NCBI GenBank assembly: GCA_903831595.1
Contig: CAIKXY010000007.1
Location: 3,944-67,943, forward strand
Direction: 5' to 3'
Source: an uncultured bacterium
GTDB taxonomy: Bacteria; Patescibacteriota; Minisyncoccia; Phycocordibacterales; GWA1-40-21
DNA length: 64,000 bases
Shown: positions 1 to 64,000 of the stretch, piece by piece
Layout: the number at the start of each line of letters is the position of its first letter
Numbering within the stretch: position 1 is the stretch's first letter
Translations under genes and position numbers: made by a program
Notes under the pieces: model-generated
What the model saw: the letters and a program-made list of their open reading frames with translations, nothing else
Databases searched by the model: none
Told to the model about the DNA's origin: nothing

Positions 1-221
1 ATAGCGGATTAGAAAATACAAACTCAATAAAAAATCCTGACAATCTTAAGGTTATTTTAGTTTTTTTTAAGATAGTAGCGAGATTATATATTTATATTAT
101 TCCTATATTTTTAATCATTGCTCTCATATCTAGCAATGTTGATGTCAGTGGACTACAGTTTTATTTTACGGTATCTCCAATAGTTATACCAGGAGGAGGA
201 TTAGCCGATGCTTTTTTTTGT

Positions 222-413
222 TTGTTGTATGTCCTGATCTCAATTTTTTGTGGAATTTTATGTTTAATTAGTGTAAAAAAAATAGAAAATGGGAATAGAA
301 ATAGTTTAGGTGTATTGAAAGGCCTTATTACATTAACAACAATCGTAACTATAATTACTTGGCTATATGTTATTTTCCCAGTATTTTATATTGTGTCTCA
401 TGATTCTTTTTAA
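222..413 (+). CDS. small hydrophobic membrane protein (hypothetical); TTG start in ORF track, start uncertain
   Basis: 63-aa ORF, two predicted TM helices. Upstream AGGAGGA (194-200) plus ATG at 208 is out of frame by one nt across a T8 run (212-219). Confidence 0.3.
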   Translation: MLYVLISIFCGILCLISVKKIENGNRNSLGVLKGLITLTTIVTIITWLYVIFPVFYIVSHDSF

Positions 414-416
414 TAA

Positions 417-1241
417 ATGAAAAATCTTAATCAAAAAACAATAATTCGATTAATATATTCTTGTTTCTTTGCAAGTCTTATTATCGCAATATTTTTTATA
501 ATTTATAAACATAATTTTATATTATTAGTGGAAGGCGTGAAAATTAACCCATTATTTTTTTTAGGTATTGTGGTAACAAATAGTTTATGGTCAATTTTAT
601 ACATTGTTTTTTTAATGGAACTATATAACTGTTTTAATGAAAAAATAAAACCAACCCTAAAAATATTAAAATCCTTAATCATTGGATTGGTAATACTTAT
701 TATAGTTGTTGTTCCAACTGTAATGATTTTATATAAAAACACAGATCATTGCGGAAATATGTCTGGTGGTATGAAGATCAGGTGTTTGGTAAATATAGCC
801 ATTATTAGAAATAACCCAAGTGAATGTGAATTTGCAAATACGAATAGTGAACCGTTTGATAGTGCATACTGTTATTCCCAAATAGCAGGTACTGCCAGCC
901 AAACATTTGATGACTGTAAGTGGCCAAGCGATTTACTTGACAAGATTAGTTGTATTGAGGATATCGCAATTTCCAATGCTAGGATAAAAAAAGAACCATC
1001 TATTTGTGAAAGCATAAACAACAAATTAAACAATTTTGCTGGTGAGTCAATTGTTCCAACTGACGGAAGGTATGAACAAGTCGTTATTAATCAGTCATTC
1101 ATCAATGACAAAGTAGACGAATGTTATAATAGTATTACGCGAGTACTTAACAATAAATCTATTTGTAATAATATTAAAGACAAAAATTCTATTGCAAAAG
1201 AGAGTTGTATAGATTATATAAACAAATATACACAAATATAA
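417..1241 (+). CDS. membrane protein with N-terminal TM helices and Cys-rich extracytoplasmic C-terminal domain (hypothetical)
   Basis: 274-aa ORF. Hydrophobic N-terminal ~110 aa, then a hydrophilic domain with many regularly spaced Cys (PSECEF..C, PSICES.., DECYNS..C..C). Confidence 0.55.
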   Translation: MKNLNQKTIIRLIYSCFFASLIIAIFFIIYKHNFILLVEGVKINPLFFLGIVVTNSLWSILYIVFLMELYNCFNEKIKPTLKILKSLIIGLVILIIVVVPTVMILYKNTDHCGNMSGGMKIRCLVNIAIIRNNPSECEFANTNSEPFDSAYCYSQIAGTASQTFDDCKWPSDLLDKISCIEDIAISNARIKKEPSICESINNKLNNFAGESIVPTDGRYEQVVINQSFINDKVDECYNSITRVLNNKSICNNIKDKNSIAKESCIDYINKYTQI

Positions 1242-1396
1242 AAAATTGCCAAAGTAGAAAACAATGCTATAAACGATTCAAAACCCTAGAAAGAAAAAAT
1301 AATAAATTCAGTGAAATATTTCTTATGTCCATACCAGATTGCACTTACTGAAGCATTCTCAGTTGTTTTGAAAAATGGCCTAAATCTTTTGGGAAT

Positions 1397-3307
1397 TCAA
1401 GCACCAGAAAAAATGTAGAGTTTATTTTTTTGTTCCACAGCTCGTTTATCTGAAGTGACTTTTCCCCTTAATTCTTTTACTATTTCTTCATGTGATTTTC
1501 TATTTGGCCATACTTGGTCACCATTTAACTCATATATTGGGATACCTAATCTTTTTGCTATTAATTCTTGGAATTCTCCAACAGTTGTTTTTTCTGGGTC
1601 AACCTTAAATTTATCTTTTATGTAATTCATCACCGCATTTTTAAAATCATTAATATAATTCTCTTCGGTAATTTTTTGGAAAGGGAATAGTTTTTCTAAA
1701 TTTGGTAACAACTTTTTAAAAATTGATTTTTTAATTTCAGCGATTGATGATTTCTCCACATCAATATCAGGATAATTTAAAAATCTATTGGATTTTATGT
1801 CAAAATTAGACGAATGCTCTACATCGAGATTCTTTCCAAAAAAAGAAGAAGAAAGACTAATTTTCATATCTCTTAAAATAACCCCAGGGATTTTTTCAAT
1901 ATCGTTTTTAGTAATGTTAAGTGGAAGCTGTTTTTCATCAACGTTTAGAATATAACTAACATTAGTTTTGACAAGTTTGAGATCAATACCCTTATGTTCT
2001 CGATATTCAATTTTCTTATTTTTTAAATATTCAATAACGTTTTTGCTATCCTCACTGTCTTTGATCTTAATGACCAATTTCCTACGCACCTCATCTTTAT
2101 GGGTTATTTTATATTCATCTGAATCGGGCTTGTCTAAACCATTTAACATTTTTTCGCCCATATCTTTGCCATATTCAAGCATAGTTTCTTCGATATAATT
2201 ATTTTTTGCTTGTTCTTCAGATAAGTATTCCACTGACGACACCTCAGGCAGTGCTTCTATTCTTCTTTTTATTAATAAAATATCAGAAGCTGAGACATTT
2301 GTTTCAAAATTTGCGTCAATGTCATTATATTTTTTTATTTTATCTAGGTCACTCAATATATTTGAACTTATATCCGACACTAAGCCATATTCATGGAAAA
2401 CATTACTTTCTAAAGATTCTGCCAAAGGTGCTTTGTTCTCACTCTTAATTAACCCTTTTATATTCATAGAGGAAATCGGTTTAATACCCCATACTTCAAA
2501 CATATAATCTCCACTTTGTGCGGGGTCAACAACAAAATTTTCACTATTTTCTGGACTAATTAAGAAATGGCCTTTACGGTTATCTTCATGCTTGCCCGCA
2601 CCCTCGGAGCCCATCCCATACTCACCGATAGAATGTAGTGTTTCTTCGTTACCTGTTAACCACGTTTTTTGATATGTGAGCCAGATGTTTTTATAATCTT
2701 GATTCTCCAGTATTTCTTTTATTAAATTTTTCTTTTGATTTTCTTTAACAGATTTTTCTATCACATTAGAATCAAAAGAAATTATTGATCTCCGGCTAAC
2801 TCCTGTTTTTCCCCACGCATCATTACCCAATAGTGTTGTCATATCGATCACAGCCTTAATTGAATCCTTATTTAATTTTGGGTTAATTTTTATTAATGAG
2901 TCGATTTTTTCTTTCTCTTTTTTCTCAACCCCCTCATTATACTCGGGTGTATGACGTTGAAACCTTTTGTTTATATACGGAACAGGCATTGAAAGACAAA
3001 TAGCGTCACTACCATAATATCCTATGAGACCCGCCGGTGGCATATTTAATAGTTCAGAATTAGTATTTCCTGGTGAAATAATTTTAGCCCTTCTTTCCAT
3101 TTCAAGCCATGGTAAAAGACCCTCATCTTTCCTAAAAAGAAGTGGTGTTTCAAAAATATCAATTGTCTCTCTGACTTCAACTTTCTTTTCAGACTCAATT
3201 GTGCGCCCGTATACTTTTTTGTATCTTTCCAGTCTTTTTTTCTCTTCAGCCTCAAGAGCATCTTGACTTAAACCGTTATTTCCATAGTTAAATTGATCAA
3301 AATTCAT
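1397..3307 (-). CDS. hypothetical protein, 636 aa, K/E-rich, no TM
   Basis: Long uninterrupted ORF with host-like AT-rich codon usage, divergent from ileS. No family recognised. Confidence 0.6.
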   Translation of the reverse strand: MNFDQFNYGNNGLSQDALEAEEKKRLERYKKVYGRTIESEKKVEVRETIDIFETPLLFRKDEGLLPWLEMERRAKIISPGNTNSELLNMPPAGLIGYYGSDAICLSMPVPYINKRFQRHTPEYNEGVEKKEKEKIDSLIKINPKLNKDSIKAVIDMTTLLGNDAWGKTGVSRRSIISFDSNVIEKSVKENQKKNLIKEILENQDYKNIWLTYQKTWLTGNEETLHSIGEYGMGSEGAGKHEDNRKGHFLISPENSENFVVDPAQSGDYMFEVWGIKPISSMNIKGLIKSENKAPLAESLESNVFHEYGLVSDISSNILSDLDKIKKYNDIDANFETNVSASDILLIKRRIEALPEVSSVEYLSEEQAKNNYIEETMLEYGKDMGEKMLNGLDKPDSDEYKITHKDEVRRKLVIKIKDSEDSKNVIEYLKNKKIEYREHKGIDLKLVKTNVSYILNVDEKQLPLNITKNDIEKIPGVILRDMKISLSSSFFGKNLDVEHSSNFDIKSNRFLNYPDIDVEKSSIAEIKKSIFKKLLPNLEKLFPFQKITEENYINDFKNAVMNYIKDKFKVDPEKTTVGEFQELIAKRLGIPIYELNGDQVWPNRKSHEEIVKELRGKVTSDKRAVEQKNKLYIFSGA

Positions 3308-3383
3308 AAAAAAATTATAGCATGAAAGATAAAAATGTGCTTTTTATTTTAATAAAAAACTGTTAAGATAAAACCACAAAGAT

Positions 3384-6300
3384 ATGAGTAATTCTAAACA
3401 AGAAAAAGTTAAAAACCCCATAATAAAAAGCAAATTTGCCGAAAGGGAAGAAGAAATTTTGAAATTTTGGCAAGAAAAAGATATTTTTAAAAAATCTTTA
3501 GAAAAAGACGCGCCAAAAGGTGAGTACGTTTTTTATGATGGCCCACCATTTGCTTCAGGTCTCCCACACTACGGGCATATTATTCCTGGAACGATGAAGG
3601 ATTACATGGGCAGATATCAGACAATGAAAGGGAAACATGTTGCGCGCAGATGGGGTTGGGACACACACGGTCTTCCAATTGAAAATATTGTCGAGAAAGA
3701 AATCGGATTAAAATCAAAAAAAGATATTGAAGATTATGGTATAGAAAAATTTAACGACCTAGCAAGGACGAAGATTTTTACTTATGCAGATGATTGGAAA
3801 AAAATAATTCCAAGAACGGGTCGCTTTGTTGATATGGAAAATGATTACAGAACGATGAACCCAACATACACCGAAACTGTTTGGTGGATTTTTAAAGAAT
3901 TACACAAAAAAGGACTTGTTTATGAAGGTTTCAAATCTATGCACCTATGTCCACATTGCGGTACAACCCTTTCAAATTTTGAGGTTGCTCAAGGATACAA
4001 GGACATTACAGACATCTCTGTAACGGCCAAATTTGAGCTTTTGGACGAGCCAAAAACCTTCTTTTTAGCTTGGACGACCACCCCATGGACGCTTCCAGGT
4101 AACGTGGCTTTGGCAGTAAATCCAGACATCGATTATGTAAAAATTTTGATCGGAGAAGAGAAATTTATTTTAGCGGAATCACGACTTTCTGTGATAAAAG
4201 AACATTATAAAATTATCGAAAAAACTGAGGGAAAAGCTTTAGTTGGGATCTCTTATAAACCTCTTTTTAATTTTTATGACAATAAAGATTTAAAAAATAG
4301 AGAGAATGGTTTCAAAGTTTATGATGCAAGTTTTGTTACTACAGAAGATGGGACAGGAATTGTTCATATCGCACCAGCATTTGGAGAAGATGATATGAAT
4401 CTTGGAAAAGATAAAAAATTACCATTTATTCAACATGTTGGGACAGACGGAATATTTAAAAAAGAAGTCAAAGGTTTTGCTGGAGAAAAAGTTAAACCAA
4501 TAGAAGATCCACAACGCGCAGATATCCAAATAATTAAACATTTGGCGAAAGAAGGAACACTTTATGCAAAAGAAAAATTTATTCACCCATATCCACATTG
4601 TTATAGATGTAATACTCCACTTTTGAATTACGCCACAAGCTCATGGTTTGTTGAAGTTACAAAAATTAAAGATAAACTTGTTGAGGCAAATAAAAAAATA
4701 GACTGGGTTCCATATGAAGTTGGTGATGGAAGATTTGGAAAATGGCTTGAAGGTGCTCATGACTGGGCGATTTCTAGAAGTAGATTTTGGGGAGCACCAC
4801 TTCCTGTTTGGAAATGCAATATGTGTCCGGAAAAAGAATTTATCGGCTCAATCGATGATATAAAAAAGAGAACAAGCAGAGAAAATAATTTTTTTGTTGT
4901 TAGACACGGTGAGGCAGATAGTAATGTTTTAGGAATTCTTAGTTCAAATCCAAAAACAAAACACCACTTGACCAAAAATGGCAGAGAGCAGGCTGAAGTT
5001 GCTGGAGAAAATCTTTTGAAAAACAAAATAGATGTTATTTATTGTTCACCATTTTTAAGAACAAAAGAAACCGCAGAAATTATTGCCGAAAAAATTGGTT
5101 ATCCAAAAGATAAAATAATTTATGATAAAAGATTGCATGAAATATTTGTTGGCGTCCTTGATGGCAAGCCAGATGCAGAATACCAAGCATTTTTTGAATC
5201 TCGAGAAGCAAAATTTACAAAAACTCCAGATGGCGGAGAGAATTATACGTCTGTCAAAAACAGAATGACCGAATTTTTGTATGAAGCAAACGAAAAAAAT
5301 GAAGGAAAAAATATTTTGATTATTTCGCACAATACACCAATCTGGCTTATGTATGCTGGAGCAAGTGGTTTGACTCCAAAGCAAGCGATGACAATAAGAG
5401 AAGCCGGGAAGCCATTCATAAAAAACTCTGAAATAAAAAAACTTGATTTTGCACCAATTCCACACAACAGAAATTATGAGCTCGATATGCATAGGCCTTT
5501 TATTGATGAAATAATTTTGAAATGTGCTTGTGGTGGAGAAATGAAAAGAATTCCAGAAGTTTTTGATTGCTGGTTTGAGTCTGGCTCAATGCCTTATGCC
5601 GAATCGCATTATCCTTTTGAAAATTTAGATAAATTTAATCCACAAAAAAAGATTGGTTTTCCAGCAGATTTTATTGCGGAAGGTGTCGACCAAACAAGGG
5701 GATGGTTTTATTCAATGCTTGTACTTTCTGTAGCACTTTTTGGTGAAGCCTCATATAAAAGTGTTGTTGTAAATGGGATGATGCTTGCAGAAGATGGCAA
5801 AAAAATGTCAAAAAGTTTGAAAAATTACCCAGAGATTATGGATGTTATATCGACTTATAGTGCTGATGCATTCAGGTATTCACTTTTATCGTCTCCTGTA
5901 ATAAAAGCAGAGGACTTAAACTTTTCAAATAAAAGTGTTGATGAGGCACTAAAGAAAATTATTATGAGATTGCAAAATGTCTATTCATTTTTTGAAATGT
6001 ATGGCGGTTTTGATTTGAAAGAAAAACAGAAATGGGATTCAAAAAATATTTTGGACAAGTGGATTCTTACAAGACTAAAAGAAACAGCAACTCAGATGAC
6101 GAAAGCCACAGACAAGCATGAGTTTGATAGGGCAACAAGGCCAATCGCAGATTTTGTTGATGACCTTTCAACTTGGTTTTTGAGAAGATCACGAGACAGA
6201 TTTAAATCCGAAGATGCGGAAGACAGAAATTCTGCAATGTACACGACAAAAACTGTTATTTTGGAATTTTCAAAACTTTTAGCGCCATCAATGCCTTTTC

Positions 6301-6893
6301 TTGCTGAAGATTTGTATTTAAAAATCACTGGAGGAATGGACAAGGAAAGTGTTCACTTGGAAAACTGGCCAGATAATATTGTTGGGGAGATTTCAAGTGT
6401 GGAAAATGATATTTTAGAAAAAATGAAAGAAACAAGAATGGCTGTTTCAATTGGACTTGAAGCTCGTGCAAAAGTTGGACTAAAAGTAAGACAGCCACTT
6501 GCAAGTTTGAAAGTAAAAAGTGAAAAATTAAAAGGAAATATTGAATATCTTGGTTTGATTAAAGAAGAAGTAAATATAAAAGGAATAATTTTTGATAAAA
6601 ATATTGATGCAGATGTTGAGCTTGATTCAAATATTACAACCGAACTTAAAGAAGAGGGAATTATGCGTGACATTGTCCGTGCAATTCAAGAAATGAGAAA
6701 AGTCCAAAAATTAAACCCAGGAGATTTGGCTGACCTTGTTGTTGATACAGATAAAGCAGGGCAAACTATTTTTGAAAAATTTGATAAAGAAATTTCAAAA
6801 GCCACTGGTCTAAAAGGGATTACTTTCGAGACGATGGAAGAAGGAGAAACAGTTGAATTTGATGGATTTAATGCTAGGATGTTAATTGAATAA
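3384..6893 (+). CDS. ileS: isoleucyl-tRNA synthetase (type 2/eukaryote-like) with inserted histidine-phosphatase-like domain
   Basis: PPFASGLPHYGH (HIGH-type motif), WGWDTHGLPIE, CP1 editing region, CWFESGSMPYA, KMSKS (GKKMSKSLKNYPE) and a C-terminal anticodon-binding region. Carries an extra ~190 aa between the editing and KMSKS halves. Confidence 0.85.
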   Translation: MSNSKQEKVKNPIIKSKFAEREEEILKFWQEKDIFKKSLEKDAPKGEYVFYDGPPFASGLPHYGHIIPGTMKDYMGRYQTMKGKHVARRWGWDTHGLPIENIVEKEIGLKSKKDIEDYGIEKFNDLARTKIFTYADDWKKIIPRTGRFVDMENDYRTMNPTYTETVWWIFKELHKKGLVYEGFKSMHLCPHCGTTLSNFEVAQGYKDITDISVTAKFELLDEPKTFFLAWTTTPWTLPGNVALAVNPDIDYVKILIGEEKFILAESRLSVIKEHYKIIEKTEGKALVGISYKPLFNFYDNKDLKNRENGFKVYDASFVTTEDGTGIVHIAPAFGEDDMNLGKDKKLPFIQHVGTDGIFKKEVKGFAGEKVKPIEDPQRADIQIIKHLAKEGTLYAKEKFIHPYPHCYRCNTPLLNYATSSWFVEVTKIKDKLVEANKKIDWVPYEVGDGRFGKWLEGAHDWAISRSRFWGAPLPVWKCNMCPEKEFIGSIDDIKKRTSRENNFFVVRHGEADSNVLGILSSNPKTKHHLTKNGREQAEVAGENLLKNKIDVIYCSPFLRTKETAEIIAEKIGYPKDKIIYDKRLHEIFVGVLDGKPDAEYQAFFESREAKFTKTPDGGENYTSVKNRMTEFLYEANEKNEGKNILIISHNTPIWLMYAGASGLTPKQAMTIREAGKPFIKNSEIKKLDFAPIPHNRNYELDMHRPFIDEIILKCACGGEMKRIPEVFDCWFESGSMPYAESHYPFENLDKFNPQKKIGFPADFIAEGVDQTRGWFYSMLVLSVALFGEASYKSVVVNGMMLAEDGKKMSKSLKNYPEIMDVISTYSADAFRYSLLSSPVIKAEDLNFSNKSVDEALKKIIMRLQNVYSFFEMYGGFDLKEKQKWDSKNILDKWILTRLKETATQMTKATDKHEFDRATRPIADFVDDLSTWFLRRSRDRFKSEDAEDRNSAMYTTKTVILEFSKLLAPSMPFLAEDLYLKITGGMDKESVHLENWPDNIVGEISSVENDILEKMKETRMAVSIGLEARAKVGLKVRQPLASLKVKSEKLKGNIEYLGLIKEEVNIKGIIFDKNIDADVELDSNITTELKEEGIMRDIVRAIQEMRKVQKLNPGDLADLVVDTDKAGQTIFEKFDKEISKATGLKGITFETMEEGETVEFDGFNARMLIE
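4890..5480 (+). other. in-frame histidine phosphatase (phosphoglycerate-mutase superfamily) domain embedded in IleRS
   Basis: FFVVRHGEADSN (RHG catalytic motif at nt 4902-4910) and a downstream LIISHNTPI (second catalytic His). The span is ~190 aa, typical of small PGAM/SixA/CobC-like phosphatases. Canonical IleRS sequence lies on both sides. Confidence 0.6.
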
Positions 6894-6903
6894 TATAGAA
6901 TTT

Positions 6904-8184
6904 ATGAAAAAACAAGATATCATTAAAAGTATAATAATTCTAGTTATTGTCGGTCTATCAATATTTTATTTTTATAACAAAAAAACTGATATTTCCTTAA
7001 CAGATGGCTGGAAAAAACAATTTAATGAGGTAAATAATTTTACGCCAACGATTTCATCATCTACTGTTGAGAAAGTAGATTATTTTACGCTATCAACATC
7101 TTCTGACATTGGATACGCCATATATAAAAAAGGTTTTGATATAGTCGATTTATTAATACAAAATGATGATGGTTCTACTACAACAAAACGTTTTTTAACA
7201 CCATATTTTTTTATAGAAAATTTTAATGATGTCATTAAGTCCATGTCAGAAAATACATCTGCTTGTCCTGAGACTTATACTTTAGTTACAGCATCGAGCA
7301 ATGATTATTTTTCTTCTAAATTTTATATAACAAAAAATTGTATCTATGCTTCTCAAACTAGTAATAAAATAACAAAATTAAAACTTATTGCTAAAGATAA
7401 TTTTAATTCCTTTAATTTTTTGCCTGTTGGTTTTACGTTGGGTTATTATTTATATCAAAACAACGCATATTATATTGGTGTGGATAGTATAGACTTACTC
7501 ACAAATTTTAAAGAGGCTTCCGGTTTATGTGATGTAATTGAGTACGGTCCAATTTTTATTTATTATCCATCACAGGACGGTTTTTTAATTGATCGTGGAC
7601 AAAAGACTGAAGTTTCAGATTCAATTTGTGAAGGTGTTCCAACTGGTCTATATAAAGGTAACACAAAAGTATATTATTTATATAATTTAGTTGGTGGAAT
7701 GATAATTGATGAACTTAATGGGTTAAATTCAAGTACAACAGTAAAAATTGGAGAAAAGCTATTTACTGATGGAAATAAGACTGTGAGAATAGATTCTGGG
7801 AATGGAATGGATGGTACTTTTTGGGATAACGTTATCGATGTGAATATATCAGATATTTCAACATACAAAGAACTTGGGCCAGAATATGCGGTTGACTCTG
7901 TAAATGTATATTACAAGGGAAAGGCGATTGTTGGTGCCGATAGTAAAACTTTTAAAGTTTTATATGATGAAAAAGGAGGATTTGAGGGGAGTGCAGTTTC
8001 TATAGGTAGGGATAATTATTCATTATGGTATGAAAATTATAAAATTATGGAAATTAATCCTGCAACAGAGATAACTTTTAAAGGTAACGGCGGTGATTGG
8101 ACCGACAGAAGCATACATTTCAGCGATGGACAATATAATTATATATATAATGGTCCTGGTGATTTAGTTAAAGAAAAAATTTAA
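6904..8184 (+). CDS. membrane-anchored extracytoplasmic protein (hypothetical); ORF track start 6886 (TTG), ATG 6904 more likely
   Basis: N-terminal TM (IIKSIIILVIVGLSIFYFY), rest hydrophilic. Overlaps the ileS stop. Confidence 0.55.
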   Translation: MKKQDIIKSIIILVIVGLSIFYFYNKKTDISLTDGWKKQFNEVNNFTPTISSSTVEKVDYFTLSTSSDIGYAIYKKGFDIVDLLIQNDDGSTTTKRFLTPYFFIENFNDVIKSMSENTSACPETYTLVTASSNDYFSSKFYITKNCIYASQTSNKITKLKLIAKDNFNSFNFLPVGFTLGYYLYQNNAYYIGVDSIDLLTNFKEASGLCDVIEYGPIFIYYPSQDGFLIDRGQKTEVSDSICEGVPTGLYKGNTKVYYLYNLVGGMIIDELNGLNSSTTVKIGEKLFTDGNKTVRIDSGNGMDGTFWDNVIDVNISDISTYKELGPEYAVDSVNVYYKGKAIVGADSKTFKVLYDEKGGFEGSAVSIGRDNYSLWYENYKIMEINPATEITFKGNGGDWTDRSIHFSDGQYNYIYNGPGDLVKEKI

Positions 8185-8190
8185 TTAGAA

Positions 8191-8226
8191 AATGGGCGGT
8201 CACGGAGTGGCCGCCCATTTTCTTTT
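8191..8226 (+). terminator. rho-independent terminator
   Basis: AATGGGCGG-N11-CCGCCCATTTTCTTTT. GC-rich stem followed by a T-tract. Confidence 0.7.
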
Positions 8227-8259
8227 GACTTTATAGACTTTCGACTTTAGACTATAGTT

Positions 8260-8844
8260 ATGCACCACATTTACACCACTAAAGCCATAATCATTCGAAG
8301 TATTCCTATTGGAGAGGCAAATAAATACTATTTTTTACTAACAGAAAATTTGGGATTTATTAGAGCCACCGCCCAAGGTGTCCGATTAGATAAATCAAAA
8401 TTAAAAGGGCATTTGCAGGATTTCTGTTTTGTAGAAATTTCTCTGGTAAAAGGAAAAGATATTTGGCGAATCACAAGTGTTCAAACTATTGAAGCTGGTT
8501 ATTTCATAAAAAATACAAATAAACTCATTGCGATTAAAAATGTTTTTAACTTACTCACACGTTTACTTCACGGTGAAGAGAAAAATGAGGCACTTTTTGC
8601 AAGTATTGAATCTTTTTATAATTTTTTACTAAAAAATGATTTGAATTTAGAAAATATAAAAAATCTAGAAACAATTACTGTGCTTCGTATTTTGTATCAT
8701 CTTGGCTATTTCAAAAAAACATTTGAATTATCAAATTTCGTAAAAAATCATGATGCGTCTTTAGGCCTTTTAGATATATTTAAGAAAAATAGACAAATTG
8801 CAATTCTGGATATTAATGATGCCTTGAACGAAACGCATTTATAG
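8260..8844 (+). CDS. recO: DNA repair protein RecO-like (short form)
   Basis: The N-terminal OB-fold pattern (AIIIRSIPIGEANKYYFLLTENLGFIRATAQGVRLDKSKL) resembles RecO. 194 aa is shorter than canonical RecO. Confidence 0.45.
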   Translation: MHHIYTTKAIIIRSIPIGEANKYYFLLTENLGFIRATAQGVRLDKSKLKGHLQDFCFVEISLVKGKDIWRITSVQTIEAGYFIKNTNKLIAIKNVFNLLTRLLHGEEKNEALFASIESFYNFLLKNDLNLENIKNLETITVLRILYHLGYFKKTFELSNFVKNHDASLGLLDIFKKNRQIAILDINDALNETHL

Positions 8845-8885
8845 TGCTATTTTTGCTACAAAAACATTGTGGTATAATATCTTGC

Positions 8886-10808
8886 ATGTTTGAGTCTGAT
8901 GAGAAAAAAGATAATATAGAAAAAGTTGAAGAGTCTTTATATTCTAAGACTATTGACAATATTTTTATAAAAAGGAGACATTCTCTACAAGAAGAAAAAA
9001 AGGCGGACGCACCAACAGCTTGGAATGTTAAAGAGGAAGAAGCTGAAAGCCATTTTCAGTTGCCTTATTCAAAAATCCTTTTAGGGGCTTTTATTTTTTT
9101 TGTAATAGCTTTAGGCTTTACTTTTTCTAAATTTTTTCTAGGAAACAATATTGTTTCTGGAAATAACATTGATATTTTAGTAAGTGGACCAGTCTCTATT
9201 GCTGGTGGGGAAGAATTGCCATTAGATATTCAGATTATAAATAACAACAATGTTAATTTAAACAGTGTCGCTTTGAAAGTCGAGTATCCTGTTGGTACAA
9301 AAAGTTCAATCGATCAATCCCAAGATTATCCAAGGTATAGTGAGTTGCTTGGTGATATAAATATAGGTAAGAATCAAAGAAGGCTAGTAAAATCAGTATT
9401 ATTTGGTGAGGAAAATTCTCAACAAGTTGTAAAAATTACAGTCGAGTATCGAACAACTGGTTCAAACGCAATTTTTAGTAAAGAAAAAGATTTTAATGTC
9501 TTGATATCGTCTTCTCCTGTAAATGTGAGTGTAAGTGGACCGACTGAAATTAATTCAAACCAACTTACTGATTTTTCAATTGATGTGAGCTCAAATTCTA
9601 CAAGTATAGTAAAAAATTTAATATTAAAAGCGGAATATCCCTTTGGCTTTAATTTGTCATCTTCTAACCCAAAATCGATAAGTTCTGATGATAGTGTTTT
9701 TGCAATTGGTGATTTGGCTCCAGGAGCAAAAAGAACAATAAGAATCTCTGGCTCTATTACTGGACAAGATGGTGAGCAAAGGGTAATTAAGTTTACTGTC
9801 GGTATACCAAGTAGTAACGATAATACAATAGTAACAACTTCACTTGCCACATACGTTTCAACTATATCATTAAAAAAATCTTCAATAGGTCTTGCTATGG
9901 CAATTAACCAACAGACTGGTGATGATGTCGTTATTGATGTTGGAAGTAAGAACGCAATAAATATTTCTTGGCAGAATAATTTGTCAGAACAAGTTTATGA
10001 TATGGTGATAAAGATAGGGATGAGCGGACAAATATTAAATAAAGAATCAGTGAGTGTGGTAAATGGTTTTTATAATTCTTCTAATAATACAATTGTTTTT
10101 GATAAAGGAGCACAGGGCGGTTTCTCAACTGTAAATCCATCAGACCAAGGAGATTTGGAATTTGATTTTAGTACTTTATATCCATATGCAGGTTCGCCAG
10201 TCCCTTTCGGGAATTCATCCATAAAAATGGATGTTAGTGTCACTGGTAACTTAATTGGCGCTAACGGATCAAAATCACAGGAATTACTTTTTTCTGACAC
10301 GAAAACACTTAAATTATCTTCAAGTTTAAAATTATTATCTCGTGGATTTAGAACCGTTGGACCATTTGAAAATAGCGGACCATTTCCTCCACAAGCTGAT
10401 AATCAAACAACTTACACGATTACATGGACAGCATCGGATTCATTTAATAACGTTACAGGGGCAAAAGTTTCAGCGTTCTTGCCTCCAAATGTTACATGGA
10501 CCGGGTATACTAGCCCAGATTCAGAAAATATTATTTACGATAAGGGAACGGGTGAAGTAGATTGGAACATTGGTGATATGAAATATGGTGTTGGTGTGAA
10601 TTCTCCCGCAAGAACAGTTTCATTCCAAGTTGCGATTATTCCTTCGATTACTCAAGTTGGTCAAGAAATAAATTTGTTGAACGAGGCAACCATAAGTGGA
10701 ACAGATGCATATTCGAAAGCTAGAATAGGTGAGATAAAAAATCCGATCACAACAACAATTACTTCTGACCCAGAATATGTTGATGGAGTGGGTATTGTGA
10801 TTAAATAA
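8886..10808 (+). CDS. large TM-anchored extracytoplasmic protein (hypothetical); ORF track start 8844 (GTG)
   Basis: 640+ aa with a TM segment (ILLGAFIFFVIALGFTF), then an S/T/N/G-rich beta-like domain. The TGgTATAAT extended -10 at 8870-8878 lies immediately upstream of ATG 8886. Confidence 0.55.
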   Translation: MFESDEKKDNIEKVEESLYSKTIDNIFIKRRHSLQEEKKADAPTAWNVKEEEAESHFQLPYSKILLGAFIFFVIALGFTFSKFFLGNNIVSGNNIDILVSGPVSIAGGEELPLDIQIINNNNVNLNSVALKVEYPVGTKSSIDQSQDYPRYSELLGDINIGKNQRRLVKSVLFGEENSQQVVKITVEYRTTGSNAIFSKEKDFNVLISSSPVNVSVSGPTEINSNQLTDFSIDVSSNSTSIVKNLILKAEYPFGFNLSSSNPKSISSDDSVFAIGDLAPGAKRTIRISGSITGQDGEQRVIKFTVGIPSSNDNTIVTTSLATYVSTISLKKSSIGLAMAINQQTGDDVVIDVGSKNAINISWQNNLSEQVYDMVIKIGMSGQILNKESVSVVNGFYNSSNNTIVFDKGAQGGFSTVNPSDQGDLEFDFSTLYPYAGSPVPFGNSSIKMDVSVTGNLIGANGSKSQELLFSDTKTLKLSSSLKLLSRGFRTVGPFENSGPFPPQADNQTTYTITWTASDSFNNVTGAKVSAFLPPNVTWTGYTSPDSENIIYDKGTGEVDWNIGDMKYGVGVNSPARTVSFQVAIIPSITQVGQEINLLNEATISGTDAYSKARIGEIKNPITTTITSDPEYVDGVGIVIK

Positions 10809-10945
10809 AAATTAAAGTAAATTAGAGATAACTTGTCCCGTTACAAATAACGTGACGAATTAAGAAAAAAGACCCAATTTGGATTAAAATAAAAGTAAAA
10901 ATAAGTCGATAAATATTTATAGGCATAAAAAAATTTGTAACTGGG

Positions 10946-12364
10946 ATGATAAAAGAAAAAAATACTAAGGTAGAAAACAATAAAAGAATGGAAGAAATAA
11001 TTTCTCTTTGTAAAAGAAGAGGTTTTGTTTTTCAAGGTTCCGAAATATACGGTGGGCTTGGTGGAGTTTATGACTACGGTCACTATGGAACATTGTTAAA
11101 AAATAATATCAGAGATTCTTGGCAAAAAAGTATGGTTCAAGATAGGGAAGATGTTTTTCTTTTAGACAGTGCTATTTTTATGCATCCAACAACATGGGTT
11201 GCTTCAGGACATGTGGGTAATTTTGATGACCCTTTGGTTGAGTGTAGAAAATGTCACAATAGAATGCGAGCGGATCATATTCTTGAAAGTTTTGGAATCT
11301 CGGCGGATAAAATGCCAATTGATTTTATAAATAAAGAACTAGACAAGCTAAGAGAAGAAAAGAAATTGAAGTGTTCTACTTGTGGACTATCTGATATAAC
11401 ACCCGCAAAAAAGTTTTCCCTTATGATAAAATCAAATTTCGGTTCCCCAACAGATGAATTAAAAGAAGAAAATGTTGTTTATCTTAGACCAGAAACTTGC
11501 GGTGGAATTTATTTGCAATACAAAAATACTGTTGATTCACTACACCCCAAATTACCATTTGGTATTGCACAAATAGGTAAAGCTTTTAGAAATGAAATCG
11601 CTGCAAGGCAATTTATATTTAGAACAAGAGAGTTTGAACAAATGGAAATGCAGTATTTTATTCACAAAAAAGATACAAAAGAAAAATATGAAATGTGGAA
11701 GGAAGCGAGAATGAAATGGTACCTTGACCAAGGAATTTCCAAAGATAAATTGAAATGGTACAAACACGAAAAATTAGCCCACTATGCATCAGAAGCTTAT
11801 GATGTTAAATATGATTTTTCTTGTCTCGGTGGTTTTGACGAGGTTGAAGGAATTCATGCAAGAGGCGATTGGGATTTGTCGCAACACTCAAAATTTTCAG
11901 GTGTCGATTTGAGTTATTATGATGATGAAACAAAAGAGAGATTTACTCCCCATATTGTTGAGACATCAGCTGGATTGAACAGACTAGTTTTAATGTTTTT
12001 AGATAATGCTTACACTGAAGATAATTTGGGTGGTGAAAAAAGACTATTTTTGAAATTGCCTAAACAATTAGCACCAATAAAAATTGCAGTATTTCCACTC
12101 TTGCGAAATAAACCAGCTCTTGTAGAAAAAGCAAAAGAAATATACGAAAATTTGAAGAAAGATTTTATGTGTGAATTTGATGATAATGGAAATATTGGAA
12201 AAAGATATCGAAGACAAGATGAAATAGGGACTCCATATTGTGTCACAATAGATTTTGAGACAATTGAGAAAGATAATATGGTGACAGTAAGGGATAGAGA
12301 TACAGGAAGTCAGGAAAGAGTGGAAATTGAAGAATTAATAAAATATTTCAAAAAAGTATTATAG
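10946..12364 (+). CDS. glyQS: glycyl-tRNA synthetase (dimeric alpha2 type)
   Basis: RRGFVFQGSEIYGGLGGVYDYGHYGTLLKNNI and class II aaRS motifs. 472 aa. Confidence 0.85.
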   Translation: MIKEKNTKVENNKRMEEIISLCKRRGFVFQGSEIYGGLGGVYDYGHYGTLLKNNIRDSWQKSMVQDREDVFLLDSAIFMHPTTWVASGHVGNFDDPLVECRKCHNRMRADHILESFGISADKMPIDFINKELDKLREEKKLKCSTCGLSDITPAKKFSLMIKSNFGSPTDELKEENVVYLRPETCGGIYLQYKNTVDSLHPKLPFGIAQIGKAFRNEIAARQFIFRTREFEQMEMQYFIHKKDTKEKYEMWKEARMKWYLDQGISKDKLKWYKHEKLAHYASEAYDVKYDFSCLGGFDEVEGIHARGDWDLSQHSKFSGVDLSYYDDETKERFTPHIVETSAGLNRLVLMFLDNAYTEDNLGGEKRLFLKLPKQLAPIKIAVFPLLRNKPALVEKAKEIYENLKKDFMCEFDDNGNIGKRYRRQDEIGTPYCVTIDFETIEKDNMVTVRDRDTGSQERVEIEELIKYFKKVL

Positions 12365-12367
12365 AAT

Positions 12368-12405
12368 AAAAGGCGGGTATGCGAAGCAAACCCGCCTTTT
12401 ATTCT
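12368..12405 (+). terminator. rho-independent terminator
   Basis: AGGCGGGT-loop-ACCCGCCTTTTATT. Confidence 0.7.
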
Positions 12406-12436
12406 ATTTGGTCATTTTTTATGATAAAATGGTGTT

Positions 12437-13705
12437 GTGAACTACACTAAAAAGAAATTAAAAAATGGAATGAGAATTATCACTATTCCAATGAAGGAGA
12501 ATCCTACCACAACAGTGTTGGTGCTTGTTGAAACAGGCTCAAAATATGAAAATAAAGAAAATAGTGGAATCTCACATTTTCTTGAGCATGTATGTTTTAA
12601 GGGAACATCAAAAAGACCATCTGCCCTAGAAATTACTAAGGAATTAGACAGTATTGGAGCCCAATATGGTGCTTTTACAGGTCATGAATTTACAGGATAT
12701 TATGCAAAATCTGACTATAAAAATTTGTATACAATACTCGATGTTGTTTCTGATTTATATTTGAACCCGGTTTTTCCAGAAAAGGAAATTGAAAAAGAAA
12801 AAGGGGTGATTATCGAGGAAATAAATATGTATAATGATTTGCCACAAAGTATTGTTGGTGAAGAATTTATGAAACTATTGTATGGAGACACCCCAGCAGG
12901 TAGAAGCATTGCTGGTACAAAAGAAAATATCCAGAAAATGCAAAAAACAGATTTTATTGATTATAGAAGTAAACATTATGTCGCGTCTGCCACAACAATA
13001 ATTGTTGCTGGAAAAATAAATGAAAAAGAAATTGTAAAAAAAATTACTACTGCTTTCAAAGATATAGGTAAGTGGAAAAAAGATGATAAAGAAAAAGTTG
13101 TGGAACATCAAAAATTACCCCATATCGCAGTTCACTATAAAGATACAGATCAAACACACATTATTCTTGGAGTTCGCTCTTTCAATACTTATAATAAATA
13201 CAATCCAATCATAAGAGTTCTTGATGGAGTTTTATCTGGAGGAATGAGTTCTCGTCTATTTCAGAAATTACGAGAGGAAATGGGCATTTGCTATTATGTT
13301 GGTTCAGAAAATAGCACTTTTACTGATCATGGTTTTCTTTCTGTTGCCGCTGGTGTTGATAGTAAGCGAGTAAGTGAAGCCATAACCACTATTTTGTCAG
13401 AAATGAATAAATTAAAAGATATTTTAGTAAAACCAGAAGAATTGAACAAAGTTAAACAATATTTGATAGGTAATTTAAACCTCGGTCTTGAATCTTCAAA
13501 TTCCCAAGCAGGGTTTTTAGGTGGTCAAGAAGTTTTGAGAAAAGATTTAAAAACTCCGGAAGATATTATAAAAGAAATAAAAGCTGTTACAGCCGATGAA
13601 ATAAAATTTGTTGCAGAAAGAATATTCAAAAATGATGGGCTAAATTTGGCTATAGTGGGGAAGTTTAAAGATGATAAAGAATTTAAAAATATTCTCCATT
13701 TTTAA
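12437..13705 (+). CDS. M16-family zinc peptidase (pitrilysin/insulinase-like)
   Basis: HFLEHVCFKGT matches the inverted zinc-binding HxxEH motif. 422 aa. Confidence 0.75.
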   Translation: MNYTKKKLKNGMRIITIPMKENPTTTVLVLVETGSKYENKENSGISHFLEHVCFKGTSKRPSALEITKELDSIGAQYGAFTGHEFTGYYAKSDYKNLYTILDVVSDLYLNPVFPEKEIEKEKGVIIEEINMYNDLPQSIVGEEFMKLLYGDTPAGRSIAGTKENIQKMQKTDFIDYRSKHYVASATTIIVAGKINEKEIVKKITTAFKDIGKWKKDDKEKVVEHQKLPHIAVHYKDTDQTHIILGVRSFNTYNKYNPIIRVLDGVLSGGMSSRLFQKLREEMGICYYVGSENSTFTDHGFLSVAAGVDSKRVSEAITTILSEMNKLKDILVKPEELNKVKQYLIGNLNLGLESSNSQAGFLGGQEVLRKDLKTPEDIIKEIKAVTADEIKFVAERIFKNDGLNLAIVGKFKDDKEFKNILHF

Positions 13706-13754
13706 ATAAAATATTTTGTTGCAATAGGGCTAATATTATGGTAGGATTTCGCTC

Positions 13755-14261
13755 ATGAGTAAAAAAGCAGCAGTTGCAAAAAATAGCGAAGAAAAGATAT
13801 ACGAAGTCGGATATCACATCCTTTCCTCTGTCTCAGAAGAGAATGTTCCAAAAGAAGTAGAAAAAATAAAGGCATATTTGGCAAAAGAAAAAGCAGTTAT
13901 CATTTCAGAAGAAACTCCAAAACTTAGACCTTTAGCTTATTCTATTAAAAAAGCATTCGGTGGTTCTTATAAAGTTTTTGATAAAGCTTATTTTGGATTT
14001 ATCAAATTTGAGCTTGGTATTGATGGAGATATAATAAATATAGATTTAGGTATGAGAAATAACGAATCAATTTTGAGATATATTGTTATCAAAACAGTTA
14101 GAGAAAATACTATGTATTCTCCAAAGATTACTGTGTTCTCAGACAAAGAAGCAAAAATAAAAACAACATTTAAAGAAGATAAAATAGTTAAAGCAGAAAA
14201 AACAGCAACAATTGAGGAAATAGATAAATCAATCGACGCATTGGTGTCAGAAGAAGTTTAA
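13755..14261 (+). CDS. rpsF: 30S ribosomal protein S6 with C-terminal extension
   Basis: YEVGYHIL...KLRPLAYSIKK...YKVF S6 pattern, and the conserved rpsF-ssb-rpsR order. Confidence 0.7.
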   Translation: MSKKAAVAKNSEEKIYEVGYHILSSVSEENVPKEVEKIKAYLAKEKAVIISEETPKLRPLAYSIKKAFGGSYKVFDKAYFGFIKFELGIDGDIINIDLGMRNNESILRYIVIKTVRENTMYSPKITVFSDKEAKIKTTFKEDKIVKAEKTATIEEIDKSIDALVSEEV

Positions 14262-14273
14262 TTTTTTAAAAAT

Positions 14274-14735
14274 ATGTATTTAAACAAAGCATTTCTTTTT
14301 GGAAATTTAACAAGAGACCCAGAACTAAGATCTCTTCCGTCCGGTATTAAAGTTGTTTCATTTGGCCTTGCTACAAACAGAACATGGAAAAATAAAGATG
14401 GTGTTAAGCAAGAAAGTGTCAGTTTTCATAATATAGTTTCTTTTGGTAAACAAGCAGAAATAATGGCTCAATACCTAAAGAAAGGAAGTAGCATTTTTGT
14501 TGAAGGAAGAATTGAAACAAGAAGTTGGGATGACAAAAATGATGGAAGTAAAAAATATAGAACAGAAATAATTGTAGATAACTTCCAATTTGGTCCAAGT
14601 GCGGGCGGAAGAAGTGGGGAAGGTTTTACAAAAAGCCAACCAAACACACCGGCTGAACCAAAAACAAAAGCACCACAGATGGATACGATAGAATATCCAA
14701 CAGAAGAAATTAATCCAGAAGATATTCCATTTTAA
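14274..14735 (+). CDS. ssb: single-stranded DNA-binding protein
   Basis: N-terminal OB fold (FLFGNLTRDPELR...). The acidic C-terminal tail ends in DIPF. Confidence 0.85.
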   Translation: MYLNKAFLFGNLTRDPELRSLPSGIKVVSFGLATNRTWKNKDGVKQESVSFHNIVSFGKQAEIMAQYLKKGSSIFVEGRIETRSWDDKNDGSKKYRTEIIVDNFQFGPSAGGRSGEGFTKSQPNTPAEPKTKAPQMDTIEYPTEEINPEDIPF

Positions 14736-14748
14736 ATAGAAAACGGAG

Positions 14749-14776
14749 GTCGCTCCTTGAGGAGGAGCGGAGCGAC
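14749..14776 (+). promoter_or_regulatory. intergenic hairpin between ssb and rpsR (possible attenuator/processing site)
   Basis: GTCGCTCC-N12-GGAGCGAC, an 8-bp GC-rich stem. The loop contains GGAGGAG. Confidence 0.3.
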
Positions 14777-14821
14777 GGGAAAAGGTGAGTCCTCGGTTTA
14801 CAAAAAAATAAAATAAATAAT

Positions 14822-15022
14822 ATGAAACAATGTTTTTTCTCACAAAATAATATCAAGTATGTAGATTACAAAGACGTAGAACTTTTGAAGAAGTTTTTGA
14901 ATCCCCATGCAAGAATGCAAGGTAAAAAGAAAACCAATGTCAAAGCAAGAAGCCAAAGACAGCTTTCTGAAGCTATAAAGAGGGCAAGATACATGGCTCT
15001 TTTGCCTTTTGTCGCAAGATAA
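14822..15022 (+). CDS. rpsR: 30S ribosomal protein S18
   Basis: KKFLNPHARMQGKKKT...RQLSEAIKRARYMALLPF S18 signature. Confidence 0.85.
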   Translation: MKQCFFSQNNIKYVDYKDVELLKKFLNPHARMQGKKKTNVKARSQRQLSEAIKRARYMALLPFVAR

Positions 15023-15024
15023 TC

Positions 15025-15597
15025 ATGGCTATGCTAGATTACAGTGAAATAGTCCTAAGAAAAATCATCATTCATGATGGTCAGCCTTTTGAAGTGCTTG
15101 CTTCTCATGTATTTAGAAAACAAATGAGAAAGCCGGTAAATGCGACCAAATTAAAAAATCTTATCACTGGTAAAGTTACTGAAATATCTTTTCATCAATC
15201 AGAAAGAGTAGAGGAAGCGGAAATTGAATACAAAGATGCAAAGTTTTTATATCAAAATAAAGGAAAATATTGGTTTTGTGATCCAAAAGACCCCTCAAAA
15301 AGATTTGAAATAGATGGAGAAATTATTGGAACCCCAGCAAAGTTTATGAAAACCAATTCTCTAGTTGAAACGATGATTTTTGAAGAAAAAGTTATTGGAG
15401 TTCAGCTTCCAACGAAAGTTGATCTAAAAGTTACAGATGCTCCGCCAGCTGTGAAAGGAGACACTTCAAGTGGGGGGACAAAACAGATTACTCTCGAAAG
15501 TGGAGCAATTATAAATGGACCATTATTTATTACAGAAGGAGAAATAATTACTGTTAATACAGAGACAGGGGAATATGTGGGAAGAGCAGGGAAATAA
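15025..15597 (+). CDS. efp: elongation factor P
   Basis: EF-P KOW/OB pattern (IIIHDGQPFEVLASHVFRKQMRKPVNATKLKNLITGKV). 190 aa. Confidence 0.85.
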   Translation: MAMLDYSEIVLRKIIIHDGQPFEVLASHVFRKQMRKPVNATKLKNLITGKVTEISFHQSERVEEAEIEYKDAKFLYQNKGKYWFCDPKDPSKRFEIDGEIIGTPAKFMKTNSLVETMIFEEKVIGVQLPTKVDLKVTDAPPAVKGDTSSGGTKQITLESGAIINGPLFITEGEIITVNTETGEYVGRAGK

Positions 15598-15605
15598 TTA
15601 AATAC

Positions 15606-15637
15606 AAAAGGCGGGGCCGTACGGCCCCGCCTTTTTT
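15606..15637. terminator. bidirectional rho-independent terminator (efp / TrmB-1 convergent)
   Basis: AAAAGGCGGGGCCGTACGGCCCCGCCTTTTTT. Confidence 0.75.
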
Positions 15638-15639
15638 AT

Positions 15640-16419
15640 TTAATCAAACTTCTTTCCCTGATTCCATGCTATTTCAAAAATAATTTTTAGAGAATTTACC
15701 AGCTCAGCAGATTTAATAACAACCGCGAAAGGGTTTTCCTCAAGCGATACTATGGCCAATTTATTTTCATACATAGCAAAATCCATCTTTAAATCGGTAA
15801 CGTCAGCCAAATATCTCACTTCTTGCCCGAGGACCTTAAATTTTTTCATGGCGTCTAAATCAAATTTATTATTTGCTACCAAGTGTTTCCCTTTAAGTGG
15901 AATTAAGCCCTTTTTATAATGTTTTACCCAATCTTCTAGTGCCCCAGGAAAGTGCCTCTCTATTTTTTCATATGAAGATACAAACAATGCTTCCTTAGAT
16001 TGGTTAATTTCTTGGTAGATATTCCAAATTCCTTCCTTATTTTCAATATATGATATTTTTGGTCTATTTCCACTTTTATTATGTAGAGTTCTGAACATCG
16101 GAATCATTTCTGAAAAATCTTTCGTAACAGATTTTAATTGGCTCAATATAACTAGTGGATCTGTTGCTTGGTATGTATTAATTTTTTTGTTTAAAACCAT
16201 ACTGACATAACCTCGTTTAATCAACCCCTCGAGTAGAACGTAAATTATTGAACGTTTTAATTCAGATTTTTTTGCTATGTCTGAAACATCTGCTTGCCCA
16301 AACTCAAGGAGGGCAAGGTATACTTTCGCCTCTTTTTCAGTAAAACCGGCTTTTTCTAAAAGTTTTAATAAATCTGTGTCCATACAGAATACGTTACCAA
16401 TGTTTGTATTATTTGTCAA
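15640..16419 (-). CDS. TrmB-family winged-HTH transcriptional regulator, paralog 1
   Basis: N-terminal LLKLLEKAGFTEKEAKVYLALLEFGQADVSDIAKKSELKRSIIYVLLEGLIKRGYV matches the TrmB HTH, plus a ~180-aa C-terminal putative ligand domain. Divergent from SBP-1. Confidence 0.65.
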   Translation of the reverse strand: MTNNTNIGNVFCMDTDLLKLLEKAGFTEKEAKVYLALLEFGQADVSDIAKKSELKRSIIYVLLEGLIKRGYVSMVLNKKINTYQATDPLVILSQLKSVTKDFSEMIPMFRTLHNKSGNRPKISYIENKEGIWNIYQEINQSKEALFVSSYEKIERHFPGALEDWVKHYKKGLIPLKGKHLVANNKFDLDAMKKFKVLGQEVRYLADVTDLKMDFAMYENKLAIVSLEENPFAVVIKSAELVNSLKIIFEIAWNQGKKFD

Positions 16420-16565
16420 TTTTTTTGATAAATATAAATAAAATAGCCATATTATTAGCCAAAATCAATAATATAATTATCAATATAATTGAACAAAAAT
16501 ATCAATGCGTGTAGCATTGTCTTTTTTAGGCGTAGGTATTATTATTAGTAATTTTTATCAAAGCA

Positions 16566-17687
16566 ATGAATAAAAGAATTAAATGGATTGGAGGGCTTGT
16601 AATCATTTTGGTAGTCATAATTTTGATTGCATCCCAACAATCAGGGCAGACAAATATTACTGGGCCAATTAAAATTGGTGCTATTTTACCACTAACGGGT
16701 GACTATGCCGTATTAGGCCAGGAAATACAGAAAGGAATTGATATCGCTGTTGACGAGGTTAATTCGCAGGGCGGAATAAATAACAGAAAAATGGAAATTA
16801 TTTATGAAGATGGTGGCATGGCAGATTTTCCAAAAATTACCTCAGCAGCTCATAAATTAATTGATGTAGACAAAGTGTATACAGTATTAGTTGATTCACT
16901 TACTACTATGAAACCGATTGCTCCACTTTTCCAACAAAATAAGATTCCTGCAATAATGATTTTTGATAATGCAGAATTAGGTAGTTACATTTTCTCTATA
17001 GGTTTTTCTACTCAAAAAACTGGAGAAAAAATGGCAGATTTTGTTTATAGCAAAAAGAATATAAAAGAAGTTGCAATCGTTGCCCAACTCGATGAAGTAA
17101 TGCAAACACTTTCTAAAGCATTCAAAGACAAATTTGAGAAATTGGGAGGCAAAGTTACTATCCTTGAAAATATCAATCCAAGTGAAAACGATTTTAAGAC
17201 AACAATCACAAAAATTAAAAACAGCAAACCACAGGGTATTTATTTTTCATTTGTTCAAGGAATAGATTTGTTTTTAAAGCAAATAAAAGAACAGAAGCTA
17301 AATTTGCCTATATTTGGTAACGATGCTGTCACGGAAGATGTTATTGCCGCTGCTGGCTCTGCTGCCGAAGGAGTATATTTTGCTAATTTCTATACCAATG
17401 ATAACCCAATACTAAAAAGTTTGACTGAAAAATACAAAGAAAAATATAATGAAGAACCACAGTTACTATTGTTCAATGCTTTTGGTTATGATGGAGTATT
17501 AGTTTTGAAAGAAGCAATTAAAAATATAAAAATCGTATCCCCTCAAAACATAACAGAATCATTGTACAAGATAAAAAATCTTGATACATCTAGTGGAGAA
17601 ACGATCTCTATTTCTCCTGTGGGGACAGTTGAAAGAACTGAGAAAATTTTTCAGATTCAGAATGGTAAGGGAATATCGGCAGAATAA
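16566..17687 (+). CDS. livK: Liv-type (type I periplasmic-binding-protein fold) ABC substrate-binding protein, paralog 1, TM-anchored
   Basis: N-terminal TM anchor, then IKIGAILPLTGDYAVLGQEIQKGIDIAVDEVNSQGGINNRKMEIIYEDGG, the LivJ/LivK-like pattern. Immediately upstream of livHMG. Confidence 0.8.
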   Translation: MNKRIKWIGGLVIILVVIILIASQQSGQTNITGPIKIGAILPLTGDYAVLGQEIQKGIDIAVDEVNSQGGINNRKMEIIYEDGGMADFPKITSAAHKLIDVDKVYTVLVDSLTTMKPIAPLFQQNKIPAIMIFDNAELGSYIFSIGFSTQKTGEKMADFVYSKKNIKEVAIVAQLDEVMQTLSKAFKDKFEKLGGKVTILENINPSENDFKTTITKIKNSKPQGIYFSFVQGIDLFLKQIKEQKLNLPIFGNDAVTEDVIAAAGSAAEGVYFANFYTNDNPILKSLTEKYKEKYNEEPQLLLFNAFGYDGVLVLKEAIKNIKIVSPQNITESLYKIKNLDTSSGETISISPVGTVERTEKIFQIQNGKGISAE

Positions 17688-17809
17688 TTTTAAATTACAA
17701 AGGATTTATCTAAAACAAAAAGACGAGTTTCCGCTTTGCGGAAACTCGTCTTTTTGTTGTGATTTTAGCTATTATTTATGCTAAAATTATCTTATTCCTA
17801 TTTATTTAA

Positions 17810-18691
17810 ATGGACATATTCGTACAATTATTAATTAACGGATTGATAGCGGGCGCCATATATTCTTTGGTAGCTTGTGGTTTTTCGCTTATTTATTCAA
17901 CAAACAAATTTATTCACTTCGCACACGGTGGAGTGATTATTGTTTCGTCCTATATTTTTTATACTCTTTTTTCTATTTTACATTTAGAATTTTATCTTTC
18001 TTGTATTCTTGCAATTCTTTTGGCTGGCCTTGTCGGCTATCTGATAAACCAATTTATTTACAAACCCTTCCGAAAAAGAAAAGCCAGCAATTCTATTTTG
18101 CTCATTGCCAGCTTTGGTGTTCTTATCTTTCTAGAATCAATGCTTCTAATTATTTTTGGTGCAAATGTCCAAACAATAGATTATATTCCAAACGCACAAG
18201 GCCTTTCTGTTTTGGGTGCGATTATTACACCGTTACAAATTGTCATAATTATTTCTTCAATAATTCTTTTAATTTTTTTCTATTTTTTTATGAAAAAAAC
18301 GAGAATCGGAAAAGCAATGCGAGCAGTTTCAGACAACCCTGACGTTGCAGAAATAGTCGGTATTTCCGCTAGTAAAATATATGCGTGGACTTTCACGATT
18401 GGTTCAATGGTGGCCGGTATCGCCGCAATTTTAATCTCCCTCGAACAAAATATTGAGCCTAGTATGGGTTCGAGCCTCATGATAAAGGGTTTTACCGCAG
18501 CAGTAATTGGGGGCCTTGGTAGCGTCCCTGGGGCAATATTTGGCGCATTTTTGCTGGGTTTTGCCGAAAACTTTGGTATTTGGTACCTACCTTCCGGCTA
18601 CAAAGACGCAATCGCTTTCGTTCTACTTTTTTTGTTTTTACTTTTTCGTCCAAACGGTATTTTGGGTCTTAAATATAATAATCAAAAATGA
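17810..18691 (+). CDS. livH: branched-chain amino acid ABC transporter permease LivH
   Basis: 293 aa polytopic, LivH-like (INGLIAGAIYSLVACGFSLIY). Confidence 0.8.
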   Translation: MDIFVQLLINGLIAGAIYSLVACGFSLIYSTNKFIHFAHGGVIIVSSYIFYTLFSILHLEFYLSCILAILLAGLVGYLINQFIYKPFRKRKASNSILLIASFGVLIFLESMLLIIFGANVQTIDYIPNAQGLSVLGAIITPLQIVIIISSIILLIFFYFFMKKTRIGKAMRAVSDNPDVAEIVGISASKIYAWTFTIGSMVAGIAAILISLEQNIEPSMGSSLMIKGFTAAVIGGLGSVPGAIFGAFLLGFAENFGIWYLPSGYKDAIAFVLLFLFLLFRPNGILGLKYNNQK

Positions 18692-19560
18692 TAAGCGCAT
18701 ATTTTATACATCTTTTAATATTGATTGGAATATATATTATTTTAGCAATTTCGCTTCAATTGGCGGTTGGTTATGGTGGATTGTTAAATCTTGGACATAT
18801 ATCATATTTTGGTATTGGCGCTTACGTGTACACCATTTTACTTTTCCACGGCGTTAATTTTTGGATTTGTTTTTTACTTGCTGGTTTTTCTGCCGCATTT
18901 TTTGGCTGGATGTCGGCCATCGGAATTCGTAAACTAAAAGGGGATTATCTTGCTCTCGTCACTCTCGGTTTCTCTTTTGTTACTTATGCAGTGCTTATAA
19001 ACTGGACAGAATTGACTCGTGGGCCGCTTGGTATTGCAGGTATTCCACGTCCAGTACTATTTGGTTTTGGCACAAACGAAAATATGGTTTATCTTGTTTT
19101 TGTATTTGTTATTGCTGCTATTTCATACTTTTTTATAAACAAAATCGTTTCTTCTCCGTTTGGTAAGGTTGTTGAGGCTGTTCGAGACGATGAAATCTCA
19201 GCAAAATCTTTGGGTAAAAGCACATTTAAAATAAAATGTATCAATCTTGCCACTTCGGCATTTTTTGCGGGTATCGCCGGTTGTCTTTATGCTTCATATA
19301 TTACTTTTATAGATCCATCATCTTTTACTTTCTCAAACGTAATTCCTATTATACTTATAATCATAATCGGTGGGCTTGCTTCTCTTCCCGGTACGATACT
19401 TGCCACATTTTTTATTATTTTGTTGCCGGAGCCACTTCGTTTTATTGGCTTCTCTTCGTCAATTGTTGGACCAGCAAGACAAATCGTTTACGCTCTGATT
19501 TTGCTTATCGTTTTGTATTATAAACCGCGAGGTTTTTACGGTAAATTAGATTTGGAATAA
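18688..19560 (+). CDS. livM: branched-chain amino acid ABC transporter permease LivM
   Basis: 290 aa polytopic, overlapping livH by 4 nt. LivM-like. Confidence 0.8.
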   Translation: MISAYFIHLLILIGIYIILAISLQLAVGYGGLLNLGHISYFGIGAYVYTILLFHGVNFWICFLLAGFSAAFFGWMSAIGIRKLKGDYLALVTLGFSFVTYAVLINWTELTRGPLGIAGIPRPVLFGFGTNENMVYLVFVFVIAAISYFFINKIVSSPFGKVVEAVRDDEISAKSLGKSTFKIKCINLATSAFFAGIAGCLYASYITFIDPSSFTFSNVIPIILIIIIGGLASLPGTILATFFIILLPEPLRFIGFSSSIVGPARQIVYALILLIVLYYKPRGFYGKLDLE

Positions 19561-19561
19561 C

Positions 19562-20311
19562 ATGTTAAAAATTAGAAACATACAAAAACATTTTTCTGGG
19601 ATTAAAGCAGTAGATGGCTGCTCTTTTGATGTTGAAAAGGGGAAAATAACCGCGCTTATTGGACCCAACGGTTCGGGAAAAACAACAATGTTTAACCTTA
19701 TTTGCGGTAATATAAAATCTGATGGTGGCGAAATTATCTTTTCTACCCCAACTGGAGAAAGAAACATTGTTGGCATGCCGATAGAAAAAATATCAAACTA
19801 TGGTATTTCAAGACTTTTTCAACAATCAAGACTTTTTAAAAATCTTACGGTATTGGAAAATCTTTTAGTATCGGAAGACAATGAAGACCAGAAATTTTGG
19901 AAAAATATATTTGGTTTGAATAAATTTGATAAAAGCAAAATAGACAAAGCAAATAAAATTCTGGGTGATTTTGAAATAAAAGATATTGCGCATCTTACAG
20001 CAGGGGAATTGAGCTTTGGTCAAAAAAGGCTTGTTGAAATTGCCAGAAATATTCTAAATTATCACACGGTTTTGGTGCTTGATGAGCCGGTGGCTGGAGT
20101 AAACCCAAAAATTCGTGAAAAAATCGCAAAAATAATTACTCAATTAAAAAAAGATGGAGAAACAATATTACTTATCGAACATGACATGCAATTTACCCTT
20201 GGTATATCTGATAAAGTGATTGTTATGGACGCTGGTAAAATTATTACCACGGGGACTCCAGAAGAAATCAGAAATAACCCTGAAGTTTTAAGGATATATT
20301 TGGGGAAATAA
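19562..20311 (+). CDS. livG: ABC transporter ATP-binding protein LivG
   Basis: GPNGSGKTT Walker A, LSFGQKRLVEIAR signature, LVLDEP Walker B. Confidence 0.85.
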   Translation: MLKIRNIQKHFSGIKAVDGCSFDVEKGKITALIGPNGSGKTTMFNLICGNIKSDGGEIIFSTPTGERNIVGMPIEKISNYGISRLFQQSRLFKNLTVLENLLVSEDNEDQKFWKNIFGLNKFDKSKIDKANKILGDFEIKDIAHLTAGELSFGQKRLVEIARNILNYHTVLVLDEPVAGVNPKIREKIAKIITQLKKDGETILLIEHDMQFTLGISDKVIVMDAGKIITTGTPEEIRNNPEVLRIYLGK

Positions 20312-20313
20312 TC

Positions 20314-21159
20314 ATGAATAATTTTAAATCATACGAAAGAAAATTGAGGGCTAGCTACTCTGAACTTGATGCTAAAACAGAAGATGGTTGGGCGATATTG
20401 GAATATAAGGGGAAAAAAATAAATGGCTACACTGATAAAGATTATATTTATCATTTTTTTACTAAACACATTGTAGACCTTCAGAAAAAAGATTTGGATA
20501 TTGTTGATTTGGGCGGCGGCGATGGAGTCCTATTGGACATTATTGGCAAACAGCTTGATGCAAAAGGAATAAAGGCCACTTTATTAAATATAGATAATAA
20601 TTCTAATAGTTTACTGCTTTGTAATAAAAAATTTCCACACATAAAAACAAAATTACAAAACGTATTATCGATTACTAATAGAAACCAAGCGGATGTTGTC
20701 ATAAGTCGTTTTTCTTTTCAGTATTTTAGCAAGGCAAATCAGATTAAATTAATGCGCGTAATCCATAATACACTCAAAAGTGGCGGTTTATTGATAGCGG
20801 AGTGGCCTTATGGTAATGATGAAAAAATATTTCACGAGGTTATGACAAATATTAAATCTATTATTTCTGGGGAAGAAGTAAGTGATTTAAAAAAAAGTAT
20901 TTATAATTTTTTACCAAATCATTTCAAAGATTTATTAAAAAAGTCCGGTTACGTCGGTATAAAAAAGGAACTAGGTGGAGTATTTATGCATTCTACAAAA
21001 TCGTGGAAAGACAGATTTAATATAAATGAAAATCAATCAAGGGAAATCGATTTGCTATATTTGAAATATTTTTTAAAAACAAAGAAATTATTTTTTAGAC
21101 AAAAAAACATTATATATTTAAAAAGCCATGTATGTTTTGCTCGTGCTTTTAAGAAATAA
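20314..21159 (+). CDS. class I SAM-dependent methyltransferase (translationally coupled to livG)
   Basis: IVDLGGGDGVLLD motif I. Its start lies 2 nt after the livG stop. Confidence 0.6.
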   Translation: MNNFKSYERKLRASYSELDAKTEDGWAILEYKGKKINGYTDKDYIYHFFTKHIVDLQKKDLDIVDLGGGDGVLLDIIGKQLDAKGIKATLLNIDNNSNSLLLCNKKFPHIKTKLQNVLSITNRNQADVVISRFSFQYFSKANQIKLMRVIHNTLKSGGLLIAEWPYGNDEKIFHEVMTNIKSIISGEEVSDLKKSIYNFLPNHFKDLLKKSGYVGIKKELGGVFMHSTKSWKDRFNINENQSREIDLLYLKYFLKTKKLFFRQKNIIYLKSHVCFARAFKK

Positions 21160-21163
21160 ACCT

Positions 21164-21913
21164 CTATTTTTCTGACGAAATGCCCCAGAGGGCTTGAAAT
21201 AGACCAAGTATCGTCTGATAGAATTCATTGCCCTCGATTACCATTCCAAAATTTGATTTAACAGTAGACATTATTGCAATTTTATTACCATAAATAAAAA
21301 CAGTTGAAGGAATATATATATCTTGCGGAGCATAGCGGATTTCTCTTAAAAAATCCTTTGTTCCCTTATAAAAATAGTCGTTTATTTCTGTTTTTCTCAT
21401 TCTAATGCTCATTCTTTTTATACTTTTTTGAATACATCTTTCAACATAATCTTTCATAAAATCGTCTCCGACTATTTCAATCATTGGCTCGGTTGAGCCA
21501 ATATATCTGACCTCTTTTTCACTAGAATTAATAATATCCTCATAAATATTTCTAATACCTTCCTGCCCATAATAAAATTTTACTAAAGATTTTGTTTTGT
21601 CTTCTTCATATAGATTGAGTAGGGAAGGAACAAACTTTTTTGCATAGTTTAATGCATTATTTGCCTGCCTTATAAAAGTTTCTGGTGACTCGGCTTTGTA
21701 AAGTTGTTTTTTACCCTGAACAATAATAGAAATTATGCCCCTTTTTGTGAGCGCATCTAAAATAATATAGCAGGTGGGTCTTTTTATCCCAGATTTTTTT
21801 GCTATATCAACAACCGTAAATGATTTGAAGGTCAAAGCCGCTAAATATAACCGTGCCTCTTTTTCTTTAAGCCCGAGTATTTCAAGTTGTTTTTCTTTGA
21901 TCATAATTAGCAT
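21164..21913 (-). CDS. TrmB-family wHTH transcriptional regulator, paralog 2
   Basis: LKEKEARLYLAALTFKSFTVVDIAKKSGIKRPTCYIILDALTKRGIIS N-terminal HTH. Divergent from SBP-2. Confidence 0.65.
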   Translation of the reverse strand: MLIMIKEKQLEILGLKEKEARLYLAALTFKSFTVVDIAKKSGIKRPTCYIILDALTKRGIISIIVQGKKQLYKAESPETFIRQANNALNYAKKFVPSLLNLYEEDKTKSLVKFYYGQEGIRNIYEDIINSSEKEVRYIGSTEPMIEIVGDDFMKDYVERCIQKSIKRMSIRMRKTEINDYFYKGTKDFLREIRYAPQDIYIPSTVFIYGNKIAIMSTVKSNFGMVIEGNEFYQTILGLFQALWGISSEK

Positions 21914-21933
21914 TATACACGTATTTAAAATGA

Positions 21934-21950
21934 TGTCAATTTTATTGACA
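21934..21950. promoter_or_regulatory. perfect palindrome TGTCAAT-TTT-ATTGACA in the TrmB-2/SBP-2 divergent region (candidate operator)
   Basis: 17-nt inverted repeat. TGTCA/TGACA half-sites recur in the other divergent intergenic regions. Confidence 0.35.
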
Positions 21951-22074
21951 AAATATAATAATGTATATTAAGCTTATGGAATAAGGATATTTTATATTAA
22001 CTTGTTATTATATGTTGACATATATTATGATTGTCATATAATATACCCATTATTAATAATGTAATAATAAAAAC

Positions 22075-23214
22075 ATGAAAAATAAAAAAATATTAATTTG
22101 GTCTGGTATTGTAATGATTATTATAATCATAGCGTCAATATCTGTAGCAAATATCAAAAAATCGCAATCTTCTATTAAAATAGGAGCTAGTCTTGCTCTG
22201 ACTGGTAATCTTGCGTATCTAGGAAACGCAGAAATGAACGGACTCATTCTTGCAAGTGAGGAAATTAATAATGCTGGTGGAATACTAGGTAGAAAACTTG
22301 AAATTGTTACTGACAACAACCAAGGTGATGCTAAAATTGCAGTTTCAGGTATGGATAAATTGTTATCGATAGACAATTCAGATTTTATTTACACAGCATT
22401 TACTAATATTACACAAGCAATAAAAGGTCCTGTAGCACAAGCCCACAAAGTCCTTATATACGCTTCAACTGTCAGGGCAATAGCACAAGAAAATCCAAAT
22501 TTCTTTGTCGATTATTATGATGGCCAAGCCCATGGGACAGCTTTAGCACAAGCTTTCAACAAGTTTGGATACAAAAAATACAATTTGTTAGCCGAAAAAA
22601 GTGATACATGTAATGTTTTTGCAAAAGCTTTTGCAGATGAAGCTTCAACGCTAAATATTTCATTAAACAAGCAAGAAGCTTTTGATCCAACAAATAAAGA
22701 TTTTAGTACAACGTTACTTAAACTTAAAAATGGAAATTATCCGATAGTTATGTGCACTTGGAGAAGCGAAGATTTGGTAATGAAGCAGATGAAAGCACTG
22801 GGTATGATAAACACACAAACATTCCATGTAGTAGCTCCGTTTTTACCAAATGCAAACACAAAAGAAACGCTTTCTCTCTTTGCTGAAAATAAGGCAGTAA
22901 GTAGCTGGTATGGTTTCAGTATGGACCAAGCATCGATAAATCCAAAGCTAAAGGCTTTTGTAGATAGTTATAAAAAAAGATTTAATGTAGACCCAATATC
23001 AGATTCTGTATATACCTATGACGATGTTTACGCATTAAAAACTGCAATTGAATTGTGTAAAAGTACAGATACAGAATGTGTTTCAGCTAAATTAAAACAG
23101 GTTAAGATTGACGGAGTCGGGGGAGTTTTGAGCTTTAACAAAGACAAAGCTTCAGAACGTGATTCCTTAATTATTCAAAATATTGGAGGTGTTTGGAAGA
23201 AATTAAGTATATAA
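22075..23214 (+). CDS. Liv-type ABC substrate-binding protein, paralog 2
   Basis: TM anchor, then IKIGASLALTGNLAYLGNAEMNGLILASEEINNAGGILGRKLEIV. Confidence 0.75.
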   Translation: MKNKKILIWSGIVMIIIIIASISVANIKKSQSSIKIGASLALTGNLAYLGNAEMNGLILASEEINNAGGILGRKLEIVTDNNQGDAKIAVSGMDKLLSIDNSDFIYTAFTNITQAIKGPVAQAHKVLIYASTVRAIAQENPNFFVDYYDGQAHGTALAQAFNKFGYKKYNLLAEKSDTCNVFAKAFADEASTLNISLNKQEAFDPTNKDFSTTLLKLKNGNYPIVMCTWRSEDLVMKQMKALGMINTQTFHVVAPFLPNANTKETLSLFAENKAVSSWYGFSMDQASINPKLKAFVDSYKKRFNVDPISDSVYTYDDVYALKTAIELCKSTDTECVSAKLKQVKIDGVGGVLSFNKDKASERDSLIIQNIGGVWKKLSI

Positions 23215-23223
23215 AATACAAAT

Positions 23224-23254
23224 AAAAGCCGCGCCCGAAGGGCGCGGCTTTTTT
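23224..23254. terminator. bidirectional terminator hairpin
   Basis: AAAAGCCGCGCCCGAAGGGCGCGGCTTTTTT. Confidence 0.75.
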
Positions 23255-24023
23255 ATTTCTTTTTATTCTTACCGTCTTTAGACAGAGACCAGAGAAACTC
23301 AAAGTTAGTTTGAAATGATTTTACCATGACTGGATTTTTCACACTAAAAACGACAGGTGATTCACCCCATATAGAAAGTAATACCTCATTTTCAGAAATA
23401 TTAATTGCACATGGTCCAAAATATCCCGATGGTAAGTAGCGGGCTATATAAATAGATGGATCCTCACGTTCTTTTTTTAGTGTATCAATTAGGCCTTTAT
23501 CCAGCAGAACTCGGCTCTTTATTTTTTTAGGAATTATAAGTTTATCTATGCCTACAAAAAATGATCTTAGCTCTTTAGATTCAGCACCTTTGGTGTAAGC
23601 CCTTGTAGAAAACCCAATAATACATATAGAATCACCATTTTTCATCCTTCCAACATGTTGATTAAATGCCATTTTAAAACCATGCTTACCTTCATAAATA
23701 TTTACATCATTTCTAGAAGGTATGGTAATAGGTGAATCCGATATTTCTTTTGATAATGTTTTTAAAACACCAATGTTTCTATTTGTTTCATCAATCAATG
23801 TATCTGGAGACTCTGCTTGATAATATTTAATATTGTTTCTTACTAAATAGGATACAAGACCTTTCGATACCAAAAATCTAAGCGACTCATACACCCGAGA
23901 GCTTACAAGTAGGGAATTGCGAATAATGGGTCCTGTCTTTGATCGCCCTATTTTAAGTAAGGTTTCATAAACATAAATATCATTCTTATTTAACCCAAAA
24001 TTTTTCAAAATTGATGTATCCAT
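23253..24023 (-). CDS. TrmB-family wHTH transcriptional regulator, paralog 3
   Basis: N-terminal HTH (IYVYETLLKIGRSKTGPIIRNSLLVSSRVYESLRFLVSKGLVS). Same size and architecture as the other paralogs. Confidence 0.6.
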   Translation of the reverse strand: MDTSILKNFGLNKNDIYVYETLLKIGRSKTGPIIRNSLLVSSRVYESLRFLVSKGLVSYLVRNNIKYYQAESPDTLIDETNRNIGVLKTLSKEISDSPITIPSRNDVNIYEGKHGFKMAFNQHVGRMKNGDSICIIGFSTRAYTKGAESKELRSFFVGIDKLIIPKKIKSRVLLDKGLIDTLKKEREDPSIYIARYLPSGYFGPCAINISENEVLLSIWGESPVVFSVKNPVMVKSFQTNFEFLWSLSKDGKNKKK

Positions 24024-24167
24024 TGGCTTGAATTACTCTCCTTTTTAGGAGGGTTTGTATTACTTTTTAATGTGATTATAATACATCTGTTATCCTTAAT
24101 TGTCAATACTGATTAAGAAATAAAGACGGCGAATTAAGGACAATAGCAGACTAACAATTATTATAAT

Positions 24168-24917
24168 ATGAAAGAAACATTAATACAATCAATTGAATAT
24201 ACAGAGAAAATCAATCCAGAATTAACAATAAACTTTGTTAAGGACATATTGGAAAAAAGCAAGAATGGTATTTATAGAGTAGGGGTAAAAATTGCAGATA
24301 GAATCATTCCTATTGATATATTTCCCAATGTATTTCCTCCAAAATCTGATTACAGTGTCAGCTCACGTTCTGTTTTTGAAGCATTTGGTGATCTAAAGGG
24401 TATGGAAGTTGCTGATATTGGTTCGGGAAGCGGAATTGAATCTATTGTTGCTGTATTAGCGGGTGCTAAGCACGTTGATGCATCAGATATAAGTGAAAAT
24501 GCAGTTTTGTGTTCAAAAAATAATATTAAATTAAATAATTTAAGCGACAAGGTAGAAGTTTATAAGGGAGACATGTTTTCTTCATTACCAAATAAAAAAT
24601 ATGACTTAATTATTGCCAATCTTCCTATCGTTGATTATAAGCCAGCACAAGAATCAGATGTTACAGGTGCTCTATATGATGCCGGTTTAATTTTACACAA
24701 AAGACTATTTACTGAAGCAAAAGGGTATATAAAAGAAAACGGAATTGTCACATTTTCTCACTGCAATCTTCAAAGTAAGAATACAGAAAATCCAGATAAG
24801 GATTTTGAAGTATTAGAAGCTTTGATTAAAGAGAATGGTTTGGAGGTTGTCGGAAGACAAGTATCAGAAGCTCTCGGCTATAAATGGATAAATTATAAAA
24901 TTAAATATTTAAGTTAA
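24168..24917 (+). CDS. SAM-dependent methyltransferase (HemK/PrmC-like small MTase)
   Basis: VADIGSGSGIESI motif I and DLIIANLPIV (an NPPY-like motif). Confidence 0.6.
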   Translation: MKETLIQSIEYTEKINPELTINFVKDILEKSKNGIYRVGVKIADRIIPIDIFPNVFPPKSDYSVSSRSVFEAFGDLKGMEVADIGSGSGIESIVAVLAGAKHVDASDISENAVLCSKNNIKLNNLSDKVEVYKGDMFSSLPNKKYDLIIANLPIVDYKPAQESDVTGALYDAGLILHKRLFTEAKGYIKENGIVTFSHCNLQSKNTENPDKDFEVLEALIKENGLEVVGRQVSEALGYKWINYKIKYLS

Positions 24918-24951
24918 GAGTATAAGGAAAGAATAAATTAATAATAAAAAT

Positions 24952-26079
24952 ATGAAAAATAATATAATTAAATTAACAGTTGGTTTGATCTGTGTTATGG
25001 TCATTGTTTATGTAAGTAATATTGGAATTAAATTTATTGGAGGTTTTGCATCTGTTGCATCATCAAATGAGTCAATTAAAATAGGCGCAGTTTTTCATTT
25101 GACTGGTGCCGGATCGTTTTGGGGTATTGGTGAAAAAAATGGTTCACAGATGGCAATAGATGAAGCAAATATGGGAGGGGGAATAAATGGTAAAAAAATA
25201 TCATTAATTGTAGAAGATGGTGCAACTGATTTTATAAAAACAGCCAATTCTCTTCAAAAGCTTATTAATGTGGATGGAGTTGAGGTTATCATTGGACCAA
25301 CATGGTTTGGTCAGGCAGCAAGCCCAATTGCCAAGGAGTTTAAGAAACTAATAGTTTCTCCGTCTGCGGGGGTAGTACCAGAGCCAAATAAGTATTTTTT
25401 TGATGTTTGGCCAACTGAAAGACAAGAAGTATCACCCATAGCAAAATATATGAAAGAAAAAGGTATTAAAAATGTTGCTATTATTTATAGCCAAAATGAT
25501 TTTTCTCAATCTGTTAGAAATAACTTTATTGAACAAGCAAAAATACTTGGCATAAATGTCGTAAAAGAATTTTCAGTTAATCCAAACGAAAGTGATTTTA
25601 AAACTATCATTTTACAAATGAAAAATTTAAAACTTGATGCCGTTTATGGTACGTTTGCATTTTATCCAAGCCAAGGCACGTTTAGCAAACAAGCAAAAGA
25701 ATTGGGATTAAATTTAATACTCTATTCAAGCTCGGGTACAGAGATTCCAGATCTAGTGAAATCTTATCCGGAAGTAGATGGAACTATTTATGGTTATATT
25801 GCCATGGGTCCGAAGGAAGCTGATTTTTACGCTAAATATCTGGCAAAATTCAATTCATTTCCATCACCATCAGCATCTTATGCATATGATGCAACAAATC
25901 TCATTATTCAGGCCATAAAAGCTGGTAATCAGACCCCAGATGAAATATCATCTTATCTTAAAGGTATCAAATACAGCGGTGTTGCTAATGACATTTCATT
26001 TGATAGTAATGGAAGAATTGCGAACAAGACTTTCATTATTAAGACAGTTAAGAATGGCCAATTTGTTGAAATAAAATAA
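24952..26079 (+). CDS. Liv-type ABC substrate-binding protein, paralog 3
   Basis: TM anchor, then IKIGAVFHLTGAGSFWGIGEKNGSQMAIDEANMGGGINGKKISLIVEDG. Confidence 0.75.
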   Translation: MKNNIIKLTVGLICVMVIVYVSNIGIKFIGGFASVASSNESIKIGAVFHLTGAGSFWGIGEKNGSQMAIDEANMGGGINGKKISLIVEDGATDFIKTANSLQKLINVDGVEVIIGPTWFGQAASPIAKEFKKLIVSPSAGVVPEPNKYFFDVWPTERQEVSPIAKYMKEKGIKNVAIIYSQNDFSQSVRNNFIEQAKILGINVVKEFSVNPNESDFKTIILQMKNLKLDAVYGTFAFYPSQGTFSKQAKELGLNLILYSSSGTEIPDLVKSYPEVDGTIYGYIAMGPKEADFYAKYLAKFNSFPSPSASYAYDATNLIIQAIKAGNQTPDEISSYLKGIKYSGVANDISFDSNGRIANKTFIIKTVKNGQFVEIK

Positions 26080-26080
26080 T

Positions 26081-26109
26081 AAAAAATGCGCCCTTCGGGC
26101 GCATTTTTT
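26081..26109. terminator. bidirectional terminator hairpin
   Basis: AAAAAATGCGCCCTTCGGGCGCATTTTTT. Confidence 0.75.
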
Positions 26110-26160
26110 ATTATTTGATATTTAGCATCTACGCTATGGCGTAGATGAAGCATTTTGATT

Positions 26161-26964
26161 TTACTCTTTTACCAAGGTTGAATGCCAGGAAAGCTCAAAA
26201 ATAACCCTCATCATTTTATTAATTGCCTTGTCTTCTATCACGACACCCAACATTTTCTTTTCACCATAGTTTACTATAGCAACTTTAGAATCATCATACA
26301 TAATAATTTCTCCATTAAAATCAAATTTTTCCGGAGTAATATATTTAATTTTTGGATAAAATTTTTCTGGAGTATTTTTCGGATAAATTTCAATATGATC
26401 TCTATTTTTTTGAGTATCTGGCACAATTGTGTGAGTTGTTATTCCTGCTTTTATTTTTTTTAGCATATATTCTGCAACAAATTTTTCAGGGAAATCAAAT
26501 ACAAGGTCATTGGCCTTGGAATATATAAGCATTTCATAAGGTTTTTTTACATTTACCATATCTTCAAATACAGACATTAAACCTTCAGTCCCTTCGTAAT
26601 ATGTCACTTTCGAATTATTCTTGAATGCGTTAAATAAACTACTGATTTCTGGAACAAGTGCTTTAGTGTCTTCAACTGCACTTAAAGCCTTCTCTGCTTT
26701 ACTTTGAGAATATTTTATAATTTTTTCTGGTTTTTCAATTTGATAGAAAAGTCTGTTTTTTTTATCTATTTCGTTAACAAGACCACGGATAGCTAGCGTT
26801 GCAAGAATATTATAAACAGTAGCTCTTTTTAATCCACAGTATTTAGCTACTGCAGAAGGGAAGGCACCATTTAATTCTAGTAAAGAAACATATACTAAAG
26901 CTTCCTTATCAGTGAAGCCTGTTTTCTCTAGTTTTTTAACCAATACACTGTCTTTTATTTGCAT
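26161..26964 (-). CDS. TrmB-family wHTH transcriptional regulator, paralog 4
   Basis: LEKTGFTDKEALVYVSLLELNGAFPSAVAKYCGLKRATVYNILATLAIRGLV. By eye roughly half or more of positions match paralogs 5 and 6. Confidence 0.7.
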   Translation of the reverse strand: MQIKDSVLVKKLEKTGFTDKEALVYVSLLELNGAFPSAVAKYCGLKRATVYNILATLAIRGLVNEIDKKNRLFYQIEKPEKIIKYSQSKAEKALSAVEDTKALVPEISSLFNAFKNNSKVTYYEGTEGLMSVFEDMVNVKKPYEMLIYSKANDLVFDFPEKFVAEYMLKKIKAGITTHTIVPDTQKNRDHIEIYPKNTPEKFYPKIKYITPEKFDFNGEIIMYDDSKVAIVNYGEKKMLGVVIEDKAINKMMRVIFELSWHSTLVKE

Positions 26965-27104
26965 AAGCTAAGTATAGCAAATACACAATAGTTGTCAAGT
27001 AAAACCGACACTAAAATATAAATTTAAATATAAGCTTATAAATAAGGCTATTTTTTCGTATATATGTCGTTATAAAAACACAAGTAGTGGCCTATCATAT
27101 ATAA

Positions 27105-27132
27105 TTACAACAGAAATTTATTAGTTAGTCTA
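27105..27132. promoter_or_regulatory. conserved upstream motif ACAACAGAAATTTATTAGTTAGTCTA (shared by SBP-4/5/6 promoters)
   Basis: Near-identical copies at 29264-29290 and 31511-31534, all ~50-95 bp upstream of the SBP start codons. Confidence 0.4.
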
Positions 27133-27179
27133 GTCAATTAACCAATAAGTTTCTTTTATTATAAATATTTTATAAATTT

Positions 27180-28283
27180 ATGAATAACATTAAGAGAAAT
27201 TGGTTAGTCGTGGCAGTCGTCTTGTTTTTAGCTGTTACTGTCATCAGTGTTCAGTCAAAGAGTTTTTTTGCTTCTGTACATACTGCAAATCAACAAAATT
27301 CAACAAAAATTATAAAGATTGGTGTCATTACTCCGCTCACTGGTGAAGCTGCAGCGTGGGGAACATGGGTGCAAAAAAGCATGGATTTAGCTTATGCAGA
27401 AATTAATAATCCAAATATTAAGCTTATTTACGAAGATGATAAATGTGATCCAAAAACTGGTGTAGATGCATATATTAAATTAACAACTGTAGACCACGTA
27501 GACATGATAACTGGTCAGGTTTGTTCATCTGTTACTTTAGCCATAGAACCACTCGCAAAAAGAGATAATATACCACTACTTACTACTGGTGCATCCGCTA
27601 CGTCTTTAAGGGGTGCGGGAGATCAATTATTTAATCTTTATTTTTTGAATGATGTCGCATCAATTTATATCGCCAATTACTTAACAAGTATTGGTATCAA
27701 AAAAGCAGCAATCTTGTATGTGAACAATGACTTCGGTGCAACATTACGTGATGGTTTCAAAACACAATTTGAAAATAATGGCGGCACTGTTACCGACATT
27801 GAATCTGTTGATCAAAAATCACAAGATAACAGAACACAGCTAGCAAAAATCAAACAGTCTGGACCAGAATATGTATTTTTGGCCACTTATTATGATAATG
27901 CTGCCTATGCCATGAAACAGAACAAAGAATTGGGTTACGGTTTAAAAACTATTGGGACTATCGATACTTATAATGATAAAAGTATGTCAATTGCTGGCGA
28001 CGGTGTTATCGGACACAAATATACTCGTGCAAAGGCAAATGATTCGAAAGTTAGCGCTGACTTTCTAAAGAATTATCAAGCAAAATATGGTGAAAAGGTT
28101 GATGCTCCAGGACCTACAGCTTATGATGCAATGTACCTAATAAATGATGCAATAAAGAGTGGTAAATCAATCCGTGATTATCTACTTTCTGTAAGAAATT
28201 ATAATGGTGCTTCTGGTAAGCTCAGCATTGATGAAAACGGCGACGTTTCTATAGAACAAGAAGTTATAACGGTAACAAAATAA
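27180..28283 (+). CDS. Liv-type ABC substrate-binding protein, paralog 4 (Cys-pair subfamily)
   Basis: IKIGVITPLTGEAAAWG... YEDDKCD ... QVCSSV, with the conserved Cys pair shared with paralogs 5-8. Confidence 0.75.
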   Translation: MNNIKRNWLVVAVVLFLAVTVISVQSKSFFASVHTANQQNSTKIIKIGVITPLTGEAAAWGTWVQKSMDLAYAEINNPNIKLIYEDDKCDPKTGVDAYIKLTTVDHVDMITGQVCSSVTLAIEPLAKRDNIPLLTTGASATSLRGAGDQLFNLYFLNDVASIYIANYLTSIGIKKAAILYVNNDFGATLRDGFKTQFENNGGTVTDIESVDQKSQDNRTQLAKIKQSGPEYVFLATYYDNAAYAMKQNKELGYGLKTIGTIDTYNDKSMSIAGDGVIGHKYTRAKANDSKVSADFLKNYQAKYGEKVDAPGPTAYDAMYLINDAIKSGKSIRDYLLSVRNYNGASGKLSIDENGDVSIEQEVITVTK

Positions 28284-28287
28284 GTTA

Positions 28288-28320
28288 AAACAAAAAGCCC
28301 CGAAAGGGGCTTTTTGTTTT
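28288..28320. terminator. bidirectional terminator hairpin (AAAAAGCCCCGAAAGGGGCTTTTT family)
   Basis: GCCCC-GAAA-GGGGC stem-loop flanked by an A-run and a T-run. The identical core recurs at 30541-30566. Confidence 0.75.
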
Positions 28321-29170
28321 ATTCTTTTGCAGACCTAGAGTCCCAAGCGAGCTCGAATGCGGTTCTCATCATCTGGTTAATATTTTTATCTTCAATAATG
28401 ACACCAATTAGTCTGTTCTCATTGAAGTTCATAATAGCAATTTTCGATTCTCCATATACTGTTATTTCACCATTAAAACCAAATTTTGCGGGGTCAATAT
28501 ATCTTGCTTTTGGACAGAATTTTTTATCCACGTTTTTTAAATACACATTAAAGTATTTTTTATTTTCTGGTGTATCTGGAACAAGTGCTCGTGATGTCAC
28601 ACCAAGTTTGGCCTTACTTTTGACATATTTTTCCAAAACTTTTTCAGGGATCATTTTAGTAATATCACCAGTTTTCGAAAAACCAACCATTTCATAAGGT
28701 TTTTTCTCGTTCATTTTATCTTCATACATCGATATCCAGCCATCAAGTCCCTCGTAGTAGGTGACTTTCGAGTTGTATTTAAGTAGACCAAACAAACCAC
28801 TGATTTCAGGAATCAATGCTCTTGTTTTATCTATAGATTCCTCAATTTTGGCGGCCTGATTTTGGAAAAAACCAAGAATTTTTTCTGGTTTTTCTATCTG
28901 GTAAAAAAGTTTATTTCTTTTTTCTATTTCATTTATAAAACCACGAATAGACAAAGTTGTTAGCACATCATAAGTTGTAGCTCTTTTTAAACCACAGTAC
29001 TGGGCGATTTTAGAAGGGTATGCACCCCCTAACTCTAAAAGGGAAACATATACAAGAGCTTCTCTTTCCGTAAACCCAGTTTTTTCCATTTTCTTCACCA
29101 AAGCTTCATTTTTAATATTCATATTTCTATTATACACTTTTTCTTCAAATTTGTCGAATATATCCGACAA
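28319..29170 (-). CDS. TrmB-family wHTH transcriptional regulator, paralog 5
   Basis: MEKTGFTEREALVYVSLLELGGAYPSKIAQYCGLKRATTYDVLTTLSIRGFI. Closely related to paralogs 4 and 6. Confidence 0.7.
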   Translation of the reverse strand: MSDIFDKFEEKVYNRNMNIKNEALVKKMEKTGFTEREALVYVSLLELGGAYPSKIAQYCGLKRATTYDVLTTLSIRGFINEIEKRNKLFYQIEKPEKILGFFQNQAAKIEESIDKTRALIPEISGLFGLLKYNSKVTYYEGLDGWISMYEDKMNEKKPYEMVGFSKTGDITKMIPEKVLEKYVKSKAKLGVTSRALVPDTPENKKYFNVYLKNVDKKFCPKARYIDPAKFGFNGEITVYGESKIAIMNFNENRLIGVIIEDKNINQMMRTAFELAWDSRSAKE

Positions 29171-29263
29171 AATATATCCAATTTTATTTTATCCTTATAA
29201 TACAAGGCAAATATCAAATATTTGTCGCAATAAAAACTCAAAACATTATAATACTTGTATAAT

Positions 29264-29290
29264 CACAACAGATTTTTATTAGTTAGTCTA
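29264..29290. promoter_or_regulatory. conserved upstream motif CACAACAGATTTTTATTAGTTAGTCTA
   Basis: Copy of the 27105-27132 motif upstream of SBP-5. Confidence 0.4.
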
Positions 29291-29382
29291 CCCGTTTGTA
29301 AAAACAGGTAGGGTTTGTTGATTAGTTGGATTTTAAGATATGTTAATATAGTATTAATTATTAGTTTAAAATTATAAAAATT

Positions 29383-30528
29383 ATGGAAAAGAAAAAAGGA
29401 AATTTGTGGTCAGTGGTTATCGTTGTGATTTTAGTAATTATAATCGGAGGACTATTTGGATCACAAAGTGCTGGAAGTAAAAGTATAAAAATAGGATATA
29501 TAAGTCCTATGAGCGGGCCAGCAGCTGCTTATGGAGACTATACCAGAAAAGCTTTTCAGCTTGGATTAGATGAATGGAACGCAAATCATACTGACAAGAT
29601 GCAAGCAATCTACGAAGATGGAAAATGTGCTCCAGCCGACGCTGTAACAGCAGCAAACAAATTAATCAATGTAGACAAAGTAAATTTTTTGATGACTTTC
29701 TGTACCGGAGAAACAAACGCTGTGGCTCCAATAGCAGAGCAGAGCAAAATAATACTTTTGACATCTGGAACAACTGCTCCAAATATTGTTAAAGGGAAGT
29801 ATATCTTTAGAAATATCGGTTCTGTGGGGAGCGGATTGCCTGTTTTGACTAAATTAGCATATGATTTTAACAAACAAATTGCATTAATATCTGAAAATAC
29901 TGATTATGCAGCTTCTACAAAAAATGGTTTTACTCAGCAGTACACAGCGCTCGGTGGAAAAGTATTGTTCGATGAATCATTTGATGCAAAAAGTTTAGAC
30001 TTCAAAACAATAATTACAAAATTGAAAGAAAACAAAGTAGAAAGTATTTTTGTTGTTGTACAGTCTCTTGATAATTCTGCAGTTTTGTTTAAACAAATGA
30101 AAGAGTTGAATTATCACCCACAGATATTTACTACAGAGGGGGCCATTAGCACTAAGGCGCTAGATAAATATACCAAAGAAGGTTATGAAAATATTGTTGA
30201 AGGGTCAATACTTGTTCAACCTTATTTTGACAGAGAAAATCCTAAAGCAAAAGCAATGATTAGCACTTATGATATGAAATTTGGTACATCAACAGGGCCA
30301 ATTCCAGAAAGTTACTTGGCAACACACTATGATGCTGTTTCTTTGATAGGGGAAGCAGTGGAAAGCGTTGGAAATAAAGCCGATGCTGTAAGTAATTATT
30401 TCATAACCAAAATCAGCAATTGGAGTGGGGCGATTGGCTCGTTTGGATTTGATAAGACTGGGGATACTATAGTTCAAACTCAAACAAAGATTGTTAAAGG
30501 CGGAAATATTGTGGAGTATAAAAAATAA
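29383..30528 (+). CDS. Liv-type ABC substrate-binding protein, paralog 5
   Basis: IKIGYISPMSGPAAAYGDYTRKAFQLGLDEW...YEDGKCAPAD...FCTGET. Confidence 0.75.
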   Translation: MEKKKGNLWSVVIVVILVIIIGGLFGSQSAGSKSIKIGYISPMSGPAAAYGDYTRKAFQLGLDEWNANHTDKMQAIYEDGKCAPADAVTAANKLINVDKVNFLMTFCTGETNAVAPIAEQSKIILLTSGTTAPNIVKGKYIFRNIGSVGSGLPVLTKLAYDFNKQIALISENTDYAASTKNGFTQQYTALGGKVLFDESFDAKSLDFKTIITKLKENKVESIFVVVQSLDNSAVLFKQMKELNYHPQIFTTEGAISTKALDKYTKEGYENIVEGSILVQPYFDRENPKAKAMISTYDMKFGTSTGPIPESYLATHYDAVSLIGEAVESVGNKADAVSNYFITKISNWSGAIGSFGFDKTGDTIVQTQTKIVKGGNIVEYKK

Positions 30529-30540
30529 GCAATAAAATTA

Positions 30541-30566
30541 AAAAAGCCCCGAAAGGGGCTTTTTTA
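30541..30566. terminator. bidirectional terminator hairpin (same family)
   Basis: AAAAAGCCCCGAAAGGGGCTTTTTT. Confidence 0.75.
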
Positions 30567-31367
30567 ATCTCTCACCGATCTTGAATCCCAAGTTAAATCA
30601 AATATAACGCGCATCATTCCATTGAGTGCTTTATCTTCCATAATAACACCAGTTAATTTATTTTCTCCAAAATTTGTAATAGCAATTTTTGAATCACCGT
30701 ATATTACTATTTCACCATTAAAAACAAATTTTTCTGGCGCAATATATTTTATGACAGGATAAAATTTCTTGGGCGTATTTTCTGGATAAATTGGTAAATG
30801 TTTTCTGTTTTCCGGGGTGTCTGGAATAAATATTTTTGTCGTTATTCCAAGTTCAATTTTTTTCTTTGCATAATTTTTAATAAATTTATCCGGCACTAAC
30901 GGAATTAGTTCACTTGCTTTTGAGAAGGCTAACATTTCGTATGGTTTCTTTATACTTATCATATCCTCATACATAGATAGCAGTCCATCGAGACCTTCAT
31001 AGTAGGTAACCTTTGAATGGTCTTTTAGTAATTCAAATAAATGAGTTATTTCTGGAATTAATGTTTTTGTTTTTTCTAAAGAATTCTCAGATTCGCTTAC
31101 TTTATTTTGGGCGTACCTTAATATTTTTTCTGGTTTTTCTATTTGATAAAATAGTTTATTTTTTCTTTCAATTTCATTTACAAGCCCACGAACAGATAGG
31201 GCAGTAAGTACAAAATATACCGTTGCCCTTTTTAAATCAGTATATTCAGCTATTTTGGAAGGGAACGCTCCACCAAGCTCAAGAAGTGATACATACACCA
31301 AAGCTTCCTTATCTGTGAAGCCAGTTTTTTCTAGTTTTTTGATTAATATCTGGTTTTTTACTTGCAT
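30564..31367 (-). CDS. TrmB-family wHTH transcriptional regulator, paralog 6
   Basis: LEKTGFTDKEALVYVSLLELGGAFPSKIAEYTDLKRATVYFVLTALSVRGLV. Confidence 0.7.
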   Translation of the reverse strand: MQVKNQILIKKLEKTGFTDKEALVYVSLLELGGAFPSKIAEYTDLKRATVYFVLTALSVRGLVNEIERKNKLFYQIEKPEKILRYAQNKVSESENSLEKTKTLIPEITHLFELLKDHSKVTYYEGLDGLLSMYEDMISIKKPYEMLAFSKASELIPLVPDKFIKNYAKKKIELGITTKIFIPDTPENRKHLPIYPENTPKKFYPVIKYIAPEKFVFNGEIVIYGDSKIAITNFGENKLTGVIMEDKALNGMMRVIFDLTWDSRSVRD

Positions 31368-31396
31368 GTGTTAAGTATATCAAGCATGACAATAAT

Positions 31397-31414
31397 TGTC
31401 AATTTTTACTGACA
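31397..31414. promoter_or_regulatory. inverted repeat TGTCA-N8-TGACA in the TrmB-6/SBP-6 divergent region (candidate operator)
   Basis: TGTCAATTTTTACTGACA. The same half-sites occur at 21934-21950. Confidence 0.3.
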
Positions 31415-31510
31415 GAATATGTCATGTATAAATATAGTCATATGATAAGCCATATATATAATATATGTGTCAGCATTAGCACGCAAAACGCTATTGATAT
31501 TATATAATAT

Positions 31511-31534
31511 CAGCAGATATTTATTAGTTTGGCA
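31511..31534. promoter_or_regulatory. conserved upstream motif CAGCAGATATTTATTAGTTTGGCA
   Basis: Third copy of the ACAGAWWTTTATTAGTT motif, ~45 bp upstream of the SBP-6 ATG at 31575. Confidence 0.35.
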
Positions 31535-31574
31535 ATAGATGCTAAAATATTACAAGTTAATTATCAATAAAAAT

Positions 31575-32681
31575 ATGAATAATAAAAAAAGAAATCTCAC
31601 GTCTATAATTATTGTTTGTGCTTTAGTCATCATAGTTATAGGGCTATCGGTTTGGCAAAAAGCAATATCACCAAGGGGTGATATAAAAGTTGCATACGTA
31701 TCATCTCTATCAGGAGATGCAGGAGTATGGGGACAAAGTTTACAAAAAGGTTTTGATTTTGCATTGAATGAAATTAATGCGAAAGGTGGTATTAATGGCA
31801 GAAAGATTACTGCTGTCTATGAAGATGATAAATGCGATGCAGCAACAGGAGTTACTGCATTCAATAAGGTCATCGGAATTGATGGGGTAAAATATATTAC
31901 AGGAACAGTATGTTCTTCTGTTGCAATGAGTGTTGAAAAAAATACACAAGCAAATGGAGTTTTCTATGTTGCTTCTGGTGCAACTGATCCAGAAGTTACA
32001 AAACAAGGAAATGGCCTAGTATTTAGACCATGGGCATCAGATGCTTATGATGCGCAGGAGGTAGGTAGAGATTTGATATCAACGTTTGGCTTAAAAAAAG
32101 TCTCAGTAATTTCTATGAGTGACATTCCTAGTGGTGAAGCAATAAAAAACACTTTTAAAGATGCTGTTGTTGCAAATGGTGGACAAGTTGTTTCTGAAGA
32201 AATGGTAGTTTCAACGAATAAAGATATAAAAACATCCGTTATGAAATTAATCGATAGTTCTCCTGAGGGAGTATATATCGCATCTCTTCCGGATCAGACG
32301 GTTTTAATTATTTCTCAGTTAAAAGCTCTAGGTTACAAAGGAAAGATATTTGTTTATAGTGCTTCGGCTGCGTCAGAAGGTTTTGCGACAAAGGTAAAAA
32401 ACAAAGATAGTGTTTTTTATGTTTTTCCTGTCACAAATCAAGAGACAAATTTCTGGAATGATTACAAAACACAAACCGGCACAAATGCAGACTTACTTGT
32501 AGCCCTTGGTTATGACAGTATGAACATGATTGCTGATGGTATTAAAAGCTGTGGAGAAAATAATACTTGTATAAGAGATTATTTTATAAATGTAGAAAAT
32601 TACCAAATGTCTAGAGGGAAAGTTAGCTTTGATAAGTATGGAGATGTTAGTGGTTTGAAGTATGAAATAAAAGCTTTATAA
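31575..32681 (+). CDS. Liv-type ABC substrate-binding protein, paralog 6 (ORF track start 31539)
   Basis: ATG 31575 gives an MNNKKRNLTSIIIVCALVIIV signal anchor. IKVAYVSSLSGDAGVWG...YEDDKCD...TVCSSV. Confidence 0.75.
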   Translation: MNNKKRNLTSIIIVCALVIIVIGLSVWQKAISPRGDIKVAYVSSLSGDAGVWGQSLQKGFDFALNEINAKGGINGRKITAVYEDDKCDAATGVTAFNKVIGIDGVKYITGTVCSSVAMSVEKNTQANGVFYVASGATDPEVTKQGNGLVFRPWASDAYDAQEVGRDLISTFGLKKVSVISMSDIPSGEAIKNTFKDAVVANGGQVVSEEMVVSTNKDIKTSVMKLIDSSPEGVYIASLPDQTVLIISQLKALGYKGKIFVYSASAASEGFATKVKNKDSVFYVFPVTNQETNFWNDYKTQTGTNADLLVALGYDSMNMIADGIKSCGENNTCIRDYFINVENYQMSRGKVSFDKYGDVSGLKYEIKAL

Positions 32682-32710
32682 ATTTTATTAATTATTAATT
32701 ATAAAATAAT

Positions 32711-33856
32711 ATGGAAAATAAAAAAGGAAAATTATTAGTGTGGGCAATTGTGATCGTTTTGGTGATTGTTGGTATTTTTTTACTATCAAATAGTAAACCA
32801 GTCTCAACAGAGCCAATAAAAATCGGTTTTGTTGCACCGCTTACTGGCCCAGCTGCTGCTTATGGTGAGGTAGAAAAGAATGCAGTTATTATGGCACTTG
32901 AAAAAATTAATGGTAGTGGGGAAACGAAAAGAAATGTTGAAGTTATATATGAGGATGGTAAATGTAATGGTCAAGATGCGGCAACAGCAGCGCAAAAGTT
33001 AATCAATGTTGATAAGGTCAAAATTATTTTAGGTGGTTTGTGTAGTAGCGAAACACTAGCTATCGCCCCGATATCAGAATCAAATAAAGTTATACTTTTC
33101 TCTGCTTTTTCTTCTAGTCCAGCCATTACAAATGCGGGGGATTATGTATTTCGTAATTCACCATCAGACTTAGATTTTGGAAAAGCTGATGCACAATTTA
33201 TTATAAAAAAAGGTGTTAAGAATATTGCTATTATTTCTGAAAATGCTGATTACTCACAAGGTGTACGAACAGTTATGAAAAATGCTTTCCAAAACAATGG
33301 AGTAAATGTAATAGCAGATGAAGTATTTAATTCAGATGTAAAAGATTTTAGAACGCAATTAACAAAAATAAAGTCGCTAAAACCAGAGGCAATATATATT
33401 AATCCAGGAACATCTCCAGATGTGGCGGGAATAATTCCAAAGGAAATGAAAGAACTTGGAATGACAAACACAAAAATATTTGGTAACTATGTTTTGGGGG
33501 ATAAAGTAGCACTAAAAATTGGGGGATCAGCAATGAATGGTATTATATTTAGTGATTATACAGATCTTGCGTTATCAAATCAGGCTATTATAGATCAATA
33601 TAAAACTGAATTTCAAAAAGACCCAGCAAATAATTATCCTTTGATGGCTAGATATGATTCAGTATTTATTATTACGGACGCAATTAGAAGTTGTGGAACT
33701 GATGACAGTAGCTGTATAAAAAATTATTTATATAAAATGAAGAGTTTTTCTGGTGCTCTTGGTACATATAGATTCGATTCTAATGGGGATTTGTTGAATA
33801 AAGAATTGGCAGTTCATAAAATAATTCAAAATGGAGTCGCTGTGTTGATAAAATAA
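32711..33856 (+). CDS. Liv-type ABC substrate-binding protein, paralog 7 (tandem with paralog 6)
   Basis: IKIGFVAPLTGPAAAYGEVEKNAV...YEDGKCNGQDAATAAQKLINVDKV...GGLCSSETLA. Close to paralog 8. Confidence 0.75.
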   Translation: MENKKGKLLVWAIVIVLVIVGIFLLSNSKPVSTEPIKIGFVAPLTGPAAAYGEVEKNAVIMALEKINGSGETKRNVEVIYEDGKCNGQDAATAAQKLINVDKVKIILGGLCSSETLAIAPISESNKVILFSAFSSSPAITNAGDYVFRNSPSDLDFGKADAQFIIKKGVKNIAIISENADYSQGVRTVMKNAFQNNGVNVIADEVFNSDVKDFRTQLTKIKSLKPEAIYINPGTSPDVAGIIPKEMKELGMTNTKIFGNYVLGDKVALKIGGSAMNGIIFSDYTDLALSNQAIIDQYKTEFQKDPANNYPLMARYDSVFIITDAIRSCGTDDSSCIKNYLYKMKSFSGALGTYRFDSNGDLLNKELAVHKIIQNGVAVLIK

Positions 33857-33859
33857 TAC

Positions 33860-33888
33860 AAAAAGTCCCGAAAAGGGGCTTTTTGTTT
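33860..33888. terminator. bidirectional terminator hairpin (variant of the same family)
   Basis: AAAAAGTCCCGAAAAGGGGCTTTTTG. Confidence 0.7.
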
Positions 33889-33890
33889 TG

Positions 33891-34634
33891 CTATTTATTT
33901 TCATCTGGCAACATCTCCCACATAATTTCGAAAATTTGTTTTATTGAATCGTGAATTTTAGGGCTTTCAATAATAATACCTATTTTATCTGAAAAATTCA
34001 TAATAGCGGTTTTATTTTTGTCATACAGCATAATTTCATTTTCCATGTTAAATTTTTTCTCGCTAACCATTTTAGATTTTCTGAGTTGTTGGACATTCTT
34101 TCCAACATACGGTTTTAATTTTTCAGCATTAGGTAGTATGGTTCGTATGTGGATATTTTTTTTTAACCTTTCTGGCACATAGATTTTTTCTTGGTATGAA
34201 TCACTTCCAATTGTACTTAAGCCAGCAAACCAAGATTGAATCTCCTTATTGGGTGTTAAAAGTGTATCTCTGTATACTTCCTTTAACCCCTCTTCGCCCT
34301 CAAAATAACTTACTGTGGGTTTTTTATCAATTGCTGATCCTATTGATAAAAGATTGACCATGTTTTGTTCTAATTCTTTTTTGTTTTCATCAAGAATAGA
34401 CAAAATCATTTTAGGGCTTTGTGCAGTATAATATTTTAGATTTTTTCTTACTGATTGACTAACTAGCCCTTTTTTTATTAGGTTTTCAAGTTCTATATAA
34501 GTAGTTGGTCTTTTTACTCCGGATTTTTGTGAGATTCTAGACGCAGTCGTTTCCCCAAGTTCATAACTAGCAAGGTATACTGAGGCTTCTTTGGGTGATA
34601 GACCAGCTTTTATTAAGATGTTAATGTAATTCAT
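33891..34634 (-). CDS. TrmB-family wHTH transcriptional regulator, paralog 7 (divergent member)
   Basis: N-terminal HTH (LIKAGLSPKEASVYLASYELGETTASRISQKSGVKRPTTYIELENLIKKGLVS). 247 aa. Confidence 0.65.
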   Translation of the reverse strand: MNYINILIKAGLSPKEASVYLASYELGETTASRISQKSGVKRPTTYIELENLIKKGLVSQSVRKNLKYYTAQSPKMILSILDENKKELEQNMVNLLSIGSAIDKKPTVSYFEGEEGLKEVYRDTLLTPNKEIQSWFAGLSTIGSDSYQEKIYVPERLKKNIHIRTILPNAEKLKPYVGKNVQQLRKSKMVSEKKFNMENEIMLYDKNKTAIMNFSDKIGIIIESPKIHDSIKQIFEIMWEMLPDENK

Positions 34635-34830
34635 TGTTTTTTAAGCAAATTGTTCTACTGTTATTAAAACTGACAACAGATAGATTATATACAAATACAT
34701 ATAATATGTCAAGTAAAATAAAGGGATATTAGAAATAGCTACAATTTTACATTGTCAATTTATCAAACACTAATTGCATATTCGCAAAATAAGCATATAA
34801 TTGATGTGTTATAAGTTAATTATTAAAAAC

Positions 34831-35973
34831 ATGAATAAAAACAATAAAATATTAATAAGTTTAGTTGTGATAATAATCGTTATCATTTTAGGATCTTTAC
34901 TAATAAATAACAAACCAGCCTCAACTGAACCAATTAAATTTGGTTTTATCGCACCACTTACTGGTGATGCTGCGATATATGGAACAGATGAAAGAAATGC
35001 AACTGCACTTGCTGTACAAGAGATCAACAATGCTGGCGGAGTAAATGGTAGAAAAATTGAAGTTTTGTACGAAGATGGAAAATGTAACGGAAAAGATGCT
35101 GCAAACTCTGCACAAAAGCTCGTTAATGTTGACCAAGTCAGAGTAATTATTGGAGGGGGATGCAGTAGTGAAACTTTAGCTGCAGCGCCTGTTGCAGAAG
35201 CAAATAAAGTAATTTTATTCTCACCATTTTCGAGTAGCCCAGCCATAACAGACGCAGGAGACTACGTTTTCAGAAATTATCCATCCGATTCAGAGGTTGT
35301 AAGACAACAAGCCCGACTTGTTATCAATTATGGTTACAAAAAAATTGCAATAATTTCAGAAAATTCTGATTATGCTATTAGTTCAAAAACTATTTTTTCT
35401 GATGAAGTTAAAAAACAAGGTGCTCAAATTGTAGCAGATGAAATATTTGCTCAGGGTGCTCGAGATTTTAAAACAAACATTCTAAAAATAAAATCAGCCA
35501 ATCCAGACGCAATATTTATCAACCCTCAATCTGGAGTGACTGGCGGTTTGTTATTAAAACAACTCAGAGAGATGGGAGTTAATACTCAAGCTTTTAGTTA
35601 CTTTGTGTTTGGTGATAAAGATGCAATAAAGACAGCAGGGTCAGCAATAAATGGAATGATTTATTTTGATACCGTTGGTCTTATAACAGCAAAAGGGCAG
35701 GCTTTCAACGATAAATACATTGCACAATTTGGTCAGATACAAAGCAGCGCATATGGGGTTGGGGCACAGTACGATGCAGTTCATATTTTAGCAAACGCTG
35801 AAGCAAAATGTTCTGATGATACCGCTTGTATAAAAAATTATTTATATAAAATGTCACCATATGATGGAGTTATCGGTAAATACAACTTTGATTCAAATGG
35901 AGATATTAAAGGTATAAGTGCACTTGTCCCAAAGATAGTAAAAAATGGAGTAGCGGAATTATATATTAAATAA
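34831..35973 (+). CDS. Liv-type ABC substrate-binding protein, paralog 8 (ORF track start 34801 TTG)
   Basis: ATG 34831 gives an MNKNNKILISLVVIIIVIIL anchor. IKFGFIAPLTGDAAIYG...YEDGKCNGKDAANSAQKLVNVDQV...GGGCSSETLA. Confidence 0.75.
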   Translation: MNKNNKILISLVVIIIVIILGSLLINNKPASTEPIKFGFIAPLTGDAAIYGTDERNATALAVQEINNAGGVNGRKIEVLYEDGKCNGKDAANSAQKLVNVDQVRVIIGGGCSSETLAAAPVAEANKVILFSPFSSSPAITDAGDYVFRNYPSDSEVVRQQARLVINYGYKKIAIISENSDYAISSKTIFSDEVKKQGAQIVADEIFAQGARDFKTNILKIKSANPDAIFINPQSGVTGGLLLKQLREMGVNTQAFSYFVFGDKDAIKTAGSAINGMIYFDTVGLITAKGQAFNDKYIAQFGQIQSSAYGVGAQYDAVHILANAEAKCSDDTACIKNYLYKMSPYDGVIGKYNFDSNGDIKGISALVPKIVKNGVAELYIK

Positions 35974-35983
35974 ATACTCAAAC

Positions 35984-36016
35984 AAAAAAGCGGTGCTTTC
36001 CAGCACCGCTTTTTTG
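35984..36016 (+). terminator. rho-independent terminator
   Basis: AAGCGGTGCTTTCCAGCACCGCTTTTTTG. Confidence 0.75.
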
Positions 36017-36044
36017 TTTAATAAATTTAAGTTATAATCCTAAT

Positions 36045-36785
36045 ATGTTAAGTATAAAAAAACTTTATTCTGGTTACAATAAATCGGAAATATTACATGG
36101 TGTAGATATTGATGTAAACGCCGGAGAGATCGTTGTCCTTATCGGCCCAAACGGAGCGGGGAAGTCGACTGCATTAAAAAGTATATTTAGTCTTACAGAT
36201 ATTTATAGTGGAAAGATTATTTATAATGATAGAGATATAACAAAACTAAAAACATTTGAGCTTATAGAGCTTGGTATAAGTTTTGTGCCACAAGGGAGGC
36301 AGCTTTTTCAAAACATGACTGTTTTAGAGAATCTTCAGATGGGGGCCTTTATGATAAGAGATAAAGAAGTTATTCAAAAGGGTATTGAAGAAGTCTTCAA
36401 AAAGTTTCCTGTCTTGAAAGAAAAACAAAACCAGATTTCTGCAACTCTTTCTGGTGGGCAACAGCAGCTAGTAGCTATTGCAAGGGCTTTAATACAAAAT
36501 CCACAACTTTTATTACTTGATGAGCCATCGCTCGGTCTTTCTCCTAAAATGATGCAGGAAGTATTTGATAAAATTGTAGAAATAAAAAATTCCGGTGTTG
36601 ATATTTTAATTGTGGAACAAAATGCAAGGCAAGCTATGTGTATCGCAGATAGAACATATGTATTGGAAGGGGGGAAAATAGGAATAAGTGGTGGAAAAGA
36701 TATCATAGATAATCCTAAAATTCGAGAAATATACTTTGGGAGTGATTTAAACCCTGAAAAAGTGAAAGCTTGTCCTATATTATAA
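36045..36785 (+). CDS. livF: ABC transporter ATP-binding protein LivF
   Basis: GPNGAGKST Walker A, LSGGQQQLVAIARAL signature, LLLDEPSLGL Walker B. 246 aa. Confidence 0.85.
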   Translation: MLSIKKLYSGYNKSEILHGVDIDVNAGEIVVLIGPNGAGKSTALKSIFSLTDIYSGKIIYNDRDITKLKTFELIELGISFVPQGRQLFQNMTVLENLQMGAFMIRDKEVIQKGIEEVFKKFPVLKEKQNQISATLSGGQQQLVAIARALIQNPQLLLLDEPSLGLSPKMMQEVFDKIVEIKNSGVDILIVEQNARQAMCIADRTYVLEGGKIGISGGKDIIDNPKIREIYFGSDLNPEKVKACPIL

Positions 36786-36792
36786 AAAGTAA

Positions 36793-36830
36793 AGTGCCTA
36801 CCAGATATTTTCTGGCAGGCACTTGTTTTT
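36793..36830. terminator. bidirectional terminator hairpin
   Basis: GTGCCTACCAGA-N6-TCTGGCAGGCAC (12-bp stem with one mismatch), then a T-run. Confidence 0.65.
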
Positions 36831-37065
36831 AGAAGTTGCAATGGCTGGATATATCTTTATCGCCAGCCATTACTTTTCTATTTTTGAAATATGCCTTTTC
36901 ATTGCTCTTGTTAATCACTGGAATATAAGTTCCAGCAAAATGAAGCAGACCGCATTTTTCACACGGATGAGTATGGTTCCATCCATAACATCCACCGGGG
37001 ACACGGACGGTTACTTTAGTGTTTATTTCACCGCGGCAATTTTTGCCTTTGCATTTTTCACCCAT
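36829..37065 (-). CDS. small Cys-rich (zinc-ribbon-like) protein, hypothetical
   Basis: 78 aa with CKGKNC ... CEKC pairs. Strong SD AAGGAGGA 8 nt upstream of the ATG on the minus strand. The plus-strand overlapping ORF has no such signals. Confidence 0.5.
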   Translation of the reverse strand: MGEKCKGKNCRGEINTKVTVRVPGGCYGWNHTHPCEKCGLLHFAGTYIPVINKSNEKAYFKNRKVMAGDKDISSHCNF

Positions 37066-37247
37066 TTTTAAATCCTCCTTGTTTCAAAGATGAGATTTTA
37101 ATATTCCAAATCCCTATCTGTACAACCTCATTATATATATCGCTATAAAGATGATTTGTCAATAAATACAAAAAACAAATTTCCGCCTTGCAGGAATTCG
37201 TTTTTTGTATTTACTATATATTGAATACTATATACTTATACTGATTT

Positions 37248-38300
37248 TTATATTTCTTTCAACTTAGCTCTTATTTGTTTCAATATTTCACTAGCAACTT
37301 TTCCATTCTCTTTCAAGAATGTTCTTGCTGAATCATAACCGCGTCCAATTTTTTCACCATTGTATTCATACGAAGAACCAGATTTTTTTATTATTTCCAT
37401 TTTTTCTCCAAGCGCTAGTATTTCTCCTTCTTTTGAAATACCTTCGTTATACATAAGATCAAATTCTGTTTGTTTGAATGGGGCAGCAACTTTATTTTTT
37501 ACAACTTTTACACGGACTCTTCCTCCCATTATTTCTTCGCCCTTCTTTATTTGTGCAATTCTTCTTATATCAAGTCTGACAGAAGTATAAAATTTCAAAG
37601 CTTTTCCTCCCGGAGTAGTTTCTGGGTTGCCAAACATAACGCCAATTTGCATTCTAATTTGATTTATGAAAATTACGATTGTTTTTGACTTTGCGACAAT
37701 CGCAGTGAGTTTTCGGAGAGCCTGTGACATCAACCTTGCTTGTTTACCGACGTGATATGCCCCCATGTCGCCTTCAATCTCATCTTTAGGGGTAAGTGCA
37801 GCCACAGAGTCAATAACAATGATATCTATCTTTCCTGAGCGGACCAAGCTATCAACAATATCAAGTGCTTGTTCTCCATTGTCTGGCTGAGAAATTAATA
37901 GTTGGTCAATTTTTACTCCAATCTTTTTTGCATATTCTGGGTCCATGGCATGTTCTGCGTCTATATAAGCACAGACACCGTCCATTTTTTGTGCTTCGGC
38001 AACAGCGTGAAGGGCAAGGGTAGTTTTTCCTGAAGATTCTGGTCCAAATATTTCAATAATTCTACCTCTTGGGAATCCTCCAACGCCAAGAGCAGCATCA
38101 AGGCCAATTGAGCCAGACGGAATTACATTTATGTTTAATCTTGGTTTATCTCCAAGCATCATAATAGAATCATCACCAAATTTGGTTTTTATTGCATCAA
38201 TAGCGTCTTCTATCTTGTGTGAATTTGCTTCCTTTTTTTCTACTTGTGTCTCAACTGATTCGTTTGAATCTTGTTTTTTTTCTTTTACTTTTTTTACCAT
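37248..38300 (-). CDS. recA: recombinase RecA
   Basis: [20 protein letters not shown] Walker A, plus L1/L2 loops. 350 aa. Confidence 0.9.
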
Positions 38301-38359
38301 GGTTATCTTGTTAAAATTTATAAATTTCTTCCAAATAATTATATCATATCTTTTATATT

Positions 38360-38713
38360 CTACTTATAAATCACCTCAATAATTTTTTCTGTATTTCTAC
38401 CAAATTTATCACTAGCTTTTATGACAATTGCATTATATCCATATGATAATAAAACCTGCTCTTTAAAATTTCCTTGCTCATCAATAAATATTTTTCTGTC
38501 ATCCAAGCTTATGTCTTTGATATTTTTCGCAATTCCAGATACTTCTGTTAAAGAATCAGATACCAAGGCTCCATTTTTGGGGGAGAGTACAGTAATTCTT
38601 GGTCCAAATAAGACTCTTTGTATTTCAAACCCAGTGTAGATCAAAACAAATAATGTGATTACTGAAATAATAATTATTTTAAGCAATTTTCTTGTTGCAT
38701 GTCTGTCTGTCAT
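38360..38713 (-). CDS. small TM-anchored protein (hypothetical), downstream of ftsK
   Basis: 117 aa with an N-terminal TM ([16 protein letters not shown]). Its start lies 2 nt after the ftsK stop. Confidence 0.45.
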
Positions 38714-38715
38714 GG

Positions 38716-40995
38716 CTATAAGTAGTCTCCCTCATTATGCTCAACCCCTTCAAGTGGTTTTTCTTCAACATCTTCAACTTTACTTGCCCCAATAACTTCT
38801 CTTGCTTTTGCTCCATCACCTGGACCAATAACTCCTTTTTGTTCAAGTAAATCTATAAGTCTAGCGGCTCTTGAATATCCAACTCGAAGCTTTCTTTGTA
38901 TATATGAAGTTGAAGCCTTTCCAGCCCTCAAAACTTCCTCCTTGGCTTGTTCGTATAGTTCATCGTCCGCATCATCATCTAAGCTGTTGAATACACCAAC
39001 TCCGTCACTTTCTCCACCTTTTGCGACTTCTGCAAGGTCAATTTCTCCACCTATAAGCTCATTTTTATATTCATCAACTAAATATTTCACCACATCTTTT
39101 ACTTCTTTTTCAGAAACAAAAGCAGATTGAATTCTGATAGGTTTTGACATTTCTCCTCCCATAAATAGCATGTCTCCAGCACCGAGAAGTTTTTCTGCAC
39201 CCGGAGTATCTAAAATTGTTCGTGAATCGATTTGTGATACAACTTGGAGTGCAATTCTTGAAGGAATGTTTGCTTTAATAATACCAGTAATAACATTTAC
39301 GCTAGGTCTTTGTGTCGAAATTATAAGGTGAATACCAACAGCTCTGCTCATCTGTGCCAAGCGGACGATACCAGCCTCAAGCTCACGTGGATAAGCCATC
39401 ATAATATCTGCAAGTTCATCAATGACAATAACAATGTATGGCATTGGTTCTGGAGCGGTATGTTTTTCTGGGTTGTAAGTACCTTTTTTCTTTAATTCAT
39501 CAATTTTCTTTATTTCAGGAGCCAAAATATTTTTATGATATGAATCAATATCTTTTACAGCCATTGATTCTAAAATATCATATCTGCGATCCATTTCTTT
39601 TGTTGCCCATTTCAAAGCAAGAATTGTTTTCTTTGCATCGGTAATTACAGGTGTGAGAAGGTGGGGAATTTTGTTATACAAAGTAAGCTCAACTCTTTTT
39701 GGGTCAATCATAATGAATCTCATACTTTCTGGTGAATTTCTGTAAAGCAAAGATGTAATAATTGCATGAATGGTAACGGATTTTCCAGAACCAGTAGCAC
39801 CAGCGACAAGAACGTGGGGCATTTTTGCAATGTTAACGAAATGTGATTTTCCAGAAATACCTTTTCCAAGTGTTACGAGCAAAGGTTTGTCTGATTTTTG
39901 AAATTCTTCAGAGCCAATAAGCATTGAAAGACCGACTGTGGATTTTATTGAATTCGGTATCTCAATACCCACGAGAGACTTCCCGGGTATTGGCGCTTCA
40001 ATTCTAAGTGGGTGGGCAGCAAGGGCAAGTGACAAGTCATTTTGCAGTCCTAAAATTCTTGAAATTTTTACACCCTCTGCAGGTTTTAATGCATATCTTG
40101 TGACAGAAGGGCCGATTGAAACTTCATCCATTTCCACATCGATGCCAAAATTTTGCAAAGTTCTTTTTATTATATTTGCGTTCGCTTTTATGTCACCAGA
40201 AACAACTCTACCTTTATCATCTTCAAGTAAAGATAGTGGGGGAGGAACATATTTTGTACTACCAACGGCGCGTGGGTTGTATTTAATCCCTGATTCTTCA
40301 TCCTCGTTAGTTTTTACAAAGAAACCTTTTGACTGTTTTTTGTCTCTTTTGTCCTCTTTTTCTTTTTCAGCTTCATCTGCTTTTTCTTCATCTTCCTCTG
40401 CTTTGTCAGCAATCATTTTAATGTCTTCGTCGGCGTTTTCATCTTCCTCTTTTTCTTTCTTTTTCCAAAACATTAATGAATCAATTGTAAGCTTTGTTTC
40501 AAATAAAATTAAGAAGGAAATAATTAATAGTGCAATTAATATTATTGCACTCGCGTAAAATCCAAACATTTTTAAAAGGGGAGTGGAAATAACCCATCCA
40601 ACATAACCACCTTGGGCGATCCAATATTGTGTTGAGATTAAATTAATAAGCCCAAGCCCTGAAATAAAAAAGAAAAGGCCGCCAAAAATTTTTAATTTGT
40701 TTAAATTTTTTTCTTCCGCCTTAAAAAATGAAATACCGAGCATAAGAAAAAATACTGGCAAAAGAAAATACCCAATACCCAGAAACAAGAAGAGTATTTT
40801 AAAAATCTCTTTACCGACTGGGCCGGCAAAACTTCCGCCATCAGAATTATTGATAGATGCGAGAATAAAAATAATTGCAAGTACAATGAAAACCACAGCA
40901 AAAATTCCTTGCCTAGTTTGATGTTTAATTCCGCTTAGAATATTTTCCTTCGATGATTTTTGGAGCGTTTTTTTGTCTTTATTTTTTTTAGCCAT
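38716..40995 (-). CDS. ftsK: DNA translocase FtsK/SpoIIIE
   Basis: N-terminal TM helices, K/E/D-rich linker, motor domain with VAGATGSGKSV Walker A, and a C-terminal gamma wHTH (YIQRKLRVGYSRAARLIDLLEQKGVI). Confidence 0.85.
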   Translation of the reverse strand: MAKKNKDKKTLQKSSKENILSGIKHQTRQGIFAVVFIVLAIIFILASINNSDGGSFAGPVGKEIFKILFLFLGIGYFLLPVFFLMLGISFFKAEEKNLNKLKIFGGLFFFISGLGLINLISTQYWIAQGGYVGWVISTPLLKMFGFYASAIILIALLIISFLILFETKLTIDSLMFWKKKEKEEDENADEDIKMIADKAEEDEEKADEAEKEKEDKRDKKQSKGFFVKTNEDEESGIKYNPRAVGSTKYVPPPLSLLEDDKGRVVSGDIKANANIIKRTLQNFGIDVEMDEVSIGPSVTRYALKPAEGVKISRILGLQNDLSLALAAHPLRIEAPIPGKSLVGIEIPNSIKSTVGLSMLIGSEEFQKSDKPLLVTLGKGISGKSHFVNIAKMPHVLVAGATGSGKSVTIHAIITSLLYRNSPESMRFIMIDPKRVELTLYNKIPHLLTPVITDAKKTILALKWATKEMDRRYDILESMAVKDIDSYHKNILAPEIKKIDELKKKGTYNPEKHTAPEPMPYIVIVIDELADIMMAYPRELEAGIVRLAQMSRAVGIHLIISTQRPSVNVITGIIKANIPSRIALQVVSQIDSRTILDTPGAEKLLGAGDMLFMGGEMSKPIRIQSAFVSEKEVKDVVKYLVDEYKNELIGGEIDLAEVAKGGESDGVGVFNSLDDDADDELYEQAKEEVLRAGKASTSYIQRKLRVGYSRAARLIDLLEQKGVIGPGDGAKAREVIGASKVEDVEEKPLEGVEHNEGDYL

Positions 40996-41368
40996 TTATA
41001 TTTATTTAGTATAAACTTTTAATTTACAATATTATAACTTAATCCAATTATATCAAATTTTTTTTATTATTTCTTGTTATATTTTGTCGATAATTTTTTT
41101 CGGCTATTCTTTATGGTATTAATTTCTTAAATATTTTTTTATACACATATAAAAAAAATAAATCACTAACATATTCAGTAAAATTTAGGTCTATTGCCAC
41201 AGTAATAAAGAATGTTTCGCAATGGTGTATTTGCTCTTTACAATTTTTTACGGACATAATATTATTATCTAACTTAACCATTTGTCCAATAAGTTCTTTT
41301 AAAGACAAAATTAAAAGGACAGTAATATAATAAAGGACGTTTTATTAAAGACAATAATCAACTTAATT

Positions 41369-42193
41369 ATGGAAAACAATAACCAAAATAATTTAGTTAA
41401 TTCTCAAGGTAAAAATAACTCTATTGTTAAAGCCGATATTGGAATATTGTTTGATGGTGACTCTTACGGACTATTTATTTTTCAAAAGACAGAAAAGCTA
41501 GTAAAAGGAATATATCTGCTCACTAGCCATATGTCTGATAAAGAGCCAATGAAAGAAAGAGCTCGACATATTTCTCACAAGATGCTTGGTAGCGTTTTGG
41601 AAATGTCCGATAGAATTTGGGGCGAAGAAACATATCATAAAAATCTACTGTCAGCTATTACTGAAATATCAACCCTTTTTGATATTGCAGAACACACCAA
41701 AATGATATCAAGAAATAACCACCATATAATTAACACAGAATTGACAAAATTAGCTAATTTTTTGATTACTTCGGCGTCGAATTATTCTTCAGCAAAGATC
41801 GCTTTTGAACCGAATCTTTTTGATGGAGATTATAATTTTGTGCAAGATCAGGTCTTTCCAAATTCGCATCAGAACCAAAACCATATCAAAAGTGATTTTG
41901 TAAAGGACAATTATAAAGGACAGACTCAATCGGACAGAACAACCATAAACAGTGATATGTCTTTAACAAAAAATGTTGTCCCAGAAAAAATCATAAAGGA
42001 CAAAAATAATAGGCAAGAAATAATACTCTCAATGTTAAAAAGCGGGGTTAAACTAACCATCAAGGATTTTGCAAAGAATATAAAGGGTTGTAGTGAAAAA
42101 ACAATCCAACGAGAACTTCTATCACTTGTTTCGAAAGGTGTCCTAAAGAAAGAAGGGGAGAGAAGATGGTCAAAATATTTTATCATAAAATAA
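41369..42193 (+). CDS. hypothetical protein with C-terminal winged-HTH-like segment
   Basis: 274 aa. The C-terminus IKDFAKNIKGCSEKTIQRELLSLVSKGVLKKEG resembles a DNA-binding wHTH. Confidence 0.5.
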   Translation: MENNNQNNLVNSQGKNNSIVKADIGILFDGDSYGLFIFQKTEKLVKGIYLLTSHMSDKEPMKERARHISHKMLGSVLEMSDRIWGEETYHKNLLSAITEISTLFDIAEHTKMISRNNHHIINTELTKLANFLITSASNYSSAKIAFEPNLFDGDYNFVQDQVFPNSHQNQNHIKSDFVKDNYKGQTQSDRTTINSDMSLTKNVVPEKIIKDKNNRQEIILSMLKSGVKLTIKDFAKNIKGCSEKTIQRELLSLVSKGVLKKEGERRWSKYFIIK

Positions 42194-42199
42194 AGGACA

Positions 42200-42242
42200 A
42201 AAATAGCTCGATTTCCAAGGCCGGAAATCGAGCTATTTTTGT
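42200..42242 (+). terminator. rho-independent terminator
   Basis: ATAGCTCGATTTCC-AAGGCC-GGAAATCGAGCTAT (14-bp stem), then a T-run. Confidence 0.75.
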
Positions 42243-43121
42243 CCTTTTTTAGTGCTACATTTGTTGGTGTTTGAATCTCTATTATATCGAGCCAATTTTG
42301 GATTTAAAGATGTGGTTTAGCATTATAAAAGCCGATGCAAGATTAACTATAGTTTACATGTATTTTTTGTTGCTTTTCGATTAATAATATGTAAGAATGT
42401 ATATGTGGTCGTAATTAGTTGCAGTTTTTATTTAAAGCCTTTAATTTTTTAAGAGTTAAGCGCAGTAAATAGAAGCTTTTTTTAGTTATCCACAGTTATA
42501 TATTTTGCTAGATATTCTAACAAGATATATAATATACATTGAGATTTATTAAGTGCCAAAAAGTGCTTTATAATTCTCAAGATTTAGACGGCTGAAAGGC
42601 GGTCTAATCGGCTTAATCTGAAAGGATTAGGTTAATACAGAAATACTGATTCGGGTTTGCTCAAACCCATTTGTCAGTGGTCGAGAACTTTGACAATTGA
42701 ATATTCGGAAATACAGAAAGTTCAGTTTTAGTTTATGTAACTAATCCAACTTTTTTGTGTCGAACTCAAACACTTTAAAAAACTTTCATCTGCTCAAGGT
42801 GATCGTGTGTATGAGAATATGAAAAAGAGGGAATAGTAGAAAGAAAGTCGCGTGTGCAATGTGTTGGCCACGTGTTATCTCGAAATTTTTAGAAGGTCAT
42901 TTTAAGAATTTCAATGAGAGCAGAAACATTCATCAGGTTTAAATAAATTTGTTTTTAGTCGAAACATTTTATTTTGCTTACGATTTAATAAAATGAAAAT
43001 TTTGTTTATCAAAAAGTTCACTGGTGAGAAAATAAAGATGATTCTTTCCAACGTTATTAGTTTTTTATTAGTTAATGTTCGGGAAAGTTTTTTCTTTTAA
43101 TTTAAAAATTACAAATTAGAT

Positions 43122-46100
43122 ATGAGTAAAAAATTAATTGGTATCTTTGCGTCAGTCGCATTGGTACTTTCATTGGCAGGTGCAAATGTTGCATCAGCTT
43201 TGACAGCAAGTGATATATCTATGCTTTTAGGAGCAGGGATAATCAGTGCTTCTCAAGCCGCAACACTTACAGCTTCATTAGCTCCAGCATCAGTCACAGT
43301 GTCAGCAGGATATAACTTTGCAAAAGATTTAACAATCGGAAGCAAGGGTGCTGATGTTACAGCATTACAAAATTTGCTAGGAGTTTCTCCAGCAACAGGA
43401 TTTTTTGGAGCAAAAACAAAAGCTGCTCTTATAACATTCCAGTTGTCAAAAGGAATTACACCTGCATCAGGATATTTTGGTGCTAAAACAAGAAAAATAG
43501 CAAATGCTTCAGCAGGAACTACAGTTTCAAATGGTACAACAACAGTCGTTCCAACAGGAACAAGTGTCGCAGTATCATTAGCAGCAAGTTCACCTGTTTC
43601 AGGTGCTATTATTGCAGGTCAAGCAGCAGCTGATCTTGCGGAATATACATTCCAAAACACATCAGCAGCTCCAGCAGTTGTCACAAACGTAACATTACAA
43701 AGAGGTGGAGTATCAGCAGATACATCACTTTCAAATGTTTATTTGTTCCAAGGTGCTGTTAGATTGACAGACGCAGCAACAGTTTCAGCAGGAAAAATTA
43801 CATTTAATGCTGGACAAGGATTGTTTACAATCCCTGCAGGTTCTTCAGTTACAATAGCTGTTAAGTCAGATATTCTTCTTTCAGCAGCAGCAGGCCAGAC
43901 AGTTAATGTTTCACTTTTGAGTGTAACATTAGGGTCAACAAGCCAAGTAGTCTCAGCTGTATATCCAGTATCTGGTGCAGTCATGACAGTTGCTTCAGCA
44001 GGAGATATTTCACCACTTAGTCTTGCAAAAGTAGCAGTTAGTCAAAGTGTTACAGCAGGAACATTAAGTCAAACAATTTGGTCAGCAAATTTATCTGGTA
44101 TAACAAGATATGTCTGGTTAAAGAGTTTGGCAGTTAAAGTTATTGGTTCAATTCCTTCAAATTCACTTCAGAATTTGAATCTCTACATTTCAGGTATTCA
44201 AGCAGCTACAGCTTCTGGTGTGGATGCAAACGGTATGATCACTTTCGATCTTACTGCTAAGCCATACAAGATAGACAGCTCAAGAACTCTTGAAGTAAGA
44301 GCAGATATTGTTAATGGTTCATCAAGATCATTCTCATTATCACTTCAGAATGCAGCTGATATTTCTGTTATAGATTCAAACTATAACGTTGGAATTGCAG
44401 CTTCAGGACTTCCAATAACAACAGATAATATTTCTGTTACCGTTGGTAATGTATCTATTTCTCAGGATTCAAACTTGAGTGCTGGAAATATAGTTTACGG
44501 CTCAACAAATATTCCTTTGGCACAATACACATTAAAAGCTTATGGTGAAGATGAAAAGATTTCATATCTTAACATTTCAGCCAACCAAAAATTGTCAAAT
44601 GTTGCTTTGTACGCAAACGGCATTGCAATTTCAAGCTCACAAAATGTATTGCCAACAGCAAGCACTTTGTTTAGCTTAGGTTCTTCTTTGGTAATAGGTG
44701 CAAACCAAACAGTTACACTTACAGTTAAAGGAGATTTGAAAGATTCAACAGGTAGTAGTACTCCAGTTGGTTCTCAGGTTATTATTACTTTGGGTGGTTA
44801 TGCAAATAACACACAAGGTTCATATTCTTCACAAATGTGTACATTCCCTGGAACGGGAGGTACAATTGCTGGTTGTCCAACAGTGGTTTCTACAATTGCT
44901 GGCCCAACAATGACAATCGTCGGTGGAGGTTTGACAGTTTCTACAAATGCTTCATTTAACAACTCATCAATAACAGCCAATTCAACTGGTGTTAAGATAG
45001 GTTCGTTTAATTTGAGCTCAAACTCATCAGAACCAGTAAGAATTACTACTTTGGTGTTGGGTATTGCTTCATCAAGCACTTTACCTTTGTCAGGTTTGTC
45101 AAATTTGAAAATTTCAGATGCTAATACATCTGTAAATCCTCAAAGTTCAAACAACTTTGGAGTAAACTTCACAATCCCAGCAAATGGCACACACGTAGTA
45201 GATGTATTTGCAGATGTCGGAGCTCTAGCAGGTATTGCAAATAGCGCTTCAACAAATGTTACTAGTACAACAACAGGAACAACAGCGACATATGCTACTG
45301 GTACAATTACTGTTTCATCACCAAGTCTTCAAGCTTCAACAACAGTTAACGGGGTTCTTTATGCTGTTAACATTGCAAACGCTACACAATCAACTTCAAC
45401 AACAGCTGCACAATTAGCTACAGCTATTCAGAATGGACAATCAGGTGTTGTTACCGCAACAGCAAATGCAGGTGTTATAACACTTACATCAGTTGCAATT
45501 GGTACTGGTAACGGTATCAATACAGGTAATGCTATAACAATGGTTGCAGGAGGAAATACAGCGGTTAATGGTGCCACATTAGTTGGTGGTACAGCTGGTA
45601 CAGCATCAACTGCTACAGTCCAACCTGGTTCAATAGTTGCAGGAAACACATTTACGTTAAAAGTAAATGGTATTACATACAGCTATGTTGCTAACACAGG
45701 CGATACGAACATATCAGTTTCTGATGGTTTGAAAGCAGCTATTGGAAGTGCACTTTCTGGTATTGCTACAATTAATGCAACCGGAAATACTTCAGTTATA
45801 ATAACTGCAAGTCCAATAACATCTGCTAATAATACTATTGTTCAAGGTGTCACATCGGGAACTATTACAGGTACAACATCTTTAACAAATCAAATTATTA
45901 CAAGTTTGGCAGTCACAGCTACAGGTGTTAATAGCAATATTGATGCCTCACAAGTTACACCTATATATGGACAGGTATTGACAGTTGGAAATGGTTCATT
46001 GTCAACAACAGGTCTTGCATCAGGTATTACACCAACATCAGCACAACTTGTTATCGGTGGTTCAACATCAGCAAACGCAGTTATTGGAACATATACATTT

Positions 46101-46907
46101 AAATCAACTATCGGTACTTCAGTTATTACTGATCTTGGATTTATGGCAAGCTCTACAAACTTGAATGCGATTACATCAATTTCTGTTGGAGGAGTCACAG
46201 TTCCAGTTTCAGCAGGTGCTACAACAACAATTTCTGGTCTAAATATTCAAATCCCAGTTTCAAATGTGGGTACAAATATTCCAGTTTCTGTTGCTTATAA
46301 CACAGTTGGAGTAACAGCCGGAGGTATTACATCTGGAGTTCCAGTTCAGTTGGTATTAACTTCTGTAAAATATCAAGCAGGAAATAATACAACAACGTTC
46401 TATCCAAACAAACCAACATTGGCTATGTCACCAGTAGCTGCTTACCCACTTGTTTCTTTGGTGTCTTCATCAAGAACAGGTTTGTCAAACAGCACTTCAG
46501 TTAAATTGGCCGACATAACAATTACAGTTGTTGGTAAGACAGTTGAAATGTCTACAATTGGAGTCACTGTATCACTTGGAAAAACAGCAAGCACAACAGG
46601 CTCAGCTCTTATTCTAAAGGATAACAACAACACAATCGTAGCAACATCATCAGCCATTGGTACAGATGGTGCAAATAGAACACTTACATTTGTTCCTACA
46701 TATAACTTAGCCCCAGGTACATATAATTATGCACTATACGGCTCTGTTAGTGCCGTAACATCTGGTGTTAATACAGATTCTCTTACAACACAGCTAAGTG
46801 CACCAACAACATTAGGATGGTACGATGTCGAAGGAAATTCAAGTCTCTTAGATGCGACTTTGATCCCTTCATATAACACATCAAATCAAGCCTACTTGTC
46901 TAACTAA
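43122..46907 (+). CDS. giant secreted cell-surface protein (S-layer/adhesin-like), S/T/A/G/V-rich, with N-terminal peptidoglycan-binding-like repeat
   Basis: Signal peptide MSKKLIGIFASVALVLSLAGANVASA. Tandem GADVTALQNLLGV...GFFGAKTKAALITFQ / GYFGAKTRKI segments resemble PG_binding_1. ~1100 aa low-complexity beta-rich region. Confidence 0.7.
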   Translation: MSKKLIGIFASVALVLSLAGANVASALTASDISMLLGAGIISASQAATLTASLAPASVTVSAGYNFAKDLTIGSKGADVTALQNLLGVSPATGFFGAKTKAALITFQLSKGITPASGYFGAKTRKIANASAGTTVSNGTTTVVPTGTSVAVSLAASSPVSGAIIAGQAAADLAEYTFQNTSAAPAVVTNVTLQRGGVSADTSLSNVYLFQGAVRLTDAATVSAGKITFNAGQGLFTIPAGSSVTIAVKSDILLSAAAGQTVNVSLLSVTLGSTSQVVSAVYPVSGAVMTVASAGDISPLSLAKVAVSQSVTAGTLSQTIWSANLSGITRYVWLKSLAVKVIGSIPSNSLQNLNLYISGIQAATASGVDANGMITFDLTAKPYKIDSSRTLEVRADIVNGSSRSFSLSLQNAADISVIDSNYNVGIAASGLPITTDNISVTVGNVSISQDSNLSAGNIVYGSTNIPLAQYTLKAYGEDEKISYLNISANQKLSNVALYANGIAISSSQNVLPTASTLFSLGSSLVIGANQTVTLTVKGDLKDSTGSSTPVGSQVIITLGGYANNTQGSYSSQMCTFPGTGGTIAGCPTVVSTIAGPTMTIVGGGLTVSTNASFNNSSITANSTGVKIGSFNLSSNSSEPVRITTLVLGIASSSTLPLSGLSNLKISDANTSVNPQSSNNFGVNFTIPANGTHVVDVFADVGALAGIANSASTNVTSTTTGTTATYATGTITVSSPSLQASTTVNGVLYAVNIANATQSTSTTAAQLATAIQNGQSGVVTATANAGVITLTSVAIGTGNGINTGNAITMVAGGNTAVNGATLVGGTAGTASTATVQPGSIVAGNTFTLKVNGITYSYVANTGDTNISVSDGLKAAIGSALSGIATINATGNTSVIITASPITSANNTIVQGVTSGTITGTTSLTNQIITSLAVTATGVNSNIDASQVTPIYGQVLTVGNGSLSTTGLASGITPTSAQLVIGGSTSANAVIGTYTFKSTIGTSVITDLGFMASSTNLNAITSISVGGVTVPVSAGATTTISGLNIQIPVSNVGTNIPVSVAYNTVGVTAGGITSGVPVQLVLTSVKYQAGNNTTTFYPNKPTLAMSPVAAYPLVSLVSSSRTGLSNSTSVKLADITITVVGKTVEMSTIGVTVSLGKTASTTGSALILKDNNNTIVATSSAIGTDGANRTLTFVPTYNLAPGTYNYALYGSVSAVTSGVNTDSLTTQLSAPTTLGWYDVEGNSSLLDATLIPSYNTSNQAYLSN

Positions 46908-46957
46908 CCACTTGTGATTCTATCTATAGGATTCGCTATAGAAGAATAGGTTGAGAG

Positions 46958-46995
46958 ATAGGCCAGTCGCGCAAGCGACTGGCCTATTTCTTTTG
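46958..46995 (+). terminator. rho-independent terminator (first of three tandem hairpins)
   Basis: ATAGGCCAGTCGC-GCAA-GCGACTGGCCTAT, then TTCTTTT. Confidence 0.7.
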
Positions 46996-47020
46996 TATGA
47001 TTTACAAATTTATGATTTAC

Positions 47021-47046
47021 AAAAAACCGCCTTCGGGCGGTTTTTT
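47021..47046 (+). terminator. rho-independent terminator (second hairpin)
   Basis: AAAAAACCGCCTTCGGGCGGTTTTTT. Confidence 0.7.
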
Positions 47047-47064
47047 GCTTGCAACAAAATTAAT

Positions 47065-47095
47065 AAACTCCCCGAGGTGGAGCCTCGGGGAGTTT
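47065..47095. repeat. REP-like palindromic element copy 1 (AAACTCCCCGAGGTGGAGCCTCGGGGAGTTT)
   Basis: Hairpin CCCCGAGG-TGGAG-CCTCGGGG. The same 21-nt core occurs at 47316-47336 (loop inverted) and 47798-47818. Confidence 0.7.
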
Positions 47096-47147
47096 ATTAA
47101 CAAAAAATTTAATTAATTCTGGAACTTATGTTAAAATATTTTTAGAT

Positions 47148-47822
47148 ATGAAGAAAAAAGTTGATATTTCAATTGGTGAATATTATCACATATATAACAG
47201 AGGAGTAGAGAAGAGGGATATTTTTATCGACACCGCTGATTATCGCAGATTTATACTATTATTACATCTTTTTAATGATGAAAAACCTATAAACGTAAGA
47301 GATTTCAAAGACTCTCCCCGAGGCTCCACCTCGGGGATAAGAAAAACCCTTGTCGATATAGGGGCATATTGTCTTATGCCGAATCATTTCCATATATTGG
47401 TAAAAGAAAAAAACGAAGGAGGAGCAAGAAATTTTTTACATAAATTAATGACTGGTTACACAATGTACTTTAATAAAAGGTATGAAAGGGTAGGGCCATT
47501 ATTTCAAGGGACTTTTAAAGCAGAACACGCAAATTCTGATGAGTATCTAAAATATTTATTTTCATATATACATTTAAATCCATTAAAAATATTTGATAAA
47601 AATTGGAAAGAAAATAGTTTGGAAGAAACAGAATCACTTAAAAAATATTTAGAAAAATATGAATACTCTAGTTATCTCGATTACCACAATCCACAGAAAT
47701 ATAGTTCAGAAATTTTAAATAAAAATTCATTTCCAGATTATTTTATTTCACAACAAGATTTTGATTCAAATATCTTTGACCTGATGAGTTATAATTTCCC
47801 CGAGGTGGAGCCTCGGGGATGA
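47148..47822 (+). CDS. REP-associated tyrosine transposase (RAYT) / IS200-like Y1 HUH transposase
   Basis: YHIYNRGVEKRDIF, AYCLMPNHFHILV (HuH motif), and YTMYFNKRYERVGPLFQGTFK ... YLKYLFSYIHLNPLK (the catalytic Tyr region typical of COG1943/RAYT). Flanked by REP hairpins. Confidence 0.8.
   Translation: MKKKVDISIGEYYHIYNRGVEKRDIFIDTADYRRFILLLHLFNDEKPINVRDFKDSPRGSTSGIRKTLVDIGAYCLMPNHFHILVKEKNEGGARNFLHKLMTGYTMYFNKRYERVGPLFQGTFKAEHANSDEYLKYLFSYIHLNPLKIFDKNWKENSLEETESLKKYLEKYEYSSYLDYHNPQKYSSEILNKNSFPDYFISQQDFDSNIFDLMSYNFPEVEPRG
47316..47336. repeat. REP-like palindrome copy 2, inside the RAYT coding sequence (loop in opposite orientation)
   Basis: CCCCGAGGCTCCACCTCGGGG, encoding the linker ...SPRGSTSG... 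in frame. Confidence 0.65.
47798..47818. repeat. REP-like palindrome copy 3 at the 3' end of RAYT
   Basis: CCCCGAGGTGGAGCCTCGGGG, encoding the C-terminal ...PEVEPRG. Confidence 0.7.
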
Positions 47823-49330
47823 AAGTTATCCACAAAAAAATTAGGAATGGGCTAAGGTGGATGATAAAATATTTTGTAATTATGCCTAAAAACAAAAAAT
47901 ATTTGTTCTTTTTATTTTGCATTTTATCAATCATTATTTCTAATTTTGTATATGTTAAAAAAGTTTTTGCGAGTCCATCTATTACATCATTTTTATTAAA
48001 TGGTGTCTCACAGTCTGCAACTATTAACCCAAATAATGGTGAAAGTGTTTCTATAGAAGTTAAAGCGAGTACGCCGGTAAAATTTACAAGGCTTTATATC
48101 TGCTCAATAAGTCAGGTATGTAATGGAACGAGTGGAAATTATACAAAATATTTTATCCAGACGGATATTTCGGATACGGTAAACAAAACTTGGGATGGAA
48201 AAAATTCTGCTGGCAATGTTGTATCAGAAGGAGAATATAAAGTTATGGCATCGATGGTGGAAGGATCAAATCTTGCAGTTACTCAATTCGGTCAATACTC
48301 GATTTTTATAAATTATTCAATTTCAAGTAGCTCAACGGAAGTAACTAGTACAGCAAGTTCAAGCGATAGTACAACAACATCTACGAACACAAGCACGACA
48401 ACCAATTTGAGCAGTACAACAAGCCCAACAGTTATAACAAGAACCGTTTATGTTTCGGCGCACTCAAGTACAGAAGATTTAAGTAATTACACGGAAAAAA
48501 TAGTTTTTCAAACATCTGCTGGCAGAGAAAGAATGGCTCTAGTTGGCTCTCCTTTGGAATTTGATGCTAAATATTTTTTCTCAAATATAAATCAGTGCAC
48601 ACCAATATTTAGATGGTCATTTGGTGATGGCTTTGATGAACCAGGAAAGAATATTACGCATACATACAAGCACGCTGGCGAGTATCAAGTTGTGTTAAAT
48701 GGAATCTGCGGAGAAGAAAGTTCAGTGTCCAGAACTATAGTAAAAGTAATTATCCCAGAAGTATCAGTCGCACAAATATTAAGTGGTGACATCGAAATAA
48801 AAAATAAAGGAAAAACAGAAATAAATATTGGAGATTGGAAAATTCGTGGTATCGAAAAATATTTTATTTTTCCAAAAGATACAATAATAAGTGCTGGAAA
48901 TAAAATTATTTTATCAAAGGAGGACTTAAACATTAGCTCATCAACGGAAAGAATTGCTTTAGTAAATCCATCTGGTAGGGAAGTCACCTATTTTAATATT
49001 ATAAGCAAAGAACAAGGGAATTCAGTTTTGTCGATGGTAGCGACAACCACACAAGCTGTAACATTATCAGATAATCCAAGCATATCTGTTGCTGATGCGG
49101 AAGTATTGGTTGAACAATATAAAAAGCAGGTTGCTGTATCTCAAATACCACAAAAAACTAAATTAATAAATAATAATAGTATAAATTCATCCGATAAAGA
49201 TAATACTCAAGAAGTTGCAACAGTGGCGGAAGCAATAACTTCTTCATCTACAAAAAGTTTCTGGGCTAAAATGATAGAGGCTCCCATAAATGGGCTAAAG
49301 GCTTTTGCACGAATATTTTACAATTTTTAA
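47819..49330 (+). CDS. secreted protein with PKD-like domain and C-terminal lamin-tail-like domain (hypothetical); likely true start ATG 47882
   Basis: Signal/TM MPKNKKYLFFLFCILSIIISNFV. FRWSFGDGFDEPGKNITHTYKHAGEYQVVLNG is a PKD signature. IGDWKIRGIEKYFIFPKDTIISAGNKIIL is LTD-like. A Ser/Thr-rich linker is present. Confidence 0.6.
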   Translation: MKVIHKKIRNGLRWMIKYFVIMPKNKKYLFFLFCILSIIISNFVYVKKVFASPSITSFLLNGVSQSATINPNNGESVSIEVKASTPVKFTRLYICSISQVCNGTSGNYTKYFIQTDISDTVNKTWDGKNSAGNVVSEGEYKVMASMVEGSNLAVTQFGQYSIFINYSISSSSTEVTSTASSSDSTTTSTNTSTTTNLSSTTSPTVITRTVYVSAHSSTEDLSNYTEKIVFQTSAGRERMALVGSPLEFDAKYFFSNINQCTPIFRWSFGDGFDEPGKNITHTYKHAGEYQVVLNGICGEESSVSRTIVKVIIPEVSVAQILSGDIEIKNKGKTEINIGDWKIRGIEKYFIFPKDTIISAGNKIILSKEDLNISSSTERIALVNPSGREVTYFNIISKEQGNSVLSMVATTTQAVTLSDNPSISVADAEVLVEQYKKQVAVSQIPQKTKLINNNSINSSDKDNTQEVATVAEAITSSSTKSFWAKMIEAPINGLKAFARIFYNF

Positions 49331-49547
49331 TACGCAGAGACTGGTGCTATAATAATAGTCATGTTTAATTCAACATTTTTAAAATTCTTAATCACCTTCG
49401 CTGTTATTATAGGTATAAGCTTCATAATCATGGGGATTACAGACTCTGTTGAAAAAAAAGAAGCTATAAATAATACTGCCGGTATTAATGTAGAAAGGTA
49501 ATACATCTCATTTAAAAAAGTATGGCTCAAATACACCGTTTTCGCTG

Positions 49548-49575
49548 TTGACATTTCTTTGAATTTTGCTAATAT
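49548..49575 (+). promoter_or_regulatory. sigma70-like promoter for the ribosomal protein cluster
   Basis: TTGACA-16 nt-TAATAT, ~50 nt upstream of the rpsS ATG. Confidence 0.5.
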
Positions 49576-49625
49576 GCTTACTCGAGCTCTTAGGAGCTTC
49601 TTGTTTTATTTTACGCAAATAATTT

Positions 49626-49967
49626 ATGTCACGATCACTAAAGAAAGGACCATATGTTGATGAAAATCTTCTAAAAAAAATAGAAGGTAAAAAACCTGTA
49701 GAAACTGGTTCAATAAAAACATGGTCAAGAAGAAGTCAGATTTCTCCAGAAATGGTTGGCTTTGTTTTTGGTGTTCACAATGGTAAACAACACATAGATG
49801 TTTTGGTAACAGAAGATATGGTTGGACACAGACTAGGTGAATTTTCTCCAACAAGAAAGTTTACTAAACACGGAGGTAAAATGCAGAAAGATATTGATAT
49901 TGCAGCAAAAGAGTCAGAAATCGCAGCATCAAAAGCAGCTAAAGCATCAACAGACGCTAAAAAATAA
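49626..49967 (+). CDS. rpsS: 30S ribosomal protein S19 (with K/A-rich C-terminal extension)
   Basis: [19 protein letters not shown]...[17 protein letters not shown]. Confidence 0.9.
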
Positions 49968-49973
49968 ACACCT

Positions 49974-50447
49974 ATGATGATTACAGCAAATTTAAATGAT
50001 TATAGACAGTCACCAAGAAAGGTAAGATTAGTTGCCAATCTAGTGAAAGGAAAAAAAGTAGAAGAGGCAAAAAATTCTCTAACTTTTTTGGTAAAGAGAG
50101 CAGCAAAACCACTTTCAGATTTGATAGATTCAGCAGTAGCAAATGCATCTCACAATTTTAATATTTCATCCGACAAGCTTTATGTAAAAGAATTTAGAGT
50201 AGATGCAGGTGTTGTTCTAAAGAGAAGAATGCCAAGATCAAGAGGAATGGCTTACCCAATCAACAAAAGAACAAGCCATGTTTTTGTACAATTAGATACA
50301 ATAGATAATATGCCAGCAAAGAAGTCTAAACTTTCAAAATTTAAAGCCACAGCAAAGCCAGTAGCAAAAGCCGAAACAACAGAAAAGAAAGCTGAAGTAA
50401 AAACAAAAGCAAAAAAGGCAGAAAAAGTTAAAGAAGAAACAAAATAA
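49974..50447 (+). CDS. rplV: 50S ribosomal protein L22 (with K/A/E-rich C-terminal extension)
   Basis: Conserved position and SPRKVRLVANLVKGKKVEEA...FRVDAG.... Confidence 0.85.
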   Translation: MMITANLNDYRQSPRKVRLVANLVKGKKVEEAKNSLTFLVKRAAKPLSDLIDSAVANASHNFNISSDKLYVKEFRVDAGVVLKRRMPRSRGMAYPINKRTSHVFVQLDTIDNMPAKKSKLSKFKATAKPVAKAETTEKKAEVKTKAKKAEKVKEETK

Positions 50448-50454
50448 TAAAATT

Positions 50455-51144
50455 ATGTCACATTCAGTTCACCCATATTCACATAGATTAGGAATTATCA
50501 GAGATTGGAAGTCTCGATGGTTTTCTACTGGCCAAAAATACAAAGATTTTCTAAGAGCAGATATGATGCTAAGAGAATATTTGGAAAAGAAAATGAGAGG
50601 CCAATATATTGGTGCTATTGAAATGGAAAGAAATGACAAGACATTTAGATTGATACTAAAAACATCAAGACCAGGTGTCGTTATTGGTAGAAGTGGGGAA
50701 GGCTCAGTCAAACTTCGAAAAGATATAATGAAATTTGCTTCAAGACACAAACTTTCTATTCCAGCAGATTTCAAGCTTGATGTTGAAGAAATAAAATCAC
50801 CAGAATCAAATGCTGCAATAGTAGGGCAAATGATTGCTGAAGGATTAGAAAAAAGATTGCCTTTCAGAAGAGTTATGAAACAAACTGTTGAAAAAGTTAT
50901 GGCAAACAGAGATGTAAAAGGTATAAGAATTTACTGTGGTGGAAGACTTGGCGGTGCTGAAATCGCAAGAGCAGAAGAATTAAAAAGAGGAAGAATTCCA
51001 CTTCAAACATTGAGAGCGGATATTGACTATGCACAAGAAAAAGCCCATATGACATATGGAGATTTAGGAATTAAAGTCTGGATATATAAAGGAGATATAT
51101 TTGCTAAGAAAAGTGGACAAGCCGCTGATACAAAAAATAAATAA
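50455..51144 (+). CDS. rpsC: 30S ribosomal protein S3
   Basis: HPYSHRLGIIRDWKSRWF, KH domain, GIRIYCGGRLGGAEIAR. Confidence 0.9.
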   Translation: MSHSVHPYSHRLGIIRDWKSRWFSTGQKYKDFLRADMMLREYLEKKMRGQYIGAIEMERNDKTFRLILKTSRPGVVIGRSGEGSVKLRKDIMKFASRHKLSIPADFKLDVEEIKSPESNAAIVGQMIAEGLEKRLPFRRVMKQTVEKVMANRDVKGIRIYCGGRLGGAEIARAEELKRGRIPLQTLRADIDYAQEKAHMTYGDLGIKVWIYKGDIFAKKSGQAADTKNK

Positions 51145-51155
51145 TTTTAAAAGCC

Positions 51156-51572
51156 ATGTTGATGCCAAAAAAAGTAAAATTTAGAAAAGCACATACATTC
51201 AGAGAAAACTCTGAAAAAGTTGGTGTTGAAACTAGAGGAACTAAAATTTCTTTCGGTTCTTTTGGTTTGAAAGCCACTTCAGCAGGCAGAATAAAATCAC
51301 AACAAATAGAAGCAGCAAGAAAAGCAATTGCACACACAATGAGCAAAAGCGGAAAGATTTGGGTAAGAATTTTCCCAGACCACCCATATACGCAAAAGCC
51401 AGCCGAAGTTAAAATGGGAAAGGGTAAAGGAGAATTGCAAGGATATGTTGCTATCGTAAAGCCAGGAAGAGTACTTTTTGAGGTAGATGGAGTTGATGCA
51501 GTTTCTGCAAAAGAAATGTTAAGAAAAGGCGGAACAAAACTTCCAGTAGATACAAAATTCCTAGCAAGATAA
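51156..51572 (+). CDS. rplP: 50S ribosomal protein L16
   Basis: MLMPKKVKFRKAHTFR...RIFPDHPYTQKPAEVKMGKGKG. Confidence 0.9.
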   Translation: MLMPKKVKFRKAHTFRENSEKVGVETRGTKISFGSFGLKATSAGRIKSQQIEAARKAIAHTMSKSGKIWVRIFPDHPYTQKPAEVKMGKGKGELQGYVAIVKPGRVLFEVDGVDAVSAKEMLRKGGTKLPVDTKFLAR

Positions 51573-51582
51573 TTTTAATACA

Positions 51583-51783
51583 ATGAATATAAAAGATTTA
51601 AGAAAAAAAACAGCAGGCGAACTAGACAAAGAACTTGGAGAAAAAGCAGTAGCTTTGAGCAATTTCAAATTCGGTGCATCAGGAAGCAAAACAAAAAATG
51701 TTAAAGCTGGAAGAAATTTGAAAAAAGAGATTGCACAAATACTTACAATTTTAAACGAATCAAAAAAAGAAAAGAAAGCATAA
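51583..51783 (+). CDS. rpmC: 50S ribosomal protein L29
   Basis: 66 aa (IKDLRKKTAGELDKELGEK), conserved order. Confidence 0.8.
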   Translation: MNIKDLRKKTAGELDKELGEKAVALSNFKFGASGSKTKNVKAGRNLKKEIAQILTILNESKKEKKA

Positions 51784-51800
51784 TTTTTTAACCAAAACAA

Positions 51801-52052
51801 ATGGAAAAAACAACAGCAAAAAAGAATAATGGAAAAATATTGAAAGGTGTAGTCGTTTCTACAAAAATGAAAGACACCGTGGTTATTTCTATTGATTCTT
51901 TCAAGAAACATCCAAAATACGGAAAATATATCAAGAAACAAAATAAAATAATGGCTCATAATGCAGGAAATACTTGTAAAGAAGGAGAAATTATTCAAAT
52001 TATAGAAACAAAACCAATTTCGAAGAATAAGAATTTTAAAGTTTTAAAATAA
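51801..52052 (+). CDS. rpsQ: 30S ribosomal protein S17
   Basis: KILKGVVVSTKMKDTVVISID...HNAGNTCKEGEIIQIIETKPISK. Confidence 0.85.
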   Translation: MEKTTAKKNNGKILKGVVVSTKMKDTVVISIDSFKKHPKYGKYIKKQNKIMAHNAGNTCKEGEIIQIIETKPISKNKNFKVLK

Positions 52053-52079
52053 AGATTAGAATTTAATTAATACACCAAA

Positions 52080-52451
52080 ATGATACAACCAAGATCAATT
52101 ATAAAAATAACAGATAACTCAGGTGCCAAAATAGGCAGAGTTTTTAAGATTCTTGGAAGTTCAAAAAAGAGATGGGCAAAGATAGGTGAGGTAGTTGTCC
52201 TTTCAGTACAAAAAGCAGAACCAAGAAAAATGGCAAAGAAAAAAGATATTCTTTACGGGGTTATTGTTAGACAAAGACAACCTTTTAGAAGAGCAGATGG
52301 TTCATATATAAGATTTGATGAGAACGCAGTTGTTATTATAGAAAAAGGTAAACAAGATCCAATAGCAGGTAGAGTTTTCGGTCCTATTCCAAGAGAAATC
52401 GCAGAATTAGGTTTTAAGAAAATTGCATCACTTGCACCAGAAATCGTATAA
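52080..52451 (+). CDS. rplN: 50S ribosomal protein L14
   Basis: MIQPRSIIKITDNSGAK...IRFDENAVVII. Confidence 0.9.
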   Translation: MIQPRSIIKITDNSGAKIGRVFKILGSSKKRWAKIGEVVVLSVQKAEPRKMAKKKDILYGVIVRQRQPFRRADGSYIRFDENAVVIIEKGKQDPIAGRVFGPIPREIAELGFKKIASLAPEIV

Positions 52452-52457
52452 GGATAG

Positions 52458-52784
52458 TTGAAAGTAAAAAATACAATAAATACAATGAAAATTAAAAAAG
52501 GAGACAGCGTAATAGTGATCGCAGGAAAAGACAAGGGTAAAACCGGAAAGGTTCTTGCTGCTTTTCCAAAATTAAACAAAGTTGTCGTTGAGGGTGTAAA
52601 CATCAGCAAGAAACACCAAAAAGCAAAAAAGTCAGGTTCAAAAGGCCAAGTTATAGATAAAACTATGCCTATCAACGCTTCAAACGTTATGGTAAATGAA
52701 GCTGGCAAGAGAGCAAGAGTCGGCAAGAAACTTATTGGTGGTAAGTTTGTCAGAATTTCAAAACAAACAGGAAAAGAAATATAA
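52458..52784 (+). CDS. rplX: 50S ribosomal protein L24
   Basis: KIKKGDSVIVIAGKDKGKTGKVL, a KOW motif. Confidence 0.85.
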   Translation: MKVKNTINTMKIKKGDSVIVIAGKDKGKTGKVLAAFPKLNKVVVEGVNISKKHQKAKKSGSKGQVIDKTMPINASNVMVNEAGKRARVGKKLIGGKFVRISKQTGKEI

Positions 52785-52836
52785 AATCAGTATTATAGTA
52801 TAAGTATTTAGTATACAGTATAAAAAAATAAACATC

Positions 52837-53415
52837 ATGATTTCATTAAAAGAAAAACAGAATAAAGCATTTGAATCCTTAAAGGGAGCTTTGGGTTTAA
52901 AGAACAAAATGCAAACACCAAAAGTTGTGAAGGTTGTTTTGAGTTCTGGTACCGGTTCATTCAAAGACAAAAATAAAAACAAAGTTGTTGAAGATAGACT
53001 TACAAAAATCTCTGGACAGAAAGTTATGCTTAAAGTTGCAAAGAAATCAGTCGCGACTTTCAAAGTTAGAGAAGGGGATCCAGTCGGATATCAAGTTACC
53101 CTAAGAGGACACAGAATGTTTGATTTTCTAGATAAGCTTGTTTATGTTGCTTTGCCACGAACAAAAGATTTTAGAGGTCTTACTGCTCATGCAATAGACA
53201 ATATGGGCAATTTTACAATCGGAATGAAAGAAAATACAGTTTTTCCAGAAGCATCAAACGAAGAATTAAAAGATGTTTTCGGATTATCAATCACAATAGT
53301 TACAAATCAAAAAGATAAAGTCTCAGCAAGAGCTTTCCTAGAATATTTGGGCTTCCCATTCAAGAAAGGAGAGGATGCTAAAAGAATTAAGAGCAAAAGA
53401 AAAAAGACCGCATAA
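52837..53415 (+). CDS. rplE: 50S ribosomal protein L5
   Basis: PKVVKVVLSSGTG...GYQVTLRGHRMFDFLDKLVYVALPRTKDFRG. Confidence 0.9.
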   Translation: MISLKEKQNKAFESLKGALGLKNKMQTPKVVKVVLSSGTGSFKDKNKNKVVEDRLTKISGQKVMLKVAKKSVATFKVREGDPVGYQVTLRGHRMFDFLDKLVYVALPRTKDFRGLTAHAIDNMGNFTIGMKENTVFPEASNEELKDVFGLSITIVTNQKDKVSARAFLEYLGFPFKKGEDAKRIKSKRKKTA

Positions 53416-53511
53416 TCGCGGTTTTTTTACTTCTCCTAAAATATGTTTGACATTTGTCAGTATATTTAGTATAAAAACTACATATTAAGTTCTTTTATAT
53501 AAACGTCATTT

Positions 53512-53560
53512 AAGACGAGCTTTTTTGGCCTTATTCCATAGGACTAAAAAAGCTCGTCTT
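53512..53560 (+). repeat. long hairpin at the left border of the GC-rich insertion
   Basis: AAGACGAGCTTTTTT-N19-AAAAAAGCTCGTCTT, a 15-bp inverted repeat directly after rplE. Confidence 0.55.
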
Positions 53561-53617
53561 AATGAGAGCCGCAAAATAGTCAGGGCGAATCTGACAAAAG
53601 ACGAAAGGAGGTGTGCT

Positions 53618-54388
53618 ATGGATAAAACCATGGTAAGCCAAATGTCGAGAGGCCAAGGTCACGAGTTTTTGAATAAACTCGAAGCCGCAGGTCTCAACAG
53701 TCACCTTTGTCAAAAGGTGATAGATTCAAAAAACAATGAGCTCGCCACAAAAGTGGTAAGACTTATTGAACACGGAGGCTTTGAAGCATCAACCTCACAG
53801 AAGAGTGCCCGTGAAATTATGGGTAAAAACTTCTTCGGCACTGAGGAAGCGATAAAGTACTTTGGGGTTAATCCATCAAAGGGACAGCTTGATTTTTTTG
53901 CTGGGGTACCCTTCCCTGAAGAAGTGCTCAGGTTCGTGAAAAATACCCACATTCTTGTTGCCGTTTTCAAGATGTCGGTTTTAGACATTCGCTTATGTGT
54001 CATAGACAAGGGTTTGCTTTTCTTTAAACAGGACTGGTATAACAGCATGGCCTTTGCTAAAGACAAGGGCGAGGTTGGGTGGCAACTGATTCGCAAGACT
54101 CCAGTCGCCGGCTCGATAAACAGGACGTGGGGTTGGCAGAAAGCACTCCTCGCTGAAAACGAGGAAACGCCTACTGCACAGGTGATGGTTTACTCTATCA
54201 TCGGACATTTTCTTGCCAATGGCGAGAAATTGTTCATCGATGTCTACGTTCGCACGTCGAGTCTCGATTCAGTTGGCAACAACGTCAGCGTCGGTATTTT
54301 TGATTTCCTCGGTCTTACCGTTTGCAGTGGACGTGGTGAAAAAAACGGCTGCATCGGGTTGGCGTCTGCTTTTGATACAGCGAGATGA
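53618..54388 (+). CDS. ORFan protein on a GC-rich (~45-48% by eye) island inserted inside the ribosomal protein operon (ORF track start 53525)
   Basis: ATG 53618 is preceded by AGGAGGTG. Codon usage is GC-rich and unlike the flanking genes. No family recognised. Confidence 0.55.
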   Translation: MDKTMVSQMSRGQGHEFLNKLEAAGLNSHLCQKVIDSKNNELATKVVRLIEHGGFEASTSQKSAREIMGKNFFGTEEAIKYFGVNPSKGQLDFFAGVPFPEEVLRFVKNTHILVAVFKMSVLDIRLCVIDKGLLFFKQDWYNSMAFAKDKGEVGWQLIRKTPVAGSINRTWGWQKALLAENEETPTAQVMVYSIIGHFLANGEKLFIDVYVRTSSLDSVGNNVSVGIFDFLGLTVCSGRGEKNGCIGLASAFDTAR

Positions 54389-54398
54389 AGTTTTTCTG

Positions 54399-54456
54399 CC
54401 CGCACCTTTTCGTTTTGTTTAACAAACAATAACGAAAAGGTGCGGGTTTTCTTTTT
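54399..54456 (+). terminator. long terminator hairpin at the right border of the GC-rich insertion
   Basis: CCCGCACCTTTTCGTT-N16-AACGAAAAGGTGCGGG, then TTTTCTTTTT. Confidence 0.65.
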
Positions 54457-54620
54457 ATACAATAATCTTTGACCCCCAACACTATTTTTATTAATCGAGT
54501 TTTTTCTTAATTTAGAACAAGTTTTATATCACCAATTTTAGTTATTATTATGATTTTACAGAAATATTGACGGGGTCAATGAAATATAGTCATCTTATCT
54601 GAATAAGACTCGTTATTTCA

Positions 54621-54649
54621 TTGACTTTCCACTAGGTTCTTGCTAGTAT
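54621..54649 (+). promoter_or_regulatory. sigma70-like promoter re-initiating the distal ribosomal genes (rpsN onward)
   Basis: TTGACT-17 nt-TAGTAT, ~35 nt upstream of the rpsN ATG 54684. Confidence 0.5.
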
Positions 54650-54683
54650 ATTGCGACAAGCTTTTTCAAGCTTTTATTTAATT

Positions 54684-54869
54684 ATGGCTAAAAAATCAGT
54701 AATAGCTAGATCAAAAAAACCAGTAAAATTCGCATCAAGAGTAGTGCGAAGATGTTTCCGTTGCGGAAGAAAACACGGTTACATGAGAGAGTTCGATCTA
54801 TGCAGAATTTGCTTTAGAGAGTTTGCTAATCAGGGAAAAATTCCCGGTGTAAAAAAATCATCATGGTAA
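54684..54869 (+). CDS. rpsN: 30S ribosomal protein S14 type Z (zinc-binding, 61 aa); ORF track start 54651
   Basis: [16 protein letters not shown]...[25 protein letters not shown], with CxxC...CxxC. Confidence 0.85.
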
Positions 54870-55252
54870 CAGATATTATCGGAGACTTTATAATAAGAAT
54901 TAAAAACGCAAATCTTTCTGGCAAGGAGTCAGTTTCTGTTTACACTTCAAAATTGAAAGTTGGAATTGCAGATGCACTCGTCAGAGCTGGTTATGTAAAA
55001 TCATTTTCAAAAAATAGCACAGGCAGAATGCTTGATATTGTTTTGAGTTATAAATCAGACAAAGCTCCAAAAATAACTGGAGTACAAAGAGTTTCAAAAC
55101 CATCAAGAAGAATATATCAAAAATCAGGAGATATAAAACCTTTTAAATACGGATTTGGTACAACAATTTTTTCAACACCAGCAGGTATTCTTTCAAACAA
55201 GGAGGCTGTTAAACAAAAAGTTGGTGGGGAAGTATTGTTCAAAATTTGGTAA
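54863..55252 (+). CDS. rpsH: 30S ribosomal protein S8
   Basis: [16 protein letters not shown].... Overlaps the rpsN stop. Confidence 0.9.
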
Positions 55253-55270
55253 ATATTTTAATAAAATACA

Positions 55271-55804
55271 ATGTCAAGATTAGGCAAAAAAGGAATAGAA
55301 ATACCAGCAAAAACCACAGTTACGGTGAACGGTGATGTTGTTACTGTAAAAGGTCCACTAGGAGAACTTTCAAGATCTTTCAAGAAAAATATCATTATTG
55401 AAGTCGCAGGAAACAAGGTTGAATTAAAACCAGTAAAAGACACTTTAGAAAACAAAGCTCTTTGGGGTACTTATTCTTCTCACATTACAAATATGGTTGA
55501 AGGAGTAAACAAAGGATACACAAATAGACTTGTTGTTGAGGGAATTGGTTTTAAAGCAGACATTACACCAGTAGAAATTGTTTTTAAAGTAGGATTTTCT
55601 CACCCAGTAAAAGTTTCAATTCCAAAAAATCTTAAAGTAACTTCAGACAAAGGAATTATTGTTATAAACGGTATTGATAAAGAATTGGTTACAAGTTTTG
55701 CTTCAAGTTTGAAAGCAATAAAGAAGCCAGAACCATATAAAGGAAAGGGGATCAGATTTGAAGGCGAAGTAATCAGAAGAAAAGAAGGAAAGAAGACAGC
55801 ATAA
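55271..55804 (+). CDS. rplF: 50S ribosomal protein L6
   Basis: MSRLGKKGIEIPAKTTVTVNGDVVTVKGPLGEL. Confidence 0.9.
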   Translation: MSRLGKKGIEIPAKTTVTVNGDVVTVKGPLGELSRSFKKNIIIEVAGNKVELKPVKDTLENKALWGTYSSHITNMVEGVNKGYTNRLVVEGIGFKADITPVEIVFKVGFSHPVKVSIPKNLKVTSDKGIIVINGIDKELVTSFASSLKAIKKPEPYKGKGIRFEGEVIRRKEGKKTA

Positions 55805-55850
55805 AAAGTATATAGTATAAGTATTCAGTATATAGTATAAAAAACACAAA

Positions 55851-56201
55851 ATGAAAAGATCAATAACAAAATCATTAAAAATAGAAGTAAGACACAATAG
55901 AATCAGAGCAAAAATCTCTGGTACTTCATTGATGCCACGACTTTGTGTTTACAAATCAAATACTTCAGTTTACGGACAAGTTATTGATGACTCAAAAGGA
56001 ATTACTTTGGCTGCATATTCAGCTGACAAGGCAAAAGGAAAAGGACTTCTAGAGAAATCCGCAAATGCAGGAAAAGAATTGGCAAAACTTGCACAAGAAA
56101 AAGGCATATCAAAAGTAGTTTTTGATAGAGGTGGATTTATTTACACAGGTAAAATAAAAGCCTTTGCCGATGGCGCAAGAGAAGGTGGGCTTAAATTTTA
56201 A
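55851..56201 (+). CDS. rplR: 50S ribosomal protein L18
   Basis: RHNRIRAKISGTSLMPRLCVYKSN...VVFDRGGFIYTGKIKAFADGAREGGLKF. Confidence 0.9.
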   Translation: MKRSITKSLKIEVRHNRIRAKISGTSLMPRLCVYKSNTSVYGQVIDDSKGITLAAYSADKAKGKGLLEKSANAGKELAKLAQEKGISKVVFDRGGFIYTGKIKAFADGAREGGLKF

Positions 56202-56210
56202 TAAATAATT

Positions 56211-56876
56211 ATGGATACAGAAACCACAAAAACAAATATAACCCCAGCAACTCCAGCAGTTGCCGCTCCAACAAAAACTTTTTCATCAAAAAATGTTACT
56301 TTTAGTAAACCAAAACAAGGTTTTGGAGCTGATAGAGCAAAAAATCCAAGAAGAGGAGGACACGGTAGACCAGAAAGGATCAAACCAGAATTTGACCAGA
56401 AAATTTTAAATATAAGAAGAGTTACCAGAGTTACAAAAGGAGGTAAAAGATTGAATTTTAGCGTTCATATGGTTGTTGGAAATAAAAAAGGTTCAGTAGG
56501 TGTTGGAACAGGAAAGGCAAACGACACATCACTTGCTATTGATAAAGCATACAGAAACGCAAAGAAAAATATAATGCAATTGAATCTTACAAAAACAATG
56601 TCAATTCCTCATGATGTTAGCGCAAAATATTGCAGTGGTAGAGTAGTTTTGATACCAGCAAAAGGAAGAGGAGTTTCAGCAGGAAGCGCACTAAAGAGTG
56701 TTATTGAACTTGCAGGAATCAAAGATGTTACAGCAAAAATAATCTCTCCATCAAAAAATAAATTAAACATGGCAAGAGCAGCAATTATGGCACTTTCAGC
56801 TTTTGATAAAAAAAGAAATCCTGTCGTGGCCACAGTTGAAGCAAAAAAAGAAACAAAAGAAGAAGTTAAAAAATAA
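56211..56876 (+). CDS. rpsE: 30S ribosomal protein S5 with ~50-aa N-terminal extension
   Basis: RRVTRVTKGGKRLNFSVHMVVGNKKGSVGVGTGKA.... No rpmD follows. Confidence 0.9.
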   Translation: MDTETTKTNITPATPAVAAPTKTFSSKNVTFSKPKQGFGADRAKNPRRGGHGRPERIKPEFDQKILNIRRVTRVTKGGKRLNFSVHMVVGNKKGSVGVGTGKANDTSLAIDKAYRNAKKNIMQLNLTKTMSIPHDVSAKYCSGRVVLIPAKGRGVSAGSALKSVIELAGIKDVTAKIISPSKNKLNMARAAIMALSAFDKKRNPVVATVEAKKETKEEVKK

Positions 56877-56885
56877 TTTACGACT

Positions 56886-57317
56886 ATGAAAATACACAAC
56901 GTTAAAAGAGTAACAAAAAATAGAAAAACCCAAATCATTGGCCGTGGTGGAAAGAGAGGAAAAACATCCGGTAGAGGAGGAAAGGGTCAAACAGCACGTT
57001 CTGGACACAAAATAAGACCAGAGTGGAGAGACACTATCAAAAGAATGCCTAAATTAAGAGGGTATTCTTTTAAAACAATACAAGAAAAACCAGTAGTATT
57101 AAATGTCGGACAACTCGAAGTAGTTTTCTCAAATGGAGATTCTGTAACACCAACAACTTTGGTAAATAAAGGCATATTAGAAACAAGATTGGGAAGAAAA
57201 CCAAAAGTAAAAATACTTGGCTTAGGAGATATTTCAAAAAAATTAAACATTTCAAATTGTAAAGTTTCAGTTGAGGCAAAAACAAAAATAGAAAAAGCCG
57301 GAGGGACAGTTAAATAA
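56886..57317 (+). CDS. rplO: 50S ribosomal protein L15
   Basis: IGRGGKRGKTSGRGGKGQTARSG. Confidence 0.85.
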   Translation: MKIHNVKRVTKNRKTQIIGRGGKRGKTSGRGGKGQTARSGHKIRPEWRDTIKRMPKLRGYSFKTIQEKPVVLNVGQLEVVFSNGDSVTPTTLVNKGILETRLGRKPKVKILGLGDISKKLNISNCKVSVEAKTKIEKAGGTVK

Positions 57318-57322
57318 AACCT

Positions 57323-58594
57323 ATGAATTTCTGGGATAAAATAAAAATGGTTTTTCAAGACAAAGGTCTAAGAAATAGATTGCTTTTCGTGCTTGGTGCT
57401 TTGTTTATCTCAAGACTTTTAGCAGCTATTCCAATACCAGGGATTGACCCAGCAAAACTTCTTACTTTTTTCTCAGGAAATGATTTTCTAAGTTTCTTGA
57501 ACGTATTTTCAGGAGGTGGAATGAGCAAACTTTCTATCGTTATGCTTGGAGTAGGACCATATATTACCGCTTCTATTATCATGCAGCTTCTTACCATGAT
57601 GTCTTCAAAGATAAAGAATATGTATCAGGAAGAAGGGGAAATTGGAAGAAGAAAATTTACACAGATTTCAAGAGCGCTTACAGTGCCAATAGCATTGGTA
57701 CAAGGTTTTGCTTTCCTAAAACTTCTTGAGAATTCTTCGGTTATTACGCACATCAGCTCACTAGATTTCTTTATCAATCTTATGATAATCGTCGGTGGCT
57801 CAATGCTTATGATGTGGATAGGTGAGCTAATGACAGAGTTTGGTATCGGAAACGGAACATCACTTTTGATTTTTGCTGGTATCGTAGCGCGTCTTCCTAC
57901 AACAATTACACAAATGAGTTTGTCTTTTAGTATTGACCAGATCCCAATGTACATTATTTTACTTGCAGTATTTTTGGCTGTTATATATGGAGTCGTATTT
58001 ATTTCAGAGGCAGAAAGACCAGTTCCTGTCACTTATGCAAAAAGAATTACTGGCTCAAAAGTTTCTGGAGGAGTTTCAACATATTTGCCTTTGAGATTGA
58101 ATCAAGCTGGAGTTATACCAATAATCTTCGGTATGTCCATTTTGCTTTTCCCTCAAATGATATTTAAGTTTTTATCTACAGCAGTTGCCAGTGACACTTG
58201 GAGAGGTATTTTCTTGTCTTTAAATGATTTCCTAACAAACCCTTGGGCTCATGGTATTTTGTATTTTATTTTGGTTGTTTTGTTTACATATTTTTACACA
58301 GCAGTTACTTTTGACCCAGATCAAATTTCAAAAAATCTTCAGCAAGGTGGGGCATTTATTCCAGGTGTAAGGCCAGGAGCTTCAACTTCAGAATATTTGG
58401 CAAAAGTATTAACAAGAATTACTTTAGTTGGTGCATTATTCTTGGGCGTTATCGCAGTCCTTCCTTTGATAGTTCAATCTGCTTCAGGACTCAGCTCAAT
58501 TGCAGTTGGAGGAACAGCTTTGCTTATCGTAGTCTCAGTTGTTATTGATTTAATCAAGAAAATACAGGCTCAAATAACGATGAGGGAATACTAA
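57323..58594 (+). CDS. secY: preprotein translocase SecY
   Basis: 423 aa polytopic. The conserved GIGNGTSLLIFAGI plug/pore region is present. Confidence 0.9.
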   Translation: MNFWDKIKMVFQDKGLRNRLLFVLGALFISRLLAAIPIPGIDPAKLLTFFSGNDFLSFLNVFSGGGMSKLSIVMLGVGPYITASIIMQLLTMMSSKIKNMYQEEGEIGRRKFTQISRALTVPIALVQGFAFLKLLENSSVITHISSLDFFINLMIIVGGSMLMMWIGELMTEFGIGNGTSLLIFAGIVARLPTTITQMSLSFSIDQIPMYIILLAVFLAVIYGVVFISEAERPVPVTYAKRITGSKVSGGVSTYLPLRLNQAGVIPIIFGMSILLFPQMIFKFLSTAVASDTWRGIFLSLNDFLTNPWAHGILYFILVVLFTYFYTAVTFDPDQISKNLQQGGAFIPGVRPGASTSEYLAKVLTRITLVGALFLGVIAVLPLIVQSASGLSSIAVGGTALLIVVSVVIDLIKKIQAQITMREY

Positions 58595-58602
58595 ATTTAA
58601 TA

Positions 58603-58637
58603 AAATGCGGGCGCCCTTCGGGCGCTCGCATTTTATT
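58603..58637 (+). terminator. rho-independent terminator
   Basis: AAAATGCGGGCGCCCTTCGGGCGCTCGCATTTTATTTTT. Confidence 0.75.
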
Positions 58638-58672
58638 TTTCCAATCAGCTATCATATGCTATAATCATTTTT

Positions 58673-59296
58673 ATGAAAAATACATTTAAAAAAGAAGAAA
58701 AAACAATAAGCCCAACGGCTTGTCTTTTTATTGGTAGATCTGGTTGTGGAAAAGGTACACAAGTAGAGCTTTTTATTAAAAAAATACAGGAAGTTAATAG
58801 TTTAAAAACGTTGAGAATTGAAACCGGTTCTCTTCTTCGTGATTTAGCAACGAAAACTTCATTTACAGCTGAAAAAACAAAGCAACTCTTGGACAAAGGC
58901 GCGCTTATGCCCGAATCTTTAGTTATTGGTCTTTGGAGTTCATATCTTATTGAAAATTATTCTGGTAAAGAAAATCTAGTTTTTGATGGTTTAGCAAGAA
59001 GATTGCCAGAAGCATTGATTCTTGATGCCGCTTTGCAGTTTTACGGTATTTCAAAATATAAAGTTGTTTATATAAATGTCAGTAGAAAATGGGGGACAGA
59101 GAGACTTTTGGCTAGAAAAAGAAAGGATGATACTGAAGAAGATATAAAAAACAGAATGGATTGGTTTGATACAAACGTTTCTGCCTCAATTGAATATTTT
59201 AAAAAGAATAAAAATTGTGATTTTATAGATGTGAATGGTGAGCAAACAATCGAAGAAGTCCATGCCGAATTGGTAAAGAAAGTTTTTGGAAAATAA
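58673..59296 (+). CDS. adk: adenylate kinase-like nucleoside monophosphate kinase (atypical P-loop)
   Basis: Sits in the conserved secY-adk-map position. Has an NMP-kinase fold, but with GRSGCGKGTQ where GPPGAGKGTQ is expected. Confidence 0.65.
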   Translation: MKNTFKKEEKTISPTACLFIGRSGCGKGTQVELFIKKIQEVNSLKTLRIETGSLLRDLATKTSFTAEKTKQLLDKGALMPESLVIGLWSSYLIENYSGKENLVFDGLARRLPEALILDAALQFYGISKYKVVYINVSRKWGTERLLARKRKDDTEEDIKNRMDWFDTNVSASIEYFKKNKNCDFIDVNGEQTIEEVHAELVKKVFGK

Positions 59297-59301
59297 TCCA
59301 A

Positions 59302-60075
59302 ATGGCTGTAACTATTAAAACAAAAGAAGATATAGAAATACTACGAGAATGTGGGAAAAATTTGGCATATATTTTACAGGAAGTAAGCAAGGCCATAAAG
59401 CCGGGAGTAGCGACAGACGAGTTGAATGATTTGGTAAATAAACTTGCGAGAAAACTTGGAGATACTCCTTCAACTTTAAATTATAGACCAAAAGGTGCAA
59501 AGAGAGCATATCCTGCAAGTATTTGCGTTTCAATAAATGACGAAATTGTCCACGGAATACCGAATGAAAATCCAAAAATATTAAAAGAAGGTGATATTGT
59601 TTCTCTTGATATGTGTCTTACACATAAAGGTTTAGTCACTGATTCTGCCATTACAGTCCCCGTTGGAAAAGTTGATTCAATATCAAATAAATTAATTGCG
59701 GTTACAAAAGAGGCTTTATTTTCTGGAATAAAAGCAGCAAAAGGAAATAAGACTACTGGAGATATTGGCTACGCTGTTGAAAGAGTTGCAAAAGCAAACA
59801 GTTTTTCTGTTGTTGAAGAATTGTGTGGCCACGGAGTTGGTTATGATGTGCATGAAGACCCTTATATACCAAATTACGGAGAGAGAGGTAGGGGCGATAA
59901 ATTAAAACCTGGAATGGTGATATCAATTGAGCCAATGTTAAACATTGGGTTAAAAGATATTTTTATTGATAAAGACGGTTATACTTTCAAAACAAAAGAT
60001 GGTTCAAGAAGTGCACATTTTGAACATACTATTTTAATTACAAGCGGCGAGCCAGAGATACTTACTAAAATCTAG
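59302..60075 (+). CDS. map: methionine aminopeptidase type I
   Basis: Metal ligands in the DIVSLDM, HGVGYDVHE, ISIEPML and HFEHTILIT contexts. Confidence 0.85.
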   Translation: MAVTIKTKEDIEILRECGKNLAYILQEVSKAIKPGVATDELNDLVNKLARKLGDTPSTLNYRPKGAKRAYPASICVSINDEIVHGIPNENPKILKEGDIVSLDMCLTHKGLVTDSAITVPVGKVDSISNKLIAVTKEALFSGIKAAKGNKTTGDIGYAVERVAKANSFSVVEELCGHGVGYDVHEDPYIPNYGERGRGDKLKPGMVISIEPMLNIGLKDIFIDKDGYTFKTKDGSRSAHFEHTILITSGEPEILTKI

Positions 60076-60113
60076 TGTGCAAAATATTTACATATTGTGA
60101 TATAATTTGACTT

Positions 60114-62891
60114 ATGGTTGAACAATTTGGAAGCCAAAAGATTGAACAAAAATTCAAAACCCCAGATGAGGAGTTGAAATATTTACGTGAAAAAGTTTCA
60201 AGTCATGAGAGACAAATGGCTGAAGACGGTAAAGATGTTATACAAGATGAAGTTATTCATGATGAAATTCATGTCCATGCAGATAAAAAACCAGAAGATA
60301 TCTTAGATAAAGATTACGTATTAAGAAAAAGTGAGGTTGAAGCTATTGTTCTAGATTTAGCACCAGAAGCACATGATGCTAAAATGGCTGAACTTATTGA
60401 TATTTTGCAGGAAAAAGGAGTATCAAATACATTATCTATTGTTGATAAATTAAACAACCCACATATAGAGGATGATTTCCATAGGTTTTTAGTTCAATAT
60501 ATTAAGGCTGGTTTTAGGCTTGCTAGTGACAATGAAAAAAACCCTATTTTCAAAGCTTTAAAAATGACGCTTTTTGAAGTTTCCTTACCGGGGGCACTTA
60601 AAGATGAAGCTCAAAAAAATAAAAATTTGAAAGAACTTATTTCAAAAATGGAGCAATTTTATGCTGGTATGTTTTCTGTTGAAAAAGATGATAAAACCGG
60701 ATCTGGATATTTTGCGCTAGAACTTTCAAATGCAAATCATAGTGAAGAAATCATTTTTTATATATCAATTCCAGATTCTAAACGGTCACTTTTTGAAAAG
60801 CAGGCACAATCTATTTTCCCAAATATTAAACTTGTTGAAAAGAAAAATGATTACAACATTTTTAATGAGTCAGGGGATTATGTCGGCTCATCAGCTTCAT
60901 TTTCAAAAAATGATATTTTTCCGATAAAAACCTATGAACAGTTTGACTATGACCCGCTAAATGTATTATTGAATAGCTTTTCAAAAGTTGATAAAGATGG
61001 GGAGGGGGCATCAATACAAATAATTGTTAAGCCAGCGCCAGCTGAAAAGATGTCTTTTTATAAAAGGGTGTTAAAAGAAATGGATAAAGGATTAAAATTC
61101 AAGGAAGCTCTTGCCAAGGCAGATGCATCATTTTTTGGAATTATAAAACAAATAGGTAAAGAAATCATCAAAGAAACAACAAAAGGTAAGGATGATAAAA
61201 AAGAAGATAACGGTGCTTCAAATGCCACGCCGATTGAAAATATTAAAGCAAAAATTTCAAGTCCAATAGCAAGTGTGAATATCAGAATCATGACTTCGTC
61301 TACTACAAGCGAACAAGCTTTTGCTATTTTATCAGATATTGAATCAGCCTTTAATCAATTTGAAAACACAAATGGTAACAAAATAAAATTTGAAAGGGCG
61401 GAAGGAAAGAATTTATTGAAACTTGCAAGAGATTATTCTTTTAGAATTTTTAACGAAAATAAAGTTTTAAACACAAACTTAAAAGAGTTAACAACAATAA
61501 TGCATTTGCCAGAAGTTGATTTTAATAGTGCGTCACAACTTAAAAAAACAGAAGCCATTAGTGCTCCTGCACCTCTAGATTTACCAAAAGAAGGAATATT
61601 ATTAGGTACAAATAAATATAGAAACATTGAAACCCCAATACGCCTTAATGCAGAGGATAGATTGAGACATTTTTATGTTATCGGGCAGACTGGTACTGGT
61701 AAAACGGTTCTTTTAAAAACCATGATTCGTCAGGATATTTTGAATGGAGAAGGTGTTTGTATGATTGACCCACACGGCTCTGATATTCAAGAAGTTTTGT
61801 CTTTTGTTCCACCAGAAAGATATGATGATGTTATTTATTTTGATCCAAGCTACACAGAAAGACCGATGGGTTTGAATATGCTTGAATTTGATAGACGATT
61901 TCCAGAACAAAAAACATTTGTCGTAAACGAAATGCTTTCAATATTTAATAAACTTTTTGACATGAAAGCGACAGGCGGTCCTATGTTTGAACAATATTTT
62001 AGGAATGCAGTAAACTTAGTTTTGGAAGATCCAGATTCTGGTTCAACTCTTTTGGATGTATCTAGGGTTTTGTCTGATAAAACATATAGAGAACTAAAGC
62101 TTTCAAGATGTAAAAATCCAATCGTCCTTCAATTTTGGAGAGAAATTGCCGGAAAGGCTGGTGGAGAAGCATCTTTAGCGAACATTGTCCCATACATAAC
62201 CTCAAAATTTGATGTGTTTCTTTCAAACGAAATTATGCGCCCAATAGTATCTCAAGAAAAATCATCTTTTGATTTTAGGGATATCATGGATAATAAAAAA
62301 ATTCTTCTAGTTAACCTAGCCAAAGGGAGGCTTGGTGATATAAACTCAAATCTTATCGGTCTTATTATTGTTGGTAAACTATTAATGGCGGCGCTTTCTA
62401 GAACCGATTCTTTTGGACAAGATTTTCCACCATTCTATCTTTATATTGATGAATTCCAAAATGTTACAACTGATTCTATTTCAACTATTCTTTCAGAGGC
62501 CAGAAAATATAAACTAGCTCTTACGGTTGCACACCAGTTTATTAGTCAGCTCGACGAAAAAATAAAAAATTCTGTTTTTGGAAACGTCGGTTCTATGGTA
62601 TCATTTCGTGTTAGCTCTGAAGATGCCGAATACTTGGAAAAACAGTTTGCTCCAGTATTTTCAGCGAAAGATTTAATGAATATTGATAATCACGGATCTT
62701 ATGTGAAAATGCTTGCTAATGGTAAGCCCGTTAAACCATTTAGTATGGAGACAAATTTACCACCGCGTGGAAATAAAATTCTACTTGATAAAATTAAACA
62801 ATTATCATATCTTAAGTATGGTAAAGATAGGCAAGAAGTAGAGGAACAAATTTTAGAAAAGTATAAAAAGCCTGAACCAGAGTTAGAATAA
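60114..62891 (+). CDS. large P-loop ATPase of the HerA/FtsK/VirD4-VirB4-like (AAA-like, DUF87-type) superfamily; N-terminal ~500 aa uncharacterised
   Basis: HFYVIGQTGTGKTVLLK Walker A, and FYLYIDEFQNV Walker B ~270 aa downstream. 925 aa, no TM. Confidence 0.45.
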   Translation: MVEQFGSQKIEQKFKTPDEELKYLREKVSSHERQMAEDGKDVIQDEVIHDEIHVHADKKPEDILDKDYVLRKSEVEAIVLDLAPEAHDAKMAELIDILQEKGVSNTLSIVDKLNNPHIEDDFHRFLVQYIKAGFRLASDNEKNPIFKALKMTLFEVSLPGALKDEAQKNKNLKELISKMEQFYAGMFSVEKDDKTGSGYFALELSNANHSEEIIFYISIPDSKRSLFEKQAQSIFPNIKLVEKKNDYNIFNESGDYVGSSASFSKNDIFPIKTYEQFDYDPLNVLLNSFSKVDKDGEGASIQIIVKPAPAEKMSFYKRVLKEMDKGLKFKEALAKADASFFGIIKQIGKEIIKETTKGKDDKKEDNGASNATPIENIKAKISSPIASVNIRIMTSSTTSEQAFAILSDIESAFNQFENTNGNKIKFERAEGKNLLKLARDYSFRIFNENKVLNTNLKELTTIMHLPEVDFNSASQLKKTEAISAPAPLDLPKEGILLGTNKYRNIETPIRLNAEDRLRHFYVIGQTGTGKTVLLKTMIRQDILNGEGVCMIDPHGSDIQEVLSFVPPERYDDVIYFDPSYTERPMGLNMLEFDRRFPEQKTFVVNEMLSIFNKLFDMKATGGPMFEQYFRNAVNLVLEDPDSGSTLLDVSRVLSDKTYRELKLSRCKNPIVLQFWREIAGKAGGEASLANIVPYITSKFDVFLSNEIMRPIVSQEKSSFDFRDIMDNKKILLVNLAKGRLGDINSNLIGLIIVGKLLMAALSRTDSFGQDFPPFYLYIDEFQNVTTDSISTILSEARKYKLALTVAHQFISQLDEKIKNSVFGNVGSMVSFRVSSEDAEYLEKQFAPVFSAKDLMNIDNHGSYVKMLANGKPVKPFSMETNLPPRGNKILLDKIKQLSYLKYGKDRQEVEEQILEKYKKPEPELE

Positions 62892-62919
62892 AAAATTAAT
62901 AATATAATAATAATCAATA

Positions 62920-63516
62920 ATGAAAACAGAAAAAACATTCGTCATAATAAAACCAGATGGAATACAGAGATCACTAATTGGTGAAATAATAGGAAGATTT
63001 GAAAGGATTGGTCTGAAGCTCGTCGCGATGAGAATGTGCCTTCCAACTCCAGAAATGGCACGAAAACACTACACGATAGATCCAGAGTGGGTAAGAAAAG
63101 CAGGACAAAAATCTATTGATAATTATAAGTCAAAAGGTCTTGTTCCACCTTCCGATAATCCATTAGAAATTGGGAATAAAGTTTTGGGTAGATTAGAAAA
63201 ATATCTTTCAAGCGGACCTGTAGTAACTATGGTTTGGCAAGGTGCACACGCAATACAGATTGTGAGGAAACTTGTTGGCGGTACTGAGCCACTTTCTTCT
63301 GATACCGGAACAATTAGGGGTGATTTTGTTTTGGATTCGTATAGAATGTCTGACCAAGATGAGAGGTCAATTAGAAACTTAATACATGCCTCGGGAAGCG
63401 TTGATGAAGCACACCAGGAGATTGATTTGTGGTTTAAAAAAGATGAGGTTATTAAATATAAACACATTCAAGAAGCTATTTTATATGATGTAAATTTGGA
63501 TGGAATATTGGAGTAA
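62920..63516 (+). CDS. ndk: nucleoside diphosphate kinase (long form with insertion)
   Basis: TFVIIKPDGIQRSLIGEIIGRFERIGLKLVAMRM ... NLIHASGSVDEAHQEIDLWF with the active-site His. 198 aa against the usual ~140. Confidence 0.8.
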   Translation: MKTEKTFVIIKPDGIQRSLIGEIIGRFERIGLKLVAMRMCLPTPEMARKHYTIDPEWVRKAGQKSIDNYKSKGLVPPSDNPLEIGNKVLGRLEKYLSSGPVVTMVWQGAHAIQIVRKLVGGTEPLSSDTGTIRGDFVLDSYRMSDQDERSIRNLIHASGSVDEAHQEIDLWFKKDEVIKYKHIQEAILYDVNLDGILE

Positions 63517-63547
63517 TTCATTAAAAAATTTGTGCGTATTGAATAAG

Positions 63548-63577
63548 AAAAAGACCAGTAATTACCTGGTCTTTTTT
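63548..63577 (+). terminator. rho-independent terminator
   Basis: AAAAAGACCAGTAATTACCTGGTCTTTTTT. Confidence 0.75.
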
Positions 63578-63614
63578 AGTGTTTTAATAAAATGGATATT
63601 CCACTAATAATTCC

Positions 63615-63746
63615 TTGACTTTATATAGCCTTTCCTATATACTCGTTCCTACACAGATATGTTTATAAAAAACCAATTATTACAGCGGAAAGTATAGTCG
63701 GCATTTTTAATGTTGTCACTACAAACCGCAATAAGCGGTTTTTTTC
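63615..63746 (+). ncRNA. candidate small RNA: promoter (TTGACT-17-TATACT, 63615-63643) to terminator (AAACCGC-AATAA-GCGGTTTTTTT, 63723-63746) with no ORF
   Basis: A consensus-like promoter and an intrinsic terminator bracket ~95 nt of non-coding sequence. Confidence 0.25.
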
Positions 63747-64000
63747 ACGGAAAGATTGAAACTTGAAAAATAAGATTAAGATTTCAGTGATTCTCTTTGG
63801 AGGATAATTAAAATTTAAATCTTCATTCTGTCATAGTACCACCAATTTTCCACGCGAAGTGGATTGGGTCTTTTATAGGTATTATAGGCAGGCAGGTGAA
63901 TCAATCATTTTTCTTGGAGAGAGATGATATGATTTAAAATAATTTTATCAATTAATTTTGATAAGACTGTTATAAGGGATTGATTCCATATAACAGGTTA

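Follow-up and report, generated by a model that had tools for sequence, protein, structure and literature searches.

A probable solitary DGR target gene in the gap between rplE and rpsN of a Patescibacteriota bacterium

The window analysed here is the whole stretch of 64,000 nucleotides from an uncultured Patescibacteriota bacterium, and Table 1 lists what lies around the junction of its ribosomal protein genes rplE and rpsN. Pfam matches to Ribosomal_L5 and Ribosomal_S14 bore out the limits of the two genes given in a sequence-only reading of this DNA, which had placed a GC-rich island with an unrecognised gene between them. The GC-rich segment is real: examined in 500-nt windows, it showed the highest GC of the window (0.43-0.48, compared with a whole-window mean of 0.331, sd 0.035), and the ORF reached 46.2%. 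The GC3 of the ORF was 0.50 against 0.225±0.036 in the 56 other ORFs (z=7.7), a composition strongly atypical for the host, as had been claimed.

Table 1. Positions of the features in and around the rplE-rpsN gap, numbered from the first letter of the window.
Feature	Position	Strand	Basis or remark
rplE (ribosomal protein L5)	52837..53415	+	ORF; the exact protein matches Pfam Ribosomal_L5 and L5_C; upstream neighbour
Native terminator-like hairpin, GACCGC..GCGGT and T-run	53406..53428	+	-13.4 kcal/mol, z=-5; overlaps the rplE stop codon
Inserted segment (~1.2 kb) relative to empty-site relatives	53429..54620		Filled/empty site alignments
The unit's own sigma-70-like promoter, TTGACA-17-TATAAA	53447..53475	+	Read from sequence
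Conserved 5' box AGTTCTTTTA (family consensus AGTTCTTTGA/AA)	53488..53497	+	Near the predicted transcript start
Family-specific structured 5' leader	53502..53620	+	P1 long hairpin, P2 small hairpin, SD AGGAGG, then ATG
DGR-type variable protein gene, 256 aa	53618..54388	+	Helical N-terminal domain (~residues 1-107) and C-type-lectin-fold domain (~108-256), as modelled
Region homologous to VR and IMH of DGR-linked relatives	54266..54385	+	VR/TR pairs in 36 relatives; looks decayed here
Long hairpin, ~22 pairs, and T-run	54398..54456	+	Read as the unit's intrinsic terminator
AT-rich insert tail	54457..54620		L091 has an IS200-like Y1 transposase at that place; DGR-linked relatives have TR-Avd-RT
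Native rpsN promoter, TTGACT-17-TAGTAT	54621..54649	+	Outside the insert; near-identical in empty-site relatives
rpsN (zinc-type ribosomal protein S14, 61 aa)	54684..54869	+	Pfam Ribosomal_S14; downstream neighbour

The island appears to be a self-contained transcription unit, with a putative promoter, a structured leader of ~135 nt, an RBS, an ORF of 256 codons and a predicted intrinsic terminator. Its own promoter had been missed in the sequence-only reading, and most family loci have an equivalent whose spacing from the leader is constant. The AGGAGG RBS was located where that reading had put it (53606-53611), six bases upstream of the ATG at 53618. We took this ATG as the start codon, because the family alignment and the conserved RBS favour a protein of 256 aa over the one of 287 aa that begins at the upstream TTG, and the proposed length of 257-287 aa was corrected accordingly. 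The two long hairpins said to bracket the ORF are both present as strong folds, the upstream one, P1, at 53506-53565 (-32.3 kcal/mol, z=-9.1) and the downstream one at 54398-54447 (-33.4 kcal/mol, z=-9.95), which follows the stop codon, bears a T-run and is terminator-like. The counterpart of the downstream hairpin in a related locus, L091, carries a compensatory change, and a terminator was found at the equivalent position in other family members. The AT-rich tail of the insert showed no similarity among the fetched loci, save to L085 and L088 of the same lineage.

Relatives that encode an identical S14 protein (L087, L089, L090 and L093) have rplE followed directly by rpsN with a spacer of 77-171 nt, which supported the claim that the segment is an insertion. 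The terminator-like hairpin at the end of rplE and the rpsN promoter were both found in these empty sites, nearly base for base, showing that the insert landed in an existing transcription-unit boundary and that no new promoter was needed. The rpsN promoter described earlier does exist, but it is native to the empty sites and not "compensating". In the filled/empty alignments the left border of the insert may fall anywhere in 53429-53446, and TTGAC stands at both insert ends (53447 and 54621). L091 has a divergent, mosaic allele at this site, and its flanks there are 92-98% identical to those of the window locus. Codons 1-50 of the allele are 94% identical and the remainder 60-70%, with the fastest divergence at third codon positions.

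Profiles from Pfam, PHROGs, PADLOC and NCBIfam gave no usable match to the window protein, in keeping with the sequence-only reading, which had recognised no family in it. Pfam returned no family even at E<=10, FGE-sulfatase (PF03781) included, PADLOC matched 0 families, the best PHROGs hit had E=0.21, and IMG/VR held no relative. It is however no ORFan, as there were 727 matches with E<=0.01, and 50%-identity clusters gave 1649 representatives, with nearly all homologues in Patescibacteria. AlphaFold with a 104-sequence alignment gave a model with a pLDDT of 95, superseding a run on a shallow 23-sequence alignment that was unusable (pLDDT 43). The model showed a helical N-terminal domain followed by a C-type-lectin (CLec) fold resembling TvpA, Mtd and TaqVP. 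DGR targets carry their variable residues on a C-terminal CLec or Ig fold. The predicted CLec fold here is likewise C-terminal and would display the variable residues, and its last ~35 residues would form the ligand-binding surface. Foldseek searches against PDB and BFVD gave no significant match to the protein, nor did PDB sequences yield any when searched with a profile. No signal peptide was seen, and the protein looks cytoplasmic. The flanking genes differ at every family locus, DGR parts excepted.

The hallmarks of a diversity-generating retroelement (DGR) are a 3' variable repeat (VR) with a cognate TR, RT and Avd genes that are usually adjacent, and an IMH, often with a GC-rich inverted repeat downstream. 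At 36 of the 89 related loci, a template repeat (TR) of the final ~120 nt of the gene was found ~360 nt downstream, and mismatches between VR and TR fell almost only at TR adenines (e.g. 19/19, 20/20 and 17/17). The 3' 121 nt of the gene in L002, for instance, are repeated 483 nt downstream with 87% identity, and at 15 of the 16 mismatched positions the downstream copy has an adenine. Genes for bAvd and RVT_1 (reverse transcriptase, RT) lie directly downstream of the repeat in the 36 loci. P0074, a 90% cluster that is sister to the window's, has 12 near-identical members, and all variation among them falls in the C-terminal ~33 residues. Across 29 RT-linked loci, third-position adenine in the VR had a mean of 0.008 and a maximum of 0.05, and the IMH-like end motif GCYMRGAAR was present in 22. 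No RT was found within 2.5 kb at 31 of the 59 family loci with enough flank, and several of the RT-less loci retain a pristine, adenine-free VR. The window gene belongs to this large family of DGR variable (target) proteins in Patescibacteria. In the relatives, the TR downstream of the target gene would be transcribed, the adjacent RT with bAvd would reverse-transcribe it with misincorporation opposite adenines, and the cDNA would substitute for the VR, a mutagenic retrohoming that would rewrite the ligand-binding surface.

The window copy was then compared with these relatives. No repeat of the 3' end of its ORF was found within the 64 kb, and tblastn with the RT and Avd of L026 detected neither in the window. 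Third-position adenine in its VR was 0.15, a level absent from the 29 RT-linked loci, and the GCYMRGAAR end motif was missing. The cluster of the window protein holds one sequence (in two start-codon versions) from at least four contigs, and VR-confined hypervariability was not seen among the recorded cluster sequences. In a search for a cognate TR or for VR variants, a 17-mer taken from the VR 3' end was run against metagenome contigs; there were at least 120 matches, and those listed were all chance matches, none of them encoding a relative of the window protein. Our main reading, with a probability of roughly 85%, is that the gene is a solitary member of the DGR variable-protein family, lying in a native gap between transcription units. 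Judged from the 64 kb examined, this copy is probably no longer diversified. Because some solitary copies keep a pristine VR, solitary does not always mean inactive. The window ORF remains intact, with every family-invariant residue in place, so the "decay" is limited to the signature of VR and IMH. A DGR cassette, or else a target gene passed on by horizontal exchange, is the most likely ancestor of the copy; it would have settled in the natural gap that separates the terminator of rplE from the promoter of rpsN. The mosaic of the window and L091 alleles suggests, on sequence comparison, that target genes may be exchanged independently of the RT. The window protein would now be a binding protein of frozen specificity, with its VR drifting toward host composition.

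The sequence-only reading had taken the GC contrast as a sign of recent foreign origin, a view that the family-wide comparison did not sustain. Family genes exceeded their own flanks by a mean of 12 GC points in 83 loci from different species, and in 36 loci their GC was 55.5% compared with 38.4% for the RT of their own cassette (mean +17 points). High GC is typical of the family and restricted to the ORF, even beside an AT-rich RT, and it therefore gives no evidence of recent foreign origin. The excess differed slightly between RT-linked copies (13.8 points) and solitary ones (10.5 points, p=0.046). Family GC3 is ~0.65-0.70, decoupled from both the host and the cassette RT, and the GC3 of the window copy lies below the ~0.70 of RT-linked copies. 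Had retrohoming-linked conversion shaped the composition, GC should rise toward the VR; GC3 was uniformly high along the gene, giving such a gradient no support. The family-wide high GC3 is outside what the solitary DGR target reading explains. A local GC excess need not mean recent horizontal transfer, and here it is intrinsic to the gene family.

A recently acquired toxin, immunity or phage-derived cargo gene, tolerated through a compensating rpsN promoter, would fit the presence/absence polymorphism among close relatives, the strongly atypical GC3 and the unit's own promoter and terminator. We consider it very improbable, because both the promoter of rpsN and the terminator of rplE are already there in empty sites, the gene has no PADLOC or PHROGs match, no IMG/VR relative and no conserved partner gene, the GC excess is the ORF-restricted family trait described above, and the fold together with the VR/TR evidence identifies a DGR target. 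The more exciting picture, a foreign ORFan in a conserved operon with a new promoter, gives way to an ordinary one, a parked solitary DGR target. There is similarly little chance that the two long hairpins mark the ends of a non-autonomous transposable element, be it of the IS200/IS605 type or of another hairpin-ended kind. These hairpins do flank the ORF, and L091 has a Y1_Tnp (IS200-like) gene at the same intergenic site, but that gene is AT-rich with its own, different REP-like hairpins (ccccgaggttgaacctcgggg), indicating a separate insertion. The window insert carries no transposase, and no Y1 transposase adjoins the gene in the other family loci examined. Moreover, the upstream hairpin lies within the transcribed leader, between promoter and RBS, and shows covariation of the RNA type, while the downstream hairpin is followed by a T-run in the manner of a terminator.

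It is hardly credible that the island is an assembly chimera or a structured-RNA gene misannotated as a protein gene, even though an island of high GC in an AT-rich genome often proves to be an RNA gene and the assemblies L087, L092 and L094 break or carry an N-gap at the rplE-rpsN junction. The window sequence, junctions included, is identical in three independent assemblies (L085, L088 and L086), and with the divergent L091 allele at the same site this indicated that the join is no assembly artefact. Divergence is fastest at third codon positions, more than 1600 clusters retain the ORF, the protein model is confident, and no Rfam family matched. That the window copy is an active remote target, diversified in trans by a TR-Avd-RT elsewhere in the same genome, is possible but unlikely. 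Remote or non-adjacent DGR targets are known in other lineages (PMC5758913), and contig-based surveys miss them, according to passages of Roux et al. (PMC8144416). The many family loci without a nearby RT, several with an adenine-free VR, and the intact window ORF are also consistent with it. Against it stand the A-ending codons of the window VR, more frequent than the maximum in RT-linked loci, the missing IMH-like end, the identity of independent assemblies within a single-member cluster, and the metagenome scan with only chance matches among those listed.

With regard to known systems, the likeness to Mtd of a Bordetella phage, TvpA of Treponema denticola and TaqVP of Thermus aquaticus lies in the modelled CLec fold, whereas sequence similarity was not detectable and the helical N-terminal domain differs. 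Unlike Mtd, a phage tail fibre protein, and TvpA, a lipoprotein, the window protein appears to be cytoplasmic, and its gene stands without TR, Avd and RT. FGE-like domains (FGE paralogue, EgtB, SenA and the OvoA C-terminal domain) are alike in fold only, as the window protein has no Pfam FGE-sulfatase match (E<=10) and no evidence of enzymatic residues. Phage morons are self-contained promoter-gene-terminator units between conserved genes. The window unit shares with them its autonomy, its atypical composition and its place between genes that are adjacent in relatives, but it is not phage-borne, judged by IMG/VR, and its composition belongs to the gene family, not to a donor genome. DGRs of CPR/Patescibacteria were reportedly treated by Paul et al. 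in 2017. Passages of Roux et al. 2021 describe "clade 2" DGRs as cell-encoded and restricted to Patescibacteria, with targets that typically have no recognisable transmembrane or conserved domain and are predicted to hide new CLec variants, a description that the window family matches (PMC8144416). In remote DGR targets (e.g. Treponema; Wu et al. 2018, PMC5758913) the target gene likewise lies away from the RT, but a matching TR exists elsewhere in the genome, whereas for the window copy none turned up in the 64 kb, and the signature of its VR seems eroded.

The structured 5' leader was examined for RNA structure by covariation and folding. Besides P1, it contains a second hairpin, P2, at 53579-53595, and it matched covariance model R1 with 102 bits (E=3e-28). 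In the leader alignment, 94.5% of cells were paired, compared with 34-45% in slid controls, and 17 pairs showed compensatory changes. The conserved 5' box is predicted by the MFE fold to pair with the Shine-Dalgarno region; no covariation was seen by eye between the "GUCGC" box of the leader and the start-codon context. Rfam 15 gave no family at gathering score over the whole window, and at E<=10 this region returned only microRNA-like chance hairpin matches. The conserved leader RNA, absent from Rfam, is a by-product of this analysis for DGR and CPR specialists. A CTTGA-repeat 3' UTR was found in most family members. The passages on DGRs drawn on here (PMC8144416 and PMC5758913) make no mention of a structured 5' leader, a CTTGA-repeat 3' UTR or an ORF-restricted GC3 excess.

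These results provide a confident CLec fold assignment for a very large "hypothetical" Patescibacteria family that has no Pfam model, and they suggested that VR third-position adenines are a simple signature splitting DGR-maintained from abandoned copies. We tentatively propose that the target-gene unit of these Patescibacteria DGRs might have an RNA-level biology of its own, comprising the leader, the CTTGA-repeat 3' UTR and the decoupled GC3. If true, the leader could represent a new cis-regulatory RNA class controlling hypermutation targets, or alternatively the target mRNA or DNA could have a role in retrohoming or biased gene conversion, and solitary copies such as that of the window would serve as natural "DGR-off" controls.

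The 1.27-kb interval between rplE and rpsN was the GC maximum of the window, which is AT-rich (33.1% GC) and carries the S10/spc ribosomal protein cluster; 500-nt windows there reached 0.43-0.48, compared with a mean of 0.331 (sd 0.035). The ORF in this interval (53618-54388, 256 aa) has 46.2% GC, and its GC3 was 0.50 versus 0.225±0.036 in the 56 other ORFs of the window (z=7.7), a composition strongly atypical for the host. The sequence-only reading had pointed to the GC-rich interval, an AGGAGG ribosome binding site of the ORF, two long hairpins around it and a near-consensus promoter 5' of rpsN, and all of these were confirmed, the hairpins lying far beyond shuffled controls.

Features of the rplE-rpsN interval in the window
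Feature	Position	Strand	Remarks
rplE	end 53415	+	Pfam on exact protein
Terminator-like hairpin of rplE	53406-53428
Second promoter TTGACA-17-TATAAA	53447-53475	+	5' of the ORF; overlooked in the sequence-only reading
Leader, single covariance-model match	53502-53620	+	102 bits
Upstream hairpin	53506-53565	+	-32.3 kcal/mol, z=-9.1 vs shuffled controls
AGGAGG ribosome binding site	53606-53611	+	ahead of ATG 53618
Downstream hairpin	54398-54447	+	-33.4 kcal/mol, z=-9.95 vs shuffled controls; then T-run
Promoter TTGACT-17-TAGTAT	54621-54649	+	near-consensus, 5' of rpsN
rpsN, 61-aa zinc-type S14	start 54684	+	Pfam on exact protein

Other parts of the window also stood out. GC was elevated (0.40-0.42) at 43122-46907 and 37248-38300, and in the 1261-aa ORF at 43122-46907 the second codon positions are unusually GC-rich (0.536) and GC3 is low (0.172), which suggests amino-acid composition and not foreign DNA. 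Positions 22000-36000 hold an array in which ORFs of ~370-390 aa (+) alternate with ORFs of ~250-267 aa (-), with direct repeats of 284-300 nt at 26159, 28317 and 30562 (each 63-74% identical to the reference copy). The gene pairs probably represent paralogous modules of a transporter or binding-protein kind.

The window protein matched no model in Pfam, PHROG, PADLOC or NCBIfam. It is not an ORFan, as had been supposed: 727 homologues were found at E<=0.01 in a 90%-clustered collection (56-68% identity and about 255 aa for the best), and the protein matched 1649 representatives of 50%-identity clusters. By source names and GTDB records the family is almost wholly Patescibacteria, including Paceibacterota and Vogel-, Uhr-, Giovannoni-, Nealson-, Staskawicz-, Jorgensen-, Komeili-, Lloyd-, Veblen- and Gribaldobacteria. 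Some members lie on contigs labelled Methanothrix sp. (L065), Verrucomicrobiia (L083) or Gammaproteobacteria (L013, L027, L036), most likely through binning or labelling errors. The gene neighbours vary from locus to locus (alaS/holin-like, pilM/pilO, prfA/rpsB). A structure model from a shallow alignment was unusable (pLDDT 43), and a 104-sequence alignment was used instead (pLDDT 95.1, pTM 0.89). In the resulting model the N-terminal domain, to about residue 107, is helical and the C-terminal domain is α/β. Its structural matches include dozens of animal C-type lectins and the solved structures of TvpA, Mtd and TaqVP, which are variable proteins from diversity-generating retroelements (DGRs).

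As shown by the homologue-bearing locus L002, the family is linked to DGRs. There the gene adjoins bAvd and RVT_1 genes, and its last 121 nt are repeated 483 nt downstream at 87% identity; at 15 of the 16 mismatches the downstream copy, with its AAC codons, has an adenine, and this bias is the DGR signature of a template repeat (TR) and variable repeat (VR). A script run over all loci found a template repeat in 36/89, lying 350-400 nt past the stop codon, 114-132 nt long and 82-95% identical, with nearly all mismatches at TR adenines (e.g. 19/19, 20/20, 17/17). The usual order in these 36 loci is variable-protein (VP) gene, TR, bAvd on the opposite strand and reverse transcriptase (RT). The cassette of L026, for example, stands between prfA and rpsB (Pfam RVT_1 86 bits, bAvd 61 bits). 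Cluster P0074 (90% identity) includes 12 natural variants with essentially the same sequence over ~215 residues and hypervariability only in the last ~33. According to a passage of PMC8144416, cell-encoded DGRs restricted to the CPR have targets without recognisable domains, which probably hide new CLec variants; the VP family fits the description given there. The element, taken earlier for foreign cargo, is a member of a Patescibacteria family of DGR variable-protein genes that stands alone.

Tandem VP paralogues, each with its own leader and sharing one downstream TR, occur in L009, L021, L022, L023, L029 and L052. In a second subfamily (L046, L048, L050-L058, L060, L061, L067, L068, L072, L081, L084), an unrelated N-terminus, MKWTEIPxGxxNxAxQR..., is fused to the same C-type-lectin domain, often behind the same leader; exchange of N-terminal modules in this way has been proposed for DGR targets.

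The GC contrast had been read as a sign of foreign origin, and the family does not bear this out. Averaged over 83 loci, the VP gene has 54.6% GC and its flanks 42.6%, and the borders of the GC plateau are exactly those of the ORF. Averages over the 36 RT-linked loci were 55.5% for the VP gene and 38.4% for the RT of the same cassette (e.g. L026:4944-7697, L056:5001-7552); the VP gene lies on average 17 GC points above the RT and Avd genes of its own cassette, and its GC3 there is about 0.65-0.70. GC3 is 0.60-0.73 along the entire gene, with C-ending codons favoured and A-ending ones rare, and showed no gradient toward the VR. The excess is only weakly tied to RT presence (p=0.046). Since it exceeds both the flanks and the cassette's own RT and is limited to the ORF, the GC excess is an intrinsic trait of the target gene and no mark of recent import.

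Among relatives with an identical S14 protein, the rplE-rpsN site was found in three states. It is empty in L087, L089, L090 and L093, with a spacer of 77-171 nt (...GACCGCATAATAGCGGTTTTTTTG|TTGACTTTCCCCTAGGTTCTTGCTAGTATATTGCGAC...ATG), which supports an insertion between normally adjacent genes; L085 and L088 carry the window's insert; in L091 the site holds an allele of 61% identity, with an IS200-like Y1 transposase behind it. An assembly artefact at the join was ruled out by the same sequence in independent assemblies (L085, GCA_903954215.1; L088, GCA_903938855.1; L086, a Logan assembly) and by the divergent L091 allele. The insert spans about 53429-54620, with TTGAC at both ends. The terminator-like hairpin of rplE and the rpsN promoter are native, because both stand in the empty-site sequence; the promoter is thus no compensation for the insert. 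The insert sits in a pre-existing boundary between transcription units, and the operon disruption is milder than it appears. In this lineage such a hairpin and near-consensus promoter (cf. L089:~855-925) interrupt the ribosomal cluster natively, so that the 'operon' probably comprises several transcription units whether or not the insert is present. Immediately 5' of rplE and rplR (52794-52854 and 55811-55871) stand two copies of an AT-rich 61-nt repeat (TATAGTATAAGTATTTAGTATACAGTATAAAAAA..., 77% identical); it holds several TAGTATA / TATAGT -10-like boxes, and the two copies may mark further internal promoters of the cluster. Of the sequence-only reading, the insertion and the atypical composition stood, while promoter compensation, GC-based foreignness, the gene's nature and ORFan status gave way to the empty sites, the family's GC and the homologues.

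Between the window and L091, the flanks are 92-98% identical, the leader 89% and the first ~50 codons 94%, and the remainder of the gene falls to 60-70%, its third positions being almost saturated; a compensatory change is present in the terminator hairpin. This identity mosaic points to alleles swapped by recombination inside the unit. The L091 transposase gene (L091:3165-3910, 219 aa, Pfam Y1_Tnp) is a separate insertion, because it is AT-rich and has its own REP-like hairpins, with the palindrome CCCCGAGGTTGAACCTCGGGG on both sides. Insertions seem to land repeatedly in this spacer. Close relatives that were assembled independently break exactly at this junction (N run at L087:~3860-3960; contigs of L092 and L094 starting at rpsN), consistent with strain heterogeneity in which strains with and without the insert co-exist.

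The upstream regions of the family share one layout: promoter, AGTTCTTTGA box, long hairpin P1 with a sequence-conserved base (AUGAGACGAGC...GCUCGUCUCAU), GAGACAAGUCGCC stretch, small hairpin P2 (CCGAGCGAAUCGG), A-rich linker and an invariant AGGAGGURUGCS-AUG. In a 20-sequence alignment, on which RNAalifold was also run, pair cells were canonical in 94.5% versus 34-45% in slid controls, and 17/27 pairs showed compensatory changes; 0/500 shuffles reached the observed values. A covariance model of the leader matched the plus strand of 63/83 family sources (the window and 62/82 other loci, among them L031:4880-5000 and L037:3534-3657). Those top-scoring matches that were checked extend to the start codon of the VP gene, and several precede tandem paralogues. 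The model had no match in the four empty-site loci or in 571 kb of unrelated metagenome DNA, and Rfam holds no such leader family. The leader is a structured element specific to this family. Pairing between the 5' box and the SD region in the window's minimum-free-energy fold suggests translational control. Downstream, most members of L001-L084 have a 3' UTR with 4-5 CTTGA pentamers spaced ~8-11 nt in the first ~100 nt past the stop (e.g. L018:5766-5865), followed by a small GAGGGCTTGnCCCTC hairpin and a terminator, GAGCCTCCGCG...CGCGGAGGCTC-TTTT. These pentamers are absent from window positions 54389-54460 and from L091, both of which have a different terminator.

No repeat of the ORF's 3' end was found within the 64-kb window, and tblastn with the L026 RT and Avd gave no match there. 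Solitary copies are common, with 31/59 loci with enough flank lacking an RT within 2.5 kb. Over the last 40 codons, third-position adenine (A3) averaged 0.008 in 29 RT-linked loci (maximum 0.05; C3 0.60), and solitary copies among L001-L091 were bimodal, a subset reaching 0.10-0.33. The window's VR (54266-54385) has an A3 of 0.15 and a C3 of 0.35 and lacks the family-conserved IMH-like motif at its end, and the gene's overall GC3 falls short of the average for RT-linked copies (~0.70). Its protein cluster is a single sequence, present on at least 4 contigs.

The window copy could still be the active target of a remote DGR, and its ORF is intact with all family-invariant residues kept, so the protein is probably still functional. 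When metagenome contigs were scanned for variants of the VR or a TR matching it, all of the matches listed were due to chance, and we consider a remote active DGR unlikely. The solitary state, the eroded VR signature and the single sequence favour a relic with frozen specificity, to which we assign a probability of about 0.65. The locus itself is of moderate to low interest; what deserves following is the leader RNA, together with the GC3 excess confined to the ORF, and the frequency of third-position adenine in the VR might be used as an easy indicator that a DGR target has been abandoned.
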